Counted from the stretch's first letter, positions 1 through 64,000 are shown. The stretch: 64,000 nucleotides of DNA from an uncultured Verrucomicrobiae bacterium (GCA_963788065.1 CAWBFF010000008.1:1030784-1094783), one strand, 5' to 3'. Notes: generated from the sequence alone by a model not told the origin. Numbers and translations are program-made.

Positions 1-135
1 AAGACCGAGCGTGCCCTCATTTCTGCCGTCGATAAAGCGGCCAAGCGCGGCATCATCCATCGCAACGCCGCCAACCGCCGCAAGGCTCGCTTAAACAAAG
101 CGCGCATGGCGCAACCCGCGCCCGCCGCGGCCTAA
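1..135 (+). CDS. rpsT: 30S ribosomal protein S20, C-terminal fragment (start lies upstream of window)
   Basis: Frame 1 from base 1 reads KTERALISAVDKAAKRGIIHRNAANRRKARLNKARMAQPAPAAA, then TAA (133-135). The basic KRGIIH-N-A-R-K-RL tail is typical of S20. It is absent from the ORF track because it has no start in the window. Confidence 0.7.
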   Translation, partial: KTERALISAVDKAAKRGIIHRNAANRRKARLNKARMAQPAPAAA

Positions 136-227
136 CGAACACGCGCGGCGCACCGCCGCCGCTCCTGCTCCGGCCCGCGCTAGAAAGCGCATTGCATAAC
201 GCGCCGGAGTGTTGAACTGTCCCCGCG

Positions 228-812
228 ATGATTCCCGCTTTTCTCCTCGTTTTCGTCGCCGTGGTCTATCGGATTGCCACCGGGATTTTGGTCCAGTCCG
301 GTTCCGCGACCTGGCTTTCCAATTTCGCCCCGCTGGCTGCAATCGCGCTCTGCGGCGCGGCCTTTTTCCCCGGGAAATACAAGTTCACTATCCCGCTGCT
401 GGCGCTGCTCGTTTCGGACATCGTGCTCAATACCTATTACGGTGCGCGTTTGCTTGATCCGCTGATCATCGGCCGCTATCTGGCTTTGATCGCGGTTGGG
501 TCACTCGGGTTGCTCCTCGAAAATCGCGCGTCGTTGAAAACGATGCTGCCGGCTTCGATTGGCGGCTCGGTTATTTTCTACTTCATCAGCAACGCGTTTT
601 CGTGGCTGAGCGATCCGGGCTACGTGAAGAGCGCGGCTGGATTCCTTCAGGCGCTGACGGTCGGCCTGCCCGGTTACGCGCCGACCTGGCTCTTCTTCCG
701 CAATTCGCTCCTGAGTGATCTCGCTTTCACCGGCCTCTTCGTTCTGGCGGTCCACTACGGACGCAGCCCGGAACGCGCTCGCGCCCACGCGACGTCGCCT
801 CGCCCTGCGTAA
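228..812 (+). CDS. polytopic inner-membrane protein (about 6 TM helices; resembles DUF6580-type putative transporter component, family call tentative)
   Basis: ATG at 228. The 194-aa ORF is dominated by hydrophobic helices (FLLVFVAVVYRIATGILV, NFAPLAAIALCGAAFF, IPLLALLVSDIVL, YLALIAVGSLGLLL, GGSVIFYFISNAF, LAFTGLFVLAV). The competing antisense ORF 501-1550 has Arg/Ala-rich junk composition. Confidence 0.6.
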   Translation: MIPAFLLVFVAVVYRIATGILVQSGSATWLSNFAPLAAIALCGAAFFPGKYKFTIPLLALLVSDIVLNTYYGARLLDPLIIGRYLALIAVGSLGLLLENRASLKTMLPASIGGSVIFYFISNAFSWLSDPGYVKSAAGFLQALTVGLPGYAPTWLFFRNSLLSDLAFTGLFVLAVHYGRSPERARAHATSPRPA

Positions 813-818
813 CCCGGC

Positions 819-1814
819 ATGGAAATGCCGGCGCAACGCGACGAGGTCGAAATGCTCGCGCTGATGCTGCTGATTCGTCGCTTTGAGGAACGCGCGAGTC
901 AGCAATATCAGGCGCAGAAAATTGGCGGCTTTTGCCATCTCTACATTGGCCAGGAAGCGGTCGTGGTCGGAGCGGTCGCAGCGGTGCGGCCGGATGATTA
1001 TTTGATCACGGCTTATCGCGATCACGCGCACGCGCTCGCGCGCGGAACGACCGCGGACGCCTGTATGGCGGAACTCTTCGGCAAGGCGACGGGCTGCTCG
1101 CGCGGGCTGGGCGGGTCGATGCATTACTTCGATCGCGATCGCCACATGTATGGCGGGCACGCCATCGTGGGCGCGCACGTGCCGCTCGCCACCGGGATGG
1201 CCTTTGCGTCGAAATATCGCGATGAAGATCGGGTCACGCTTTGCTTCTTTGGCGATGGCGCGATCAATCAGGGCGGCTTCCATGAAGCACTGAACCTGGC
1301 TGCGCTCTACAAGCTCCCGGTCATCTTCATTTGCGAAAACAACCTTTTCGCCATGGGCACGTCGGTCGAGCGCTCGACGGCGCTGAAGGAAATCGTAGAA
1401 CGCGCTGAGGGCTACGACATCCCGGGCTTCGTCGTCGATGGAATGAATTTTCGCGAGGTGCGCGACAAGGTCGCCGAAGTGGCGGAAAGCATTCGCAAGG
1501 AACCGCACCCCGCGTTCATCGAAATCCGCACCTATCGCTATCGCGGCCATTCCATGTCGGATCCGGCGAGTTATCGGACGAAGGAGCAGCTCGAGAAGTA
1601 TCGCATGGACGATCCGATCACGCGCCTGCGCGCGCAGCTCACGCGCGAAGGGAAGCTGACGAACGAGCAGTTCGACAAGATGGACAAGGACGCGAAGGAG
1701 ACCGCGCTCGCGAGTGTGAAATTCGCCGAAGAGAGCGACGAGCCGCCGCTCGATAAACTCTACGATTACACCTTCGTGAACGGCGACACCGCGACCGAGG
1801 AGGCGAAGGCGTGA
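819..1814 (+). CDS. pdhA: pyruvate dehydrogenase E1 component, alpha subunit
   Basis: 331 aa. TPP-binding region GDGAINQGGFHEALNLAALYKLPVIFICENN, plus GFCHLYIGQEA and the YRYRGHSMSDP loop. Followed by E1 beta with a GTGA start/stop overlap. Confidence 0.95.
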   Translation: MEMPAQRDEVEMLALMLLIRRFEERASQQYQAQKIGGFCHLYIGQEAVVVGAVAAVRPDDYLITAYRDHAHALARGTTADACMAELFGKATGCSRGLGGSMHYFDRDRHMYGGHAIVGAHVPLATGMAFASKYRDEDRVTLCFFGDGAINQGGFHEALNLAALYKLPVIFICENNLFAMGTSVERSTALKEIVERAEGYDIPGFVVDGMNFREVRDKVAEVAESIRKEPHPAFIEIRTYRYRGHSMSDPASYRTKEQLEKYRMDDPITRLRAQLTREGKLTNEQFDKMDKDAKETALASVKFAEESDEPPLDKLYDYTFVNGDTATEEAKA

Positions 1815-2794
1815 GGGAGATCACCTATCGCCAGGCGCTCAACGAAGCGCTCGCCGAAGAGTTGGAGCGCGACCCAAACGTCTTCCTCATGGGCGAGGAA
1901 GTGGCGCAATACAACGGCGCCTACAAAGTCAGCCAGGGCTTGCTCGATCGTTTCGGCGAGAAACGCATCGTCGACACCCCGATCAGCGAGAATGGCTTCG
2001 CTGGTCTCGGGATTGGCGCGGCCATGGTGGGCCTGCGGCCGGTGATCGAGTTTATGACCTTCAGCTTTTCGCTGGTCGCGTTCGATCAGGTGGTCAACAA
2101 CGCGCCGAACATGCTCACGATGTCGGGCGGGCAATTCAACATCCCGATCACTTTCCGCGGACCGAACGGTCCGGCGCATCAGCTCGGCGCCACCCATTCG
2201 CACGCCACTGAGTGTCTCTACGCGAATTTCCCCGGCTTGAAGATCTGCACGCCGGCCACGCCGCGCGACGCGAAGGGTTTATTGAAAACCGCGATCCGCG
2301 ATAACAACCCGGTCCTCGTCCTCGAATGCGAGCTGCTTTACAGCTCTAAGGGGATGGTGGAACCGGAGGATCAGGAGCTGCTCATCCCGCTTGGCGAAGC
2401 CGAAATCAAGCGCGAGGGCTCTGACGTGACGATCATCTGCTACGCGCAAACGGTGCCGATGGCGCTCGCGGCTGCGGCGCAGTTGGAAGAGCAGGAGATC
2501 AGCGCGGAGGTGCTCGACCTGCGCTCGATCAAGCCGCTCGATTTGCAGGCCATCCTGACCTCGGTTTCGAAGACGCATCGCGTCGTAGTGGCGGAACAGG
2601 ATCGGCCATTTTGCGGGATTGGCGCGGAAGTTTGTTTCCGGATTCAGCACGAGATTTTCGACGAACTGGACGCGCCCATCCTGCGCGTGAGCCAGGAAGA
2701 AGTGCCGATGCCATACAACGAGCGGTTGGAGCAAGCTGTCCTGCCGAACGCGGAGAAGATCGTGGCTGCCGTCTTGAAAGTCTGTCACGCCTAA
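1811..2794 (+). CDS. pdhB: pyruvate dehydrogenase E1 component, beta subunit
   Basis: 327 aa. The GTG start at 1811 overlaps the pdhA stop (1812-1814). E1-beta motifs: VFLMGEEV, RIVDTPISENGFAGLGIGAAMVGLRPV, LRSIKPLD. Gene order is E1a-E1b-E2. Confidence 0.95.
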   Translation: MREITYRQALNEALAEELERDPNVFLMGEEVAQYNGAYKVSQGLLDRFGEKRIVDTPISENGFAGLGIGAAMVGLRPVIEFMTFSFSLVAFDQVVNNAPNMLTMSGGQFNIPITFRGPNGPAHQLGATHSHATECLYANFPGLKICTPATPRDAKGLLKTAIRDNNPVLVLECELLYSSKGMVEPEDQELLIPLGEAEIKREGSDVTIICYAQTVPMALAAAAQLEEQEISAEVLDLRSIKPLDLQAILTSVSKTHRVVVAEQDRPFCGIGAEVCFRIQHEIFDELDAPILRVSQEEVPMPYNERLEQAVLPNAEKIVAAVLKVCHA

Positions 2795-2807
2795 CGAGGA
2801 GATCGCC

Positions 2808-4118
2808 ATGCCCGAAATCCAAATGCCCAAGCTGAGCGACACCATGACGGAGGGAACGCTCGTCGCCTGGAAGAAGAAAAAAGGCGACGCCGTTTCCACC
2901 GGCGATGTCATCGCTGAGATCGAAACCGACAAGGCGACGATGGAATGGGAATCGCCCGAAGACGGCGTCCTGACCGAGATTTACGTGGAAGAAGGCGGCA
3001 AGGTGGAAGTGGGCCAACGCATCGCGTTCATCGGCGCGGAAGGCGAAGAAGCGCCCGCGGAGAGCGAGACGAAAGAAGCGCCCGCGGAGGGCGAGAAGAA
3101 AGAAGAGCCCAAAGCGGAGAGCGAAAAACCCGCGCCGACAGAAGAAGAAAAACCCAAAACCGCTCCGCCGCAGGGGGAGAAAAAACCGGAACCGAAAGCG
3201 CCCGCAAGGGCGAGTGCCGGGGACGAAGGCAGAGTTAAAGCGTCGCCGCTCGCGCGGAGATTGGCGGGCGAAGAGGGCATCGATATTTCTAAGATCACCG
3301 GAAGCGGACCGGACGGCCGCGTGGTCGAAGCCGATGTGCGCGCGGCGATGAAAGCGCAGCCCGCGGACGCACCACAGAAGAAAACGGCCGCTCCTGCCGC
3401 GGCGCCGAAGAAACAAGCGGCTGCGGAGGGCGCGCGCATTGTTCTTTCCGGCATGCGCAAGGTGATCGCCGAGCGTCTCGTCGCCAGCAAAGGCCCGGTG
3501 CCGCATTTCTATCTGAGCATCGAGATCGACGCGGGGCCGTTGATGGCAGCGCGCGCGGACTTAAAGGCCGGCGGCGAGGGGAGTGATACCGCGAAAATCA
3601 CGGTGAACGATTTTGTTTTGAAGGCGTCCGTCGATGCCGCGGTCAAGGTGCCGAAGGTGAACGCATCCTTCGATGACGACGCGATTGTGCAATATCAGGA
3701 TATCGATCTCGCGGTCGCGGTCGCGCTCGAGGACGGTCTGGTCACGCCCATCCTGCGCGCGGCGCAGGGCAAGTCGCTGCGCGAAATCAGCGAAGCGGTC
3801 AAAGACCTCGCCAGCCGTGCGCGGAACAAGCGGATGAAACCGGAGGAGTTCCAAGGCGGCACCTTCACCGTTTCGAATTTAGGCGGCTACGGAATTGATT
3901 CGTTCTCCGCGATCATCAATCCGCCGCAAGGTTTCATCCTCGCGATCGGCGCCGTTTCAAAGCAGGCCGTGATCGACGATTGCGACAACGTGGGCGTGGG
4001 CCATCGCATGGCGATCACGATGAGCTGCGATCATCGTGTGATCGATGGTGCGCTGGGTGCGGATTATTTGAAAGAGCTGCGCCGGCTGTTGGAGAACCCG
4101 ACGCTGCTCCTCGTCTAG
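2808..4118 (+). CDS. pdhC: dihydrolipoamide acetyltransferase (E2) of pyruvate dehydrogenase complex
   Basis: 436 aa, with GAGGA upstream of ATG 2808. It has a single lipoyl domain with IETDKATME and a Glu/Lys/Pro/Ala-rich linker. The E3-binding segment is ASPLARRLAGEEGIDISKITGSGPDGRVV and the catalytic motif is DHRVIDG. Confidence 0.95.
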   Translation: MPEIQMPKLSDTMTEGTLVAWKKKKGDAVSTGDVIAEIETDKATMEWESPEDGVLTEIYVEEGGKVEVGQRIAFIGAEGEEAPAESETKEAPAEGEKKEEPKAESEKPAPTEEEKPKTAPPQGEKKPEPKAPARASAGDEGRVKASPLARRLAGEEGIDISKITGSGPDGRVVEADVRAAMKAQPADAPQKKTAAPAAAPKKQAAAEGARIVLSGMRKVIAERLVASKGPVPHFYLSIEIDAGPLMAARADLKAGGEGSDTAKITVNDFVLKASVDAAVKVPKVNASFDDDAIVQYQDIDLAVAVALEDGLVTPILRAAQGKSLREISEAVKDLASRARNKRMKPEEFQGGTFTVSNLGGYGIDSFSAIINPPQGFILAIGAVSKQAVIDDCDNVGVGHRMAITMSCDHRVIDGALGADYLKELRRLLENPTLLLV

Positions 4119-4130
4119 CCGTCTGCGGCC

Positions 4131-4463
4131 ATGGACACGCCGCCTCCCGCGAACAAGCTTCGCCCCGTCGGATTCGTGGCCCATGCCACGCGCGGGTTGC
4201 TGCGTGATCGCGGGACGCGGCGCAAGACCATCGCGGGACTCGTCGTGCTCGCGCTGCTCATGGTGGTCCTCGGTGCGACCGTGCTCAAAGGTGCGCTCGA
4301 TCCGATGGAGCACATCGGGTGGTTTTCGATTTATTGGCTGGTCTGCGGCTGGCTCACGATCACGGTCATGCTCATGGCCGTGCTCGATCTGCTCATCGTG
4401 CGCTCGGAGGCGCGGGCCGAGCGTCGGCGTTTGCGGGATGAGTCCGCACGCCGGAACGATTAG
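4131..4463 (+). CDS. small hypothetical membrane protein (2 TM helices)
   Basis: 110 aa, starting 12 nt after the pdhC stop. An Arg-rich N-terminus precedes two hydrophobic helices (IAGLVVLALLMVVLGATVL; WLVCGWLTITVMLMAVLDLLIV) and an Arg-rich tail. No family recognised. Confidence 0.5.
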   Translation: MDTPPPANKLRPVGFVAHATRGLLRDRGTRRKTIAGLVVLALLMVVLGATVLKGALDPMEHIGWFSIYWLVCGWLTITVMLMAVLDLLIVRSEARAERRRLRDESARRND

Positions 4464-5416
4464 TTAATCGCGTAGACTTCCACCAAGGCCACGCCGGTCG
4501 TCTGATTCTTCCCGCGAACGATCGCGGTGTGCCCGGTCGCCGGCAACGTCGCGACGATGGCTGATTCGAGATCGTTGGTCGGGGCCACACCTGTGGCGAT
4601 GATTTCCGCCTGCTGATCGCTTCGCCAGTTGTCGTTCGATGCCACCGTAACGCCATCGCGGTTGATTAGTTCGAGGGTCGGGTCAGCCAACTTTCCAGCC
4701 ACCTGCAGCGAAGGTCCGATGGCTCGGACGATGACTTTCTGTGTTGTCGTTCCGGTGACGATGAACCCGCCGATCATGACATTTTCCCCGGTCTGAACGG
4801 AGCCGCGGCTCGAAATGTTGGCCAGCTTGGAATCCACCGCCCGATCGAGATCGTACACTTCGACCAGGCCCACGCCCGTGCCGCCATTGGCGCCGCGCAC
4901 GATCGCGGTATAGGGCGCGCCATTGGCGGGCAGCTTTGCCAGGATGGCGGATTCCAGGTCGTTCGTAGGGGCGAGCTGGCTGTCGATAATCTCCTGGCGA
5001 TTGGGCGAATCCCTCCAGTTATCGTTCGATGCGATCAAGCCGGCGCGGCCATGCAACTCCAGGGTTGGATTCTCCAGCCTGCCCGCGACGGGCAGCGACG
5101 GCCCGATCGCGCGCAGCATCACGCGCTTCTGCTCTGTCCCGGTGACGATGAAGCCGCCGATGAGGACATTGTCTCCCGTCTCCACGCGGATGCGGGTGGA
5201 GATGTTTCCGAAGACGCTCGGAGTTGATCCCTCCACATCCAAGCCGGTATTGGTCTTGTCCGACTCGGAAGTGATCGCAACCTGCCGCGAGGTTTTCGCC
5301 GCAAGCTCGAGAGTGCTTAAAGGCGTTAATAAAACCAAGCCGATCAGAAGTCGGGAGGCGCTGCATCTTGTCAAAACCATGGCGACAGCATGCCGGACGC
5401 GACGGCGGTTTTCCAT
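4460..5416 (-). CDS. secreted protein made of two tandem copies of an unassigned ~120-aa module (paralogous to the C-termini of 58935-61106 and 61119-62306)
   Basis: Signal-peptide-like N-terminus (MENRRRVRHAVAMVLTRCSASRLLIGLVLLTPLSTLELAA). Two repeats follow: NISTRIRVETGDNVLIGGFIVTG...RAIGPSLPVAG...NPTLEL...ASNDNWR...APTNDLESAI...TAIVRG...GLVEVY and NISSRGSVQTGENVMIGGFIVTG...VEVYAIN*. The start is uncertain: TTG 5452, ATG 5416 or ATG 5380. Confidence 0.75.
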   Translation of the reverse strand: MENRRRVRHAVAMVLTRCSASRLLIGLVLLTPLSTLELAAKTSRQVAITSESDKTNTGLDVEGSTPSVFGNISTRIRVETGDNVLIGGFIVTGTEQKRVMLRAIGPSLPVAGRLENPTLELHGRAGLIASNDNWRDSPNRQEIIDSQLAPTNDLESAILAKLPANGAPYTAIVRGANGGTGVGLVEVYDLDRAVDSKLANISSRGSVQTGENVMIGGFIVTGTTTQKVIVRAIGPSLQVAGKLADPTLELINRDGVTVASNDNWRSDQQAEIIATGVAPTNDLESAIVATLPATGHTAIVRGKNQTTGVALVEVYAIN

Positions 5417-5509
5417 CCCATTCTGCTTGGGCTGCAACTCCGGACTGGCCAAGCGAGCAGCGCGACGGATAATCGCTGCCGTGGCCCGAGCACGCGCCTA
5501 ACGAAACGT

Positions 5510-6652
5510 ATGAGCTGGAAGACACGCGAGGAAATGGAGACGGACGAGCGCACGGTGCTCGCTTCCTTCGCGCAGAAAACAGGCGATTCGCGGGGCCGAA
5601 AACATCCGGAACCGCGCCATGCTTATCGGACGGAATTCCAACGCGATCGTGCGCGAATCATTCATTCACGCGCGTTTCGGCGGCTGGAATACAAGACGCA
5701 GGTTTTCCTCAACGGCACCGGCGATCATCTGCGCACGCGATTGACGCACACGATCGAGGTCGCGTCGGTCACGCGCACGATCGCGCGGGCGTTGTCGCTC
5801 AACGAGGATTTGGCGGAAGCGATCGCGCTCGCGCACGATCTCGGGCATCCGCCCTTTGGCCATTCCGGCGAGGAGATGCTGGCGCAGTGCATGCAGGGGC
5901 ACGGCGGGTTTGAGCATAACGACCAGTGTCTGCGCGTGGTCGAGTTGCTCGAGACGCCGTACCCGAATTTTCCGGGGCTGAATCTCACTTTCGAGGTGCG
6001 GGAGGGATTGCAGAAACACGCGGCGTTTTACGATCCGCCGGAGCCGGAAGGGGAGACGTATCGCTGCCCTTCGCTCGAGGCGCAGATCGCGAATCTGGCG
6101 GATGAGATTACCTACTACAGCCACGATCTGGACGACGCGGTCGATTTTGAAATCCTGAGCCCGGCGCAGCTGGAAGAGACCGCGATCTGGCGGCAAAGCC
6201 TGGCTAATGTGCGGGCGCAATATCCGGAGGTGCAGGAGCCTGAGCTGCACACCTTGATTATCAACAACATCATCGGCGTGCAGGTGCGCGATGTGGTGAC
6301 CTCGAGTGCGCGCGCCATTGCGGACGCGGGGGTCTCCACGCCCGATGAGGTGCGCCGGCAGGAGCGACCGCTGATTTGTTACAGCAATGAATTGCTAGCC
6401 GCGAATCGCGAGCTGCGGCGCTTTCTTTATCAGAACGTCTATTATCATCCGCGCGTGGCGGAGGTGAACCGGCAGGCCTGCGAGATGTTGCGGGCGGTCT
6501 TCGAGGCTTACATGCGCTCACCGGAGCGACTGGGGGAGCAGGCGGCAAAGCGGATCGAGGCGGAAGGTTTGCCGCGGACGGTGTGCGATTATCTGGCGGG
6601 GATGACGGATCGTTATCTGCTCGAAGAGCACGGGCGGCTGGAAGGTCGCTAA
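5510..6652 (+). CDS. dgt: dGTPase-like deoxynucleoside triphosphate triphosphohydrolase (HD domain)
   Basis: Motifs FQRDRARIIHSRAFRRLEYKTQVF, HLRTRLTHTIEV, AHDLGHPPFGHSGE, DDAVD. ATG 5510 (MSWKTREEM...) is preferred because the longer ORF start (5390) overlaps the 5' end of the divergent gene. Confidence 0.9.
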   Translation: MSWKTREEMETDERTVLASFAQKTGDSRGRKHPEPRHAYRTEFQRDRARIIHSRAFRRLEYKTQVFLNGTGDHLRTRLTHTIEVASVTRTIARALSLNEDLAEAIALAHDLGHPPFGHSGEEMLAQCMQGHGGFEHNDQCLRVVELLETPYPNFPGLNLTFEVREGLQKHAAFYDPPEPEGETYRCPSLEAQIANLADEITYYSHDLDDAVDFEILSPAQLEETAIWRQSLANVRAQYPEVQEPELHTLIINNIIGVQVRDVVTSSARAIADAGVSTPDEVRRQERPLICYSNELLAANRELRRFLYQNVYYHPRVAEVNRQACEMLRAVFEAYMRSPERLGEQAAKRIEAEGLPRTVCDYLAGMTDRYLLEEHGRLEGR

Positions 6653-7360
6653 ATGGAGACGCCGCGCGACGCCTCCGTCTCTGTAATCGTGCCGGTCTAC
6701 AATGAGCGCGCCACGATCGCGCAGGTCGTGCACGCGGTGCTGGCGCAGCCGACCGTGGCCCAGCTGATCGTGGTGGATGATGGCTCGAACGACGGCACCG
6801 CGGAAGCCGTGCGAGCGTTGGAAACGGAGCCGCGTCTCGTCTTTCTCCGGCACGACGTGAATTGCGGTAAAGGCGCGGCATTGCGCACGGGCTTCGCGCA
6901 CGCGACCGCGCCGATCGTGATCATTCAGGACGCGGACCTGGAATACGATCCGCGCGAATACGGCAAGCTGCTCGCGCCGATCGCGGAGGGGAAGGCCGAT
7001 GTGGTTTTTGGTTCACGCTTCCTCGGCTCGGAAGCGCATCGCGTGCTCTTTTTTTGGCACTACGTGGGCAATCGTTTTCTCACGCTGCTGAGCAACGCCG
7101 CGACCGATCTGAACCTGAGCGACATGGAGACGGGCTACAAAGCTTTCCGGCGCGAAATCCTGGGACGGATCGAGCTACGCGAAAATGGCTTCGGCTTCGA
7201 GCCGGAGCTGACCGCGAAGGTGGCGCGGCTCGGCGTGCGCATTTATGAGGTCTCGATTTCCTACCACGGCCGCACCTACGCGGAAGGGAAGAAGATCAGC
7301 TGGCGCGACGGCATTCACGCCCTCGTCTGCATTTTCAAATACAACTTCTTCGCGAAGTGA
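6653..7360 (+). CDS. family 2 glycosyltransferase (polyprenyl-phosphate hexosyltransferase-like)
   Basis: [24 protein letters not shown] and [11 protein letters not shown] (DxD) indicate a GT-A fold. ATG 6653 abuts the dgt stop (6650-6652). Confidence 0.9.
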
Positions 7361-7369
7361 GCGCGCGCT

Positions 7370-8032
7370 TCAGGCCGCGGCGTCGCCGGCCTCTTCGCGC
7401 AGATATTGGATGACGAGGCGGAGACGTTGCGAGACGGAGAGCTCCTCGAGCAGTTCCTGCCGGCGCAGCGGATCTGTCACGAACGTCGCGGCCATGAGAT
7501 CGGCCAGCATTTCGGGATCGTTCAGCTTGTCCAGATAGCGATCGACCTTGTCCGGGAATTTGCGGCCGCCACGCTTGAAGCGGGTGTAAAGATCGAGCAC
7601 GCGGGCGGCGAGCGCGTCATTCTCGGGCGTTGTCTCGACGGGTGTAGAGATGAGCGGCTCGATTCGCGCGATCGGGAACGGATGCTCCTGAGCGAAGCTG
7701 TTCAGACGGACGCGGTGCAAGCCTTGCAGGATGAGATTGGAGGTGCCGTCGCCCCGACCGACGCACGCGCGGATGAGGCCGACGGTGGCGACGCGGCGCA
7801 AATCATCCGCGGATTGCCAATCCGAAAGCGGCGGATCAATCAGCGCCACGCAGAACATGCGCGGCCCGGCGAGCGCGTGTTCGAGCATGGTGCGGTAACG
7901 CATTTCAAAAATCCAAAGCGGCAGAAGCGCGTGCGGAAAGAGGAGCGCGCCCGGCAAAGGCATCACCGGGACGGCGTCGGGTAGTGTGAGCGAATCGGAA
8001 TCGGACATGGCAAGGAACGAGGGCCGTTCCAC
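7370..8032 (-). CDS. stand-alone Lon N-terminal (LON substrate-binding) domain protein
   Basis: 220 aa. The opening VMPLPGALLFPHALLPLWIFEMRYRTML and the overall length match LON-domain-only proteins. No AAA+ or protease region is present. Confidence 0.8.
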   Translation of the reverse strand: MERPSFLAMSDSDSLTLPDAVPVMPLPGALLFPHALLPLWIFEMRYRTMLEHALAGPRMFCVALIDPPLSDWQSADDLRRVATVGLIRACVGRGDGTSNLILQGLHRVRLNSFAQEHPFPIARIEPLISTPVETTPENDALAARVLDLYTRFKRGGRKFPDKVDRYLDKLNDPEMLADLMAATFVTDPLRRQELLEELSVSQRLRLVIQYLREEAGDAAA

Positions 8033-8083
8033 AGCATAATACGATCCTCAGCCCATTTGAGATGAGGGAAACGCGTGATGAAA

Positions 8084-8794
8084 TCACCGCGCGCTCGAGA
8101 AGCGGCGCGCTTCCGCGAACGAAAGCTGGCCGGCCAAGGTGGCGCGCCCGAGATGCGCGTAATTCAAAACTGAGCCGCATCGGAGCAGCGCGATCCTGGA
8201 TGCTCGTCCCAGTTTTCCCACGCCCATCGCGCTGAGCGGGAGGCGCGTCTTGTATTCGTCGAAGAAGGCGAGGAGCTGGGCGAGATCGCGCTCCGTTTCC
8301 GTGCGGACAACGATCTTCAACGTGCTCCTGGGAAACGCCAGCGCCCTTTCGACGATCCGCTCCAGCTCCCGGGGCGACGGCATACGATCAAGTGCGTGCA
8401 CAGAAAGGATGCGTCTGACATTTTGTTCGTCCGCCGTTGCCAGCAGGCTTCGCATTTGCGCGGCGGAGCGGAGTTCGATATCGATCGCGGCGGCATGTGG
8501 CAGGAAACGCTGGAGAAGATGGCGCCGCTGCGCAGCGGACAGATCATTGCGGCCGCCTTCCGCCGGATGGCGCGCAGTAATGAGAAGCGGTCGCGGCAGG
8601 CGCGCGATCTCGTGCTCGGTCGCGACCGAGAGCGGAAAGAGCGCGTCGAGCCGCACCTCGAAGAACTCTGGCTGGTGCCGCAAGCGCAGGGCTCGAGTCA
8701 GATCGGCGGGCGACGCGATCACCGCCACGAGGCGTGGAGTGAAGCCGACTCCTTTGACCGTTCTGCCCTCTGTCATATCTTCATGGTTCGCCAA
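8084..8794 (-). CDS. aroD: type I 3-dehydroquinate dehydratase
   Basis: 236 aa with a type I DHQase-like pattern: FFEVRLDAL, LLITARHPAEGG, AIDIELRS, ILSVHAL, STLKIVV. Assignment is by motif resemblance only. Confidence 0.75.
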   Translation of the reverse strand: MANHEDMTEGRTVKGVGFTPRLVAVIASPADLTRALRLRHQPEFFEVRLDALFPLSVATEHEIARLPRPLLITARHPAEGGRNDLSAAQRRHLLQRFLPHAAAIDIELRSAAQMRSLLATADEQNVRRILSVHALDRMPSPRELERIVERALAFPRSTLKIVVRTETERDLAQLLAFFDEYKTRLPLSAMGVGKLGRASRIALLRCGSVLNYAHLGRATLAGQLSFAEARRFSSAR

Positions 8795-8826
8795 TTGCTG
8801 GATGAAGGCGAACCTCCTCCGTCACC

Positions 8827-10218
8827 ATGCTTGCGCGCCAACAAGAATTAAACACTCAGCTGCAGCAGATTTTCGACGCCTTCCTGCTCGCGGTGGCGCT
8901 GGTGGTGGCGCATCAGCTTCGTTATTACAGCACGGACTGGTTCGGGCTGGACAAGACAATCGACGTCTTCAGCAATTACCAGTGGCTCCTCGTCGTGATC
9001 ATGCCCTTCGGCCCGATCCTGCTCGATTTGCAGGGCTTTTATCAATCGCCCCTGACGAAGACGGTTTGGAAATCCTTCAGTCAGATCATGCAGGCGATGG
9101 TCTATCTGAGCATCCTCGTCAGCGGGTGCGTAATTTTCCTGCGCCTGCCGCTGGCGGCACGCTCCGTTCCGCTCCTCTTCATCGCGGTGGCCACGGTGGC
9201 GTTACTCGTGAAGGAACGCGTCATTATCGCGGCCGTGCGCCGGCGCGCTTTGCGGGGTGAGTTGCGCGAGAAAATTTTGCTCGCAGGCGTGCCAGAAGAT
9301 ATCGCGGCGCTGGAGCGCTCGTTTACCCCCGAGCAAAAAATGCTGATGGTGATCGCCGAGCGGATCGACATCGAACGCCAACCGCTCTCCGATTTGGTCG
9401 AAGCAATGCACCGCCACGCTGTCACGCGGGTGATCTTCGCGGCCGGGCACAGTCAGTTTAACCGAATCGAGCAGGCGATCGGCGCCTGCGAAGTGGAAGG
9501 CGTGCCCGCCTGGCTGGTGGCGAACTTCATTCAAACCTCGATCGCGAAACCGGATTTCGATGCCTTTGCCGGCCGTCCCATGCTCGTCTTCCGTTCCACG
9601 CCGGAGGTTTCGTGGGCGCTGTTGATCAAGAGCATCATCGACCGCGTGGGCGCGTTCCTGGCGCTGGTCGTCTTCGGCGTTCCGATGTTGATCGTGGTGC
9701 TGATTATTAAACTGACTTCGAAAGGGCCGCCCATTTTCCGGCAACAGCGCGCGGGCAAGCATGGCAAGCCTTTCACGATGTATAAATTCCGCTCCATGTC
9801 CGACGACGCCGAGCAGCGCCGGGCCGATTTACTCCCGTTCAACCAGATGCGCGGCCCCGTCTTCAAGGTGGATAAGGATCCGCGCATCACTACCTTTGGC
9901 CGTTGGCTGCGGCGGACCAGCATCGATGAGATGCCGCAACTGGTGAATGTGCTCTTCGGCGATATGAGCCTGGTCGGCCCCCGCCCGCTCCCGCTTTATG
10001 AAGTGGAGAAATTCGAGAACACCGCGCAGCGGCGGCGCTTAAGCGTGAAGCCCGGCCTGACTTGCCTCTGGCAAATTCGCGGCCGCAACGAGGTCACCGA
10101 TTTCGGCGATTGGGTGAAGCTCGATCTCGAGTACATCGACAAATGGTCCCTCGGCCTCGACTTCAAAATTCTCGTTCGCACCGTGCCCGCCGTTGTCTTC
10201 GGCTCCGGCGCGAAGTAG
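8827..10218 (+). CDS. polyprenyl-phosphate glycosyl-1-phosphate transferase (bacterial sugar transferase, WbaP/exopolysaccharide type)
   Basis: 463 aa with N-terminal TM helices. The C-terminal sugar-transferase domain has KGPPIFRQQRAGKHGKPFTMYKFRSM, DEMPQLVNVLFGDMSLVGPRP and KPGLTCLWQIRGRNE. Confidence 0.9.
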   Translation: MLARQQELNTQLQQIFDAFLLAVALVVAHQLRYYSTDWFGLDKTIDVFSNYQWLLVVIMPFGPILLDLQGFYQSPLTKTVWKSFSQIMQAMVYLSILVSGCVIFLRLPLAARSVPLLFIAVATVALLVKERVIIAAVRRRALRGELREKILLAGVPEDIAALERSFTPEQKMLMVIAERIDIERQPLSDLVEAMHRHAVTRVIFAAGHSQFNRIEQAIGACEVEGVPAWLVANFIQTSIAKPDFDAFAGRPMLVFRSTPEVSWALLIKSIIDRVGAFLALVVFGVPMLIVVLIIKLTSKGPPIFRQQRAGKHGKPFTMYKFRSMSDDAEQRRADLLPFNQMRGPVFKVDKDPRITTFGRWLRRTSIDEMPQLVNVLFGDMSLVGPRPLPLYEVEKFENTAQRRRLSVKPGLTCLWQIRGRNEVTDFGDWVKLDLEYIDKWSLGLDFKILVRTVPAVVFGSGAK

Positions 10219-10225
10219 CGAAAGC

Positions 10226-10828
10226 TCAATCCTGCGGAACGTGGCGCGTCATCATGCGCTCGACATATTTCGCCAGGAGATCGAATTCGAGATTCAGCCG
10301 ATCGCCCGCGCGAACCGCATCCAAATTCGTGTAGCGCTTCGTGTGCGGAATCACCCAGACGGCGAAGCTTTCCGGAAGCACTTCCGCCACTGTCAGGCTG
10401 ATCCCGTTCACCGCGATCGATCCTTTGTAGACGACGTAGTGCGCGAAGTCCGCCGGCAACTCGATTTCGAGCCGATGATCCGCGCCCGCTTCCTCGAAGG
10501 AGACAACGCGCACCGCGCAATCGATATGGCCCTGCACAAAGTGACCGCCCACCAGACTGCTCGCGGTTAACGAACGCTCCAGATTCACCGGGCTGTCGCG
10601 GCGGAGCGCACGGAGATTGGTCCGGTCGAGCGTCTCCTCCAACAGATCGAAAGTGAGCTGCGCATCGCGCCGCGTCTTCACGGTCAGGCAGCAACCGTTC
10701 ACCGAGATGCTGTCGCCCTTCCGGGCTCCCTCCGCGATGCCGGGCGCGGCCAGTTGTAATTGGGTGCCGCGATCCGTCGCCCGAATCCAGAGCACGCTTC
10801 CGATTTCCTCGATTAAGCCGGTAAACAT
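10226..10828 (-). CDS. ribE: riboflavin synthase alpha chain
   Basis: The canonical N-terminus MFTGLIEEIG begins at ATG 10828. There are two lumazine-binding repeats (SISVNGCCLTV and SIAVNGISLTV). Confidence 0.9.
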   Translation of the reverse strand: MFTGLIEEIGSVLWIRATDRGTQLQLAAPGIAEGARKGDSISVNGCCLTVKTRRDAQLTFDLLEETLDRTNLRALRRDSPVNLERSLTASSLVGGHFVQGHIDCAVRVVSFEEAGADHRLEIELPADFAHYVVYKGSIAVNGISLTVAEVLPESFAVWVIPHTKRYTNLDAVRAGDRLNLEFDLLAKYVERMMTRHVPQD

Positions 10829-11061
10829 GGAGGCAAGAGCATTAATCCGCCGCTCCGGAAATCGCAACGGCGGATGGAGAGAGTTGTGCGCTTTAAGAAT
10901 GGACTCGTTAGGGCCACGTCAGCCAATATCAAGAAAGGCGCCCGAGAGAGTCGGTGCGCAGACATCCCGCCACGAGAAAAATGGCCGGGGAAAGCGGGTC
11001 GTGAGACATCCCCCTCCACTCTGCCGTTCAAACTTTTTTGAAAAAACTTAAAAAAAACCTT

Positions 11062-11080
11062 GTCACACCCGGTCACACCC
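11062..11080 (+). promoter_or_regulatory. tandem direct repeat GTCACACCC-g-GTCACACCC after an A/T-rich tract, 33-51 nt upstream of the TonB-receptor ATG (possible operator/promoter element)
   Basis: The sequence at 11061-11080 reads tGTCACACCCgGTCACACCC. It is preceded by the only strongly A/T-rich stretch of the region (11030-11059, aaacttttttgaaaaaacttaaaaaaaacc). Function is not established. Confidence 0.2.
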
Positions 11081-11112
11081 TTTATTCCCTACCCCCAAAC
11101 CTAACCCAACCA

Positions 11113-14100
11113 ATGGAGAAACTAATGATTAGAAATGTGTTTACCAAGATGGGATCTCTCCGAGCGGCTCTTGCAGTCGGCCTCGGGGTTCCCTTCCTTC
11201 TCGCCTCCGGCGCTTTCGCCCAGGCGCCGATCCAGGATACCGCGATCGCCCCAGCAGCGGCGACCAGCGGCCCTGTCGCTACGACCGATCGCGTCGTCGT
11301 GACCGGTTCCTACATTCCCACCGCGGAAACTGAATCGGCGTTGCCGGTTACGGTTTACACCGCCACCGTGCTCCAGAAGCAGGGTGCCAATACCCCTGCT
11401 GAAGGCTTGCGCCAGTTGCCCTCTTTCGTCGGCAACACCGCGACTGAGAACGACTCCAATGGTGGCGACGGTTCCGCAGCGGTCAACCTGCGCGCCCTCG
11501 GTTCCGGCAATACTCTCACGCTCATCAACGGTCGCCGTGCCTTCGATTTCGAAGACATCAATGCGATTCCGATCGGCGCTCTCTCCCGTTCTGAAGTCCT
11601 GAAGGACGGCGCTTCCGCGATTTACGGCTCCGATGCCGTCGCCGGCGTTGTGAACTTCATCCTGATCAACGGTCCTGGTGAAGCTCCCTATGAAGGCGCT
11701 GAGATCGACTTCCTCTACGGCAACACCACCGACAAAGACGCACGCGTCCTCCAAGCGTACGTCAAAGGCGGCGTGGCCACGGAGAAAGTCTCGGTCGCAG
11801 CAGTTGCGCAGTTCTATGATGCCGATGGCATCTTCTCGCGTGACCGCGATATTTCCTCGTTCACCGACAAGCAGGGCCTCGGCGGTGCCAACACTGGCAG
11901 CCCGACCTTCCCCGGTCGTTTGACGATCGGCTCGTCCGCTCCCGGCCCAGGTGCGACCCCGATTCCGGCCGCTCTGCGCGGTGCGCAGATTCTGATCAAC
12001 CAGAACGGCGTCACGGTTCCGACGGCTCCGCTTCGCGGCTACCGCCCTTACGGTGGTGCTCCTAGCGCTGATCCGTTCAACTTCCGTCGCTTCACTCCGG
12101 CCATCCCGCCGCGTGAAACCTACAACACCTACGTGACCGGACGTTACAAAGTCTTCGGCGAAGGTCTCCAGATCTACGGCGACATGCTTTACACGAAGCG
12201 GAAACAGGACAACGGCCTCGCTCCGTCGCCCTTCCAATTCAACACTGCGGGCAACGGTCTCACCGACGCTCGGAACTCGCCGTTCAATCCGTTTGGCGCC
12301 GCCCTTGGCAGCGTTCAGTATCGCACCGTCCAGGAACTCGCGCTTCGCCGCTCGTTCTTCGACTACGATCTCTATCGCTACACCTTCGGCGTGAATGGAA
12401 ACTTCTCCTTCACCGGCAACAGCTTCATCAGCTTCCTCGGTTACGATGCCGGCATGATCTACTCGCGTGGTGATTTCCTGCGCATTGATAGCGGAGATGC
12501 ACGTCGCGCTTTCCTTCGTGGCGAGACCGCAGCGGGCAACTTCAATCCGTTCATCGGCCTTGGTGCACCGGTTGCTGGCACTGCTCCTACCTACGTAGGC
12601 GGCCAACCGACTGGCGCCACCCGTCCTTACGACAACGCCGCAGCTGCTGCGCGCGCCTCGTACATCGGTCGCTCCTTCAACTACGATCGTGACTTCCTCG
12701 CTGATGCGAAGGTGTTCGGTAACCTGTTCCCGAACCTCTATCAGGGCGGGATTGGGTTCAACCTCGGTTACGAATTCCGCCACAGCCGGTCGAAATCAAT
12801 TCCTGATCCGACCCAGGCCGCTGGCGATCAGCTTGGCTTCAACGCCGCTGCGAACAACTCCTTCCACCAAGAGGTGAAATCCTACTTCGGTGAGTTGCAG
12901 GTCCCGCTCGTGATCTCGTCGATGAACATCCCGTTCGTCCGTTCCTTGGAGGCTCAGGTTGCCTACCGTTATGAGGAGTTCGACAACAAGGATCAGTTCG
13001 GCGCGGTCAACGCGTTCGGCGTCCAGCAGGGCAAACGCACCTCTTCGTTCAACAACAACGGAGACGTTCGCGTTTCGCTGCGCTATCAGCCGATCCAGGA
13101 CATCACCATCCGCGCCAGCTTCGGCGAGTCTTTCCTCTCGCCTTCGCCAGTGCAGTTGTTTGACCCGGTCCAGCAAAACTTCCCGCAGCTCTTCGATCCG
13201 TTCGCCCTCAGCGGCGGCGTTCGTGGTGCGACCTTGCAGCCGGCTAACGGTGTGCAACAGGGTGGCAATGTTGCTCTGACCCCGGAAACCACCGAGTCCT
13301 ACACGGCCGGTATCGTGATCACGCCTCGCTTCCTTCCTGGCTTCACGGCTACGGCGGACTTCTATCAGTTGTTCACCCGTAACGTGATCCTCGGTGCGGA
13401 TGACTTCGCGCAGTTGGCTCTTACCACCAACGGTAACTTCCTCCTGAACAATCCGGGCGCTCCTTTCGCGAGTGCTCCGTTCGCGAACCTCATTCAGCGT
13501 AACCCGAACCCTGGGTTCGAAGTTACCTCGATTGACTCGGTTTCGCAGAATGCCGGTAAACGCCTCGTCAATGGCTTGGACGTGACCGCAGCATATCAGA
13601 TCCCGACGACCAATTGGGGAACGTTCACGCTCTCGACGGGCTACAACTACTTCTTCACTTGGAAGGCTGAGCCGGTGCCGGGCATCGGAACCACCAACTT
13701 CCTCGGTGACTACAACAACGGCACCCTGCCGCTCGCGCCTGGCGCGTTGCCTTACCATAAAGGCTTCCTCCGTGGCGAGCATCAGTGGAAGGGCTTCGAC
13801 TTCGTCGCGACGATGAACTACATCAGCTCGTTCAACGATGACGGTGCTTTCGTGACCCGGGTTGGTGCCACTCCAGTGGCAGTCGTTGGCGGCACGGACA
13901 CGTTCCCGCAATACAACGTCTACCGCCGCGTGACCGACTACATCACCCTCGATATGCAGTTGAGCTACGAGTTCGTGAAGCCGGCAGTTGAGCCGATCAT
14001 TCCGAGTGGCAAAGACTTCTCGAAAGATGGCAAGAGCATGGCTCCTGCCGTCTCGGGCGTCGAGACCAGCTCGATCTGGCAGCGGATGCTCTGGGGCACC

Positions 14101-14238
14101 ACGCTCCGCGTCGGCGTTAACAATGCCTTCGATCGGCAACCGCCGTCGGTTCTCGGTGCGTTCAACGACAACTACGACACGTCGCTCTACAACATCCGGA
14201 ATCGTTACTACTACATCGGAATCAACAAGAAGTTCTAA
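11113..14238 (+). CDS. TonB-dependent outer-membrane receptor
   Basis: Signal peptide LRAALAVGLGVPFLLASGAFAQ. Plug-domain motifs DRVVVTGSYIP, AVNLRALGSGNTLTLINGRR and DAVAGVVNFIL precede a long beta-barrel region. The terminal YYYIGINKKF* ends on an aromatic residue. ATG 11113 is preferred over the 11038 ORF start. Confidence 0.9.
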   Translation: MEKLMIRNVFTKMGSLRAALAVGLGVPFLLASGAFAQAPIQDTAIAPAAATSGPVATTDRVVVTGSYIPTAETESALPVTVYTATVLQKQGANTPAEGLRQLPSFVGNTATENDSNGGDGSAAVNLRALGSGNTLTLINGRRAFDFEDINAIPIGALSRSEVLKDGASAIYGSDAVAGVVNFILINGPGEAPYEGAEIDFLYGNTTDKDARVLQAYVKGGVATEKVSVAAVAQFYDADGIFSRDRDISSFTDKQGLGGANTGSPTFPGRLTIGSSAPGPGATPIPAALRGAQILINQNGVTVPTAPLRGYRPYGGAPSADPFNFRRFTPAIPPRETYNTYVTGRYKVFGEGLQIYGDMLYTKRKQDNGLAPSPFQFNTAGNGLTDARNSPFNPFGAALGSVQYRTVQELALRRSFFDYDLYRYTFGVNGNFSFTGNSFISFLGYDAGMIYSRGDFLRIDSGDARRAFLRGETAAGNFNPFIGLGAPVAGTAPTYVGGQPTGATRPYDNAAAAARASYIGRSFNYDRDFLADAKVFGNLFPNLYQGGIGFNLGYEFRHSRSKSIPDPTQAAGDQLGFNAAANNSFHQEVKSYFGELQVPLVISSMNIPFVRSLEAQVAYRYEEFDNKDQFGAVNAFGVQQGKRTSSFNNNGDVRVSLRYQPIQDITIRASFGESFLSPSPVQLFDPVQQNFPQLFDPFALSGGVRGATLQPANGVQQGGNVALTPETTESYTAGIVITPRFLPGFTATADFYQLFTRNVILGADDFAQLALTTNGNFLLNNPGAPFASAPFANLIQRNPNPGFEVTSIDSVSQNAGKRLVNGLDVTAAYQIPTTNWGTFTLSTGYNYFFTWKAEPVPGIGTTNFLGDYNNGTLPLAPGALPYHKGFLRGEHQWKGFDFVATMNYISSFNDDGAFVTRVGATPVAVVGGTDTFPQYNVYRRVTDYITLDMQLSYEFVKPAVEPIIPSGKDFSKDGKSMAPAVSGVETSSIWQRMLWGTTLRVGVNNAFDRQPPSVLGAFNDNYDTSLYNIRNRYYYIGINKKF

Positions 14239-14263
14239 GAAGGCTTAGAGTTCAAATTACAGA

Positions 14264-14299
14264 GAGGCAGCGGTTTCGACCGCTGCCTCTTTTGTTTTT
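14264..14299 (+). terminator. rho-independent terminator downstream of the TonB-dependent receptor gene
   Basis: Perfect 10-bp stem GAGGCAGCGG / CCGCTGCCTC (14264-14273 and 14280-14289) with a 6-nt loop, followed by TTTTGTTTTT. Confidence 0.75.
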
Positions 14300-14403
14300 G
14301 GTGGAGACTGTCGACGCCGGCTCTAGAGATGTCTTGATGCCGGAATTCGCCCCGACTGCGTGGAAAAATTCGCTTTTCCCGACAGCCCTCCTAATCTTCC
14401 GCC

Positions 14404-15012
14404 GTGAAGTTTGCCGCCCTGCCCCACCCGCATGAAGGCTGGGAAGTTCTCTCTCAGGAGACGCGCTTTGAGAACACCCATCTCGCCGTGGCGACGGAGG
14501 AAGTGCGCAGCCCCCAGCACCTCGGAACCAAGCATTGGACTGTTGTGCATCGCAAGGCGGCAGTCGTGATTGCCGCCTTAACGACGAAGGGGGAAATCGT
14601 CCTGATTCAGCAAGAGCGTATTCCGATCCAAGCAGCGATCTGGGAGGTCCCTGCGGGCCAGATTGACGAGGCAGGTAGGACCGATTGTGCGACGATTTCA
14701 GCCGTAGCCCTGCGAGAGTTGCGCGAGGAGACGGGATATGAGCTGAGCGAGAATGGCGAAATTCTGCCGCTGGGCCACTTTTTTTCGTCGCCGGGCTTCA
14801 CGGACGAGCACGGCTATTTCTTCCTTGCTCGGGGGGTTCAACCAACTTCGACTGGGCCCGCGTACGAGGACTCGGAAACGATCCTCGATTGCCGCACTTT
14901 CGCCCCAAGCGAAATCGCTCGCATGATTGCGGCGAATGAGATTCGCGATGCGAACACCCTCAGCATTTTCGCGCAATTGGTCGCGCGCAGCCTGATTGAC
15001 CTGAAGTCCTGA
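14404..15012 (+). CDS. NUDIX hydrolase (ADP-ribose pyrophosphatase-like)
   Basis: Nudix box GQIDEAGRTDCATISAVALRELREETGY. GTG start at 14404. Confidence 0.85.
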   Translation: MKFAALPHPHEGWEVLSQETRFENTHLAVATEEVRSPQHLGTKHWTVVHRKAAVVIAALTTKGEIVLIQQERIPIQAAIWEVPAGQIDEAGRTDCATISAVALRELREETGYELSENGEILPLGHFFSSPGFTDEHGYFFLARGVQPTSTGPAYEDSETILDCRTFAPSEIARMIAANEIRDANTLSIFAQLVARSLIDLKS

Positions 15013-15022
15013 CCAAAGCGAA

Positions 15023-15802
15023 ATGGCGCTGCGCAATTTCTTCAAGTTCCGGGAAGTCCCCGAGTCAGAATCGGCGAAACCGTTCCTCGAACATCTCGAA
15101 GACCTGCGCTGGACGGTCGTAAAAATGGCCATCACGCTCTTCGTAGCGATGATCGGCTGCTTTGCCTTTCGGGCCTCGCTCACGGCGATCATGCAGCGGC
15201 CTTTGACCGGATTGGACGAGAAAATCCGAACGTTGCAAGCCCTGGGGATCACCGATTCGTTCACGATCTCATTCAACCTGGCCTTCTACGCTGGGATTGT
15301 GATCTCGTTTCCATTCCTGCTCTATTTTCTAGCTGAGTTCGTCCTTCCGGCGCTGACGGCGGTCGAAAAGCGAATGCTGCTGCCCGGCATTTTCGTGAGC
15401 TTCCTGCTTTTTCTCGTGGGCGTCCTCGCCTGCTATTATTGGCTGCTTCCGAAGACGATCCTTTTTTTCTTCCACGACGCTCAATCGATGGGCTGGATGC
15501 CAGCTTGGACGGTGCGGGAGTATTATTCGTTCGTAACGCGGTTCACGATCGGCTTCGGTCTCGCCTTCGAACTGCCTGTGGTCGTCCTGGCCCTGGTCCG
15601 TTTTGGGCTGGTGACTTTCGAATTCATGCAGCGGACCCGCCCCTACGCCGTTGTCCTCATCTTCGTTCTGGCGGCCGTCATCACCCCTACGCCGGATATC
15701 CTAACGCTGTGCGCGATGGGTCTGCCGATGTATTTCCTCTATGAAAGCTGCATTTGGATCGCCTGGCTGATGCAACGCCGCCGTCCGGTCGCCTCGGAAT
15801 GA
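15023..15802 (+). CDS. tatC: twin-arginine translocase subunit TatC
   Basis: 259 aa with six predicted TM helices. The TatC-like opening is FLEHLEDLRWTVVKMAI, with conserved-style segments FPFLLYFLAEFVLPAL and GFGLAFELPVVVLAL. Confidence 0.9.
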   Translation: MALRNFFKFREVPESESAKPFLEHLEDLRWTVVKMAITLFVAMIGCFAFRASLTAIMQRPLTGLDEKIRTLQALGITDSFTISFNLAFYAGIVISFPFLLYFLAEFVLPALTAVEKRMLLPGIFVSFLLFLVGVLACYYWLLPKTILFFFHDAQSMGWMPAWTVREYYSFVTRFTIGFGLAFELPVVVLALVRFGLVTFEFMQRTRPYAVVLIFVLAAVITPTPDILTLCAMGLPMYFLYESCIWIAWLMQRRRPVASE

Positions 15803-15874
15803 TGAGCGCCGCCGTGGAATAATCTCGGAAACTGGAATGCGAGCAGCTTTCTAGGGGATCAGCTCGACCTCTGC

Positions 15875-16975
15875 ATGGATCAAACCCTTCTTCTTTACGA
15901 TTGGATCTTCGCCGTTTTCGCCTTCGTTCTCGGCGCGACGGTGGGCTCGTTCTTGAACGTCTGCATTTACCGAATGCCGATCGATCTCTCCGTCAATGAG
16001 CCGAAGCGTTCTTTTTGCCCGCTCTGCCAGCATCAAATTCCTTGGCACCAAAACCTGCCCCTGCTGAGCTGGGTTTTTCTCCGCGGCCGCTGCGCGAATT
16101 GCGGCGCTCGCATCGCGTTTCGCTACTTCGCGGTCGAACTGTTAACCGCGCTGCTCTTCCTCGGCATCTGGCGCGTTTTCGCCTGGGATATCGCACTTGC
16201 TTTGTGGGTGCTCGCGTCGCTCCTCATCGTCGCCACCTTCATTGATTTCGAACACTTCATTATCCCCGATGAGATTACGCTCGGCGGCACCGCGGCAGGG
16301 ATAGTGGCGAGTGTGCTCGTGCCCGGCCTCATGTTTACCGAGAACCGCTTCGTCGCTTTCTACACGTCGCTCGCGTCGGCCGCGCTCGGTTACGGTTTAC
16401 TCTGGCTCGTCCTTGAAGGGGGCAAACTCGCGTTCGGCAAAAAGAGGATTCGACTCGAGACCGCAACGCCGTTCAGCTGGACGCGGCGCGGCGAGGACGC
16501 CGACTTCGTGGTCGGCGATGAGAGCAGCCTCTGGAGCGACTATTTCGCGCGCGAAAAAGATCAGCTGCTTTTGCACTGCGATGCCGCTGTCGTCGACGGA
16601 CGGGAGTTTGGTCACACGACTCTTCGTTTCCACTACGATCGCGTTGGGATCGATGCGGAAGAATTCCAACTTGATCACGTGGAGCAGATAAGCGGCATCG
16701 TGCGCGAGTTGGAGATTCCGCGCGAAGCGATGGGGCGGGGCGATCTAAAATTCTTGGCCGCGATCGGCGCGTTTCTGAGCTGGCGTGGGGTGCTTTTCAG
16801 CGTCTTCGCTGGTTCCCTTCTCGGGTCTTTGGTCGGCATCGCCACCCTTGTCATCGGCAAGCGTGTCTGGTCGGCGAAGCTACCCTTTGGTCCTTATCTG
16901 GCGGCCGGCGCGCTGATCTGGATGTTCTTCGGCCAAACACTGGCCGATTGGTATCTCGCAATGCTCTATCGCTGA
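15875..16975 (+). CDS. pilD: prepilin (type IV leader) peptidase, A24 family, with ~100-aa insertion
   Basis: N-terminal Cys cluster CPLCQHQIPWHQNLPLLSWVFLRGRCANCG. First Asp box FIDFEHFIIPDE, second Asp box AMGRGDLKFLAAIGAFL. At 366 aa it is longer than the usual ~250-290. Confidence 0.85.
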   Translation: MDQTLLLYDWIFAVFAFVLGATVGSFLNVCIYRMPIDLSVNEPKRSFCPLCQHQIPWHQNLPLLSWVFLRGRCANCGARIAFRYFAVELLTALLFLGIWRVFAWDIALALWVLASLLIVATFIDFEHFIIPDEITLGGTAAGIVASVLVPGLMFTENRFVAFYTSLASAALGYGLLWLVLEGGKLAFGKKRIRLETATPFSWTRRGEDADFVVGDESSLWSDYFAREKDQLLLHCDAAVVDGREFGHTTLRFHYDRVGIDAEEFQLDHVEQISGIVRELEIPREAMGRGDLKFLAAIGAFLSWRGVLFSVFAGSLLGSLVGIATLVIGKRVWSAKLPFGPYLAAGALIWMFFGQTLADWYLAMLYR

Positions 16976-16995
16976 TACCGAAGAGATTCGACGCT

Positions 16996-17973
16996 CTACG
17001 GAATGGCTTCGAGCGCGCTGTTCTTGCAGTAGGCCGCATGCATCGCGTCGTTGATTTCCACCATCCGCTTCTGCACCGTCTCGAGATACTCATGCAGGCC
17101 AAATTTAAAAATATCGCCGATCGTTGCGTAGATCAGATCCGACCGCAGCCGTCCGGATAGCCGCTCGGCTTCGTTGGCATAGTGGGTCTCGCTGGAGCCC
17201 GAGATGCGGTGTAGGGCGGCATCCAGCGATTCCACGCTGAAGCGAATCGAACGCGGGAAATCTGGATGGAGAATGAGAAATTCTGCCACCTTCCAAGGCG
17301 CGACCTGATCGACGTAAGCCTTGCGATAAGCCTCGAGCGCGCTGCACGAACGCAGAACCGCCATCCAATGAATGGTATCGACGTTGCCGCCTACGCTCTC
17401 GCCTGAGGGCAGGAGGACGTGGTATTTGATATCGAGAATGCGCGACGTGCAATCGGCTCGCTCCAGAAACTTGCCGATGTGGATGAAGTCCCAGCCTTCG
17501 CCGTGCGTCATGGTCGCGTCGCCGATCCCCTGCAGCAAATGCGAGCCGGCGATGACGCGCTTGAAGAACTCGTAGGGACTCGACTTGAGCAAGCGCCGCG
17601 CAGGTTCGCCGGTCACGAAAAGATAAAGCCGATTGACCTGCTCCCACATCTCGCTCGAAATCTGTTCCCGCGTCGTGCGCGCGTTCTCGCGTGCCAGCGC
17701 GAGGCAGGAGTAGATCGAGTTCGAGTTATCCTTCTGCAGCGCCACGAAGTCGATCGCCGCCCGTCCGTCCGGTTCCGTGTAGAGCGAATCGAAAAGGTCG
17801 TTCTCTTCGAGCGAGTTGATGACCGGGCTCCACTGTTGCCGCGGATCCAGTTCCTGCTGATTCGTCAGATCGAGGAGCAACTCCAGGTTCACTTCCGCGA
17901 TGCGGGCATTGTTCTCCGCCCGCTCGACATAGCGGCTCATCCAATAAAGCGAATCAGCGACGCGGCTCAGCAT
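16996..17973 (-). CDS. alpha-E domain protein (COG2307-type partner of circularly permuted ATP-grasp)
   Basis: Opens [25 protein letters not shown], the conserved ER-motif helix. Its start overlaps the stop of the upstream ATP-grasp gene (17967-17973). Confidence 0.85.
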
Positions 17974-19421
17974 GGCTCCGGTTCCTCATCGATGATCCAG
18001 GTGTCTTTGCTCCCGCCGCCTTGCGAGGAATTAACCACCAGCGAGCCCGGCGTCAGCGCCACGCGGGTCAGGCCGCCAGGGATGATCTTGACGCTGTCGC
18101 CGTAAAGAATGTACGGCCGCAAATCCACGTGCCGCCCATGCATCTCGCCGCCAGAAAAGGCGGGCGAGCGCGACAGCGGGACCACGGGCTGCGCGATGTA
18201 GTTGCGCGGATTCTGCCGCACGCGCTCGCGAAAGTCATCGCACTCCGCCTTGGTCGCTTGCGTGCCTACGAGCATGCCGTAGCCGCCGCTTTCATTTGCC
18301 GCTTTGATGACCAACTCGGGCACGTGCTCGAGAATGTAGGCGAGGTCCTCCTTCACCGAAGCCAGATAGGTCGGGACGTTTGGCAGAATCGGATCTTCCT
18401 GCAGATAATAGCGGATCATCTTCGGGACGTAGTGATAGACGACCTTGTCGTCGGCCACGCCAGTGCCGATGGCGTTGGCCAGGCTGACGTTGCCGTTGCG
18501 ATACGCTTCGACCAACCCGGGCACGCCGAGGCCAGAGTCTTTACGGAAAACCTGCGGATCGAGGAAGTCGTCGTTGATCCGGCGGTAGATCACGTCCACC
18601 TGCTTCAGTCCCTTCGTCGTGCGCATGAAAACCTTCCCGCCCTGCGTTACGAGATCGCGGCCTTCCACGATCTCGATTCCCATCGAGCGCGCGAGGAAGG
18701 AATGCTCGAAATACGCGGAGTTGTATGTTCCCGGGGTGAGGAGCACGACCGTCGGGTCGGCCTTGCCCTGCGGCGCGACGTAGCGCAGGACGTTAAGCAA
18801 CTCCTGGCTGTAATCCTCCACCGGCCGCACGCGATATTGCCCGAGCAAAGTCGGAAAGACGCGCTTCATCGCCTGGCGATTTTCCAGGACGTAGGAAACG
18901 CCGGAGGGACAGCGCGCGTTATCTTCCAGGACGAGATAATTGCCCTCGCGATCGCGAATCAGATCCGTTCCGCAGATGTGGATGTAGACGTTGCGCGGCA
19001 CATCGAAGAACATGAACTCCGGCCGAAAATGCGCCGCCTCCCAAACGATATGCTTCGGGATGGTGCCGTCGCGCAGGATGCTTTGGTTATGGTAGATGTC
19101 GTGCAGGAAAAGATTCAGCGCCGTGATCCGCTGAATCAGGCCGCGCTCCACCCGCTCCCATTCCTGCGCCGGAATGATGCGCGGGACGAGATCGAACGGG
19201 AAGATCCGCTCCGTCCCCGCATCGTCGTTATAGACGGTGAACGTGATCCCCTGGGTCAGAAAAGTAGCCGCGGCCAGTGCGCGCTTCTTCTCAAAGTCAT
19301 CGCGCGGCATCTCCTTGAATCGCGCCAGCAATTTGCTGTAATGAGGCCGCACCATTTCGGGCGCAGTAAACATTTCATCGAAAAATTCCCCGACATCGTA
19401 ACCGGAGAAAAAGTCGCCCAC
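17967..19421 (-). CDS. circularly permuted type-2 ATP-grasp protein (COG2308-type)
   Basis: 484 aa. The family-typical C-terminal block [13 protein letters not shown] and N-terminal FDEMF...PHY are present. The alpha-E partner gene lies immediately downstream. Confidence 0.85.
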
Positions 19422-19455
19422 CCGCTCAGTCTGGCAGTCCGAAAATCCGACGCAA

Positions 19456-20172
19456 ATGGAAAACCGTTCTTCGCTGGCGAAGTCTCACGAACAGGCGTGC
19501 GTCCGGGTGGCGTCATTTTTTGGCGCGCGCTGGCTGCGACACTACGTGGCGAGCAAGTTACGCTCCGATCCTGTCTTTTCGGCTGCCTTTGAAATCCTGC
19601 GCGCATCGCGCGAGCCGTTGCTCGATGTCGGCTGTGGCGTCGGGCTGCTTCCCTTTTATTTGCGGGAGCGCGGACTCCGGCAAGCCATCACCGGGCTCGA
19701 TATTGACCGCCGCAAGGTGCGCCGCGGCACGGACGTGGCGGGCAAAAATTACGCCGGCGTGGCCTTGCTTGAGCATGACATCGTCACGCAGGAGCTCTCC
19801 GATTTCCGCGGCAATATCGTGCTCTTCGACCTTCTGCATTATCTCCCGCCGAGCGTGCAGCCGACGCTGCTGCGGCGGCTGGCGCGGTGTGTGCCGCCGG
19901 GCGGATGGCTCTTGTTGCGCGATTCGCCGCGCGACGGTTCCGCGCGTTCCTGGATGACGCGCACCGGCGAACGCTTCGCCCAGACCATCACCTGGAATAC
20001 GAACGCGCCCCTTCATTACCCCGCGCTCTCAGCGATTCATTCCGCTTTCCCCGAATCGGAATGGACCGCGCGCGACCAACCGGCCTGGGGCCGCACGCCC
20101 TTCAACAATCGGTTGTTCATCTTTCAGCGACGGCAAAGCGTCACGTCCGCAACTGTTCCGGCGATGGTATGA
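19456..20172 (+). CDS. class I SAM-dependent methyltransferase
   Basis: SAM motif [16 protein letters not shown], with an acidic residue after beta-2 (GLDID). 238 aa. Confidence 0.7.
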
Positions 20173-20965
20173 CAAAACGAAAACCGCGCGCCGTGAGCGT
20201 TTGCAAGGTCTGCTCGAGGCAACTGGGGTGAAATCCTGGCGCGCGTTGCGTCCGATGCCCCTCGTGCAGGACGATGATCGCTCCCGGCTTGGCACGCTTC
20301 GCGATGCGCGCGGTCACTGCCGCGGGGTCGCGGAGCACCGTATCCAGTCCTCGCACCGTCCAGCCGATCAAGCCCAGTCCGCGCCGCCGAAGCGCGGGAT
20401 GGAGAAACATGTTCTTGAGTCCGGCCGGTGCGCGAAAGAAATGCGCGGCGCGATCCGCAGTGCTGCGAAGCGTCTCCGCGCCGCGATCGATTTCGTGGCC
20501 GATTCTTGCCGGTCCCGCACACCAGAAGCTGCCGCCGGGATGAGTGTAAGTGTGATTGGCAATGGAGTGCCCACGAGCCAGGATTTCCGTAATGAGGTGA
20601 GGGTATTTTTCCGCACGCGCCCCAATGACGAAGAACGTCGCGCGCGCCTCATATTGTTCCAGCAGATCCAGCATCTTCACCGTGTGCGTCGGCGACGGAC
20701 CGTCGTCGATCGTGAGCCAGATTTCCGGCGCGGTAGTGTGGAAGCGAGTAAAGACCGGCCCCCACCATTGGCAATTTGGAACCAGCGTCGCGTAAAGGAT
20801 GAGCAGGTGCGAAAAAAAGAGCGGAGCGAGCGCGAGCCACACGCTGGCGCCGCGGAGCGCGAAGCCGAGCGAAAGCAAAGGTGCGAGCAGGGCAAAGCCG
20901 AGCAGCGCCGCGCGGGGCACGTTGGATTTAGCGGGCGGCTGATTCATCGCGAGGGCGAAGCGCAA
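20141..20965 (-). CDS. polysaccharide deacetylase (NodB-homology, CE4) with N-terminal TM segments
   Basis: NodB motifs LTIDDGPSP, ATFFVIG and IANHTYTHP, with two hydrophobic helices before the domain. Confidence 0.85.
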   Translation of the reverse strand: MRFALAMNQPPAKSNVPRAALLGFALLAPLLSLGFALRGASVWLALAPLFFSHLLILYATLVPNCQWWGPVFTRFHTTAPEIWLTIDDGPSPTHTVKMLDLLEQYEARATFFVIGARAEKYPHLITEILARGHSIANHTYTHPGGSFWCAGPARIGHEIDRGAETLRSTADRAAHFFRAPAGLKNMFLHPALRRRGLGLIGWTVRGLDTVLRDPAAVTARIAKRAKPGAIIVLHEGHRTQRAPGFHPSCLEQTLQTLTARGFRFVIPSPEQLRT

Positions 20966-21326
20966 GCAGCGCGGCCGCCAGCAGATTCAAGATTACAGCC
21001 GCAATCCAAATGCCTCCCACCACGCTCAGCCACGAGCCTGTGCGCAGGAGTTCGCAGGCGAAGGCCGTGGTCATGAGGCCGACGAGAATGCTTTGCGCAC
21101 GATCGTTTGGCAGTGTGCGCATGAATCCGCAAGCGCGCAGAAAGACGACGAGAAGGGAGTTCGCATACAAGACAATCAGCCACGCCAGCCAGACGAGCAC
21201 GGCGATCGGCAATAAGCCAAGCGCCTGCTGCCATAGCGGCAAGCGGCCGAGCAGCGCATGCGCCACAAAAAGGTAAACCACACCATGGACTGCGGTGCCG
21301 ATTACACGGGTTTCCAGCCAGTTCAT
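20928..21326 (-). CDS. small hypothetical membrane protein (4 TM helices)
   Basis: From ATG 21326: MNWLETRVIGTAVHGVVYLFVAHALLG..., with four hydrophobic helices. The longer ORF (to 21560) has an Arg-rich non-coding-looking N-terminus that overlaps the upstream gene. It sits between the acyltransferase and deacetylase genes on the same strand. Confidence 0.45.
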   Translation of the reverse strand: MNWLETRVIGTAVHGVVYLFVAHALLGRLPLWQQALGLLPIAVLVWLAWLIVLYANSLLVVFLRACGFMRTLPNDRAQSILVGLMTTAFACELLRTGSWLSVVGGIWIAAVILNLLAAALLALRPRDESAAR

Positions 21327-21396
21327 TTCCGTTCGCGCATCGGATCCGCCGCGCCAGCGCGTGAGCAGGCGCGGAAGGGAAAAATAGAAAGCTGGC

Positions 21397-22314
21397 TCAG
21401 CGTTTCGCATCGGCGGTGAAAGTGGGCACGAGCGCGAACCATTGTTCCCAGTATTCGCTGATCGTCTCTTGCAGAATCGTCCGCCAGCGCGCCATCGCCT
21501 CTTGCGTATCTTCGTCGCGCGAACGCGTCGTGCGGGTGACGTGGATCGGCGGGTGCGCAATGATGCGGTAGCTGCGATATCCGCTCCGCACGAAAAAGAG
21601 CGGATAGATCGGCACCTGCGCCACGAGCGCCAAAGTGAAGGGACCGCTCGGCAACATCACCGGTTGACCGAAGAGAGTGCCCTCGGCGTTGGCCGCTTCG
21701 GGAATTCCGCGGTCGCCCTGAATGGAGACGATCTCGCCGCCGCGGACTGCGCTGAGAAGATCGAACGAAAGGAGCGGACCCTTCGTGCTGTAGTCGATCT
21801 TGACCGCTCCGTCGCCCGTTTGCCGCAGCGATGCGCGGAGATGGGCCTCGCTCTCGGTGTCACTCTCCGGAGCGCGCACGACGCGGATTTCGCGCGCGAA
21901 TTTTTGCGCAAAAATCGCGGCGCCGAGATCGTAGTTGCCCATGTGCGCAGTCAGCACAATCGCGCCTCCGCCGGTGCCCAATTGCTCGAGGAATTCCGCG
22001 CCACGAATTTCGTAGCGGAAGTCCGCTTTCGTCAGCTTGAACTTCGCGCCGTCGGTAATGGACCAGGCGAAGTTATGCAGAGTGCGATACGCGCGCAGAT
22101 AATTGGCCCACCGGCTCGAGCCCGGAAGGATGACGGCGAGATTGCTCATGATCGCTCGGCGCGCGGGCGCAGCGAAAAAGAAGAAGAAGACCGTGGTCAT
22201 CGCGATCAGCATCGGCTGCAGATAAAAGGGCACGTTGCGCAGAGCCCAATCCAGATACTCCCGCCAAAAAACGCCGCGAACGGCGAAGCGCCGCAAAGAA
22301 GCGCGTGCGCTCAA
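21397..22314 (-). CDS. LpxL/HtrB-family lysophospholipid / lipid A acyltransferase
   Basis: 305 aa with an N-terminal TM helix (YLQPMLIAMTTVFFFFFAA). The HX4D-type acyltransferase motif lies in LTAHMGNYDLGA. The start abuts the stop of the upstream halogenase-like gene. Confidence 0.8.
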   Translation of the reverse strand: MSARASLRRFAVRGVFWREYLDWALRNVPFYLQPMLIAMTTVFFFFFAAPARRAIMSNLAVILPGSSRWANYLRAYRTLHNFAWSITDGAKFKLTKADFRYEIRGAEFLEQLGTGGGAIVLTAHMGNYDLGAAIFAQKFAREIRVVRAPESDTESEAHLRASLRQTGDGAVKIDYSTKGPLLSFDLLSAVRGGEIVSIQGDRGIPEAANAEGTLFGQPVMLPSGPFTLALVAQVPIYPLFFVRSGYRSYRIIAHPPIHVTRTTRSRDEDTQEAMARWRTILQETISEYWEQWFALVPTFTADAKR

Positions 22315-23894
22315 GATCGGGGAAGCGCGGGCGCCCCGCCCGCTGTCTTCGGCGCTTCGCCAAAAACGCTCTGCGCATACTGCGGGACTTTTGTCTCGTT
22401 AGGCGTGGAACGGAGCATCAAGCGCAGATTGGTCAGCTCCGCGCGCCACCAGCGGAAGAGTCCCTTTTGGATCAGCTTCCGCACACGGAAGTCGGGGACG
22501 AAGCCGTCGTAGAGTTCGCGCCAGCCGGCGTTGTTGCGACCGAAGGTGCCGGTGGCCAAACGGCGCCGCGCGAGCGCGACCAGGCGGCGATTGTAGAAAC
22601 TCATCATGCCCGCCACGATGCGCCCGGGCGTCCCCTCAAAAGGCAGGCGCGCGAACTCGCGTTCCGGGTTTTTGTAGGTCGGCGTGACGAGCCCGACGAA
22701 ATACGATCCGACATCGAGGAGCAACGCAGCTGACATCAGCTCGGCGTCGCCCATGTAGAAATATTTGTCCTTGTAGAGCGTCTCGAACCAGCGCCGATAC
22801 GTGAGCGGATATTGCTCGTTATAATAAGCGAGGCGCGCGGAAACATCTTCGCCCGCCAGCTGCGCTGCCAACATCTCCGCCACGGTGTACGTCGTGTAGG
22901 AACAAAAATCGAGCCCTGGGCTGTAGAGCGGATCGATGAAGCCGGCCGCGTCGCCCACCATGGCCCAGCCGGGCCCGCAGACCTGCGTGTTCGAATAGGG
23001 GAGCGCAGAGAACGCGTGCACGTCGCCTTCCACGATTTTCGCTGCGGAAAAAATCTCGCTTCCGATCGGATGACTGACGAGGTGGCTGCGAAGTCGCTCG
23101 CCTAAGTTTGCGCCCTCCGCCAAACGGAAAATGCGCGAGTCGTAGACCAAACCGGCGCTGACATCGCCACCCTTCAGCGGAATGATCCAGCACCACCAGC
23201 CGTGGCCCATAAGGTGATTCGTCGCCCAGGAACGTCCCGTGCGACAGGCGTTCGCGTAGTCTGGAAACCGCTCGCGCCAATCGTAGCTGTCCCAATCTTT
23301 CACGCCGGAGAAACGCGCCCAGACGGCGTTGATCGGATGCTCGGTGTTTGGCCGGAAGTAGCCGAGCTTGCGCCCGAGGATAGCCGCGCGGCCGCTCGCA
23401 TCCACTACCCAACGCGCGCGAACGGTTTCCTCAGCGCCATTGATCGAAAAGGAAACCTGCGACCCATCCGCACCTTCCAATTCGAGCGCGGTCACCTTCG
23501 CCGGCCGTCGTAACTCGCAGCCGGCCGCCACTGCCATTTCCAACATGTGCGTATCGAGTGTAGCGCGATCCACCTGAAAAGTGGGGAGCCGCGCCTGATA
23601 GCGCGCGCCGACTTCCACGCAATCGTCGAACGGCTGGTCGGCGCGGTTCGAAAACCACATCCGCAACCCTTGCTTCACCAGTTGGTGATGCCCGAGATAG
23701 GTGCTCAACCCGAGAATCCGCGTCATGTAGGCGCTGCTGACCTCGGTCGTCGATTCGCCCACTTTGCGGTCGAACTCCGCCGCCTTTTCGATGAGGAGAA
23801 CGCGCGCCGCGGGATGCTTGCGCTTCACGATGAGACCGGTCGCCGCGCCCGAGAACGCGCCCCCGATAATCACGACATCATAATCGCAGTCCAT
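22311..23894 (-). CDS. FAD-dependent halogenase-like oxidoreductase
   Basis: From ATG 23894: MDCDYDVVIIGGAFSGAATG (GxGxxG dinucleotide fold) and VVDASGRAA. The flavin-halogenase signature WxWxIP reads GWWCWIIP (codons 23178-23195). The 309-nt extension of the ORF to 24203 looks non-coding. Confidence 0.8.
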   Translation of the reverse strand: MDCDYDVVIIGGAFSGAATGLIVKRKHPAARVLLIEKAAEFDRKVGESTTEVSSAYMTRILGLSTYLGHHQLVKQGLRMWFSNRADQPFDDCVEVGARYQARLPTFQVDRATLDTHMLEMAVAAGCELRRPAKVTALELEGADGSQVSFSINGAEETVRARWVVDASGRAAILGRKLGYFRPNTEHPINAVWARFSGVKDWDSYDWRERFPDYANACRTGRSWATNHLMGHGWWCWIIPLKGGDVSAGLVYDSRIFRLAEGANLGERLRSHLVSHPIGSEIFSAAKIVEGDVHAFSALPYSNTQVCGPGWAMVGDAAGFIDPLYSPGLDFCSYTTYTVAEMLAAQLAGEDVSARLAYYNEQYPLTYRRWFETLYKDKYFYMGDAELMSAALLLDVGSYFVGLVTPTYKNPEREFARLPFEGTPGRIVAGMMSFYNRRLVALARRRLATGTFGRNNAGWRELYDGFVPDFRVRKLIQKGLFRWWRAELTNLRLMLRSTPNETKVPQYAQSVFGEAPKTAGGAPALPRS

Positions 23895-24023
23895 TAGCCG
23901 CGAAGATGATCGGCTGACTGCCGACGGAACGCAACGCATCGCCGGTCCGCGCGCGGATGCCAAAAAGGCGGACCTTCGAATTCGCTGCCGCGCGCAAAGG
24001 CGACTGTGTAGCATGTTCGTCCC

Positions 24024-25013
24024 ATGCCCAGCCCCACCCGCATCGACATGCATGTGCACATGGTGGGCAACGGCGTCGCAGGCTCGGGCGGCTGGCTGCG
24101 GCTGAATGGCTGGCATCGTTGGCTGGGCGGTTTCATGATCAAACAGCTCGGCTTTCCCGCCGCGGTTTTGCAGCAGGATTTGGAAAGCGTCTACGCCGAG
24201 CATCTGCTTGGTTTGATTCGGAGCTCATCGCTTGAGGCTGTTGTCCTGCTCGCGCATGAGCAGGTCCACGATCCGGATGGAACAGCGCGTCCCGATCTCG
24301 GCTCCATGTATGTGCCGAACGATGTCGTGCTCGATCTCGCGGCGAGGCATCCGGAATTTCTCGCCGGCGTTTCCATTCATCCCGCGCGGCGCGATGCGCT
24401 TGAGGAACTGGAGCGCTGCCTGGCGCGCGGGGCGGTGCTGATGAAGTGTCTGCCAAATTGCCAAAACATCGATTGCTCCGATCCGCGCTACCGCCCGTTT
24501 TGGGAACGAATGGCGGAAGCGCGGCTGCCGCTGCTCGCGCATACCGGGGGCGAAAACACCGTGCCGGTCGTGAACGCCGCGCTGGCCGATCCGAAATTAC
24601 TGCGCCTGCCGTTGCAGTGCGGCGTCAATGTCATCGCCGCTCATTGCGCGACGAAGAGCGGACCGTTCGATCCCGATTACTTCGACGATTGGGTGGCGAT
24701 GCTGGCGGAGTTTCCGAATCTCTATGGCGATATTAGCGCGATGGTTTCGCTCAATCGCTGCGCGCACTTGCGCGATTGTCTGCGACCGGAAATTCTCCTG
24801 CGCATTCTGCACGGGAGCGATTTTCCGGTGCCGGTCTTGGGCCATCGTTTGTGCATGAACGGCACGATGGCCTGGAGTGAATTTCGCCGGCTGCAGGCGA
24901 TCGCGAATCCGCTCGAGCGCGATTGGCAATTCAAGCGCGCACTCGGGTTTTCGGAAGCAACACGTGCCCGCGCTGCGAGTGTTCTGCGATTAGCCGAGGC
25001 TGTTTTGGCGTGA
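24024..25013 (+). CDS. metal-dependent amidohydrolase (amidohydrolase-2-like TIM barrel)
   Basis: Opens IDMHVHMVGNG (HxH metal motif), with later LLAHTGGE and HGSDFPVPV. 329 aa. Substrate unknown. Confidence 0.7.
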   Translation: MPSPTRIDMHVHMVGNGVAGSGGWLRLNGWHRWLGGFMIKQLGFPAAVLQQDLESVYAEHLLGLIRSSSLEAVVLLAHEQVHDPDGTARPDLGSMYVPNDVVLDLAARHPEFLAGVSIHPARRDALEELERCLARGAVLMKCLPNCQNIDCSDPRYRPFWERMAEARLPLLAHTGGENTVPVVNAALADPKLLRLPLQCGVNVIAAHCATKSGPFDPDYFDDWVAMLAEFPNLYGDISAMVSLNRCAHLRDCLRPEILLRILHGSDFPVPVLGHRLCMNGTMAWSEFRRLQAIANPLERDWQFKRALGFSEATRARAASVLRLAEAVLA

Positions 25014-25017
25014 TGTC

Positions 25018-26205
25018 ATGACGATCTTCACCAACGGTCGCGTCATTTGTGCGGAAGGAATTGAAGAGGGCCTCGCGGTCGTCTGCGAAGGTGGGCGCAT
25101 CACCGAACTGCGCGCGGAACGCGTGGCCGGCGAGACGATCGACTTGGCAGGGAATTTCCTCGCGCCGGGATTCGTCGACCTTCATCTCCACGGCGCTCTG
25201 GGCCGAGACACGATGGAAGGAACGCCAGACGCGTTTCGCGCGATCTGCGATTACCACGCCAGCGGCGGGACGACTTCACTTCTTCTCACCACGGCTACGG
25301 CGCCGTTGCCGGAGATCGTCGATGTCTTGCGCAAGGTGGCCGATTGCCGCGCGGAGTTTCCGCAAATCGCCGGCGTCCATGTGGAGGGGCCGTTTATTTC
25401 CCGCGCACGAGCGGGCGCCCAGCGGGCCGAGTTCATCTGTGATCCGAGCGCGCATGCGGTGTCGGAGTTGGTCGAATACAAAAGGATCATCAAACGCATT
25501 ACGCTGGCGCCGGAACTGCCGGGCGCGCTGGAGGCGATCGAGCGCTTTAGCGCGGCCGGGATCGCGGTCAGCGCCGGGCACAGCGATGCCTGGGATGAAG
25601 AAGCGCGCGCGGCTTTCGAGCGCGGCCTGCGTCACGCCACCCACACTTTCAACTGCATGTCGGGTCAGCGCCGCCGCGATGGGAAACGCATCGCGGGCTT
25701 GCTCGAGTTTGCTTTGAGCGAGCCCGCGATCGTTTGCGAATTGATCGCGGATGGCCACCACGTTTCGACGACGTTAATGAGGATGCTGTATCGCGCGAAA
25801 GGTGCGGCGGGGATTTGTCTGGTTACGGATGCGACGGCGGGGGCAGGCTTGCCGGACGGTTCGACGTTCTCGCTCGCGGGGCGGGAGTGTGTGCTGACGG
25901 AGGGCGCTTGTTATCTGGCGGATCGCTCAGCGCTGGCGGGAAGCGCTGCGCGCATGATTGATTTGGTGCGCGGCATGGTGCGCGAGGTCGGCGTGTCGCT
26001 GCCTGAGGCGGTGGCGATGGCGAGCGCGAATCCGGCGCGCGCCGCTGGGTTAACAGGCAAAGGAAAAATGGAAGTGGGCGCCGACGCGGACTTCGTTGTT
26101 TTCACGCCGGACTTCGAGGTGGTGCAAACCTACCAGGCCGGCGCACCGCTGCTTAGAGCGAGAGAAGGAAGCGCGCCGTCTCGAGCGACGCGGCTGGGCG
26201 GCTGA
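25018..26205 (+). CDS. nagA: N-acetylglucosamine-6-phosphate deacetylase
   Basis: Motifs FVDLHLHGALG, HVEGPFIS, SAGHSDA, ATHTFNCM, LVTDATAGAG. Confidence 0.9.
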   Translation: MTIFTNGRVICAEGIEEGLAVVCEGGRITELRAERVAGETIDLAGNFLAPGFVDLHLHGALGRDTMEGTPDAFRAICDYHASGGTTSLLLTTATAPLPEIVDVLRKVADCRAEFPQIAGVHVEGPFISRARAGAQRAEFICDPSAHAVSELVEYKRIIKRITLAPELPGALEAIERFSAAGIAVSAGHSDAWDEEARAAFERGLRHATHTFNCMSGQRRRDGKRIAGLLEFALSEPAIVCELIADGHHVSTTLMRMLYRAKGAAGICLVTDATAGAGLPDGSTFSLAGRECVLTEGACYLADRSALAGSAARMIDLVRGMVREVGVSLPEAVAMASANPARAAGLTGKGKMEVGADADFVVFTPDFEVVQTYQAGAPLLRAREGSAPSRATRLGG

Positions 26206-27250
26206 GCTGCGCGGTATTAGCCGACCATTCGCGCCAGAGCGCGGCGTCGTTGGCGAAGGCCGCCCGCACCGTGGCCATGATCGCGGAATGGCTCGTGGCG
26301 ATGACGCCGGAGTTTGTCTCGACGAGGAACCGGGCGTTGCCCTCTTCCTGGCCCGGGATGACGTGATTGACGATCATCGGGCAGCCGGCTGCGATCGCTT
26401 CCTGCACAGTGGCGCCACCGGCTTTGCTGATGAGGAGATGACTGGCGCGGAGCAGGCGCGGCATTTCTTCGCTCCAGCCGACAATTTCAAACGGGCGCAA
26501 GGCGAGGCGACGCAAATTCTCGATCGATTTGCGCAAGCGCCGATCGCGCCCGACCGCGACGGTGAGCGTGATGCCGCGGAGGGCGTCGAGGCGCAGAACC
26601 AATTCCGGCGCGAGCGCCTGGCGGGCATTGATGAGATACAAAACACGCGCCTCCTGCTCGGTCGGCAACGCGCGAAATTCTCCCGGTTCCGCAAACTCGG
26701 GACTGACCGGAAAACCGAAATCGCGGGTCTTCTCCGGCGCGATGCCCGCGCGATGGAGGACAGCCGCGCTGCGCGCGTTGGGGAGGAGGAAGTAGTTCGC
26801 GCAGCATCGATACCAGATGGCGTTGACGGTGAGGGAGTCGGTGATGACGACCACGCGTTTCGCGTCGCCCGCGCGGATGGGCCCCAGCATCTCGTCGAGC
26901 ATGTGGGAGTAGGCGGGATACACCGAGACGATCACGTCTGGCGCGAAGGTCTCGAGCAGCTGGCGGAAGCGCTGCTTGAGCGTGAAGAAAACTTTGAAGC
27001 CGCCGGCAAATTTCTGCTGGCGATCGAGCCAACGATAAACATTGGCCCAGGCGTTCGGCATTTGGTTGATAAGGCCGAGGTAGAGTTCGCGCGCCCAGGT
27101 GTTGGCGGGGCCGTAGGTTTCGGCAAAGAGGTCGTGCACTTCCACCCGCACGTCGCGGCCCGCGAGGCGGGCGAGACCTTCCCGAATGCCGCGCGCGGCG
27201 CTGTTATGGCCCTCGCCGAAAGCGGCGGTCAGGATCAGGATTTTTTTCAA
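26153..27250 (-). CDS. GT28-type glycosyltransferase (MGDG synthase / UgtP-like diacylglycerol glycosyltransferase family)
   Basis: Opens MKKILILTAAFGEGHNSAARGI. The C-terminal half has LISKAGGATVQEAIAAGCPMIV, a nucleotide-sugar binding motif of the MurG/MGDG family. Confidence 0.85.
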   Translation of the reverse strand: MKKILILTAAFGEGHNSAARGIREGLARLAGRDVRVEVHDLFAETYGPANTWARELYLGLINQMPNAWANVYRWLDRQQKFAGGFKVFFTLKQRFRQLLETFAPDVIVSVYPAYSHMLDEMLGPIRAGDAKRVVVITDSLTVNAIWYRCCANYFLLPNARSAAVLHRAGIAPEKTRDFGFPVSPEFAEPGEFRALPTEQEARVLYLINARQALAPELVLRLDALRGITLTVAVGRDRRLRKSIENLRRLALRPFEIVGWSEEMPRLLRASHLLISKAGGATVQEAIAAGCPMIVNHVIPGQEEGNARFLVETNSGVIATSHSAIMATVRAAFANDAALWREWSANTAQLSRPAASLETARFLLSL

Positions 27251-27335
27251 AACTCGTTAGGCCGAATGTGGGCGCGGGTGTTTCAAGGAAAGCCGTGCGC
27301 CTGTCTCAAATCGCAGGCGAGCGGCGCGTCCGGAG

Positions 27336-28274
27336 ATGAGAATGGATATTTATGGCAGGCAAAGTAAACTCTCGACCGCGATGAGACGCCTCAAATTCGT
27401 CGGCCGCGTGACCCGGCGTTTGCTCTGGGAAACGGCCACCGACAACACCACCGGCCTGGCTGCGCAGATGGCGTATCAGTTCCTCTTCACTCTCGCGCCG
27501 GGCCTGCTGTTTCTCTGGCATTTGCTCGGGCTTTTCGGCACCGATCCCGCGAAGCTGCACCAGATGTTTTCCATTTTGAAGAGCTTCCTCCCGCCCGATC
27601 CGAAAGTGCAGGATATCCTCGACGCGGCGGTCGCGAACGTGGTCACGACCGGGTCGAGCGGCCTGCTGGGGAACGTGGGGATCGTGCTCGGGGTCTGGCT
27701 GGGGACGCTCTTTATCTCCACTATTTCGCACGCGCTCAGCCGGACGCATGGGGTGGCGGAGGATCGGAACTGGTGGTCGAAATATGTCATCGCGTTCTTT
27801 CTTCTCTTTTGGTTTGGGATCACGATTCTGTTTTGCTTTAACGCGATGGTCTTCGGCGAAAAGCTGGCTGGAATCGCGGAAGTAAATTTCCAGCTCTCGA
27901 TTCCGTTGCAGGCGTGGGTGGCGTTTCTTAATCTGCCGTTAACGGCAGTGGCGCTGACTTTTCTGGCGCTCGGGTTGTATCTTTTGACGCCGGAAAATTA
28001 TCTGACCTTCCGGCAGGCGTTTCCGGGCGCGGTGCTCTTCGCCATCGGGTGGGTCATCGTGACCAAGCTCTTCCAGATTTACGTGGCGAAATACGATCGC
28101 TATAACCCGACCTACCTGGCGCTCGCATCCATCATCGTCCTGCTCACCTGGATGTATCTCACCTGCCTGCTGCTTTTGTTAGGCGGAAAACTCAATGCCA
28201 TCCTGGGGCGTGAGCGCGAACGCGCCGCGAAGCGGGCAGAGGCGGAAGCGGCCGCGGCCCTAGAGCCAGCTTGA
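27336..28274 (+). CDS. YihY/BrkB-family membrane protein
   Basis: Family-typical AAQMAYQFLFTLAPGLLFL, six TM helices, and a charged C-terminal tail. Confidence 0.85.
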   Translation: MRMDIYGRQSKLSTAMRRLKFVGRVTRRLLWETATDNTTGLAAQMAYQFLFTLAPGLLFLWHLLGLFGTDPAKLHQMFSILKSFLPPDPKVQDILDAAVANVVTTGSSGLLGNVGIVLGVWLGTLFISTISHALSRTHGVAEDRNWWSKYVIAFFLLFWFGITILFCFNAMVFGEKLAGIAEVNFQLSIPLQAWVAFLNLPLTAVALTFLALGLYLLTPENYLTFRQAFPGAVLFAIGWVIVTKLFQIYVAKYDRYNPTYLALASIIVLLTWMYLTCLLLLLGGKLNAILGRERERAAKRAEAEAAAALEPA

Positions 28275-29317
28275 AACGGCTTCTCTCTTACTCGCGCGGG
28301 CTGGACGCGCGCTTGCTCTGCGGCTTTGTCGTCGTTGCGCTCCTGAGTGCGATGCTGGCTACGTTGCTCAACGCAGAGATCAGCGACGCAGCCAAAAAAA
28401 AGCGGGACGCGTTCATCAAGGCGCGCGAGGAAATGCGGGCCGTCGCGTCGCCCACGCCGGCGAAGTCGTCCAGCGGCAAGCCGAAAGCGGTGAAGAAGAG
28501 AACAAAAGGCGGAAGCGGCAAATCTTCGCAAAGCGGAAAGAAGAAAACCTCGTCGAGCAAAAAGAAAAAGGCCGCGGTGGACAAAGAGGAGGACGAGACG
28601 CCGCGCCGCGCTTCGACTCCCCGCCCGACTCCAGAAGAAACCGCCACTCCGCGGCGTGTCGCGCCGGCCGCGACCGCGCCAGCGCGCGAGTTGCCGCCGG
28701 CGGATATCACGATCCAGAAATCCGGATTGGAAGAGGAACAGGGCTTCGAGCCGCCACCGCCACCTCCGCCGAGGGGCGGCTTTTGGTCACGCGTCTTCGG
28801 CGGGCGCGAGCCGAGCTATCGCTATCTGAGCCGAAATGTGATCGCGGCGATCCGCCGTGCGCCGGTGCAGCGTGCGCGTTGGAAATTCATCATCGTGCAC
28901 AACAGCGGCACGCGGCAGGGGAACGCGCGGGCATTTGATTACTATCACAAGCGCGTCCGGCGAATGAAGAACGGGCTGGCCTATCATTTCGTGGTCGGCA
29001 ATGGACGCTCTTCCGGCGATGGCGAAGTGGAAGTGGGCGACCGTTGGCGCCGGCAGATCAACGGTGGCCATGTGCACAGCGATTACTTGAACAACATCTC
29101 GCTCGGCATCTGCCTGGTGGGCGATTTCAATCGCGATCAACCGACGCGCGCCCAACTGGAAGCGACGGAGGAGTTGATCCGCTATCTGCGCGAGCGTTGC
29201 GGGAAAGCGGATGGCCGCTCGATCCCGGTGCGCCCGCATCGCGAGATGAATCCACCGCGGTGGGCGACGGATTGCCCGGGTGATGATTTTCCCTACGGCT
29301 GGTTTCGGCGGTTTTAG
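28271..29317 (+). CDS. N-acetylmuramoyl-L-alanine amidase (amidase_2/PGRP fold) with signal anchor and Lys/Ser/Pro-rich linker
   Basis: The TTG start at 28271 overlaps the yihY stop. A TM anchor (LLCGFVVVALLSAMLATLL) and a low-complexity linker (KKRTKGGSGKSSQSGKKKTSSSKKKK) follow. The amidase_2 domain has FIIVHNSGT, AYHFVVGNG and HREMNP...TDCPG. Confidence 0.8.
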   Translation: MKRLLSYSRGLDARLLCGFVVVALLSAMLATLLNAEISDAAKKKRDAFIKAREEMRAVASPTPAKSSSGKPKAVKKRTKGGSGKSSQSGKKKTSSSKKKKAAVDKEEDETPRRASTPRPTPEETATPRRVAPAATAPARELPPADITIQKSGLEEEQGFEPPPPPPPRGGFWSRVFGGREPSYRYLSRNVIAAIRRAPVQRARWKFIIVHNSGTRQGNARAFDYYHKRVRRMKNGLAYHFVVGNGRSSGDGEVEVGDRWRRQINGGHVHSDYLNNISLGICLVGDFNRDQPTRAQLEATEELIRYLRERCGKADGRSIPVRPHREMNPPRWATDCPGDDFPYGWFRRF

Positions 29318-29434
29318 CACACGAATTGACGGCCGCGAAATGGGCGGCGCTCGATTCAGCGCAACACATGTATTCCGCTTGCTCCGCGCGTTGCTAATCC
29401 CAGCGCCGTGGCCGATAGAAACGACTCCGCAATT

Positions 29435-31717
29435 ATGACACCGGTAAAAATTTGGCTTGGGTATCCTTATCCGTTGGGCGCGACCTGGATGGGGAACGGG
29501 GTAAACTTCGCGATCTTTTCCGAGCACGCGACCTCGGTGGATCTCTGTCTCTTCGATCATCTGGAATCGCCGCAGGAAAACGTCCGGATTCCGATGACGG
29601 AACACACGGATCAGGTCTGGCATCTCTTCCTGCCTGATGTGCGGCCGGGGCAACTCTACGGCTACCGCGTGTATGGGCCGTACGATCCGGCGCGCGGGAT
29701 GCGCTTCAATCGCTCGAAGCTTTTGCTCGATCCTTACGCGAAGGCGATTGCCGGGCAGATCAATTGGTCGGACGAAATGTTTGGGTATGTGATGGGAGCG
29801 GAGGAAGGCGATTTGACGCGTGATTTTCGCGATGACGCTTGGGGCATGCCGAAGGCGGTGGTGATCGATCCGGCCTTCGATTGGGGCGACGAGAAGGCGC
29901 CGCACACGCCGCTGCACAATTCCGTTATCTACGAGGTGCACGTGAAGGGATTCACTCGCCTCTGCCCGGACATCCCGACGGAATTGCGCGGGTCGTATGC
30001 CGGGGTCGGCAGCCCCGCGGCGATCAAATATCTGAAGGACCTGGGCGTGACGGCGGTGGAGCTGTTACCGATCCATGCCTTCGTGAATGACAAGACGCTG
30101 GTCGATAAAGGCCTCTGCAATTATTGGGGCTACAACTCAATCGGCTTCTTCGCGCCGGAAGCGAAATATTCCAGCTCGGGCGATAGGGGCGGACAGATCT
30201 CTGAGTTCAAAGGAATGGTGCGCAACCTCCACGCCGAGGGGATCGAGGTCATTCTCGACGTGGTTTACAATCACACCGCCGAAGGCAACGGCATGGGGCC
30301 GACGCTGAGTTTTCGCGGCATCGACAACCCGGCCTATTACCGGCTCTCGCCGGAAGATCCGCGCTACTACATGGATTTCACCGGGACGGGGAACACCTTT
30401 AATCTTCTCCATCCGCGCACGCTCCAGCTGGTGATGGACAGCCTGCGTTATTGGGTGCTGGAGATGCATGTCGACGGTTTCCGCTTCGATCTCGCCTCCA
30501 CCCTGGCGCGGGACGAGAATGGGGTGAATAAGCTGCACGCGTTCTTCGAGATTATTCACCAGGATCCGGTTCTCTCGCAGGTGAAGCTCATCGCAGAACC
30601 TTGGGACGTGGGCGAAGGCGGCTATCAGGTGGGAAATTTCCCAGTGCTCTGGGCGGAATGGAACGGCAAATATCGCGACGCCGTGCGCAGTTTTTGGAAG
30701 GGCGACGAAGGCCGCATCGGCGAGATGGCTTATCGCCTAACGGGTAGTCCGGATCTTTATCAACACAGCGGCCGCCGGCCCTACGCCAGCATCAATTTCA
30801 TCACCGCGCACGATGGCTTCACGCTCAACGATCTCGTCAGCTATAACGACAAACACAACGAAGCGAACGGCGAGGACAACAACGACGGCGACAACAACAA
30901 TCACTCCTGGAATCACGGCGCGGAAGGCGTGACCGACGATCCGGAAGTGAATGCGCTGCGTCGCCGCCAGCGTCGCAATTTTCTGACCACGCTTCTGCTC
31001 TCGCAAGGCGTGCCGATGATTTGCGGGGGCGACGAATGGGCCCGCACCCAGGGCGGCAACAACAACGCCTATTGCCAGGACAACGAGATTAGCTGGCTGA
31101 CGTGGGATCGCAGCGAGGAGCAGGAGAAGCTGCTCGCGTTTGTGCGCAAGCTCATCGCGATGCGCCGCGAACATCCGGTTTTTCGCCGTCCGAAGTTTTT
31201 CCAGGGCCGGCGCATCCGCGGGTCCGAGATCAAGGATGTGATGTGGTTCAACCCGGGCGGGAACGAGATGAGCGACGAAGAATGGTCGTCCCCGTTCGTG
31301 CGCTGTCTGGCCATGCTCTTAAGCGGCGACACGATCGACGTGCTCAGTTTTGACGGAGAGCCGATCCGCGACCAGACCTTCCTCCTCCTCATCAACGCGC
31401 ACCACGAGACGCTCCCGTTCGTCCTCGCGGGCGAAGAGCATCTGGAGTGGCGCCTGGTTATCGATACCGCCGCAGAAGAAGGCTTCATCGAAGACGAGCG
31501 CAAGTTTGCTTCCGGCGACGACTTCGAAGTGGAAGGCCGCGCCATGAAGCTGCTGTGCCTCACCGCCGGCTCGCAAGCGCAGGCGCGGCGCGAATCCTGG
31601 AAGAAGCGTCAGGTAGAAATTCCGCATGACGAACGTCCGGAGCCAGTGGTGCCGAAGCGTCACGCGCGTCCAAAAAAAGCGAAGGCATTGCCGCGGACCG
31701 ATGGCGAGCCGAGCTGA
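29435..31717 (+). CDS. glgX: glycogen debranching enzyme GlgX (GH13)
   Basis: Motifs PYPLGATW..GVNFAIFS, DVVYNHT, GFRFDLAS, EPWD, FITAHDGFTLNDLVSYN. ATG 29435 is preferred over GTG 29408. Confidence 0.95.
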   Translation: MTPVKIWLGYPYPLGATWMGNGVNFAIFSEHATSVDLCLFDHLESPQENVRIPMTEHTDQVWHLFLPDVRPGQLYGYRVYGPYDPARGMRFNRSKLLLDPYAKAIAGQINWSDEMFGYVMGAEEGDLTRDFRDDAWGMPKAVVIDPAFDWGDEKAPHTPLHNSVIYEVHVKGFTRLCPDIPTELRGSYAGVGSPAAIKYLKDLGVTAVELLPIHAFVNDKTLVDKGLCNYWGYNSIGFFAPEAKYSSSGDRGGQISEFKGMVRNLHAEGIEVILDVVYNHTAEGNGMGPTLSFRGIDNPAYYRLSPEDPRYYMDFTGTGNTFNLLHPRTLQLVMDSLRYWVLEMHVDGFRFDLASTLARDENGVNKLHAFFEIIHQDPVLSQVKLIAEPWDVGEGGYQVGNFPVLWAEWNGKYRDAVRSFWKGDEGRIGEMAYRLTGSPDLYQHSGRRPYASINFITAHDGFTLNDLVSYNDKHNEANGEDNNDGDNNNHSWNHGAEGVTDDPEVNALRRRQRRNFLTTLLLSQGVPMICGGDEWARTQGGNNNAYCQDNEISWLTWDRSEEQEKLLAFVRKLIAMRREHPVFRRPKFFQGRRIRGSEIKDVMWFNPGGNEMSDEEWSSPFVRCLAMLLSGDTIDVLSFDGEPIRDQTFLLLINAHHETLPFVLAGEEHLEWRLVIDTAAEEGFIEDERKFASGDDFEVEGRAMKLLCLTAGSQAQARRESWKKRQVEIPHDERPEPVVPKRHARPKKAKALPRTDGEPS

Positions 31718-31725
31718 AAGGGAGG

Positions 31726-31749
31726 CGTTTGGCCGGCGGCCGACGTTTT
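31726..31749 (+). terminator. weak candidate rho-independent terminator after glgX
   Basis: Imperfect hairpin CGT(tt)GGCC-ggc-GGCC(g)ACG (31726-31745), followed by TTTT. The stem is bulged, so this is low confidence. Confidence 0.3.
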
Positions 31750-31774
31750 ATATTGATAAATTGCTAACCAAAAC

Positions 31775-32248
31775 ATGACACCGACATCACTCATCATCGT
31801 GACAGATCGCGGCAGCCTGAAAGCTTACAAAGTGAGCGAAACCAATACGCGCGGCGCCAGTCTTAGCCTGGTGCAGGCGTTCGACACCACAGAGGCGCAC
31901 GGTCGTTATCAAGATAAAATGACCGATCAGGCCGGGCGTTTTCCGGCTGGCACCAGCGGCGCGGGCGGGGCTGATCGTCACCAGGGCGCGACGGCCGAAC
32001 GCCAGGGAATCGAGACGGAAAAAGATCGGCGCATTCTCAAGCAACTGGCGGACAGCATCGCCGAGGTGGTGAAACGCGAAGGCAGTGAGGGCTGGTCCTT
32101 TGCCGCGCCGGCCGCGATCCATACGGCGATCGTAGAGTTGCTCCCGAAAGAATGTCGGGATCGCATTGTCGAGCATGTGAAGTCTGATCTGGTGAAGATC
32201 GAGCAGGCTGACCTCGCGCAACATTTCCGCTCGCTTCAGCCAGTCTGA
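31775..32248 (+). CDS. host-attachment (Host_attach / bacterial eRF1-like) family protein
   Basis: 157 aa. The pattern LIIVTDRGSLKAYKV ... DQAGRFP ... EKDRRILKQLADSIAEVV ... WSFAAPAAIHTAIVELLP ... DLVKIEQADLAQHF matches the Host_attach family layout recalled from memory. Confidence 0.65.
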   Translation: MTPTSLIIVTDRGSLKAYKVSETNTRGASLSLVQAFDTTEAHGRYQDKMTDQAGRFPAGTSGAGGADRHQGATAERQGIETEKDRRILKQLADSIAEVVKREGSEGWSFAAPAAIHTAIVELLPKECRDRIVEHVKSDLVKIEQADLAQHFRSLQPV

Positions 32249-32317
32249 GAGCGTGCGCTGCCGCGTGATTTTGTTGGCGTTCCTGCTTCCCCCGCGAACA
32301 TTGCTGACTTCACGATT

Positions 32318-32878
32318 ATGCAATTGCCTGTAGAAATATCCTACCGCGGCGTCGAGAAATCCGACGAAATAGACGACCTTATTCGCAACAAAGCCGCTCG
32401 GCTCGATCGATTCTGCGATCACATCACGCGTTGCGCTGTGGCGGTGGAAAGACCGAATCACGCTCAGCAATCCGGCAACCCTTTTCGCGTGCGGGTGGAC
32501 GTGACCGTGCCGCCGGGACACGAGTTGGTGGCGGATGAAAAACAGAGCGAGCACGAGATGCACGAGCCGCTGACCAAGATCATCAACGACGCTTTCAAAA
32601 ACATGGAGCGCCAGGTGAAGGAACTATCCGAACGGCAGCGACACGAGGTCAAGACGCATGCCGAGCCGCGCGCGCTCGTGACCAAGCTTTTCGCCGACTA
32701 CGGCTTCATTACCGACGGAGGGGGCATCGACATTTACTTCCACCGCAACGCGCTGGTGGGCGCCGATTTCTCGGCAATCAAGATCGGCACGGAAGTGCGC
32801 TTCGATCTGTCGCACGGCGACATGGGCCCGCAGGCCAGCAGCGTGCACATCGTGAGCACGGGCGGCTCGCGGCTCTGA
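32318..32878 (+). CDS. hpf: ribosome hibernation factor (HPF/RaiA, S30AE) fused to a C-terminal cold-shock-like OB domain
   Basis: The N-terminal ~110 aa (MQLPVEISYRGVEKSDEIDDLIRNKAARLDRF...FRVRVDVTVPPGHELV...INDAFKNMERQVKE) is S30AE-like. The C-terminal GFITDGGGIDIYFHRNALVGADFSAIKIGTEVRFDLSHGDMGPQASSVHIV is CSD-like. Confidence 0.8.
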   Translation: MQLPVEISYRGVEKSDEIDDLIRNKAARLDRFCDHITRCAVAVERPNHAQQSGNPFRVRVDVTVPPGHELVADEKQSEHEMHEPLTKIINDAFKNMERQVKELSERQRHEVKTHAEPRALVTKLFADYGFITDGGGIDIYFHRNALVGADFSAIKIGTEVRFDLSHGDMGPQASSVHIVSTGGSRL

Positions 32879-32986
32879 GCCTTTGCTGATGGGACAGAGC
32901 AGCGGATGCGGGAGGACGGTCATCCCGAATCGCGGAGAAGATCAATCGAGGAGCTGATCGCACCGCCGATGGTGTGTTGGTTGCCG

Positions 32987-35026
32987 CTACGCTGGCGCTC
33001 CGCTGAAATCGCCGGGTAGCGGCGGATTCACATCCGGGGCGACCACGACCTGCTTGGGAGGCTTCTCCGCTTTCATCTTCTCGCCGCCAGAGGGTGGGGG
33101 GTCGGAAGGCGGGTTCAACAATTTGCCGTGGTCGATAATTTCGCGGATTTGCAGACCGTCGAGCGTCTCGTATTCGAGCAATGCCTTCGCAATCGTTTCC
33201 AGCTTGTCGCGATGCTCCGTTAGCGTCTGCATGGCGCGAGCGTAGGCGTCGTCGATGAGTTTCCGCACTTCGCGGTCGATCTCTTCCGCGGTCGCCTCGC
33301 TATAATCGCGGGCGCGGGAGATGTCGCGGCCAAGGAAGACATAGTCTTCATGCTCGCCGTACTCGACCATCCCCATCTTTTCGCTCATGCCCCATTCGCA
33401 AACCATGCGGCGGGCCATACCTGTCGCCATCTTGATGTCGCCCCGGGCGCCGTTCGTGACATCGCCGAAGACGATCTCTTCTGCGACGCGGCCGCCCATG
33501 CTGACGACGAGACTGGCAAGCAGCTCATTCTTGCGGTTGGTGTATTTGTCTTCCTGCGGCAGCCACATGGTGGAGCCGAGGGACGGTCCGCGCGGGATGA
33601 TGGTGACTTTGTGCAGCGGCTCGGTGTGATCGATCAATTCGAGGATCAACGCATGCCCCGCTTCGTGATAGGCAGTATTCGTTTTTTCCTTCTCGCTCAG
33701 CGCCATGCTGCGGCGTTCGCGGCCCCAGCGCACTTTGTCGCGCGCTTCTTCGAGCTCTTTCAAGGTGATGCCCTTCATGCCACGGCGGGCGGCGAGGAGA
33801 GCGGCTTCGTTGATTACGTTGGCGAGCTCGGCGCCGGAGTAACCGGGCGTGCCGCGGGCCACCACTTGCAGATCGACCCCCTCCGCCAATTTCACCTTCT
33901 TGGAGTGAACGCGGAGGATTTCCTCGCGTCCCTTCACGTCCGGGAGATTTACCGTGATCTGGCGATCAAACCGGCCGGGCCGGAGCAACGCAGGATCGAG
34001 GACATCGGGCCGGTTCGTGGCCGCGATGATGATGACACCTTCCTGCGTATCGAAGCCGTCCATCTCGACGAGGAGCGCATTGAGCGTTTGCTCGCGCTCG
34101 TCGTGACCGCCGCCAACACCGTGGCCACGATGGCGGCCGACGGCGTCGATTTCATCGATGAAAATAATGCAAGGCGCAGACTTCTTGCCCTGCTCGAACA
34201 TGTCGCGCACCCGGCTGGCGCCGACGCCGACAAACATCTCCACGAAATCCGAGCCGCTAATGGAGAAGAACGGCACGTCCGCTTCGCCGGCAATCGCGCG
34301 CGCGAGGAGCGTTTTGCCCGTTCCGGGAGGGCCGACGAGCAGGACGCCTTTCGGGATGCGGCCGCCGAGCTTCTGAAATTTTTTCGGATCGCGCAGGAAC
34401 TCGACCAGCTCCGTCACTTCATCCTTCGCTTCCTCGACCCCGGCCACGTCCTTAAACGTGATCTTGTTCTTATCCCGCGCCAGCATGCGGGCCTTCGATT
34501 TGCCGAAGTTCAGCGCCCCTTTACCGGCCATGCGGATCTGCTGGCGGAAGAGGAAGTAAAGCACGAGGAGGAAAAACGCGATGGGGAGGAAGCCGACGAG
34601 CGTCTGCGCCCAGAGATTCGACTCCATTTTGATCGCGGGCTGAATGCCGGCTTCGGCCAGTTTCTCCTGCAGATTGGTGTTGTAGTTGAGGTAGATCGTG
34701 GTCCGGAACGGCATCTGTTGCGCCGGGTTCGGGCCGGTGCCCGGCTTGAGATAAGCGCCGCGCAGAGTCTGGGTGGGCCGGCCTTCCTCGACGACGAGCT
34801 GGAGCGGATAATCTTTATCGATGGCGATCTGCTTGTTATCCAGCAGCTCGAGGAAGCGATTATAGGGCACGTCTTCCACGTTGGCGTAGGCGCCGCCGCG
34901 GAAGAGAACAGCCAAACCGATCAACGCGAATGCAATGGCGATGAGGACGATCCCGCGCCAGTTGAAAGTCGGCTCGTTGCCGCCGGATTTGTTGTCCTTT
35001 TTGGAGTTACGATCGGATTGGGCCAT
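32987..35026 (-). CDS. ftsH: ATP-dependent zinc metalloprotease FtsH
   Basis: Two N-terminal TM helices, Walker [12 protein letters not shown], Walker [12 protein letters not shown] region, and zinc motif HEAGHAL. Confidence 0.97.
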
Positions 35027-35177
35027 AGAGCAAAAAGCCCGCGTCGGGCGAGCGCGAAAAGGTTAACATGAAGGGGTGGGCATTGCAAAAGAGCAGCCCC
35101 CGCGCCGCAGTCCGGCCCTTCCCGGGCGGGCGTTGCGCCGGGAGGGTGTCCCATTTACCCTGAGGAACCAATCACTC

Positions 35178-38100
35178 ATGGCCGATCACGCACCCACTTT
35201 AGCCGACAAAATCGACCGCGCGGTGCAGCGCGTGACCCCGTTTGCCTACCGCATGCAGCGAAAAAGCCGGCGTTGGATGCGGCGCGCGCTGCGGAAGCCG
35301 CGCAGCGTGGCAGAGGGGCCGAATCTCCTCCCGCTCCTCATCCAGGTGCTGGCCAGTTTCTCGAAAGCCGACGGCGTCCTGCTGGAGGAGGAAATCGATT
35401 CCAGCCTCGGGTTTCTGCGTTACGACTACCCGGAGGCGGTCTATTCCGAGCTGCGGCAGCTCTTTCGTCAGGCGCTCTACGAGCAGCAGGACCTTTCCGG
35501 GATGGCGCAAAAGCTGTCCACCCAGCTCAGCGCCGATCGCAAGATCATGCTCGGCGTGCAGCTCTACGACCTCATCTCGCAGGCCGGCTTGAAGCAGGAG
35601 CAGGTGGTGGCGTTTTACTCCTTCATGTCGCAGCTCGGGATGGCGGCGCAGGCGATCGATATTGTTTACCAATTGAACGCCTCGGAGGATTCCGATCCGT
35701 CCATCTATCAACGCGGCGCCTCGCCTCTCGAATCGCTCTCTTTCGGTCCCGATGGCGTCTCGGATGTGGTCGTGAAGAATATCGACGATGGGGAGCGCCT
35801 TCTATCCTTCCGTTATCACGATCTGATTCTGCTCAAGAATTACAGCTCGCAATCCGTTTCCGTACGCGGGCGTCCGCTCATGCGCGGTGGATTTTGCCGG
35901 ATTTACCCAGGGCAGCGCATCCTCATCGGCGATCAGGTGCTTACGTATCAGGAACTGGCCGCGTATTTCAACGCGAAGAAGAACGTCTCGCTCCCGCAGA
36001 TCTTCGTCCGCGTGCCAAAGGATGGCGATCAGGTGCAGCTCGAGCGCTCGCGTTCGCGGGAAAGCTCCATCGAAGTCACCTTCGGATTGAAGGTGCGCGT
36101 GAAGGCGTTGCGCGATGTGGACGCGGTGATTAACGGCGTCACGCTCAAAGCTGGCCAGCAAGTCGAGGCCTCGCTCGATGATCGCATCGTCTTCCACAAC
36201 GACAGCGAGATGGATCTGATCGATCTCCGCCGCCGCGCTCGCGCGATCGGCGGACGTTTCCAACTCAAAGCCTCGAAGTCGGAGTATCTCGTTTCGAATA
36301 ATCCCAGTCTGCTCGAAGCGGACGACATCCTGCTTTCCCCCGGCACGAGCGGCGACGTGCTCCTGAAGATTTTCTGCGATTACGACGAACGCGTCGGCAC
36401 GCTCGAGGTCATCTCTGCCGATCGTCCGATCATGGTCGGCGAACTGCCGGTGCGAACTACAGCGCCGCTGGCCGATGGCGACACCATCCGCATCGACACC
36501 GGCCAGTTCCTGCGCTGCAATTTCTCCGAGCGCATCATCGAGGAAGAGCGCAACATCATCCGCAGCCTCGAAGTCGCCGACCTGAACCATCGCTTCGGCA
36601 ACTCCGAGGTCGCGCTTGATGGCATCTCCTTTGCGGTCAATCGCGGCGAAATCGTCTGCGTGATGGGCGCGAGCGGCTCGGGCAAGAGCACGCTCTTGAA
36701 AGTGCTCGGCGGCCAGATCCAGCCGAGCGGCGGGCAGATTCTGCTCAACGACCAATCGCTCTACGACAATCTCGACGACCTCAAGCGTTACGTCAGCTAC
36801 ATCCCGCAGGAAGACGCGTTCGACGAGAACCTGACCATCGAGGAGAACCTGCAATTCGCGGCCGCCATTCGTTCGCCTCATCTCTCCCGCCGCGATCGCA
36901 CCCGGCGCCTCGAGAGCAAGCTGGTCGAGCTCGGGTTAAGTGAGCGGAAGGACAGCGTGGTCGGCAGCCCGGTGAAGAAGACGCTCAGCGGCGGCGAACG
37001 GAAACGCCTCAACATCGGTCTCGATATGATCGGCGGCGCCGACGTTTATCTCTTCGACGAGCCGACCTCCGGCCTTTCCTCGAAGGACTCCGAGCACGTC
37101 ATCGAGATCATCCGCGGGATGGCGCACAACAAAATCATCATCGTCACCATCCATCAGCCGAGCTCGAAGCTCTTCCAGATGTTTCACAAGGCGATCCTCT
37201 TCGATAAAGGCGGCCGCCTGGTCTTCTTCGGCACGCCCACCGACATGCTGCGCTACTTCGCGGAAGCGGAGCACCAGCATCAATTCGGTGCCGATCTCGG
37301 CGCTTGCCCATCTTGCGGCACGACGCGTCCGGAATTTATCTTCGATGTCCTCGAAACGCCGCTGCGCGATATCAGCGGCGATGTCATTTACGAGGAGAAC
37401 AATCGCGGGCAGCTCGTCGCGGCGCGGCGCTACTCGCCGGAGTTCTGGCGGGATAAATACGAAGCCTTCCGCCTCATCCAGGACGTCAAGCAGGTCTCTC
37501 TAAAACGCGAACTGACGCCGCCCTTGCCGAAAGCGCCACGGGCAAAAATGCGGCGCACACAAATCCGCTGGCACGACGAATGGACGCAGTTGCGGACGCT
37601 CCTGCGCCGCGCTTTCACGAGCAAGCTGCGCAATCGCGGCAACCTCGTCATCACCATCGGTGTCGCCCCCGTGCTCGCGCTTCTCATCGCCACGCTGCTG
37701 CGCTATTCGGATAGCGGGAAGTACGATTTCGCCTCCGCTTACCACATCCCGACTTATCTTTTCCTCGGGCTGATTGTCGCGATGTTCCTCGGCCTCACCA
37801 ACAGCGCGGACGATATCATTGGCGATCGCGCCGTTCTGCAACGGGAACGAAATCTCAATGTGCGGCTGACCTATTACGTGATCGCGAAGGTTGCCTCGCT
37901 CGGCGTTTTCGCGCTCATCCAATGCGTGCTCTTCGTCCTCCTGGGCAACTGGATTCTGTCCATTCGGGGCATGTTCTGGATTTACCTCGGCGTCATGTTC
38001 ATGACCGCGATGGGTGGGATCGCTCTCGGGCTCGTCATCTCCTCCCTCGTGGCTGCGCCCAAGACGGCTGCCAACATCGTCCCGCTCGTGCTCATCCCTC

Positions 38101-38789
38101 AGATCATCATGGGTGGCGCGCTCATCAAGTATGAGGACATGAACCGCAACCTCGGGCTCGTTTATACCTTCTCGCGCTGGTTCTCCGAGCACCCGAACGA
38201 AGAGACGAACAAGAAAATGGACAGCAAGCTGAAGGTGCCGTTCATCGCCCAATTCATCGCCATGCGCTGGTCCTACGAAGAAGTCGTGGTCGCACAGGCG
38301 AAACTCAATCCGCTCACGCGCCGCCAGGAACGCGTGGCGGCTGAGATTCGCCGCCTCGCGCCCGATGCGAAAACCCCTGAGACTGTCGCGCGTCTAAACG
38401 AACTCAAGGAAGTGCTCGCCGTTCTCTCCGGACTTGAAGCGAGGACCGCGCGCGACGTCGATAATTATCTCAAGCGGACCGATAAGGTCGTGGAAGGAAA
38501 ACAACCGTTCCGGCGCGCGGATTTCAAAGATGCCGTCGGCCCGGTCACAGCGGAGCAGCTCTACATCAATCAGAAAGTCTCCGATTTAATCTCCAACGCC
38601 GAGATGGAGCAGAACGATTACCGCCGCGGCGGCAAACCCAACGTCTTTTTCGGCGCGGAGAAAAGGTATCTCGGCACCAAGATCAACATCTTCACCTTCG
38701 ACACCAGCATCTTGGTTACGTCCACCTTCGCTCTCCTGGCTCTGCTTCTTTGGATTCTGCGCCGCCAACTCGAAGTGCGCCGCGCGTGA
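35178..38789 (+). CDS. multidomain ABC transporter: TerB-like domain + three beta-rich (FHA-like?) modules + ABC ATPase + ABC-2/ABCG-type permease + C-terminal coiled extension with terminal TM
   Basis: ATG 35178 (MADHAPTL...). The TerB/DjlA-like segment is LIQVLASFSKADGVLLEEEIDSSLGFL. Walker A is GASGSGKST, the signature is LSGGERKRL, and Walker B is VYLFDEPTSGL. Six TM helices lie at about 37.6-38.2 kb, and a final TM helix is ILVTSTFALLALLLWIL. Confidence 0.85.
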   Translation: MADHAPTLADKIDRAVQRVTPFAYRMQRKSRRWMRRALRKPRSVAEGPNLLPLLIQVLASFSKADGVLLEEEIDSSLGFLRYDYPEAVYSELRQLFRQALYEQQDLSGMAQKLSTQLSADRKIMLGVQLYDLISQAGLKQEQVVAFYSFMSQLGMAAQAIDIVYQLNASEDSDPSIYQRGASPLESLSFGPDGVSDVVVKNIDDGERLLSFRYHDLILLKNYSSQSVSVRGRPLMRGGFCRIYPGQRILIGDQVLTYQELAAYFNAKKNVSLPQIFVRVPKDGDQVQLERSRSRESSIEVTFGLKVRVKALRDVDAVINGVTLKAGQQVEASLDDRIVFHNDSEMDLIDLRRRARAIGGRFQLKASKSEYLVSNNPSLLEADDILLSPGTSGDVLLKIFCDYDERVGTLEVISADRPIMVGELPVRTTAPLADGDTIRIDTGQFLRCNFSERIIEEERNIIRSLEVADLNHRFGNSEVALDGISFAVNRGEIVCVMGASGSGKSTLLKVLGGQIQPSGGQILLNDQSLYDNLDDLKRYVSYIPQEDAFDENLTIEENLQFAAAIRSPHLSRRDRTRRLESKLVELGLSERKDSVVGSPVKKTLSGGERKRLNIGLDMIGGADVYLFDEPTSGLSSKDSEHVIEIIRGMAHNKIIIVTIHQPSSKLFQMFHKAILFDKGGRLVFFGTPTDMLRYFAEAEHQHQFGADLGACPSCGTTRPEFIFDVLETPLRDISGDVIYEENNRGQLVAARRYSPEFWRDKYEAFRLIQDVKQVSLKRELTPPLPKAPRAKMRRTQIRWHDEWTQLRTLLRRAFTSKLRNRGNLVITIGVAPVLALLIATLLRYSDSGKYDFASAYHIPTYLFLGLIVAMFLGLTNSADDIIGDRAVLQRERNLNVRLTYYVIAKVASLGVFALIQCVLFVLLGNWILSIRGMFWIYLGVMFMTAMGGIALGLVISSLVAAPKTAANIVPLVLIPQIIMGGALIKYEDMNRNLGLVYTFSRWFSEHPNEETNKKMDSKLKVPFIAQFIAMRWSYEEVVVAQAKLNPLTRRQERVAAEIRRLAPDAKTPETVARLNELKEVLAVLSGLEARTARDVDNYLKRTDKVVEGKQPFRRADFKDAVGPVTAEQLYINQKVSDLISNAEMEQNDYRRGGKPNVFFGAEKRYLGTKINIFTFDTSILVTSTFALLALLLWILRRQLEVRRA

Positions 38790-38794
38790 CGCGG

Positions 38795-39940
38795 ATGTCG
38801 ATCGATCGCGCGGCGCTCTCCGCTCGCCTCACTCCGCTCTTCGAGGAGAACTTTAGTCGGCTCGGAGAACTCGGCGCCGCGGTTTCCATCTGGGAGAACG
38901 GCAAGCCGCTTCTGGATCTGCACGGCGGCTTTCGCGATTCCCACCGCGAACAGCCGTGGCTGGAAAGCACGCTCGTTCTCTTTTGGTCGGCTACAAAAGG
39001 GCTCGGGAGCGCCTGTCTTCTGCACGTCTTGCAGGAGCGCGCGATCGAGCTCGACCGTCCGGTGGCCGAGTTTTGGCCAGAGTTCGCTCAGGCGGGCAAG
39101 AGCGAGATCACCCTCGCGCAATTGCTTTCGCATCAAGCCGGCCTCGCTGCGCTCGATGGAAGAGTAGACGTGCTCGACTACGCGGCGGTGAGCGCGGCGC
39201 TCGCCCGGCAGGCGCCGCTTTGGCCGCCGGGAACGGCGCATGGCTACCATGCCCGCACCTTTGGCTTTCTGCTCGATGAACTCGTTAGGCGAATCGCGGG
39301 CCGCACCCTTGCCGAATATTGGCGGGTGACGTTCGCGGAACCGCTCGGGTTGGAAATCTGGATCGGTTTGCCGGCGGAGGAGAACGCCCGCACGGCCACC
39401 ATCTATGCCGCGAAAGCCGGCCGCCCGCCCGCGCCGGCGGAATTCTACCGCGACCTCGCCACGCCCGGCACCCTCGCGCGCCAGACGTTCACTTCGCCGG
39501 CCGGTCTGCATTCCATCAGCGGGATGAACGCGCCGGAAGTGCGCGCGCGTCCTTTTGTGTCCTTCGGCGGCATCGGCAGCGCCCAGTCGCTCGCGAAGTT
39601 TTACGCCATGCTCGCGGGCGGCGGTGAGATGGATGGCCGGCGTTATTTTCACGCCGCCACTATCCGGCAAATGACCACGACGCTGACGTCCGGCGTCGAT
39701 CGCGTTTTTCAAATTCCCACCGCCTTCTCCGCTGGCTTCATGCAGGATCCGCCGCAGACCACGCGCCGCATCTTCGGTCCGTCTCCGCGCGCGTTTGGAC
39801 ATCCCGGTGCGGGCGGGAGTCATGCGTTTGCCGATCCGGAGAGCGGGCTGGCTTTCGCCTACGTCATGAATCAAATGGAGCAATCGCTCCTCCCGAACGA
39901 GAAATCCCTGCGCCTGGTGGATGCGCTCTACGCCTCCTAG
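38795..39940 (+). CDS. serine hydrolase (class C beta-lactamase / esterase family)
   Basis: SxxK motif in LFWSATKG, a Tyr motif (GYHARTFG), and C-terminal HPGAGGS. ATG 38795 lies 5 nt after the ABC gene stop. Confidence 0.85.
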   Translation: MSIDRAALSARLTPLFEENFSRLGELGAAVSIWENGKPLLDLHGGFRDSHREQPWLESTLVLFWSATKGLGSACLLHVLQERAIELDRPVAEFWPEFAQAGKSEITLAQLLSHQAGLAALDGRVDVLDYAAVSAALARQAPLWPPGTAHGYHARTFGFLLDELVRRIAGRTLAEYWRVTFAEPLGLEIWIGLPAEENARTATIYAAKAGRPPAPAEFYRDLATPGTLARQTFTSPAGLHSISGMNAPEVRARPFVSFGGIGSAQSLAKFYAMLAGGGEMDGRRYFHAATIRQMTTTLTSGVDRVFQIPTAFSAGFMQDPPQTTRRIFGPSPRAFGHPGAGGSHAFADPESGLAFAYVMNQMEQSLLPNEKSLRLVDALYAS

Positions 39941-40017
39941 CGACGGCCGGGCCGGGAATAAATTCGCCGACGCAGCTTGGGGCTTGTGTTGATACCGCCT
40001 TCTTCTAGCATGCGCCG

Positions 40018-40236
40018 ATGTTCAAAGTGAGATTTTTCGGATTGATCGCGAGTTTGGGTTTGGTCGGGTTTGTTTTGACTGCATGCGAAGTCCCGCCCAC
40101 GCCGCCGCCCGTCGCTCGCACCCAGTCCGCTGCGGCAGTGCGCCCCGCCAATGCCGCTGTGCCACCGCCCGCGCCGGCTAAGCGAGCGGCGTGGCCGAGT
40201 TCGGCTGCGCCGCAAACGGGCACGCACATGCGTTGA
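40018..40236 (+). CDS. possible small lipoprotein (72 aa, Pro/Ala-rich)
   Basis: Signal peptide with lipobox (MFKVRFFGLIASLGLVGFVLTAC), then a Pro/Ala-rich tail. There are no homologs I can name, and it could be spurious. Confidence 0.3.
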   Translation: MFKVRFFGLIASLGLVGFVLTACEVPPTPPPVARTQSAAAVRPANAAVPPPAPAKRAAWPSSAAPQTGTHMR

Positions 40237-40258
40237 ACTTTGCCGTAGCGGCTTTTCG

Positions 40259-40678
40259 ATGCGCGCGCACTCCGGGCAATTCACCATCCGCACGCGCGGC
40301 AAAGGGACTTACGAGATCACCGCGGAGGTGCAAGCCGTCGTGCAGAAATCCGGCGTGCGCATCGGGACGGCGACCGTCTTCCTCCAGCACACCAGCGCGA
40401 GCCTGATTATTTTTGAAAATGCCGACCGCTCGGCGCGGGTCGATCTCGAAGCGTACTTCGAACGCCTGGTGCCCGAAGACATCGATTACTTCACCCACAC
40501 CTCCGAAGGGCCGGACGATTCGACTTCGCACATCCGCATGGTGCTCACGCGCTCCAGCGAGGTGATTCCGATCGACGACGGCCGACTCCAACTCGGCACA
40601 TGGCAAGGCATCTTCCTCTTCGAGCACCGGCGCGCCGCGCATAGCCGCCGCGTGGTCGTCACCGTCCTCGGCGAATAG
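40259..40678 (+). CDS. YjbQ/UPF0047-family protein (secondary thiamine-phosphate synthase enzyme family)
   Basis: From ATG 40259: MRAHSGQFTIRTRGKGTYEIT...FLQHTSASLIIFENADRSARVDLE...PDDSTSHIRMVL...LQLGTWQGIFLFEHR. This is the typical YjbQ pattern. Confidence 0.85.
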   Translation: MRAHSGQFTIRTRGKGTYEITAEVQAVVQKSGVRIGTATVFLQHTSASLIIFENADRSARVDLEAYFERLVPEDIDYFTHTSEGPDDSTSHIRMVLTRSSEVIPIDDGRLQLGTWQGIFLFEHRRAAHSRRVVVTVLGE

Positions 40679-40691
40679 CAGCGCGCGTCTG

Positions 40692-42029
40692 CTATTTTTT
40701 CATCAAGTCCAGCACCACCGCCGTCATCCCGATCACGCCCGAGCGAATCGTCGGCTCGGGCAGCGGCGCGAACTTACTCGAGTGCAAGCTCGGTAGGCTG
40801 GTGCCGTTCTTCTTGCTCTCGGCCATCTTCGCAGGATCGACTGCCCCCACCGTGAACATGCAGCTCGGGACCGAACCATCTTCCAAGGTGTAGAGGCTGA
40901 AATCCTCACCACCCATCGTCGGATCCGTCTTCTCAAATTTGTCGTTGCCCAGCGCTTGCTTCAGCACATTCGCCACGCGTTTTGAGAGTTCCGGTTCGTT
41001 GTAAGTGGACGGCGTGAACTCGTCGTTCCGCACCGTCACTACCGGCATGCGATCCTCCGGCATGCCCGCGGCTGCGGCCATGCCCTTCGCGATCCGTTCA
41101 ATCGACGCCAGCACCTGGGCGCGCGTCTCTTTTTTATAACTGCGCACCGTCAACTGCAGCTTCACTTCATCTGGGATGATGTTGTGTTTCGTCCCGCCGT
41201 GAATCGAGCCCACGGTCACGACCGCGGCATCGATCGGCTCCACTTCGCGGCTCACGATCGTCTGCCAACCCTGGATGATTTCCGCCGCGAGGACGATTGG
41301 GTCTTTTGTCTTGTGCGGGTAGGCGCCGTGGCCGCCTGCGCCTTTTACGGTCACGTCCACCGAGTCCACATTGGCGTAGATGAAACCATCCGTTAGGCCG
41401 ACTTTGCCCGCTTCCATCTGCGCGCTGTCATGCAAACCGACCGCGAAGTCCGGCTTGGGAAATTTCGTGTAGAGGCCATCGGCGATGAGCGCCTTGGCCC
41501 CGGAGCCGGTCTCCTCTGCGGGCTGACCCACGAGAAGCACGGTGCCTTTCCAACGATCCTTTAGCTTGGCCAGATTCCGCGCCACGCCGATGAAAGTGGA
41601 CATATGGATGTCGTGCCCGCAGGCCTGCATCGTCGGCACATCCTTGCCCTCGTCGTTCTTCTGCGTGTCCTTGCTCGCGTAGGGCACGCCGGTTTCCTCA
41701 AGCACCGGCAGGCCGTCCAAATCGGTCCGCACCAAGACCGTGGGGCCCGCGCCATTCTTCATCACGCCGATCACACCGAAAGGAGTCGCGCCCGGCTTGT
41801 CGTATTTGCCGAACTTCTCCGTCACCTCAAAACCGGCGGCCTTCAGTTCCTTCGCCACCAAGGCCGAGGTCTTCTCCTCGTGCCCGGATAATTCCGGATG
41901 CGCATGCAGCTCTTTGTAGATCGTGAGCAGCGAGGGCAATTCGCTTTGCGTCAGACTCTCGGGCGTTTGTTGAGCGAATAGCGGAGACGCACCGAGCGCC
42001 GCGGAAAAAACAATGGCAGCTATCTTCAT
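40692..42029 (-). CDS. secreted M20D-family amidohydrolase (N-acyl-amino-acid amidohydrolase / hippuricase-like)
   Basis: Signal peptide MKIAAIVFSAALGASPLFAQ (ATG 42029). Motifs YKELHAHPELSGHE, MQACGHDIHM, LLVGQPAEE, and HSSKF near the C-terminus. Confidence 0.9.
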   Translation of the reverse strand: MKIAAIVFSAALGASPLFAQQTPESLTQSELPSLLTIYKELHAHPELSGHEEKTSALVAKELKAAGFEVTEKFGKYDKPGATPFGVIGVMKNGAGPTVLVRTDLDGLPVLEETGVPYASKDTQKNDEGKDVPTMQACGHDIHMSTFIGVARNLAKLKDRWKGTVLLVGQPAEETGSGAKALIADGLYTKFPKPDFAVGLHDSAQMEAGKVGLTDGFIYANVDSVDVTVKGAGGHGAYPHKTKDPIVLAAEIIQGWQTIVSREVEPIDAAVVTVGSIHGGTKHNIIPDEVKLQLTVRSYKKETRAQVLASIERIAKGMAAAAGMPEDRMPVVTVRNDEFTPSTYNEPELSKRVANVLKQALGNDKFEKTDPTMGGEDFSLYTLEDGSVPSCMFTVGAVDPAKMAESKKNGTSLPSLHSSKFAPLPEPTIRSGVIGMTAVVLDLMKK

Positions 42030-42109
42030 CACGCACCTATAATCGCCAATCGAGCGCGCCGCCATCAAATGCGCGCGACGACATCACGGGCAGGCTATAA
42101 TTCGGGTTC

Positions 42110-44314
42110 ATGGCATTCGCAGACAACCAGCTCCTTTTCGGCGCGGATCCGAGCGCGCGCATCGTCGCCGTTGAGTTGGGCGACACTGGAACGGTAAAGG
42201 TTTACCGGCGCGAAACTGACGGCACGACGCGATGCGAAACCGAAGAGTTTCGTCCTTTCGTTTGGGCCAACGCCGACGTGGCCGATCTGGGTCTGAGCGC
42301 GGCGGAGAAGCTGGCCGGCGATCTGCCCTATGGCTGGCTTGTGCGCACGACGAGTTGGAAGGAATTGATCGCGCTGCGCAACGGTCTCAAGCAAGCGGGC
42401 CGGAACTTTTTCGCGCTCAGCGATCCGGTGCAGCATTATCTCACGCACAGCGGGCGCACGCTCTTCAAGCAACTGCCGTTTGAAGAATTGAAGCGAATGC
42501 AGATCGAGGTGCTCTCCTTTGCCGGAGGCGAACTGGAGGTGTCGCCCGACGATCATCTGACCAGCATCGCGCTTTCCGATAACACCGGGTGGGAAGAATT
42601 GCTTCTGATCGATCCGGAAAACATCGCGGAATCGGAGCATGCCGCGATCAAGCGCCTAACGAGTTTGATCAAGGAGCGCGACCCCGACGTGATCGAAGGG
42701 CATAATCTCTTCAAGTTCGACCTGCCCTTTCTGGTCGCGCGCGCGCGGAAGGCGAAGACGAAGCTGGATTGGGGACGGAGCGGAGGCTTTCTTCGCTCGC
42801 GGCCCTCGCGTCTGCAGATCGCGGAGAAGACGATCGATTACCCGAAGTTCGCGATCGAGGGGCGGCACTTCGTCGATACGTTCCTGCTCGCGCAATTTTA
42901 CGACGTTGGAATGCGCTCGCTCGCCGGGTTCGAGCGGAGTGACGTGGCGCAGCATTTCGGCCTAACGAGCGCAGCCGAGATTTCGCAGTTGGGCGGGAAG
43001 GAACTGCAGCGCGCCTGGCAGGAGTCGCCCGAGCGTTATCGCGAAAGGGCCTTGTGCGCGGTGCGGGAGACGCGGGCGGTGGCCGATCTGCTCAGCCCGA
43101 GCTACTTCATCCAGGCGCAGATTTTTCCCTACAATTATCAGGACGTAATCGTGCGCGGCAACGCCACCCGGATCAACGCCCTCTTCTTGCGCGAATATTT
43201 TCGGCAGCGCCACAGCATCCCGGAAATGCCGGCGGTGCGCGGCTTCGAGGGCGGATATACCGACATCTTCTTCACCGGTGTGGCGCGGAACGTCTGGCAT
43301 TGCGACATCGCTTCGCTCTACCCGTCGATCATGCTCCAGTTCGATTGCTTCCCGGTGAACGATCAACTGCAGATCTTTCGCCATCTTCTGACTGATCTGC
43401 GCACTTTCCGACTCCAGGCAAAGTCCGACATGCGGGAGGCGAAGGACGCGGCCGCGCGCCGCTATTTCCATGCGCTGCAAAACACCTTCAAGATTTTGAT
43501 TAACAGCTTCTACGGCTACCTCGGTTTTGCGCAGGGAAGCTTTGCCGATTTCGAAGCCGCGGCCCGGGTCACTCAGATCGGGCGCGACCTGCTGAAGAAG
43601 ATGATCGAGTGGCTGCAAGCGCAGGGCGCGCAAGTCATCGAGGTGGACACGGACGGCATTTACTTTGTGCCGCCGGCTGGAGCGGAGGCGGAACAGTTGC
43701 GGAGCGAGCTGGCCAAGGAATTGCCGCCTGGGATCGAGGTCGAATTCGATGAGCAATTCGACGCCATGTTCAGCTACAAGGCGAAGAACTATGCCCTGCT
43801 CGACAAGGAGGGCGGGGTCACGCTGAAAGGCGGCGCCCTCAAGTCGCGCGGGCTGGAGAAATTCCAGCGCGTTTTTCTTGAAGAGATGATCCGGCTCCTG
43901 ATGCAGGAGAAACCCGAAGCCATCCCGCCGTTGCGCGATGATTTCGAGCGCCGCATGCGCGCAGGCGAAATGCCGATCGAGATGCTAATGAAGACGGACA
44001 CCCTGCAGGATTCGCTCGATAAATACCGGGCCAAGATCGCGGGTGGCGGACGGAACCGCGCTGCCGCCTACGAACTGGCGCTCGCGAGCGGCCGCAATTA
44101 CAAGCCCGGCGATCAGATCAGCTACTACGTGAAGGCGACGCCGAAAAAAGTCGCGGCCTACGAAGCCGCCAAATTAGTGAGCGAATTTGATCCGCAAGCG
44201 CGGGACGAGAATGTCGATTACTACGTCGCGAAGCTCGATGAGCTGATGAAGAAATTCGCCAATGTGATCACGTCTAAGACCGGCTCGGCCAAGCAGGCCA
44301 GCCTCGACTTCTAA
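42110..44314 (+). CDS. polB: family B DNA polymerase (Pol II-like) with degenerate exonuclease motif I
   Basis: Exo II is DPDVIEGHNLFKFDLPFL. Polymerase motif A is CDIASLYPSIM, motif B is KILINSFYGYLG, motif C is IEVDTDGIYF, and a KxY-like KAKNYAL is present. At the Exo I position the sequence reads MQIEVL instead of xDIEx. Confidence 0.9.
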   Translation: MAFADNQLLFGADPSARIVAVELGDTGTVKVYRRETDGTTRCETEEFRPFVWANADVADLGLSAAEKLAGDLPYGWLVRTTSWKELIALRNGLKQAGRNFFALSDPVQHYLTHSGRTLFKQLPFEELKRMQIEVLSFAGGELEVSPDDHLTSIALSDNTGWEELLLIDPENIAESEHAAIKRLTSLIKERDPDVIEGHNLFKFDLPFLVARARKAKTKLDWGRSGGFLRSRPSRLQIAEKTIDYPKFAIEGRHFVDTFLLAQFYDVGMRSLAGFERSDVAQHFGLTSAAEISQLGGKELQRAWQESPERYRERALCAVRETRAVADLLSPSYFIQAQIFPYNYQDVIVRGNATRINALFLREYFRQRHSIPEMPAVRGFEGGYTDIFFTGVARNVWHCDIASLYPSIMLQFDCFPVNDQLQIFRHLLTDLRTFRLQAKSDMREAKDAAARRYFHALQNTFKILINSFYGYLGFAQGSFADFEAAARVTQIGRDLLKKMIEWLQAQGAQVIEVDTDGIYFVPPAGAEAEQLRSELAKELPPGIEVEFDEQFDAMFSYKAKNYALLDKEGGVTLKGGALKSRGLEKFQRVFLEEMIRLLMQEKPEAIPPLRDDFERRMRAGEMPIEMLMKTDTLQDSLDKYRAKIAGGGRNRAAAYELALASGRNYKPGDQISYYVKATPKKVAAYEAAKLVSEFDPQARDENVDYYVAKLDELMKKFANVITSKTGSAKQASLDF

Positions 44315-44319
44315 CCGTC

Positions 44320-45591
44320 ATGTTTGAGGATCCCGCGCAGTTTCCTTTCGCCGCAGAGTTGGAGCGAAACTGGGAGATCATTCGCGATGAAATGATCGCG
44401 CTGCGTTCTACCGGCTTTATTGCCTGGCCGGAGAAATCGCTCTACGGCGGCGACGGTTGGAGCACGTTTGGCCTTTACGCCTTCGGACAAAAGCAGGCGG
44501 CAAATTGCGCGCTTTGCCCGCGGACGACAGCTCTGGTGGAAGCGATCCCGGGACTGGCGATGGCGGGCTTTTCCCGACTCACGCCCGGCGCGCACATTAA
44601 GCCGCATGTCGGCTACGACGAATACTCGCGCTACGTCCTCCGTCTGCATCTCGGCCTGGAGACGAACGCGGACTGCGCGCTGCGCGTGGCTGACGAGACG
44701 CGTTCCTGGAGCGAAGGGAAGACGCTGATTTTTTGCGACGCGGTCGAGCATGAAGCGTGGAATCGCGGCACGACCACGCGCACGGTGCTGCTGCTCGATT
44801 TCAAAAATCCGCGCTACCGCTTTCGCCTGCTTAATCCGGCGTTGAGCGTCGAGTTCGTGGACTTCGTCGAAAAAGTGCGCTGGCCCGAGATGAGTTTCGG
44901 CGAACGCACCAAATGGCGGCTCTGGAAACTCGCGCATCTCGGTCGCAAACCGCCGCCCGCCGGGAAATCAGCGCATCTAAGCGCCGTCGTAAATCCGCGC
45001 GAGTCGTTCGCGGGTGAGGCCGAGGATGGGATCGAAGCGGCTGAGTTTCATCCCTTCCAGATTGGTGGTGTAATCGGCCAGGTTCCTCAGCAGCAACGCA
45101 TCCTCCTCTACGGTTTGCCAGGTGCGGCGGCGCATGAAACTGCCGAGATGCGGCCCCAGATGCCGAAGCACGGGCCAGTGCATTTTCAGGAAACCGAAGG
45201 TCGCCATCCGCGTGGTCGTTTCATCCTCGGGCACGAAATAGTGGATGACGTGATACTTGAACATCCGCTCGCGACCGGTCTGCGGATCGCTCCACCAATG
45301 CGTGACGACGGAACGCGGCGGATCGAAGTGGAAGGTGTAATCCGCGTGAAAATGATCGCCGCGCCGAACGCCTGCGCCGAGCCGGGTCCCGAGCGGCGGG
45401 CGTTTCGCTGGGCCATGGCCGCGGACGGTGACGAAGTCGTCCGTGGTCTCCAGCTCGATCGTGGCCTCGCTGGCGCGGGCGGGCTCGAAGCCGAAATGTG
45501 GGTGCGTCGTGACGGTGTGTTCGATCTCACTGAAGTTATCGATCACCAGTTGCAGCGGGGCGGAGAGGCGATTGAAGACCACGCCGAATGA
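44320..45591 (+). CDS. aspartyl/asparaginyl beta-hydroxylase (AspH/LpxO) family 2OG-Fe(II) oxygenase; only the first ~220 codons look genuine
   Basis: ATG 44320 lies 5 nt after the polB stop. Family pattern: WPEKSLYGGDGWSTFGLY, RLTPGAHIKPHVGYDEYSRYVLRLHLGL, WSEGKTLIFCDAVEHEAWN. The frame then stays open for ~610 nt antisense to the Rieske gene, with junk-like composition, so the true 3' end is uncertain. Confidence 0.6.
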   Translation: MFEDPAQFPFAAELERNWEIIRDEMIALRSTGFIAWPEKSLYGGDGWSTFGLYAFGQKQAANCALCPRTTALVEAIPGLAMAGFSRLTPGAHIKPHVGYDEYSRYVLRLHLGLETNADCALRVADETRSWSEGKTLIFCDAVEHEAWNRGTTTRTVLLLDFKNPRYRFRLLNPALSVEFVDFVEKVRWPEMSFGERTKWRLWKLAHLGRKPPPAGKSAHLSAVVNPRESFAGEAEDGIEAAEFHPFQIGGVIGQVPQQQRILLYGLPGAAAHETAEMRPQMPKHGPVHFQETEGRHPRGRFILGHEIVDDVILEHPLATGLRIAPPMRDDGTRRIEVEGVIRVKMIAAPNACAEPGPERRAFRWAMAADGDEVVRGLQLDRGLAGAGGLEAEMWVRRDGVFDLTEVIDHQLQRGGEAIEDHAE

Positions 45592-45963
45592 ATCCCAACC
45601 ATCCTTCACAAGTGTGGGGAGCGGCTGCTGGCTGCCGCGCGCGCGGACCCAGACGACTCCGCCCGCCTCGGCGCAATCGTAGCTCGTCGCGCAAGCGTGC
45701 ATCTTCGGCGCACTCGGACTCTCGCCTTCGCCGGTGCGGGCAAACGACCAACCGTGATACGGACAAATCACGCGCCCATCTTTCACGCGACCGGTGCTGA
45801 GTTTCATCCGCCGATGCGCGCATTTGTCCTCGAGCGCACCGAACTGGCCGTCGCCAGTGCGAAACAGCGCGAGGTGCTTGCCGTCGAGACTGACGCCGAC
45901 GGGGCGATCCCGCGGCAGGTCCCGACTGGCCATGATCGGATGCCAGAAATCGAGCCGGCTCAT
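44977..45963 (-). CDS. Rieske [2Fe-2S] non-heme iron oxygenase
   Basis: Rieske motif CAHRRMKLSTGRV...CPYHGWSF and mononuclear iron motif DNFSEIEHTVTTHPH. The start ATG (45963-45961) overlaps the PKS stop TGA (45962-45960) as ATGA. Confidence 0.9.
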   Translation of the reverse strand: MSRLDFWHPIMASRDLPRDRPVGVSLDGKHLALFRTGDGQFGALEDKCAHRRMKLSTGRVKDGRVICPYHGWSFARTGEGESPSAPKMHACATSYDCAEAGGVVWVRARGSQQPLPTLVKDGWDSFGVVFNRLSAPLQLVIDNFSEIEHTVTTHPHFGFEPARASEATIELETTDDFVTVRGHGPAKRPPLGTRLGAGVRRGDHFHADYTFHFDPPRSVVTHWWSDPQTGRERMFKYHVIHYFVPEDETTTRMATFGFLKMHWPVLRHLGPHLGSFMRRRTWQTVEEDALLLRNLADYTTNLEGMKLSRFDPILGLTRERLARIYDGA

Positions 45964-48900
45964 ACCGGGACGGTGCTTTTGCGGAATGCCGCGATCTTCG
46001 TCGGATCGAGATAAGTGCCTTCGTAGTTAAGCTTCGCGGCCGTGAACTCCAGCTCCGCGAGCGCCTGCCAATGGCGGCGTGCAGCGGCGGGCTCGACGAG
46101 TCCGATCGTCGGCGGAAGATCCGGGCGCTGCGCGGAAAGCAGCGCAGAAAGGATGCAGCCGGTGATGTCCTCCGAGCGCAGCATCGAGAAGAAGAGCTTG
46201 GGAATTTCCACCTGCAGTCCCGGCCCCGCGCCGGCGGGCACGTGGATGATGCGCGGCATTGGTTCGCCGCTTTGGACAAAGCCGCCTTCGGTAAACAGGA
46301 TGTCGCGGCTCTCGTGGAAGCGGGCAAACGCCGCCGGTCCGTTCAGGCAATGCGGCGAAGAGTCGTCCACGACCAACGTGCCGGGCGCGAGCCGGGTGAC
46401 GTCGAGCACGTTCTCCACATTGGTCGCGCCAATGATCACCGTCGCGTCGTAGAAATCCGCGCTTTGGTTTCCCGCCACGCGGATCGCTCCGCGGAAGCCG
46501 TGCTGCTCGCGCAAAGTGGTCTCCAATTCCGCGAACCAAGCCGCGCTGCGAAACGGATCGCACAGCCGCAGTTCTGCCGGGTGCGGGAGCACTTCGAGCA
46601 TGAGCTGCAACGCACCGAGGCCGATCGAACCGATGCCGTAAAACATCACCGTCTCCGTTTTTAGATCGCGTCCCGCTTCGTCGATAATCGCGACCAGATT
46701 GAGCAAAACAGCCGCAACGGTCGTGGCGTGGCCAGTCGTGACTGGCGCGAGATTCTGCTCTGCATTGCACGCGGCCTGCACCGTCGCTCCGTAATTCGTG
46801 GCCGAGGGAATGAGTCCGGTGAGTGCGATGCATTTCGCTCCGCAGGCAGACGCGTGGCCAATGGCCTCAAGCGCCAGCGGCAGGAGCGAAGCCTCGCCCG
46901 GCGTCACCTGCGCGGTCGTGAGCGGAAGCATGAAAACACCGACCGAACCGAGCGGCGTCTCCAGAATTAGATCGAGCGACACCTTGCCGCTGCCGCGGTG
47001 CAGCTGCGCAAATAATTGCTCGGGCGCCACGCCCGTTTGCTGGAAGAGCGTGATCGGCCACGGCATGAGCGCGCCGGCGGTGAGCGGCTTGATTTTGCCC
47101 GCGTGCACGAGGTCGAGCAGCGGCGTGGGTTCGGTGCGCAAAAACGGCGCGTCGATTTCGGGTTGAGCGCGCGGAGACGAGGTCGGCGCAGCGGCGGGCG
47201 CGGGTTCGACGGGTTCGGCGAGCATCTGTTTCAATACCCGCTCGGCGAGTCGTGCCGCAGTGGCGTCGGCATTAAGCGCGTCGATCGGCAGCGGGCAGCC
47301 GGAGTGATCTTCGAGGCGCACTTTTAATTCCACCGCCATCAACGAATCCATCCCGATCAGCGCGGCATTAGGGTCGATGTCCGCCGCGGCCATGCCGAGC
47401 GTGGCAGCAATCTGCGCGACCACGAGCCGGCAAACCGCATCCGCTTGTTCGCTCGGCGGAAGGCTGCGCACGGTTTCGCGCCAAGTGCCGGTGGTCGCGC
47501 CGAGGCCGCTCAGTTTTCCGCTCTGCGCGAGATCGCGGAAGACCGGTGAGCCCGTGAACTTCGTGCTGGTGCGCGCGAGTTTTTCCCAATCGACATCCAT
47601 CACACCGACCTGCGCTTCCGCGCTGACGATGAGGCGGGCGAGCGTGGCGAGCGCAGCTTTCGCCGGCACCGCAAGCACGCCGATGCCTTCGAGGTAGCGC
47701 TTGATCTCCGCCTTCTCCGCGGCGACGCCGACGTTATCGAGCTGGCCCCAGTTTATGCTGAGGCCGGGCAATCCGTTGGCGCGACGATGCTGCGCGAGCG
47801 CGTCGAGATAAGCGTTGGCGGCCGCGTAATTGGCATGCCCGGGCGCGCCGATCACCGACGAGATCGAGGAAAACAACACAAAGCAATCGAGCGGCAGCTC
47901 GCGCGTCTGGAGGTGCAGATTCCGGGCGCCATCGATCTTGGGCGCGAGCACGGCAGCGAGATCTTCCTGCGTCATGTCGGCGAGGAAGCGGTCACGCAAA
48001 ACCATCGCAGAATGAAAAACGCCGCGCAGCGGCGGCGACGATTTCTGCAACCGGCGCAAAGCCATCGCGAGCGACTTTTCCTTGGCGACATCACCGGCCA
48101 AAACGGCGACGGAAACGCCGCGCGCGCGCAGTTCGTCGATGATCGGTGCGTCTTGCGCGGAAGCGACGCCGCGGCGGCTGAGCAAGGCAAGATGCCGCGC
48201 GCCGCGGTCCGCAAGCCATTGCGCCGTGGCGAGTCCGAAGCCGCTCAACCCGCCGGTGACGAGGTAGGTGCCGTCGGGGTTGGGCCAGAATTCCGGCGGC
48301 ACTTCCGGGCGCTGCGCGGGATCGAATTCGAGCACGATCTTACCCACGTGCTGCGCCGCCTGCATACGGCGAAAGGCTGCGACGGTTTCACCCGCCGGAA
48401 AGCTCTGGCAGGGAATCGGCGAAAAATCTCCGCGCGCGAGGAACCGCCGGAGCGCGCGCTGTTCCTCGCCGGTGGTGGAAAGCACGGACGCGAGATCGAA
48501 CGCAAAGAACGACAAGGAACGCTGGAAGGCGGCGAGCGGGAGCGCGTTGTTTTCAAAGAGGTCGCGCTTCCCGATTTCGACGAAACGTCCGTGCGGCGCG
48601 CAGACGGCGAGACTTTTTTGCTGGAACGCGCCGGCGAGCGAATTGAGCACGACATCGACGCCACGTCCGCCGGTGTGGCGCAGGGTTTCATCGGCGAAAT
48701 CGAGCGTGCGCGAATCCATAACGTGCGCGACGCCGAGCGCGCGCAGGTAGTCGCGTTTTTCTTCGCTGCCCGCGGTGGCAAGCACGGTGGCGCCGAGGCG
48801 CTGCGCGAGTTGCACCGCCGCGAGACCGACGCCTCCTGCGGCTGCGTGAATGAGCACGGTTTCGCCGCGTCGCAGTCGCGCCAGCGTGTGAAGCGCGTGA

Positions 48901-49880
48901 TAAGCGGTGCCGAAGACGATGGGGATCGACGCGGCCTCTGCAAAGCTGAGCGACCCCGGAATTTTCCACATCGCTTCCGCGCTCGAGATGAGGTGGGAAC
49001 CGAAGGCGCCGCCCGCCATCGAGAAGCCCATCACACGATCGCCCTCGCGCAGTTTGCGCACGCCGCGGCCGACCCGCACGACGCGGCCGGCAAATTCATC
49101 GCCGAGATGTACGGCCTCGTCTTCGTTCAGCGGGTAGATGCCGAGCACCTTCATTAGGTCGCGAAAATTCAGGCCGGCGGCGGCGACTTCGACTTCCACT
49201 TCGCCCGGTCCCGGCGCGGTCCGCGCCCGCCCACGGAATTGCAGCGAATCGACGCGGCCCGTCTGCGCGATGTGCAGCGCCACCATCGGCGGAGGCGTGG
49301 CCGGTCCGGACAGGTCGGGTTGAATGTGCCGCATCCGGCGGACGCGGCGGCCGTCCTCGCGCAGCGCCACCTCGGGCTCGACTTCGGTGGCGCAGAGTTC
49401 GGCCAAGAGTGCTTCGCCGCACGACGCATCCGCGCAATCGACCAGCGCGAGTTGCCATTGCGGCTGCTCCGTCTGCACCGACCGTGCAAAGCCCCAGATC
49501 GCCGCGGGCGCCGGCGACAGGTCTTCGCTCGCTACGACCGCCTGCGCGTGGCGAGTGGCCACGACCCAGCGCGCGGGATTTTCGCTTCCGGGCAGCGCGA
49601 GTCGCGCTTGCGTGAGCGCGAGGAAAGCGGCGCAACCATCTGCGGTTTCGTCATCCCAATTCCAGAGATACAAAATGCGCGTCGGCAGTGGCCCGTAAGC
49701 CGCGAGTGATTTCCACAGGCGCTGCGCCCAATCGCTTCGGCGCAGATTCACAGACAGCGTTTCGCCATTCCGTCCGCCGTCCCGAAAAACCAGGGTCGAC
49801 GCAACGCCTTGCTCTCGCAGCGATGCCGCCACGGATTCGCCGAATTTTTCGCGGTCCGCGAAGATGAGGACGGAGCCGTG
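45960..49880 (-). CDS. PKS reading-frame segment 3/3: KR structural subdomain + enoylreductase + ketoreductase + ACP + C-terminal acyl-ACP-reductase-like domain
   Basis: Sense translation starts at ...HGSVLIFADREKFG (49880); ORF-track codons upstream of this, to 50312, overlap segment 2 and look non-coding. The ER has GLNFRDLM and LIHAAAGGVGLAAVQLAQ. The KR has YLVTGGLSGFGLA and GHANYAAANAYLDA. The ACP has LIGMDSLMAVEL (Ser codon about 47345). The last ~390 aa carry a GIGSIG Rossmann motif. Confidence 0.85.
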   Translation of the reverse strand, partial: HGSVLIFADREKFGESVAASLREQGVASTLVFRDGGRNGETLSVNLRRSDWAQRLWKSLAAYGPLPTRILYLWNWDDETADGCAAFLALTQARLALPGSENPARWVVATRHAQAVVASEDLSPAPAAIWGFARSVQTEQPQWQLALVDCADASCGEALLAELCATEVEPEVALREDGRRVRRMRHIQPDLSGPATPPPMVALHIAQTGRVDSLQFRGRARTAPGPGEVEVEVAAAGLNFRDLMKVLGIYPLNEDEAVHLGDEFAGRVVRVGRGVRKLREGDRVMGFSMAGGAFGSHLISSAEAMWKIPGSLSFAEAASIPIVFGTAYHALHTLARLRRGETVLIHAAAGGVGLAAVQLAQRLGATVLATAGSEEKRDYLRALGVAHVMDSRTLDFADETLRHTGGRGVDVVLNSLAGAFQQKSLAVCAPHGRFVEIGKRDLFENNALPLAAFQRSLSFFAFDLASVLSTTGEEQRALRRFLARGDFSPIPCQSFPAGETVAAFRRMQAAQHVGKIVLEFDPAQRPEVPPEFWPNPDGTYLVTGGLSGFGLATAQWLADRGARHLALLSRRGVASAQDAPIIDELRARGVSVAVLAGDVAKEKSLAMALRRLQKSSPPLRGVFHSAMVLRDRFLADMTQEDLAAVLAPKIDGARNLHLQTRELPLDCFVLFSSISSVIGAPGHANYAAANAYLDALAQHRRANGLPGLSINWGQLDNVGVAAEKAEIKRYLEGIGVLAVPAKAALATLARLIVSAEAQVGVMDVDWEKLARTSTKFTGSPVFRDLAQSGKLSGLGATTGTWRETVRSLPPSEQADAVCRLVVAQIAATLGMAAADIDPNAALIGMDSLMAVELKVRLEDHSGCPLPIDALNADATAARLAERVLKQMLAEPVEPAPAAAPTSSPRAQPEIDAPFLRTEPTPLLDLVHAGKIKPLTAGALMPWPITLFQQTGVAPEQLFAQLHRGSGKVSLDLILETPLGSVGVFMLPLTTAQVTPGEASLLPLALEAIGHASACGAKCIALTGLIPSATNYGATVQAACNAEQNLAPVTTGHATTVAAVLLNLVAIIDEAGRDLKTETVMFYGIGSIGLGALQLMLEVLPHPAELRLCDPFRSAAWFAELETTLREQHGFRGAIRVAGNQSADFYDATVIIGATNVENVLDVTRLAPGTLVVDDSSPHCLNGPAAFARFHESRDILFTEGGFVQSGEPMPRIIHVPAGAGPGLQVEIPKLFFSMLRSEDITGCILSALLSAQRPDLPPTIGLVEPAAARRHWQALAELEFTAAKLNYEGTYLDPTKIAAFRKSTVPV

Positions 49881-51243
49881 GCTCCGCGCGCTGCACCGGC
49901 GGCGGCTGCCGCTCCCACACGAGGCCGTAGCATTTGCGCTCGCGCGCGCTGGTCTTCGACGCGATGGCGAGCAGGCGCAAGCCCACGAAATCCGCGAGCA
50001 CGCCTCCGCTCTGGTCGTGCAACGTGAGATGCCCTTCGTGCGCGTTTTCCCAATGTCGGCCGAGACGCAGATGCGACCAAAACGTGTCGGGCAGCGGCTG
50101 GAAGACGCGCAGTTGGCGCAGCGAGACGATGACGACCGCGCGATCATCCTGACGCCGCCGGATGGCGAAACTTGTTTGAAAGGTGCTGTCGAGCGCGGGC
50201 GGGAAAAGCGTGTAATCCGGCCACGCGCGCTCGGTCGGCGATTGGATGGCGGCGACCACGGCCTCACCGTCGCGCAGGCGTAGCGAGGTGATGCCTTGAA
50301 ACATCGGCCCATAGACCTGACCGATCGCGCTGAGCTCGCGGTAGAGCGTCGCCGGCTCGCGTTCCTCGGGATATTGCTGGCGCAGCGCGTCGAGATCGGC
50401 GGGCGGCGGAGTGTGGAGCCGACCGGGCCGGTAAATCCCGTCGGCCTGGACTTCCCATTCGTCGGGATTGTCCAGCCGCGCGGTCAGGACTTGAAACGAA
50501 GACGAAGCGGGATCGAGTCGCACACACGTCGCCACGGGCCGGTCGTCCGGCAGGAAGAGCAGGTGGTGAAACTTGATGTGCTCAAAAAAGACCGTCGGCT
50601 CGCCGAGGTGTTCGCGCACCGCGGCGGTGGCCATTTCCAGATAGACCGCGGCGGCGACCACAGGCGAGCCGGTGATGCGATGATCGGTGAGCCACGGGAG
50701 GATGCGGACGTCGAACTGCCCGCACCAGGTCGGCTGCGGATGTGGCTGCCGATCGCCGAGCAGCGGGTGCGCGGGGACGCTGCGAAATTCCCGCGCGGCG
50801 CCGCGAGCTTCTCGCCAGAGTCGCTGGCGCTGCCATGGATAAGCGGGCAGGCGCAACGCCTGCGCCGGTCGTCGGTAGAGCGCGTGCCAGCGCACCGCCG
50901 CGCCTCTTTCATACAGCTTTCCGAGCGCGTGCAGCATGGTCGGTCGCTCGTCCTCGGCACGGCGCAGCGACGCCATTGCGACTGCGGGAGATTTTTCCGC
51001 GAGGGTAATTTCCGCCAGCGCCGCGGCCATCACAGGATGCGGGCCGATCTCGATCAGAGCGGTGAAGCCGTCGCGCAGCAATTGGGTGATGCCATCGGAA
51101 AAACGCACCGATTCGCGGACGTTGCGCCACCAGTAATCTGCGTCCATTTCAGCGCCGCGGACCGCCGCGCCGGTGACGGTGGAGATCATCGGAATCTTTG
51201 CTTCCGCGCCGGCGATTCCGCGCAAGGTCGCTGCGTAGACCAT
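49651..51243 (-). CDS. PKS reading-frame segment 2/3: C-terminal third of acyltransferase + dehydratase
   Basis: Begins VYAATLRGIAGAEAKIPMISTVTG...DYWWRNVRESVRFSDGI...IEIGPHPV, the AT C-terminus. The DH has HPLLG and LTDHRITGSPVVAAAVYLEM (His codon about 50682). After ...YGLVWERQPPPVQRAE the frame becomes junk until the stop at 49651. Confidence 0.85.
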   Translation of the reverse strand: MVYAATLRGIAGAEAKIPMISTVTGAAVRGAEMDADYWWRNVRESVRFSDGITQLLRDGFTALIEIGPHPVMAAALAEITLAEKSPAVAMASLRRAEDERPTMLHALGKLYERGAAVRWHALYRRPAQALRLPAYPWQRQRLWREARGAAREFRSVPAHPLLGDRQPHPQPTWCGQFDVRILPWLTDHRITGSPVVAAAVYLEMATAAVREHLGEPTVFFEHIKFHHLLFLPDDRPVATCVRLDPASSSFQVLTARLDNPDEWEVQADGIYRPGRLHTPPPADLDALRQQYPEEREPATLYRELSAIGQVYGPMFQGITSLRLRDGEAVVAAIQSPTERAWPDYTLFPPALDSTFQTSFAIRRRQDDRAVVIVSLRQLRVFQPLPDTFWSHLRLGRHWENAHEGHLTLHDQSGGVLADFVGLRLLAIASKTSARERKCYGLVWERQPPPVQRAEPRLRPHLRGPRKIRRIRGGIAARARRCVDPGFSGRRTEWRNAVCESAPKRLGAAPVEITRGLRATADAHFVSLELG

Positions 51244-53419
51244 TCTCGATGGCGTCCATTTGCGCGCTGTGGAAGGCGTATTCCGTTTGCAGGAAACGAC
51301 AGAAAATTTCCGCTGCGTTCAACGCTGTCGCGATTTCTTCCAGCGCTTTGGCGTCGCCGGAAAGTGTGACCTGCCGCGGCGCGTTGATGGCGGCGAGACT
51401 GACCGAGCCCGGGAATTTTCGCTCCCAGCTCTTCGCGTCCTCCGCCGAGATCGAAGCCGCAAGCATTCGGCCCTGGCCGTGCGTGGTCGCCTGCCAGCGG
51501 CTGCGCGCGATGATGATGCGGAAGATTTCGTCGAGATCGAAAATGCCCGCCGCCCACGCTGCCGCCGCTTCGCCGACGCTGTGGCCAAGGACCGCGGCGG
51601 GCTCGATTCCCCATGCGCGCCAGAGCTCCACGAGGCTTGCTTGCAGCGCGAAGAGCGCGGGCTGCGCGATGTCGGTGTGGTGCAGGCGCGACGCCGATTC
51701 GTCCGCGAGGAGTTCGTCGAGCAGCTTCGGGCCGCCGAGTTTTTGGCAGGTCGCGTCGCACCGTTCCCAAAATTCGCGGACCACTTTTTCCTGATGGAAA
51801 AGCTGGCGCCCCATCGCCCACCATTGCGGACCCTGGCCACTAAAGATGAACGCGATCTTCGGCCGCGCCGTTGTCGTCGTCGCCGGATCGCGAACGTTCT
51901 GAAGTTGCGCGCGCAAGTCCGGGAGCGACTGCGCGACCAGCGCGTGCCGCAGCGGGTGATGCGATTTGCCGAGCGCAGCCGCCGCGCAAAAATCGCTCAG
52001 CGAAAGCTCCGGATTGGCGTCGATGAACTTCCCGTAGGCCGCCGCGTATTCCGCCAGCGCCTCCGGGCTGCGCGCGGAGAAGGGAAAGAGACACGGCTCG
52101 TTGTCAGGCTGCTCGCTGGTTGGTAATACCTCCGGAGCAGGAGCCAGCAATGCGTGGACGTTTGAGCCTCCGAAGCCGAAGGAATTTACGCCGACGAGCG
52201 GTGTTCGACCGTTCGTGGAAGGCAACGGAGTGAGCTGCGTGGGAACCTCTACGCGATCGAGCGGGAGCAGCGCGTTTGGTTCGTCGAAATGGAGATTCGG
52301 CGGGACCATTCGCTGCTCCAGCACGAGGATGGCTTTGATCAAACCCGCCATGCCGGAGGCCGGTTCCAGATGCCCGATGTTCGTCTTTACCGAACCGATC
52401 AACAGCCGTTCACCCGCCGGACGACCTTCCGACAAAACCTCCGCCAGCGCGCGCGCTTCGATCGGATCGCCGACGGGCGTGCCGGTGCCGTGCGCTTCCA
52501 TGTAGACAACGTCCCGCGCCGCGAGCCCTGCGCTTTGCAGCGCCTCGCGGATCATCGCTTCCTGCGCTTCCTGATTCGGCACAGTGAGCCCGCCGGCCGA
52601 ATGGCCATCCTGATTTGAGGCCGTCGCGGCGAGCAGCGCCCGCGGTTTCAACCCAAGCGCCTGCGCCGTTTTAAGCGGCATCAGGACAACCATCCCCGCA
52701 CCCTCCGAGCGCACGTAACCATCCGCGCTGGCGTCGAAAGCCCGGCAACGCCCGCGCGGCGAGAGCATGTGCGCCTGGCTGAATCCGATACCGCCCTCAG
52801 GCGTGAGCACGGCGTTCACGCCGCCGACCAGCGCGTGCTCGCATTCGCCCGACCACAGGCTGCGCGCGGCGAGATGCAACGCCATGAGCGACGACGAGCA
52901 CGCCGTATCGACGGCAAAACTGGGGCCGTGGAAATCGAAAAGAAACGAGATCCGATTCGCGGCGATCGAGAGCGCGCTGCCGATGTTGGTGTAGCGATCG
53001 ATCGAAGAGGCATCGCGCCGATGCAGCGTGGGGTATTCGCTGTGCGAGATCCCGATGAAGACTCCGGTGCGCGACCCCGCAAGCGTTTCCGGCGGCAGCG
53101 CCGCATCTTCCAGCGCTTCCCAAGTCGTCTCCAGGAGCCAGCGATGTTGTGGGTCCACGCACGCCGCTTCCCGTGGCGCGATGCCGAAAAACGCCGCGTC
53201 GAAAGAGTCCACATTTTCAACGAAGCCGCCCCAGCGCGAAACCATGCGCCCCGGCGCGGCGGAGTTCGGATGGAAGAAGCGCGCCGCGTCCCAGCGCTCC
53301 GCCGGCACCTCGGTGATCGCATCCACGCCATCGCGCAGCAGATTCCAAAACGCTTGCGGCGAGTCTGCGCCGCCGGGAAGACGACAGGCCATCCCGACAA
53401 TCGCGAGGGGTTCGAACAT
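51149..53419 (-). CDS. PKS reading-frame segment 1/3: ketosynthase + N-terminal two-thirds of acyltransferase
   Basis: ATG 53419 (MFEPLAIVGMACRLPGG). The KS Cys is in DTACSSSL (codon 52900-52898), with EAHGTGT and NIGHLEPASG. The AT has FIFSGQGPQWW, GHSVGE (Ser codon about 51580) and YAFHS. After ...QMDAIENG the frame turns to Arg-rich junk and stops at 51149. Confidence 0.85.
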   Translation of the reverse strand: MFEPLAIVGMACRLPGGADSPQAFWNLLRDGVDAITEVPAERWDAARFFHPNSAAPGRMVSRWGGFVENVDSFDAAFFGIAPREAACVDPQHRWLLETTWEALEDAALPPETLAGSRTGVFIGISHSEYPTLHRRDASSIDRYTNIGSALSIAANRISFLFDFHGPSFAVDTACSSSLMALHLAARSLWSGECEHALVGGVNAVLTPEGGIGFSQAHMLSPRGRCRAFDASADGYVRSEGAGMVVLMPLKTAQALGLKPRALLAATASNQDGHSAGGLTVPNQEAQEAMIREALQSAGLAARDVVYMEAHGTGTPVGDPIEARALAEVLSEGRPAGERLLIGSVKTNIGHLEPASGMAGLIKAILVLEQRMVPPNLHFDEPNALLPLDRVEVPTQLTPLPSTNGRTPLVGVNSFGFGGSNVHALLAPAPEVLPTSEQPDNEPCLFPFSARSPEALAEYAAAYGKFIDANPELSLSDFCAAAALGKSHHPLRHALVAQSLPDLRAQLQNVRDPATTTTARPKIAFIFSGQGPQWWAMGRQLFHQEKVVREFWERCDATCQKLGGPKLLDELLADESASRLHHTDIAQPALFALQASLVELWRAWGIEPAAVLGHSVGEAAAAWAAGIFDLDEIFRIIIARSRWQATTHGQGRMLAASISAEDAKSWERKFPGSVSLAAINAPRQVTLSGDAKALEEIATALNAAEIFCRFLQTEYAFHSAQMDAIENGLRSDLARNRRRGSKDSDDLHRHRRGGPRR

Positions 53420-53472
53420 CCGGAGTTGATTACAGCGAAGCGCGCGGAGGATATCACGCAGAAAAATCGCTC

Positions 53473-54540
53473 GTGCTGCGCGCGTTGACGCTGGCGGGAG
53501 CGCTCTGTTATGAACGGGCTGCCGTGATTTCACGTTGCGCCCTATTTGTGTTCTGTAGCCTTTCGTTAGGTTTGGGCGGGTGTGGCAAACGGGAGGCGGG
53601 GACGAATCGAGCGGGTGAGCGCACGGCGGTGACGGCGCTCGGACGCGTCACGCCCGGGCGTGCGGCTATCGCGATCGCGGCGCAACCGGGGCTGCGCGTG
53701 CTGAGTTTGCGAGTGAGCGACGGCGCGAAAGTGAAGACGGGCGATGTGCTCGGAAATCTCGATACGTTTCCATTGCGGACTGCGGAACGGGACGCGGCAG
53801 AGGTGGCGGTGCGGGAGGCGCGCGAGCGACTGGAGACGGAGACGCGCTACGGCAACGCGCAACTGGAGCAGAGCAAAGAGGCAGTGCGCGCGCTCGAGAT
53901 CGCGCTCGAACGCGAACGCCGCGAGTTGACGCGTTTCAGCTCCATGAAGTCGGTCATCGAAGGGAAACAGCTCGATGATCAAAAATTCGCCGTCGATAGC
54001 CGCGAAGCGGAATTGGCCAAAGCGCGGGCGGAGCTGCGCGCGACGGAAGCGGCGCTCGCGCGCGTGCCGAGCATGGTCGCAGTGGCGTCGGCGGAGGCAC
54101 GGCTGAAGGTGGCGGAGGCGCAGCTGGAGTTAACCATTCTCCGCGCGCCGATCGATGGCGAGGTCTTGAAGGTTTTCACTTACCCTGGCGAGCGAATCGG
54201 GAACGATCCGATTTTGCGCATGGGGAACACGAACGACATGCACGTGATCGCGGAAGTGCATGAGACGGATGTGGGCGCGGTGCGGGTGGGTCAGCGGGCG
54301 ACAATTACCAGCGACGCTCTACCCGAGCCGGTCGGCGGCGTGGTCGAAGAAGTCGGCGCGCTCATCAACAAGAACGACGTCCTCGATGTGGATCCGCGGG
54401 CGGACAAGGACAAGCGCATCGTGGAAGTGCGGATCAAGCTCGATCAGTCGGACGCGATCGCGCGCTTCACGCATATGGAAGTGGCGGTGCGGATCGATCT
54501 GAAAACACCAGCTGCGGAAAGCGCGACCGCGGCGCGATGA
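53473..54540 (+). CDS. devB: DevB-family membrane fusion protein of ABC exporter (HlyD-like)
   Basis: Lipoprotein-like signal ALFVFCSLSLGLGGC. The DevB-type opening is VTALGRVTPGRAAIAIAAQPG..RVLSLRVSDGAKVKTGDVLGNLD, followed by a long coiled-coil and a beta-barrel tail. The start is GTG 53473 or GTG 53524. The stop overlaps the next ATG (ATGA). Confidence 0.85.
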   Translation: MLRALTLAGALCYERAAVISRCALFVFCSLSLGLGGCGKREAGTNRAGERTAVTALGRVTPGRAAIAIAAQPGLRVLSLRVSDGAKVKTGDVLGNLDTFPLRTAERDAAEVAVREARERLETETRYGNAQLEQSKEAVRALEIALERERRELTRFSSMKSVIEGKQLDDQKFAVDSREAELAKARAELRATEAALARVPSMVAVASAEARLKVAEAQLELTILRAPIDGEVLKVFTYPGERIGNDPILRMGNTNDMHVIAEVHETDVGAVRVGQRATITSDALPEPVGGVVEEVGALINKNDVLDVDPRADKDKRIVEVRIKLDQSDAIARFTHMEVAVRIDLKTPAAESATAAR

Positions 54541-55670
54541 AGACGCCGCTCGCCTGGCGAAACGTGCTTCAGAGCAAGGTGCGCTCGGCCGTGGCGTTGG
54601 GCGGCATTTCGCTCGCGATCCTGCTCATTTTCATGCAGCTCGGCTTTTACGCCGCGGCTGGGAGCAGCGCGATCAACGTCTATGAAGCGCTCGACTTCGA
54701 TGTGCTCGTGCTTTCGCCGCAATACGTTTTCCTCGCGCGCGCGGCGCAGTTTCCGCGCAATCGCCTGGAGCAGGTGCGCGCAATCGAGGGAGTGACGGCA
54801 GTGGCGCCGCTCTGGATCGGGCTGGGGGAATGGCGGAACACGGAAACGCGCGAGCGTTGGAATGTGCTGACGCTCGGAGTGGATCCGGCGCAGCGACCGT
54901 TTCGCGACGCGGCGGTGAACGATCAGTTGCCGTTGTTAAAAGTGCGTGACACCGCCTTGAGCGACCGACTGTCGCGGCCGGAGCAGGGACCGATCGACGT
55001 CGGCGCGGTCTCCGAGTTGCAACACCATCAATTGCGCATCGTCGGTCGTTATGGCATCGGCGCGGGCTTCGTCGCGGGCGCCACTCTCGTGACTGGACGC
55101 GATACGTTTCTCGATGTCTTTCGTGACTCGGCTTCGGCGGAGCGGGTCGGTCTGGGATTGGTCAAGCTGGCTCCGGGCGTGTCGCCCGCGAAGACGGCGG
55201 CGGAGATGCGGCGAATCCTTGCGCCCGCGGCGACTGCGGCCACTCGCGCGGAATTGTCGGCGGCCGAGCAGCGATTCTGGCTCAAGGTGAAACCGATCGG
55301 CATCATGTTCACGACGGGCGTGCTGATCGCGTTCATCGCGGGCGCGGTCATTCTCTACCAGGTGCTGGCGAGCGAAGTGCAGAATCGGCTGCGTGAATAC
55401 GCCACGCTCAAAGCGCTCGGCTACGACAATCGCTACGTCTATGGAGCAATTGGGCGGCAGGCGTTCATCTTCTGCGGGCTGGGGTTCGTGCCGGCGTTTT
55501 TCGGCGCGATCGGCTTATATGCGCTCCTGCGCCAGCATGCGCTCGTGCCGGTGGGGATGGAATTCGGCCGTGCGGTGGGCGTTTTTTTGCTGACGGGATT
55601 GATGTGTTTTAGTGCCACCTTTCTCGCGGTGCGGAAGTTGCGCGCGGCTGATCCGGCCGAGCTGTTCTAG
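54537..55670 (+). CDS. devC: DevC-family ABC exporter permease (FtsX/MacB-type fold), copy 1
   Basis: Opens MKTPLAWRNVLQSKVRSAVALGGISLAILLIFMQLGF. A large periplasmic loop is followed by three C-terminal TM helices with YATLKALGYDNRYV. 377 aa. Confidence 0.85.
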   Translation: MKTPLAWRNVLQSKVRSAVALGGISLAILLIFMQLGFYAAAGSSAINVYEALDFDVLVLSPQYVFLARAAQFPRNRLEQVRAIEGVTAVAPLWIGLGEWRNTETRERWNVLTLGVDPAQRPFRDAAVNDQLPLLKVRDTALSDRLSRPEQGPIDVGAVSELQHHQLRIVGRYGIGAGFVAGATLVTGRDTFLDVFRDSASAERVGLGLVKLAPGVSPAKTAAEMRRILAPAATAATRAELSAAEQRFWLKVKPIGIMFTTGVLIAFIAGAVILYQVLASEVQNRLREYATLKALGYDNRYVYGAIGRQAFIFCGLGFVPAFFGAIGLYALLRQHALVPVGMEFGRAVGVFLLTGLMCFSATFLAVRKLRAADPAELF

Positions 55671-56816
55671 ATGAGCGCGCGCCGCACACCGTTGGCTTGG
55701 CGGAACATCGCGCACAACAAAGTCACGCTCGCGGTTTCGATCGCGGCGATCACCTTCGCGGTCCTGATCATGTTCATGGAAGTCGGCTTCCTGAACGGCC
55801 TCTACGATAGCCAGACCAACGTGCTGCAGTCCCTCCGCGCGGAGCTGGTGATGGTGAGCCGTTCGCTCCACATCTTCAATACGCACGAAACTTTTCCGCT
55901 TGCCAGGCTGGAGCAGGCCGCGGGGCTGGCGGGGGTGAAGCGCGTCTCTCCGCTTTACCTGGAGGATCTGGCGAGCGACCTGCGCAATCCCTCCAACGGC
56001 GTGCGCAACGGTATCCGGGTACTGGCGTTTGATCCGGATCGTCCGGTCTTCGAAGGGGGCACGCTGCAGCGGCTGGCGGAACGGTTGCGCACGCACATGA
56101 CGATCCTATTCGACGAACGCTCGCGCGCATTTTTCGGACGCTTCGGGGAGGGTGAAAAGGCAGAGCTGGCGGATCGCGCTGTGACCGTAGCCGGCACTTT
56201 CGATCTCGGGCCGGACTATTATTACGACGGGAATATTCTGACCAGCGTCGACACCTTCTTTACCCTTTTCCCTTTCCGGCACCGGGGTGATGTTTTCGTC
56301 GGCGCCATCGAGCTAGAGCCCGGCGCATCGGCTGATCGGGTACGGGATAAGTTGAACGCGCTCGGCGCACCGGAAGCGGAGATTCTCCGCAAAGATGAAA
56401 TCGTGGCACGTGAAAAAGCGACCTGGCAGAAGGCGACGCCAGCCGGGTTCGTTTTCACGATGGGCGTCGCGGTCGGATTCGTGATCGGCATCTTTATTTG
56501 TTACCAAATTCTCTATACCGATATCGCCGATCACCTCCCGCAACTTGCGACCATGAAAGCGCTCGGTTATCCGAATCGCGCACTCGTTAGGCTGGTCCTG
56601 CTGCAGGCCGTAATGCTCGGCATGCTCGGTTTCGTGCCGGCGCTAATGACGACGTTCGGGCTTTATTCCATCCTGACCGCGCTGACCGGGATCGTGACAA
56701 AACTAACTCTCGGGCGCGTGGCATTAGTCCTTTTGCTGACCATCGGCATGTGTCTCATCTCCGGTCTGCTCGCCGTGCGCAAAGCCCTCGCGATCGATCC
56801 GGCGGAATTGTTCTGA
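55671..56816 (+). CDS. devC: DevC-family ABC exporter permease, copy 2 (paralog of 54537-55670)
   Basis: Same layout as copy 1: TPLAWRNIAHNKVTLAVSIAAITFAVLIMFMEVGF ... LATMKALGYPNRALV. ATG 55671 directly follows the TAG of copy 1, and its stop overlaps the devA ATG (TGATG). Confidence 0.85.
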   Translation: MSARRTPLAWRNIAHNKVTLAVSIAAITFAVLIMFMEVGFLNGLYDSQTNVLQSLRAELVMVSRSLHIFNTHETFPLARLEQAAGLAGVKRVSPLYLEDLASDLRNPSNGVRNGIRVLAFDPDRPVFEGGTLQRLAERLRTHMTILFDERSRAFFGRFGEGEKAELADRAVTVAGTFDLGPDYYYDGNILTSVDTFFTLFPFRHRGDVFVGAIELEPGASADRVRDKLNALGAPEAEILRKDEIVAREKATWQKATPAGFVFTMGVAVGFVIGIFICYQILYTDIADHLPQLATMKALGYPNRALVRLVLLQAVMLGMLGFVPALMTTFGLYSILTALTGIVTKLTLGRVALVLLLTIGMCLISGLLAVRKALAIDPAELF

Positions 56817-57922
56817 TGCTGCCGCTGGACGAACTCGAACCCGCGGTGCGCGTCCGCGCGCTCAATCACTTTTTCGGTGGAGGCGAAAACCGGAAGCAGG
56901 TCCTTTTCGAGAACAATCTCGATCTGCAGCCGGGGGAAATCATCATCATGACGGGCCCGTCGGGGTCGGGCAAAACGACTTTGCTCACGCTCATCGGCGC
57001 ACTTCGCTCCGTGCAAGCCGGCGAGATCCACGCCCTTGGTCGCGAGTTGTCGAAGCTGACTCCGCGCGAGCTGGTGGAGGTGCGACGTGGGATTGGCTTT
57101 ATCTTTCAAGCGCACAATCTCTTCGACTCGTTAACCGCGCGCGAGAACGTGAACATGGCGATCGAGCTCACGCTTTCCGATGCGGGCGAGCGCGACCGCC
57201 GCGCGAAGGAAATCCTCGAGCGCGTCGGGCTTGGCCATCGGACGGAACACAAACCACAGGCGCTTTCTGGCGGGCAACGCCAGCGCGTCGCGGTGGCGCG
57301 CGCGTTAGTCAACCGGCCGAAGCTCGTCCTGGCCGATGAGCCGACGGCAGCGCTCGACAAGGAGTCCGGGCGGGACGTGGTCAATTTGCTGCAGAATCTC
57401 GCGACGGAGGAGCGCGCCACGATTTTGCTCGTGACGCATGACCCGCGGATCCTCGATGTGGCAGATCGCATCATCAACCTCGTCGATGGCCGGATCGTTT
57501 CCGATGTGGCGGTGAAAGAGGCCCTGCGCCTGGCGGAGTTCCTGCGCAAGTGTCCGCTCTTCGCCGAGCAACCGCCGGCGATGCTGGCGGAATTTGCCGA
57601 GCGGATGAAGCGAGAGACCTTCGCGGCGGACGAGGCCATCATTCGGCAAGGCGAGGTGGGGGATAAATTTTACGTTATCGAATCCGGCGTGGTGGAAGTG
57701 CGGGGCGAGAAGGATGGCGTGCCGTTTGCCGATGTCACTTTGCGGAGCGGCGACTTTTTCGGCGAAGTCGCTTTGTTAACCGGCGCGCCGCGGAACGCTA
57801 CGGTGATCGTGCGCGAGCCGACTCGGGTGCTGACCCTGGCGAAGGAGCATTTCGATGAAGCGCTGCAGCGGAGCAAGACGCTTGAAGAGCAACTGCGCGA
57901 TGTCCTTTACCGGCGCACTTAA
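56816..57922 (+). CDS. devA: DevA-family ABC exporter ATPase fused to a C-terminal cyclic-nucleotide-binding domain
   Basis: DevA-like region: RVRALNHFFGGGENRKQVLFENNLDLQPGEIIIMTGPSGSGKTTLLTLIGALRS, RRGIGFIFQAHNLF, LSGGQRQRVAVARAL, LVLADEPTAALD. The C-terminal ~125 aa (about 57533-57919) carry the cNMP phosphate-binding cassette FFGEVALLTGAPRNATVIV. Confidence 0.9.
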   Translation: MLPLDELEPAVRVRALNHFFGGGENRKQVLFENNLDLQPGEIIIMTGPSGSGKTTLLTLIGALRSVQAGEIHALGRELSKLTPRELVEVRRGIGFIFQAHNLFDSLTARENVNMAIELTLSDAGERDRRAKEILERVGLGHRTEHKPQALSGGQRQRVAVARALVNRPKLVLADEPTAALDKESGRDVVNLLQNLATEERATILLVTHDPRILDVADRIINLVDGRIVSDVAVKEALRLAEFLRKCPLFAEQPPAMLAEFAERMKRETFAADEAIIRQGEVGDKFYVIESGVVEVRGEKDGVPFADVTLRSGDFFGEVALLTGAPRNATVIVREPTRVLTLAKEHFDEALQRSKTLEEQLRDVLYRRT

Positions 57923-57929
57923 GCGCGTG

Positions 57930-58811
57930 CTAAGCCTTGGCGTAGATGCCGATGAGCGGACGCGGAGACGGTTTCTTGTTTTGGAAGTCGCTCACGAAAC
58001 CGGTCTTCGTCCGGATCTCGACATGGCCGGCCGCGCGGCGTGAACCATAGACCAGCACTGCGCCGACTGGCGCCGCGTAGGGATCGCGGATGGGCAACTT
58101 CTTGAACCCATATTCGCGCACCAATTCTTCGCCCGCTTGCTTGGCGTACGCTGATTTTGGATAAGTCGAAATCACCCCGGAAGCGAGGAGCGCATTCTTT
58201 ACGTAAGCCCAGCAGCGCGCTTTCGAATGCGCGTGGGCGCGTTCCTGGGCGATGGAGGCGGCGCGGGTCAGCTTCGGGCTGATGCGCGGATCGATTTTGG
58301 CCAGCGGATAAATGATCCGTCGGGTCTGGAAACGATCCACCACGGGCGCAGCGACGGTGCGACCGGCGCGATCTGTAAAAGTGAATTGCCTGGGCGCGGG
58401 CGACTGCGCAGCTGGCGACCGCGCGGGCACTGGAAGCGCTCTCGCCGGAGGAGCGCTAACGATCTTTTTCAACGGCGCAGACGCTTTGCCCGGCGCAGGC
58501 GGAATCTTGGAGGCGGCGGACGTTTTGGACACGATGACTGGAGGTGCCGGCTTTACCACTGGGAGAGCGCGCATCGCGGTGCTGGTGTCGTCTTTCGGCG
58601 CGGGCGACGTGAGATCAGGCACCGGGGTGCGAGGCAGCGCGGGCGCGGTGTTAACCGCGACCAAAACGTCCGCACTGGGCGCGGTCTTGGAAGCGGGAAC
58701 CGCGTCGGGTTTGGGCTTGGCCGGTTTGGGGGCGGTGAAGATCTCAACGTCCGCGCCGAAGACGGACCCAGCCAAAAAGCAGCCGCAAAGGCAAAGGACA
58801 AATCGGCTCAC
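57930..58811 (-). CDS. secreted Pro/Ala-rich protein with C-terminal papain-fold (CHAP/NlpC-P60/Tae4-like) Cys-His-Asp domain
   Basis: GTG start and signal peptide MSRFVLCLCGCFLAGSVFG. A ~170-aa Pro/Ala-rich region precedes ARCWAYVKNALLASG ...(63 aa)... GHVEIRTKTGFVSDF, with Cys...His...Asp spacing typical of small cell-wall amidases. The family call is tentative. Confidence 0.55.
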   Translation of the reverse strand: MSRFVLCLCGCFLAGSVFGADVEIFTAPKPAKPKPDAVPASKTAPSADVLVAVNTAPALPRTPVPDLTSPAPKDDTSTAMRALPVVKPAPPVIVSKTSAASKIPPAPGKASAPLKKIVSAPPARALPVPARSPAAQSPAPRQFTFTDRAGRTVAAPVVDRFQTRRIIYPLAKIDPRISPKLTRAASIAQERAHAHSKARCWAYVKNALLASGVISTYPKSAYAKQAGEELVREYGFKKLPIRDPYAAPVGAVLVYGSRRAAGHVEIRTKTGFVSDFQNKKPSPRPLIGIYAKA

Positions 58812-58934
58812 GCGCCGGCTTTATGACGAATTTCCGAGCGCGCGGCAAGAATTTTCGCGACAATTTCGGCGCCCGCTCCTCTATCCGGCACAGACGCGCG
58901 CCCGCGGATGCGGTAATCCGGAGGGCGCGCAGCC

Positions 58935-61106
58935 TTATTCCAAAGCGAAAACTTCCAGGAGCGCGACGCCGGCGGTGCCGTCCCGGCCGCGAACGATGGC
59001 GGTGTGCGGCGCGGGCGGGAGAGTGGCGACGATGGCTGATTCGAGTTCGTTCGTCGGGGGTACAGTCGTGGCGACGATCTCGGCTTCCTGCGCGCTGCGC
59101 CAATTGTCGTTGCTGGCGATGAGGACGCCGTTCTGGTCGAACAACTCCAGGGCGGGATCGGCGAGGCGGCCGCTGACCGGGAGCGAGGGACCCAGCGCGC
59201 GCACGATCACCCGCTGCGGACTGACGCCGGCCACAATCAGGCCGCCGATCATGACTGTGTCTCCGGTCTGCACGAAGCCGCGGGTGGAAAGGTTCCGCAA
59301 CTCGGGCCCGAGGCCGCGGTCGAGATCGTAAAGTTCAATCAGACCGATCCCGGTGGCGTCGCTCGCGCTCCGCAGAACGGCGGTGTAAGGCGTGCCGGTT
59401 TCGCTGGCGGGAAGCCTGAGCAGGAGGACGCCTTCACGGGAGAACGAGGGCGCCAGACCCGCATCCACGATCTCTTGTCGATTGGCGTTTTCCTCCCAGC
59501 TGGCGTTCGTGGCGATAATCCGGCCCGCGCTGTCGTGTAATTCCAGGACGGGATCGCCCAGAGAATTTTGGATGGCGGAAGCGGCGAGCGATGGACCGAG
59601 GGCGCGGACTGCGATCCGTTTTAGCGGTCCGCCGCGGATGATAAACCCGGCGATGGCGACGTTTTGGTTGTCGCCGATTTGGACGCGAGCGGACAGATTG
59701 GCGAGTCGCCTCACGGATGGAGCGGGCGGAAATTGCGCTGTAAAGGCGAAGCGACTGGAGGGCCAGATGCTATTCGCCGAGGGCGCCGTATCGCGGACTT
59801 CGTCCACGGTGAGAACGTAAGCCAGGTTCGGTGTGAGACCGGTGGCGGTAAGGATGATCGTGTCCGGTTCGGTGGAGAGCGCGGCTTCCGAAATCGTGGC
59901 GCCTTGATCGAGGGAGTAGTGGGAAGCGACGGCGGCTGTCTGCGGATCGATCCGGCTGTTGAAACGGACGGCGAGATGGTGGTTGTCCTCGAACAAATAA
60001 ACCGAGAGCACTTCGAGCGGGCTGGCGATCCATTGCCGGAGCGTGGCCATGGCGTTTTGGTGAATCACGTTCTTGGCCAGAGGCGGCATTTTGAGAGGGC
60101 CGAGTGCATTATCACGCTGGTAGAGGAGCGAGCCGGCGAGGTTGCGAAAGCGAACGTAGGTGTTGATCAGGTTCTGATTGGCGAGGGGCGTGTCGTAGCG
60201 TCCGTCGTAGCCGGGTCCGAACCCGCCCGGGCGATGGCAATGCGAGCAGTTCGAATCGATCCAGGAGCGCATCCGGTCCTGGATCGGCGCGGTCGGGTTG
60301 CTCATGGGGACGGTGCGCGAATAGCTGGCGAAGGTGGGATCGCTCGGTGGCGGGTTGAGCATCTCGAGATGAGTGAGGGTGCGAAGCTGATGCGCTGTAC
60401 GACCGGTCTCCGGGTAAGTGAATTCGCCATTCAACTGACGCGTCTTCGGCCCGAGGACGTAGTTCGCCTGTTGGTTGTGGCAGAAGAGACAATCGGCGCG
60501 GCTCGGGTAACTGTAACGCTGGATTCGGACCGCTCCCGCGGGGTCGGCAATCGGGATGTCCTCCTCCAGTCCATCCGGCAACAGATCGGCATCGCTGTTG
60601 TCCGGCCGCCATTTGTAGCTCACGCCGTAAACCGAGCCGGCGGCATTGCGGACGAGGAACCGCGTCTCCAGCCTTTTGCGCGCGCCGGTCGCCTCATCCA
60701 CGACCAACTCAAAATGCTTCATGAAGACCGTCCCATGCGGGAAGGTCCATTCGCCGACCGGGGCGAAGTTGATCTGTTCCTCCGGCGTGTAGGGCGGGCC
60801 GTCATTTGGCACCGCCATCCAACGCGTTTTGATTGCGCCATCGGACCAGAGCGGAGAGTTGACCGTAAAAGGAACGAAGCCCGCGGCGGGCGCGAGCGTG
60901 CGGAGATCGGAGAAGGCGTGCGTGGCGGAGAGGACCGGCGGAAACGCAAACGCGTCGGCCGTCGGCGGGAAGACGCCGTTCAAATAAGCGCCTACCGGCT
61001 GGCGTGCGTCCAGGCCCGGAAGATCCTCTCCCTGCGCGAGGGAAGCCAACGCGAGCGCGAGTGCGCAATTCGTCCAAATCCAGAAGCGCGGTGCGCCGGT
61101 CGCCAT
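58935..61106 (-). CDS. secreted multidomain protein: N-terminal domain with two CxxCH motifs (TIGR03806/HNE_0200-like, from memory) + Ig-like domain + two C-terminal copies of the unassigned ~120-aa module
   Basis: Signal peptide FWIWTNCALALALASLAQG. The N-terminal domain has NSPLWSDGAIKTRW, ADCLFCHNQ and NCSHCHRPGG. The Ig-like segment is LAVRFNSRIDPQTAAVASHYSL...LTATGLTPNLAYVLTV. Repeats LANLSARVQIGDNQNVAIAGFII... and LRNLSTRGFVQTGDTVMIGGLIV...LLEVFALE* follow. Confidence 0.8.
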   Translation of the reverse strand: MATGAPRFWIWTNCALALALASLAQGEDLPGLDARQPVGAYLNGVFPPTADAFAFPPVLSATHAFSDLRTLAPAAGFVPFTVNSPLWSDGAIKTRWMAVPNDGPPYTPEEQINFAPVGEWTFPHGTVFMKHFELVVDEATGARKRLETRFLVRNAAGSVYGVSYKWRPDNSDADLLPDGLEEDIPIADPAGAVRIQRYSYPSRADCLFCHNQQANYVLGPKTRQLNGEFTYPETGRTAHQLRTLTHLEMLNPPPSDPTFASYSRTVPMSNPTAPIQDRMRSWIDSNCSHCHRPGGFGPGYDGRYDTPLANQNLINTYVRFRNLAGSLLYQRDNALGPLKMPPLAKNVIHQNAMATLRQWIASPLEVLSVYLFEDNHHLAVRFNSRIDPQTAAVASHYSLDQGATISEAALSTEPDTIILTATGLTPNLAYVLTVDEVRDTAPSANSIWPSSRFAFTAQFPPAPSVRRLANLSARVQIGDNQNVAIAGFIIRGGPLKRIAVRALGPSLAASAIQNSLGDPVLELHDSAGRIIATNASWEENANRQEIVDAGLAPSFSREGVLLLRLPASETGTPYTAVLRSASDATGIGLIELYDLDRGLGPELRNLSTRGFVQTGDTVMIGGLIVAGVSPQRVIVRALGPSLPVSGRLADPALELFDQNGVLIASNDNWRSAQEAEIVATTVPPTNELESAIVATLPPAPHTAIVRGRDGTAGVALLEVFALE

Positions 61107-61118
61107 GCGCGGAGCCGG

Positions 61119-62306
61119 TCAGGGCAATTGGAAAAGCTCGACCAGCCCGACGCCGGTTGCGCCGTTCTTCCCGGCCAGGATCGCGGTGTACGATCCGGGC
61201 TGCAGCGTGGCGATGAGCGCCGATTCGAGGTCGTTTTGCGGCGGGATTCCAGTGGCCTGGATTTCCGCCTGCTGCGTCGCACGCCAATCGTCGTTGCTTT
61301 GCACGAGGGTGCCGTTGGCGTTCCGCAATTCCAGGGTTGGATTGGGCAGAACGCCACTAACGCCGGATTGCGTGAGCGAGGGGCCGAGCCCGCGCGCGAG
61401 GATTTTGGCCGGGTTGCTCGAGCGGCCGAGGATGAAACCTCCGATCATGACGTTGTCCCCCGTCTGAACGGAGCCGCGGGTGGAAATGTTGACCAGTTTC
61501 GACGCGGCGGCTTGATCGAGATCGTAAACCTCGACCAAACCGACTCCCGTGCTCCCCGCCGCGCCGCGGACGATCGCAGTGTAGCCCAGCCCGGTGCTGC
61601 TGGCGGGCAACGTCGCCACGATAGCCGACTCGAGATCATCCATGGGCGGGACGGTGCTGGCGATGATCTCCGCTTCCTGCGTCGTGCGCCAGTTGTCATT
61701 CGAAGCGATCGAGCCGCCGGGGCCGGTGAGTTCAAGCGTGGGATTGGCCAGCTTGCCGGCGGTGGGCAGCGAGGGGCCGATCGCGCGCACGATCACTTTC
61801 TTGGCCTGCGAACCGATGACGATAAACCCGCCGATGAGCACATTGTCGCCCGTTTCCACGCGCATACGGGTGGAGACGTTGAGAGGCTGCGCGGAGGTTG
61901 CGGGCGTCCCGCTGCCCACGATGATCTGGCCCACCATTCCCATCTGGAGATGGGGCTGACAGAAGTAGTCGAATGTGCCTGCGTTCGGAAAAGTGAAGGA
62001 AAAGGTAAACGGACTCCGGTGCACCCCCGAATCGAACAGGCCGCTGGGCGTGTCCTCCCCGGAGGTGACGCTGTGAGTGAGGCTCCCCGCCCACGTCCAG
62101 ACAACCGTATCGCCAGGCTGGATGGAAAGCGACCGGGGGGTAAAGGATATCCCGTTGGCGGTCCCAACTTGCACGTCGAAAGTCGCGGCCCTCGCGCCCT
62201 CGCTCCACAATAGGAGCACCGCCACCGTAGCCAGCAGGCGGTGTGGGGTGCGGGTTCGCTGAGATGGATGCGGCGCTGCTGGCAGGCGAGTGAGTGGGTT
62301 ATTCAT
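61119..62306 (-). CDS. secreted cupredoxin (plastocyanin-like type 1 copper) domain protein with two C-terminal copies of the unassigned ~120-aa module
   Basis: ATG 62306 and signal peptide LLATVAVLLLWSEGARA. The cupredoxin region reads SFTPRSLSIQPGDTVVWTWAGSLTHSVTSG...AGTFDYFCQPHLQMGMVGQIIV, giving His, Cys-x2-His and Met ligands. Repeats LNVSTRMRVETGDNVLIGGFIV... and LVNISTRGSVQTGDNVMIGGFIL...LVELFQLP* follow. Confidence 0.8.
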   Translation of the reverse strand: MNNPLTRLPAAPHPSQRTRTPHRLLATVAVLLLWSEGARAATFDVQVGTANGISFTPRSLSIQPGDTVVWTWAGSLTHSVTSGEDTPSGLFDSGVHRSPFTFSFTFPNAGTFDYFCQPHLQMGMVGQIIVGSGTPATSAQPLNVSTRMRVETGDNVLIGGFIVIGSQAKKVIVRAIGPSLPTAGKLANPTLELTGPGGSIASNDNWRTTQEAEIIASTVPPMDDLESAIVATLPASSTGLGYTAIVRGAAGSTGVGLVEVYDLDQAAASKLVNISTRGSVQTGDNVMIGGFILGRSSNPAKILARGLGPSLTQSGVSGVLPNPTLELRNANGTLVQSNDDWRATQQAEIQATGIPPQNDLESALIATLQPGSYTAILAGKNGATGVGLVELFQLP

Positions 62307-62446
62307 TTCTGGGAGCCCGCTTCTGCCACGGTATTTCCGCAGGCGATGGCGCGAGCGCTCATCGTGAACAAAGGCGTTCCCGGGGAGCCGCTGCAAAGAA
62401 TCCGAAAAAAATCTCTCGCCCCCCGGGATTGCGGCTCGCTCTGGGC

Positions 62447-62475
62447 TTGCCGTTTTTCGTCGCTTTCTTTAAAAA
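62447..62475 (+). promoter_or_regulatory. candidate sigma-70-like promoter (TTGCCG-N17-TAAAAA) that would give a leaderless ECF sigma mRNA
   Basis: TTGCCG at 62447-62452, a 17-nt spacer, and TAAAAA at 62470-62475. The -10 element ends 7 nt before the proposed GTG start at 62483. This is a purely sequence-pattern call. Confidence 0.25.
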
Positions 62476-62482
62476 TCGTCCC

Positions 62483-63256
62483 GTGAAGAAGCTCTCGGCG
62501 GAGGTTCTAGCGGCATCGGATTTTTTCACTCCAACGCATTGGAGCGTGGTCCTGGCGGCGGCTGAGAGTCAGATCGAGCCTGAGAATGCGCGGGCCGCGC
62601 TGGCCCAGCTTTGCCAGACCTATTGGCCACCGCTCTACACCTACGCGCGCGCGGTTGGCCACTCCTGGCACGACGCGGAGGATGTGACGCAAGGCTTCTT
62701 TGCCTATTTCATTGAACACAAAATCTACGCCCGGACCGATCGGCGGAAGGGGAAATTCCGCTCCTTCCTTCTTGCGTCCTTCAAGCATTTCCTGAGCGAT
62801 ATCCGCGACCGCGCGGCCAGACTAAAGCGCGGGGGAGGTCAGTATTTTGTCCCGTTCGAGGAAGCGCGCACCGCGGCGGCCGAATCATTACTTCAAAGTC
62901 AGCGGGCCTGGTGCCCGAACACGCTCCCGGAGGATCGGCTTTATGAACGGAGTTGGGCAGAGACGCTCACCACCACCGTGCTCGCGCGCCTGGCCGCCGC
63001 CTACAAAGCGGAAAGAAAAGAGCAGATCTTCGGAGCGTTGCGGGTGTTCCTTACGGTGGGCGCCGTGGCGCCACCTAGCTACCAGGAACTCGCTGCGCGT
63101 CTGGCCATCGCGGAATCCACCTTGCGCAGTCACGTCGCCCGGCTGCGGGCGCGTTATCGCGAAATGCTGCGGGTGGAAGTGCGGCGGACGGTCGAGAACG
63201 AAGCCGCGGTGGACGCGGAATTGCGCGAGCTGCTACGCGTCTTGCGAGAGGGTTGA
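62483..63256 (+). CDS. ECF-type RNA polymerase sigma factor (Ser/Thr-kinase-associated type)
   Basis: Opens FFTPTHWSVVLAAAE...ALAQLCQTYWPPLYTYARAVGHSWHDAEDVTQGFFAYFIE (region 2), followed by GKFRSFLLASFKHFLSDIRDRAARLKRGGG. Region 4 has SYQELAARLAIAESTLRSHVARLRARYR. GTG 62483 is chosen because the first ~60 codons of the ORF (from 62294) look non-coding and overlap the divergent gene. Confidence 0.8.
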   Translation: MKKLSAEVLAASDFFTPTHWSVVLAAAESQIEPENARAALAQLCQTYWPPLYTYARAVGHSWHDAEDVTQGFFAYFIEHKIYARTDRRKGKFRSFLLASFKHFLSDIRDRAARLKRGGGQYFVPFEEARTAAAESLLQSQRAWCPNTLPEDRLYERSWAETLTTTVLARLAAAYKAERKEQIFGALRVFLTVGAVAPPSYQELAARLAIAESTLRSHVARLRARYREMLRVEVRRTVENEAAVDAELRELLRVLREG

Positions 63257-63262
63257 CTGCTT

Positions 63263-64000
63263 GTGCCCACGCTCGCACCGTCACCGCCAACCGCTGCCTG
63301 TGTGGCGTGCGGGGAGTCGTTAGGCGGGAGGGAAGACTGTCTGGCGTGCCTGTTGCGCGCGGGTCTGGCCGACGCGTCCGAAAGCGCGCCGGGGGAAGAC
63401 GCAATTATCGGCGACTTTGAGATTGAGCGGCGCGAAGATGGTTCGCTGTGGGAATTGGGGCGCGGCGCGATGGGGGTAACCTATCGCGCGCACGATCGCG
63501 TGCTTCATCGTGCGGTCGCGTTGAAGGTGGTGGAAACGCGGACACACCCGAGCGAGCCGGAAGCGGTGCACGAGCGCTTTCTCCGCGAGGCGCGCGCGGC
63601 GGCCGTTTTGCGTCATCCGAACATCGCCAACGTCTTTCGATTCGGCGCCACCCTCGATGGGGCGCGCTGCTATTGCGCGATGGAACTGGTGGAGGGCGAA
63701 ACCCTTGAAGCGCGCGTCCGGCGGGAAGGTCCACTCGCCTTCCCGTGCGTACTCGGGATTGCGGTCCAGACCGCGCGCGCTCTGATCGCCGCGGCGGAGC
63801 GCGGACTCGTCCATCGTGATTTGAAGCCGGGCAATATCATGCTCGCGGATCGAGCTGCCGCCGGCGTGGTCGAGGTGAAGGTGATCGACTTTGGACTCGC
63901 CAAGGCCATCAAAGCCACCGGCGAAATGGAGCTGACACAGGGCGGGTTTGTCGGCACTCCCGCGTTTGCCAGCCCAGAGCAGCTTGCGGGCGGCGTCATC
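63263..64000 (+). CDS. Ser/Thr protein kinase, N-terminal part (continues beyond window)
   Basis: Frame 2 is open from GTG 63263 to the window end. An N-terminal Cys pair-pair (CVACGESLGGREDCLACLL) is followed by kinase subdomains GRGAMGVTYRA, AVALKVV, HRDLKPGNIML, DFGLAK and GTPAFASPEQ. It is absent from the ORF track because no stop lies in the window. Confidence 0.85.
   Translation, partial: MPTLAPSPPTAACVACGESLGGREDCLACLLRAGLADASESAPGEDAIIGDFEIERREDGSLWELGRGAMGVTYRAHDRVLHRAVALKVVETRTHPSEPEAVHERFLREARAAAVLRHPNIANVFRFGATLDGARCYCAMELVEGETLEARVRREGPLAFPCVLGIAVQTARALIAAAERGLVHRDLKPGNIMLADRAAAGVVEVKVIDFGLAKAIKATGEMELTQGGFVGTPAFASPEQLAGGVI

Follow-up and report, generated by a model that had tools for sequence, protein, structure and literature searches.

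The locus lies within a 64,000-nucleotide window, which is the whole stretch of DNA that was analysed. The host is a soil verrucomicrobium whose closest named FtsH matches are Chthoniobacterales at no more than 93% identity, in agreement with a preliminary description that had called the genome non-cyanobacterial. Starting at position 42110, a block of genes runs in the order PolB-AspH-Rieske-PKS-Dev. All the features in the preliminary description were found where it had placed them, and the observed part of what follows consists of the domains, the family assignments, the conserved synteny, the intact orthologues and the lesions. The features are listed below.

42078-42109, no strand: synteny breakpoint; the contig L084 of a congener is collinear up to 42077.
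44320-44982, plus strand: AspH/OlsC/LpxO-family 2-oxoglutarate-type hydroxylase (PF05118, 3.7e-46), stop codon lost.
44977-45963, minus strand: Rieske [2Fe-2S]/VanA_C-type non-haem-iron monooxygenase, accessory tailoring (PF00355, 5.9e-22; PF19112, 6.3e-11).
45960-53419, minus strand: single-module fully reducing type I PKS, KS-AT-DH-(psiKR)-ER-KR-ACP-TAD, about 2480 aa if repaired (Pfam and NCBIfam).
45978-47150, minus strand: TAD, a putative terminal amidation domain for off-loading with an AAR-like fold, in a tail of about 400 aa (PDB 9e4x/9e4s).
47235-47426, minus strand: ACP (GMDSLMAVELK; PF00550).
47739-48272, minus strand: KR domain (PF08659, 4.9e-67).
48330-49211, minus strand: ER domain (PF08240, PF00107, PF13602).
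49872-49905, minus strand: frameshift site 2, net +1 nt in the GC-rich DH/ER linker; the HSP frame switches between 49903 and 49871.
49957-50769, minus strand: DH domain (PF21089, PF14765).
50932-51850, minus strand: AT domain (GHSVGE ... YAFHS; PF00698), with frameshift 1 inside.
51217-51223, minus strand: frameshift site 1, GCG-C-GGA against the GCG-GGA implied by the orthologues' frame, +1 nt inside the AT fold.
52283-53413, minus strand: KS domain (DTACSSS, EAHGTGT, KTNIGHLE; PF00109, 5.2e-96, and PF02801).
53420-53472, no strand: divergent intergenic region between the PKS and devB, from start-codon candidates.
53473-54540, plus strand: DevB-family membrane-fusion protein with lipobox LGLGGC (TIGR02971, 217.8 bits, cut-off 129).
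54537-55670, plus strand: DevC-type (FtsX/MacB-type) permease 1 (TIGR01185, 278.6 bits, full length).
55671-56816, plus strand: DevC-type permease 2 (TIGR01185, 286.1 bits, full length).
56816-57922, plus strand: DevA-family ABC ATPase (TIGR02982, 332.4 bits, cut-off 295.8) with a C-terminal cyclic-nucleotide-binding domain at 57614-57871 (PF00027, 2.9e-21).

The Pfam matches confirmed the proposed KS-AT-DH-ER-KR-ACP architecture of the PKS, and all its catalytic motifs are intact. The KS resembles that of an ordinary type I PKS (822 bits with type I PKS models versus 242 bits with the PfaA-type PUFA-synthase model of NCBIfam). The YAFHS motif of the AT suggests that malonyl rather than methylmalonyl units would be used. 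The same domain order, without a loading module, is found in mycocerosic-acid-synthase-like iterative PKSs such as Pks2, and their model NF041183 was among the best NCBIfam matches for each of the three PKS fragments of the window. However, these fragments scored 593.5, 161.7 and 451.7 bits against an equivalog cut-off of 2400, and the window PKS differs from the Pks2 type in its YAFHS motif, its C-terminal TAD and its phylum. The doubt that no intact PKS orthologues might exist was answered by those of L004 (2527 aa), L006 (2615 aa) and L007 (a single HSP).

The domain after the ACP gave no match in a Pfam search. Against PDB 9e4x/9e4s, it aligned end to end with the CarI TAD at 38% identity (E 2e-77 over 391 residues). 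Such domains terminate the lines of CarI (carmabin), VatR (vatiamide) and HcaD (hectoramide) (bioRxiv 10.1101/2024.10.28.620694). As in CarI, it is a two-subdomain domain of 400 aa directly behind a carrier protein. Cys344, the Asp-Asp-Ser and Pro of the DDSxP nicotinamide loop and the four residues of TTGH are invariant, as are the three Gly of GxGSIG, in which Ser and Ile are nearly so. The window TAD follows the ACP of a fully reducing PKS module, unlike the CarI-type domains, which follow the PCP of an NRPS, and its predicted substrate is a fatty acyl chain and not a peptide. Most Verrucomicrobiota TADs cluster with a Tyr for the second Asp (bioRxiv 10.1101/2024.10.28.620694); the window TAD, unlike these, has Asp.

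The preliminary description had proposed a reductase-like release domain and an aldehyde or alcohol product. The fold of the CarI TAD is closest to that of cyanobacterial acyl-ACP reductase (AAR), with an analogous catalytic Cys (bioRxiv 10.1101/2024.10.28.620694), but the window domain is a full-length CarI TAD homologue and not a classical reductase. If the domain released a long-chain aldehyde or alcohol, the product would be an envelope lipid resembling the aglycone of heterocyst glycolipids. This would fit the fold and the DevBCA family of the exporter, and a reduce-then-reoxidise route via an aldehyde has also been considered for the TAD (bioRxiv 10.1101/2024.10.28.620694). We regard it as doubtful, since TAD and AAR share only 9-17% identity and the Asp beside nicotinamide N1, suggested to favour NAD+ over NADH, is Gly in AAR (bioRxiv 10.1101/2024.10.28.620694). 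The window TAD retains this Asp, and the CarI TAD binds NAD(H), not NADP(H) (bioRxiv 10.1101/2024.10.28.620694). The KS scores and the lack of a glycosyltransferase among the conserved locus genes also speak against such a lipid. Because the TAD residues match those of CarI, release as a primary amide is the more likely predicted chemistry, and an aldehyde or alcohol is not the best prediction. Amidation by TADs is itself putative; the published evidence comprises structure, NAD(H) binding and cross-linking only (bioRxiv 10.1101/2024.10.28.620694).

Two oxygenases lie beyond the TAD. The Rieske start overlaps the PKS stop in an ATGA at 45960-45963, and its CxH...CxxH and ExxHxxxxH motifs are readable; among solved structures, NdmA/B, SxtT and KshA come nearest. 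It had been proposed as the tailoring oxygenase of the locus. The gene is accessory, however, and was found only in the window, L005 (86% identity) and L002 (60%), in the same place after the TAD. The AspH at 44320, which had been named as a possible member of the locus, does belong to it and is conserved with the PKS at 83-87% identity. The conserved core partner of the PKS is AspH rather than the Rieske oxygenase. AspH shares PF05118 and a lipid-related context with LpxO and OlsC. OlsC was its best NCBIfam match, yet its scores are far under the cut-offs (OlsC 123 bits against 450, LpxO 83 against 500) and it is shorter, at 220 aa, than the OlsC (259) and LpxO (297) models. AspH catalytic domains are its closest matches of known structure.

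The PKS is spread over three frames, with ORFs at 51149-53533, 49651-51243 and 45960-50312. When the intact L004 PKS was used as a tblastn query against the window, three collinear HSPs in three frames were obtained with zero in-frame stops. Site 1 lies outside any homopolymer, as judged by three-frame translation against L004, and it splits the AT, so that PF00698 profile positions 2-215 and 204-306 fall in successive frames. At site 2, 43 nt are present where a multiple of 3 is required. Reading from the KS start would terminate at 51149, within the AT domain. The AspH ORF has no stop where its orthologues (221-222 aa) end and runs on to 45591, overlapping the Rieske gene in antisense. The stop loss is at 44978, in a tail-to-tail junction that reads CTAA in the window versus CTAG in L002. 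Since the PKS is frameshifted twice, this copy of the locus is inactive as sequenced.

We lean modestly towards genuine recent inactivation of the PKS. Another explanation, to which we give somewhat less than an even chance, is that the frameshifts and the stop loss are residual indels of a long-read metagenome assembly, in which case the organism itself would have an intact, working locus. Each of the three lesions is a net +1 in GC-rich DNA, there are no deletions, and the intact motifs and lack of in-frame stops are as compatible with sequencing indels as with a very recent mutation. In the window and L005 together, eight frame breaks could be placed precisely, and each has a GCGC within 10 nt, which a basecalling error tied to this motif would explain. 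The names of related contigs are in metaFlye style, the genome of the window is represented by a 1.48-Mb contig, and L001 and L084 are clearly indel-ridden, with broken Dev, ABC-2 and isoamylase genes (in L001, the Dev genes are frameshift-ridden). Against assembly indels, about 30 other window genes have full-length Pfam matches, and the 4.4-kb Dev operon and the Rieske gene are also whole. The chance that three of three events fall inside the 8.2 kb of PKS and AspH, out of about 41 kb examined, is about 0.008. GCGC density is equal in the unbroken Dev genes and the PKS, and site 1 involves no homopolymer. L005 behaves likewise: its PKS has at least 11 breaks, whereas DevB, DevC1, DevC2 and the Rieske gene are unbroken.

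The NCBIfam scores bore out the assignment of the pump to the DevBCA family. Both DevC scores are just below the TIGR01185 equivalog cut-off of 290.35, and this was the sole NCBIfam family matched by either protein at E<=0.001; the MacA, MacB and LolD models scored well below the Dev models. The two permeases are paralogues with about 33% identity to each other. Orthologues were found at 63-67% identity for DevB, 66-68% for permease 2, and 66-72% in four unbroken loci for permease 1 (60-78% per fragment in L001). The junctions are ATGA for DevB/DevC1, TAG-ATG for DevC1/DevC2 and TGATG for DevC2/DevA. The DevA start at 56816 gives 368 aa, equal in length to the L003 orthologue, in which the ATPase/cNMP-domain fusion is also found. 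Two GTG codons are candidate DevB starts, and the gap from the PKS ATG (53419) is 53 nt for the one at 53473 and 104 nt for the one at 53524; no sigma-70-like match and no element shared with L004-L006 were found in the PKS/devB intergenic region. A TolC-type gene was not found in the window, while L001 and L003 have one within the operon.

Five related loci of Chthoniobacterales type, L001 and L003-L006, also link PKS, AspH and exporter, and they do so in two gene orders. The divergent PKS/dev order of the window is kept in L004, L005 and L006, so the arrangement asked about in the preliminary description is conserved; L001 and L003 have the convergent order PKS> <AspH<OEP<DevA<DevC2<DevC1<DevB. 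Across loci, the Dev proteins are 63-72% identical, AspH 83-87% and the PKS 63-70%. In ORF clustering, only PKS, AspH and Dev were conserved, and the core held no glycosyltransferase, nitrogen donor or Rieske reductase partner. The retained linkage supports the earlier proposal that synthase, AspH and exporter are one functional locus. Most other PKS-TAD loci (Opitutales, Gemmataceae) lack AspH and Dev, and therefore the full combination is clade-specific. This clade restriction, the functions missing from the core and the lack of a TolC-type gene in the window count against the reading favoured below.

It is quite improbable that the pump is unrelated in function to the PKS and merely its neighbour. 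The pump is intact beside a broken PKS in the window and L005, so it could be that it does not depend on the synthase, and no Dev genes lie within 10 kb in L007 or in the Opitutales and Planctomycetes PKS-TAD loci. However, the linkage has outlasted rearrangement in five relatives with two orders and only 63-72% protein identity. In the proteobacterial locus L077 (Casimicrobiaceae), a desaturase is divergent to PKS-TAD > AspH > ABC ATPase > FtsX permease > LolA-like, and this FtsX-type ABC pump, non-orthologous to Dev, holds the equivalent place. A precedent also exists in Anabaena, where the DevB/DevC paralogues hgdB/hgdC sit within the hgl island (PMC6161253).

The same precedent qualifies the earlier statement that cyanobacteria keep the exporter and the hgl synthase at separate loci: this holds for devBCA itself but not for hgdB/hgdC (PMC6161253). 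The heterocyst-glycolipid system of Anabaena sp. PCC 7120 consists of the hgl PKS island all5343-all5359 with hgdB/hgdC, plus DevBCA-HgdD/TolC. The window DevB, DevC and DevA are in the same NCBIfam families, in the order devB-devC-devA, a TolC-type partner is in the operon in L001 and L003, and a Dev-type transporter clusters with a lipid-forming PKS as hgdBC does (PMC6161253). Unlike the multi-protein hgl synthase, that of the window, from Verrucomicrobiota, is one polypeptide, off-loads by a TAD and has no conserved glycosyltransferase. The window also has two DevC paralogues where Anabaena has one, a cNMP domain on DevA and a DevB predicted to be a lipoprotein.

Taken together, the locus is probably a Chthoniobacterales accessory system that makes, hydroxylates and exports a PKS-derived fatty lipid, possibly an amide. 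It is accessory because the syntenic site of a congener lacks the PolB-AspH-Rieske-PKS-Dev block: L084 matches window 23599-42077 at 84-91% identity by blastn, with no match past that, and carries malate synthase and isocitrate lyase instead. In the scheme we infer, which covers chemistry, iterativity, substrate and transport direction, the lone module would add malonyl units to an acyl primer, most likely in an iterative manner like that of MAS/Pks2-type synthases, and would fully reduce every unit to give a saturated acyl-ACP. The invariant cysteine of the TAD would accept the chain and off-load it, more likely as a primary amide. The soluble AspH/OlsC-like oxygenase would hydroxylate the chain, with extra tailoring by a Rieske monooxygenase or a sulfotransferase in some lineages. 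A MacB-type tripartite pump of lipoprotein DevB, a DevC1/DevC2 heteromer, cNMP-gated DevA and a TolC-type channel encoded elsewhere would then take the product from the inner membrane and deliver it either to the cell surface or into the medium.

Alternatively, the product could be a secreted signalling or antagonistic small lipid, such as a free hydroxy fatty amide, and not a structural lipid of the outer envelope, with Dev serving secretion or self-protection. MacB-type pumps such as MacAB-TolC export small molecules too. The patchy, accessory distribution and the apparent decay in two lineages suit a dispensable specialised metabolite over an essential envelope component, and tailoring genes that differ between lineages (Rieske, sulfotransferase) are typical of BGCs. 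We nevertheless consider this unlikely: the LolA-like outer-membrane lipid-sorting protein in the L077 exporter points to outer-membrane delivery, and depositing an envelope lipid is the role of the best-studied DevBCA pump (PMC6161253).

For the exported fatty lipid that we favour, the Dev pump would probably work by the same mechanism as MacAB-TolC (PMC6161253). These type VII ABC tripartite pumps likewise combine an FtsX-type permease, a separate or fused ATPase, a periplasmic adaptor and a TolC duct. Unlike in MacAB-TolC, the window permease and ATPase are on separate genes and the permease is duplicated.

The region is an orphan locus conserved in Verrucomicrobiota that serves to make, hydroxylate and export a lipid. 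It has an unusual off-loading domain (the release domain TAD) and a modified Dev-type pump, and its synthase is broken in the window. The features discussed are as follows.

Features of the locus in the window
42110-44314, family-B DNA polymerase gene (PolB)
44320, plus strand, hydroxylase gene (AspH)
44977-45963, minus strand, Rieske oxygenase gene
45960-53419, minus strand, polyketide synthase gene (PKS), stop at 45960
45978-47150, minus strand, C-terminal release domain of the PKS (TAD)
47235-47426, minus strand, acyl carrier protein domain (ACP) of the PKS
53473-57922, plus strand, Dev operon (devB, devC1, devC2, devA)
54537-56816, plus strand, devC1 and devC2
56816-57922, plus strand, devA
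57614-57871, plus strand, cyclic-nucleotide-binding domain of DevA

The preliminary description proved sound as observation and stood in part as interpretation. Its minus-strand type I PKS with KS-AT-DH-ER-KR-ACP was recovered by Pfam in the order KS, KS-AT linker, AT, DH, ER, KR, ACP. The PKS stop and Rieske start share an ATGA at 45960-45963, and the PKS ATG (53419) is separated by 53 nt (104 nt with the alternative GTG) from the divergent plus-strand operon, whose four genes have the reported junctions ATGA, TAG-ATG and TGATG. The host is indeed not a cyanobacterium: the closest named FtsH matches, with up to 93 % identity, are Chthoniobacterales, and the nearest PKS homologues come from Chthoniobacterales and Verrucomicrobiae MAGs. 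No sigma-70 promoters or terminators were found in the divergent region and downstream of devA, and no conserved element appeared when the intergenic regions of four divergent loci were aligned. Convergent on devA lies a 293-aa ORF (57930-58811, minus strand) with coding-like GC3, no Pfam match and no counterpart in the related loci.

A contig profile search with a TAD alignment gave 217 matches among GTDB species representatives, and 80 loci were kept. The window proteins were run against all kept loci by tblastn, and ORF lists were compared. The divergent PKS-dev layout, for which conservation in relatives had been proposed as a check, recurred in three related loci (L004, L005 and L006), where DevA, DevC2, DevC1 and DevB run in one direction and the PKS departs in the other. 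Two further loci (L001 and L003) have a convergent layout, in which the PKS faces, in this order, AspH, a gene for a TolC-type outer-membrane factor (OEP), DevA with its cyclic-nucleotide-binding domain, DevC2, DevC1 and DevB. The linkage has thus outlived a rearrangement, with protein identity at only 63-72 %. ORF clustering across eight loci left only PKS-TAD, AspH, DevB, DevC1, DevC2 and DevA as the conserved set. On synteny, the PKS, AspH and Dev genes are one system, as had been claimed for synthase and exporter. The tailoring oxygenases assigned to the locus fared differently: AspH belongs to the conserved set, and the Rieske gene is accessory (window, L002 and L005). Other accessory genes are the TolC-like OEP of L001 and L003 and a Sulfotransfer_3 gene in L002, L006 and L007. 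A conserved glycosyltransferase was not found in the related loci.

Beyond this clade, AspH was again found behind PKS-TAD in L063 and L077, both proteobacterial MAGs. In the latter, a Casimicrobiaceae MAG, positions 2343-16353 hold a fatty-acid desaturase gene divergent to PKS-TAD, AspH, an ABC ATPase, an FtsX permease and a LolA-like gene. This is the same combination of synthase, hydroxylase and envelope exporter with a non-orthologous pump. L002 (9836-16129) encodes only ER-KR-ACP-TAD with no KS-AT-DH upstream, then a sulfotransferase, a Rieske protein (60 %) and a convergent AspH; this nanopore contig either carries what is left of a truncated synthase or has been misassembled.

The 400-residue stretch that follows the ACP had no Pfam or NCBIfam match. 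This tail aligned end to end with PDB 9e4x/9e4s (E 2e-77, tail residues 13-403, 38 % identity), which is the 'putative terminal amidation domain' (TAD) of CarI described by Rankin et al. (bioRxiv 10.1101/2024.10.28.620694). In the window it sits directly C-terminal of the carrier protein. In fold the TAD matches cyanobacterial acyl-ACP reductase (AAR), at only 9-17 % identity; it binds NAD(H) and not NADP(H), and has an invariant cysteine within reach of the carrier-protein arm (bioRxiv 10.1101/2024.10.28.620694). That cysteine is aligned in the window (ITGCILS, compared to IMGCAFS in CarI), as is the nicotinamide loop (VVDDSSPHC and IVDDSGPHC, respectively). The cysteine and the Asp-Asp-Ser and Pro of the loop were invariant across 11 TAD homologues, and the window domain retains the TTGH motif together with the Asp-Asp-Ser-x-cisPro loop. 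The second loop position is Asp in the window and CarI, whereas it is Gly in AAR and Tyr in the mostly verrucomicrobial cluster 3 (bioRxiv 10.1101/2024.10.28.620694). Amidative release was proposed in that paper, which demonstrates no turnover, because the known products (carmabins, vatiamides and hectoramide) end in primary amides (bioRxiv 10.1101/2024.10.28.620694). [quoted passage not shown] The earlier term 'reductase-like release domain' is therefore right for the fold, but the closest characterised relative, the CarI TAD, points to an amide and away from the aldehyde or alcohol product drawn from it. Nothing relevant on later functional work with the TAD was found in the literature searched.

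The PKS module kept all its catalytic motifs (DTACSSS, EAHGTGT, NIGH, GHSVGE, HPLLG, AAGGVG, YAAAN and GMDSL) and has no loading didomain. The Phe in the AT motif GHSVGE...YAFHS suggests malonyl as the extender. MAS/Pks2-type iterative synthases share the domain order and were among the best NCBIfam matches, far under cut-off. Homology to heterocyst-glycolipid synthases was considered and rejected, as the PfaA model TIGR02813 scored 241.6 bits (cut-off 1010.1) against 822 for a generic type I PKS model. The HglE/PfaA-like synthase is also a multi-protein enzyme, whereas the window synthase is one polypeptide.

For the exporter, the DevB-type and DevA-type assignments were upheld, both proteins scoring above curated NCBIfam cut-offs: DevB reached 217.8 bits against TIGR02971 (cut-off 129; EmrA 90, MacA 36), and DevA 332.4 bits against TIGR02982 (cut-off 295.8; LolD 206, MacB 191). 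The two DevC proteins fell 4-12 bits under the cut-off of the equivalog TIGR01185 (278.6 and 286.1 bits; cut-off 290.35) with alignments over positions 2-380 of 380, and this was the only NCBIfam family matched by either at E<=0.001. On the whole the exporter was placed in the DevBCA family. DevC1 and DevC2 share ~33 % identity, and all five related Dev loci carry a separate orthologue of each (66-72 % if unbroken), which suggests a heteromeric permease; Anabaena is described as having a single DevC, presumably as a dimer. The C-terminal domain of DevA is a cyclic-nucleotide-binding domain (PF00027, 2.9e-21) with the PBC-like FGEVALLTGAPRNAT. The L003 orthologue (368 aa) has this ATPase fusion too, as does that of L001, where a frameshift divides it. 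The domain suggests that export may be gated by a cyclic nucleotide. DevB carries the lipobox LGLGGC. No OEP/TolC homologue was detected across the 64-kb window by tblastn, and a TolC/OEP or sulfotransferase remnant was likewise rejected by a search of the window; an OEP copy may lie elsewhere in the host genome. The tie between exporter and PKS is one of genetic linkage, and a glycolipid or PKS-derived envelope lipid is the putative cargo.

The Anabaena heterocyst-glycolipid system shares the exporter family with the window, but the window synthase is not Hgl/Pfa-like. The earlier statement that exporter and hgl synthase occupy separate loci in cyanobacteria holds only for devBCA, as the DevB/DevC paralogues hgdB/hgdC sit within the Anabaena hgl island, all5343-all5359 (PMC6161253). 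There is thus a precedent for a Dev-type transporter clustered with a lipid PKS. In the literature searched, nothing relevant turned up on a link between DevBCA and PKSs for Verrucomicrobia or Planctomycetes and, as far as we found, a fully reducing PKS-TAD with a Dev pump is undescribed.

The AspH gene encodes an Asp_Arg_Hydrox protein (PF05118). Its best NCBIfam matches were under cut-off, with 123.3 bits for OlsC (cut-off 450) and 83.2 for LpxO (cut-off 500), and it shares only the PF05118 superfamily with these acyl-chain hydroxylases. Conservation is much stronger in AspH, whose orthologues in L001-L004 and L006 are 83-87 % identical to the window protein, than in the PKS (63-70 %) or the Dev proteins (63-72 %) of those loci. 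The Rieske protein combines PF00355 and PF19112 (Rieske 2Fe-2S and VanA_C-type catalytic domains), with the cluster motif CAH...CPYH and the iron-ligand motif EIEHTVTTH; its PDB relatives are NdmA/B, SxtT, DdmC and KshA. A Sulfotransfer_3 gene directly follows PKS-TAD in nearly all Opitutales-type loci (MAGs L013, L031, L032, L038, L041, L042, L044, L046, L050, L056 and L057), L053 being the exception, and does so as well in the Chthoniobacterales-type loci L002, L006 and L007. In lineages with this neighbourhood the product may be sulfated.

From the domain content, the PKS module would build a saturated acyl-ACP by repeated rounds of elongation with malonyl units, and the TAD cysteine would take over the chain and release it, most likely as an amide. 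AspH would hydroxylate this chain in the manner of OlsC and LpxO, and the Rieske enzyme would add an optional further oxidation. Export would proceed via a MacB-type pump consisting of the lipoprotein DevB, a DevC1/DevC2 heteromer, DevA and a TolC-type channel. It is conceivable, at a rather low probability, that PKS-TAD and AspH together make a bacterial surface lipid of a new class by a route not yet described. The lipid would be a primary fatty amide with a long, hydroxylated chain (sulfated where the sulfotransferase is present), made through amidative release of a fatty acyl-ACP by an AAR-like TAD and delivered in Chthoniobacterales to the outer envelope by a DevC1/DevC2 pump with a cyclic-nucleotide-gated ATPase. 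The TAD is a widespread off-loading domain and, if the general model of lipid synthesis and export holds, the one-module fatty-acyl PKS-TAD, intact in L004 and L006, would be a far easier test system for it than the NRPS megasynthases of cyanobacteria. The pairing of a PKS lipid with a Dev-type tripartite exporter would also reach, as a model, past heterocystous cyanobacteria to abundant, poorly cultured soil Verrucomicrobia, and would gain a duplicated DevC and a cNMP-binding DevA as new features.

The window PKS does not form a single continuous frame. Its coding sequence falls into three ORFs, each in a different frame (51149-53533, 49651-51243 and 45960-50312, minus strand), with two net +1 shifts, and translation begun at the KS start would end at 51149. 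Searching by tblastn with intact orthologues as queries gave exactly two frame changes. At ~51220, a non-homopolymer site in the middle of the AT fold, the window has GCG-C-GGA where the orthologues' frame implies GCG-GGA, a +1 insertion; the other change, likewise net +1, affects the linker that joins DH and ER (within 49872-49905). In-frame stops were absent from all three segments. A natural split into three proteins was rejected because the first break falls within the AT fold (Pfam profile position ~215 of 319) and the orthologues are continuous. Unbroken synthases were found in L004 (JBEEHH010000021; 2527 aa), L006 (CAVSRQ010000008; 2615 aa), L007 and L077 (2543 aa), so the PKS is not the dead gene without intact orthologues that had been considered as grounds against the proposed system. 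AspH is affected as well: its orthologues (83-86 % identical) end at 221-222 aa, and the window frame stays open to 45591. A palindromic CTAG stops both convergent genes, AspH and Rieske, in L002. The window has CTAA at this junction, which keeps the Rieske stop and leaves the AspH TAA one base out of frame.

The lesions thus cluster in this locus: around 30 other window genes gave full-length Pfam matches, and neither the Dev operon nor the Rieske gene is broken. We lean towards the PKS and AspH lesions being genuine. An assembly artefact is a serious alternative with a probability somewhat short of even, as the related contigs resemble long-read MAG assemblies and two of them (L001 and L084) are plainly full of indels. 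L005, the closest PKS relative (3700-11200 on a 1.6-Mb contig of MAG MFD02581.bin.2.55), repeats the window pattern in stronger form: its PKS changes frame at least 11 times, whereas DevB, DevC1, DevC2 and Rieske show no change, each of them being a single unbroken HSP. This could be parallel synthase decay or a context-specific assembly error. Decay in a common ancestor could not be demonstrated because the window and L005 have no frameshift position in common. GCGC lies within 10 nt on either side of all eight precisely placed breaks in the window (51220, 44978 and 49872-49905) and L005, which would fit an artefact; the share of positions within 6 nt of GCGC in these PKS regions is 0.34-0.37. 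However, the motif is equally dense in the unbroken Dev genes, and the GCGC explanation is thus suggestive but not decisive. The motif could mark a methylation-linked basecalling artefact or a mutational hotspot. As sequenced, the window cluster is probably non-functional and unsuited as a reference copy, and the copies worth studying are the intact orthologues. A broken synthase beside an intact pump in two lineages poses the question of whether the pump is retained for another substrate.

L084, a contig from a congener (FtsH 97 %, DNA 84-91 %), is collinear with window 23599-42077. Collinearity ends 33 nt ahead of the PolB start (42077-42110), and AspH begins 5 nt after PolB. Beyond the break (L084 1-2444), malate synthase and isocitrate lyase genes replace the PolB-AspH-Rieske-PKS-Dev block, which is therefore accessory. 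PolB was beside the cluster in none of L001-L083. An integrase was not found at the block edge by Pfam, and no att-type island boundary was identified because the tRNA search found none.

Elsewhere in the window, a gene for a 637-aa FAD-dependent Trp_halogenase-like protein is immediately followed by that of an LpxL-type lipid A acyltransferase (PF03279; 21400-24224 for the two, minus strand). The 1240-aa protein encoded at 35067-38786 (plus strand) contains ABC ATPase and ABC-2 membrane domains and ~500 N-terminal residues without a Pfam match, and its counterpart in L084 is split into four ORFs. At 16999-19484 on the minus strand, a circularly permuted ATP-grasp gene (PF14403/PF04174) forms a pair with an Alpha-E domain gene, and both are full length.
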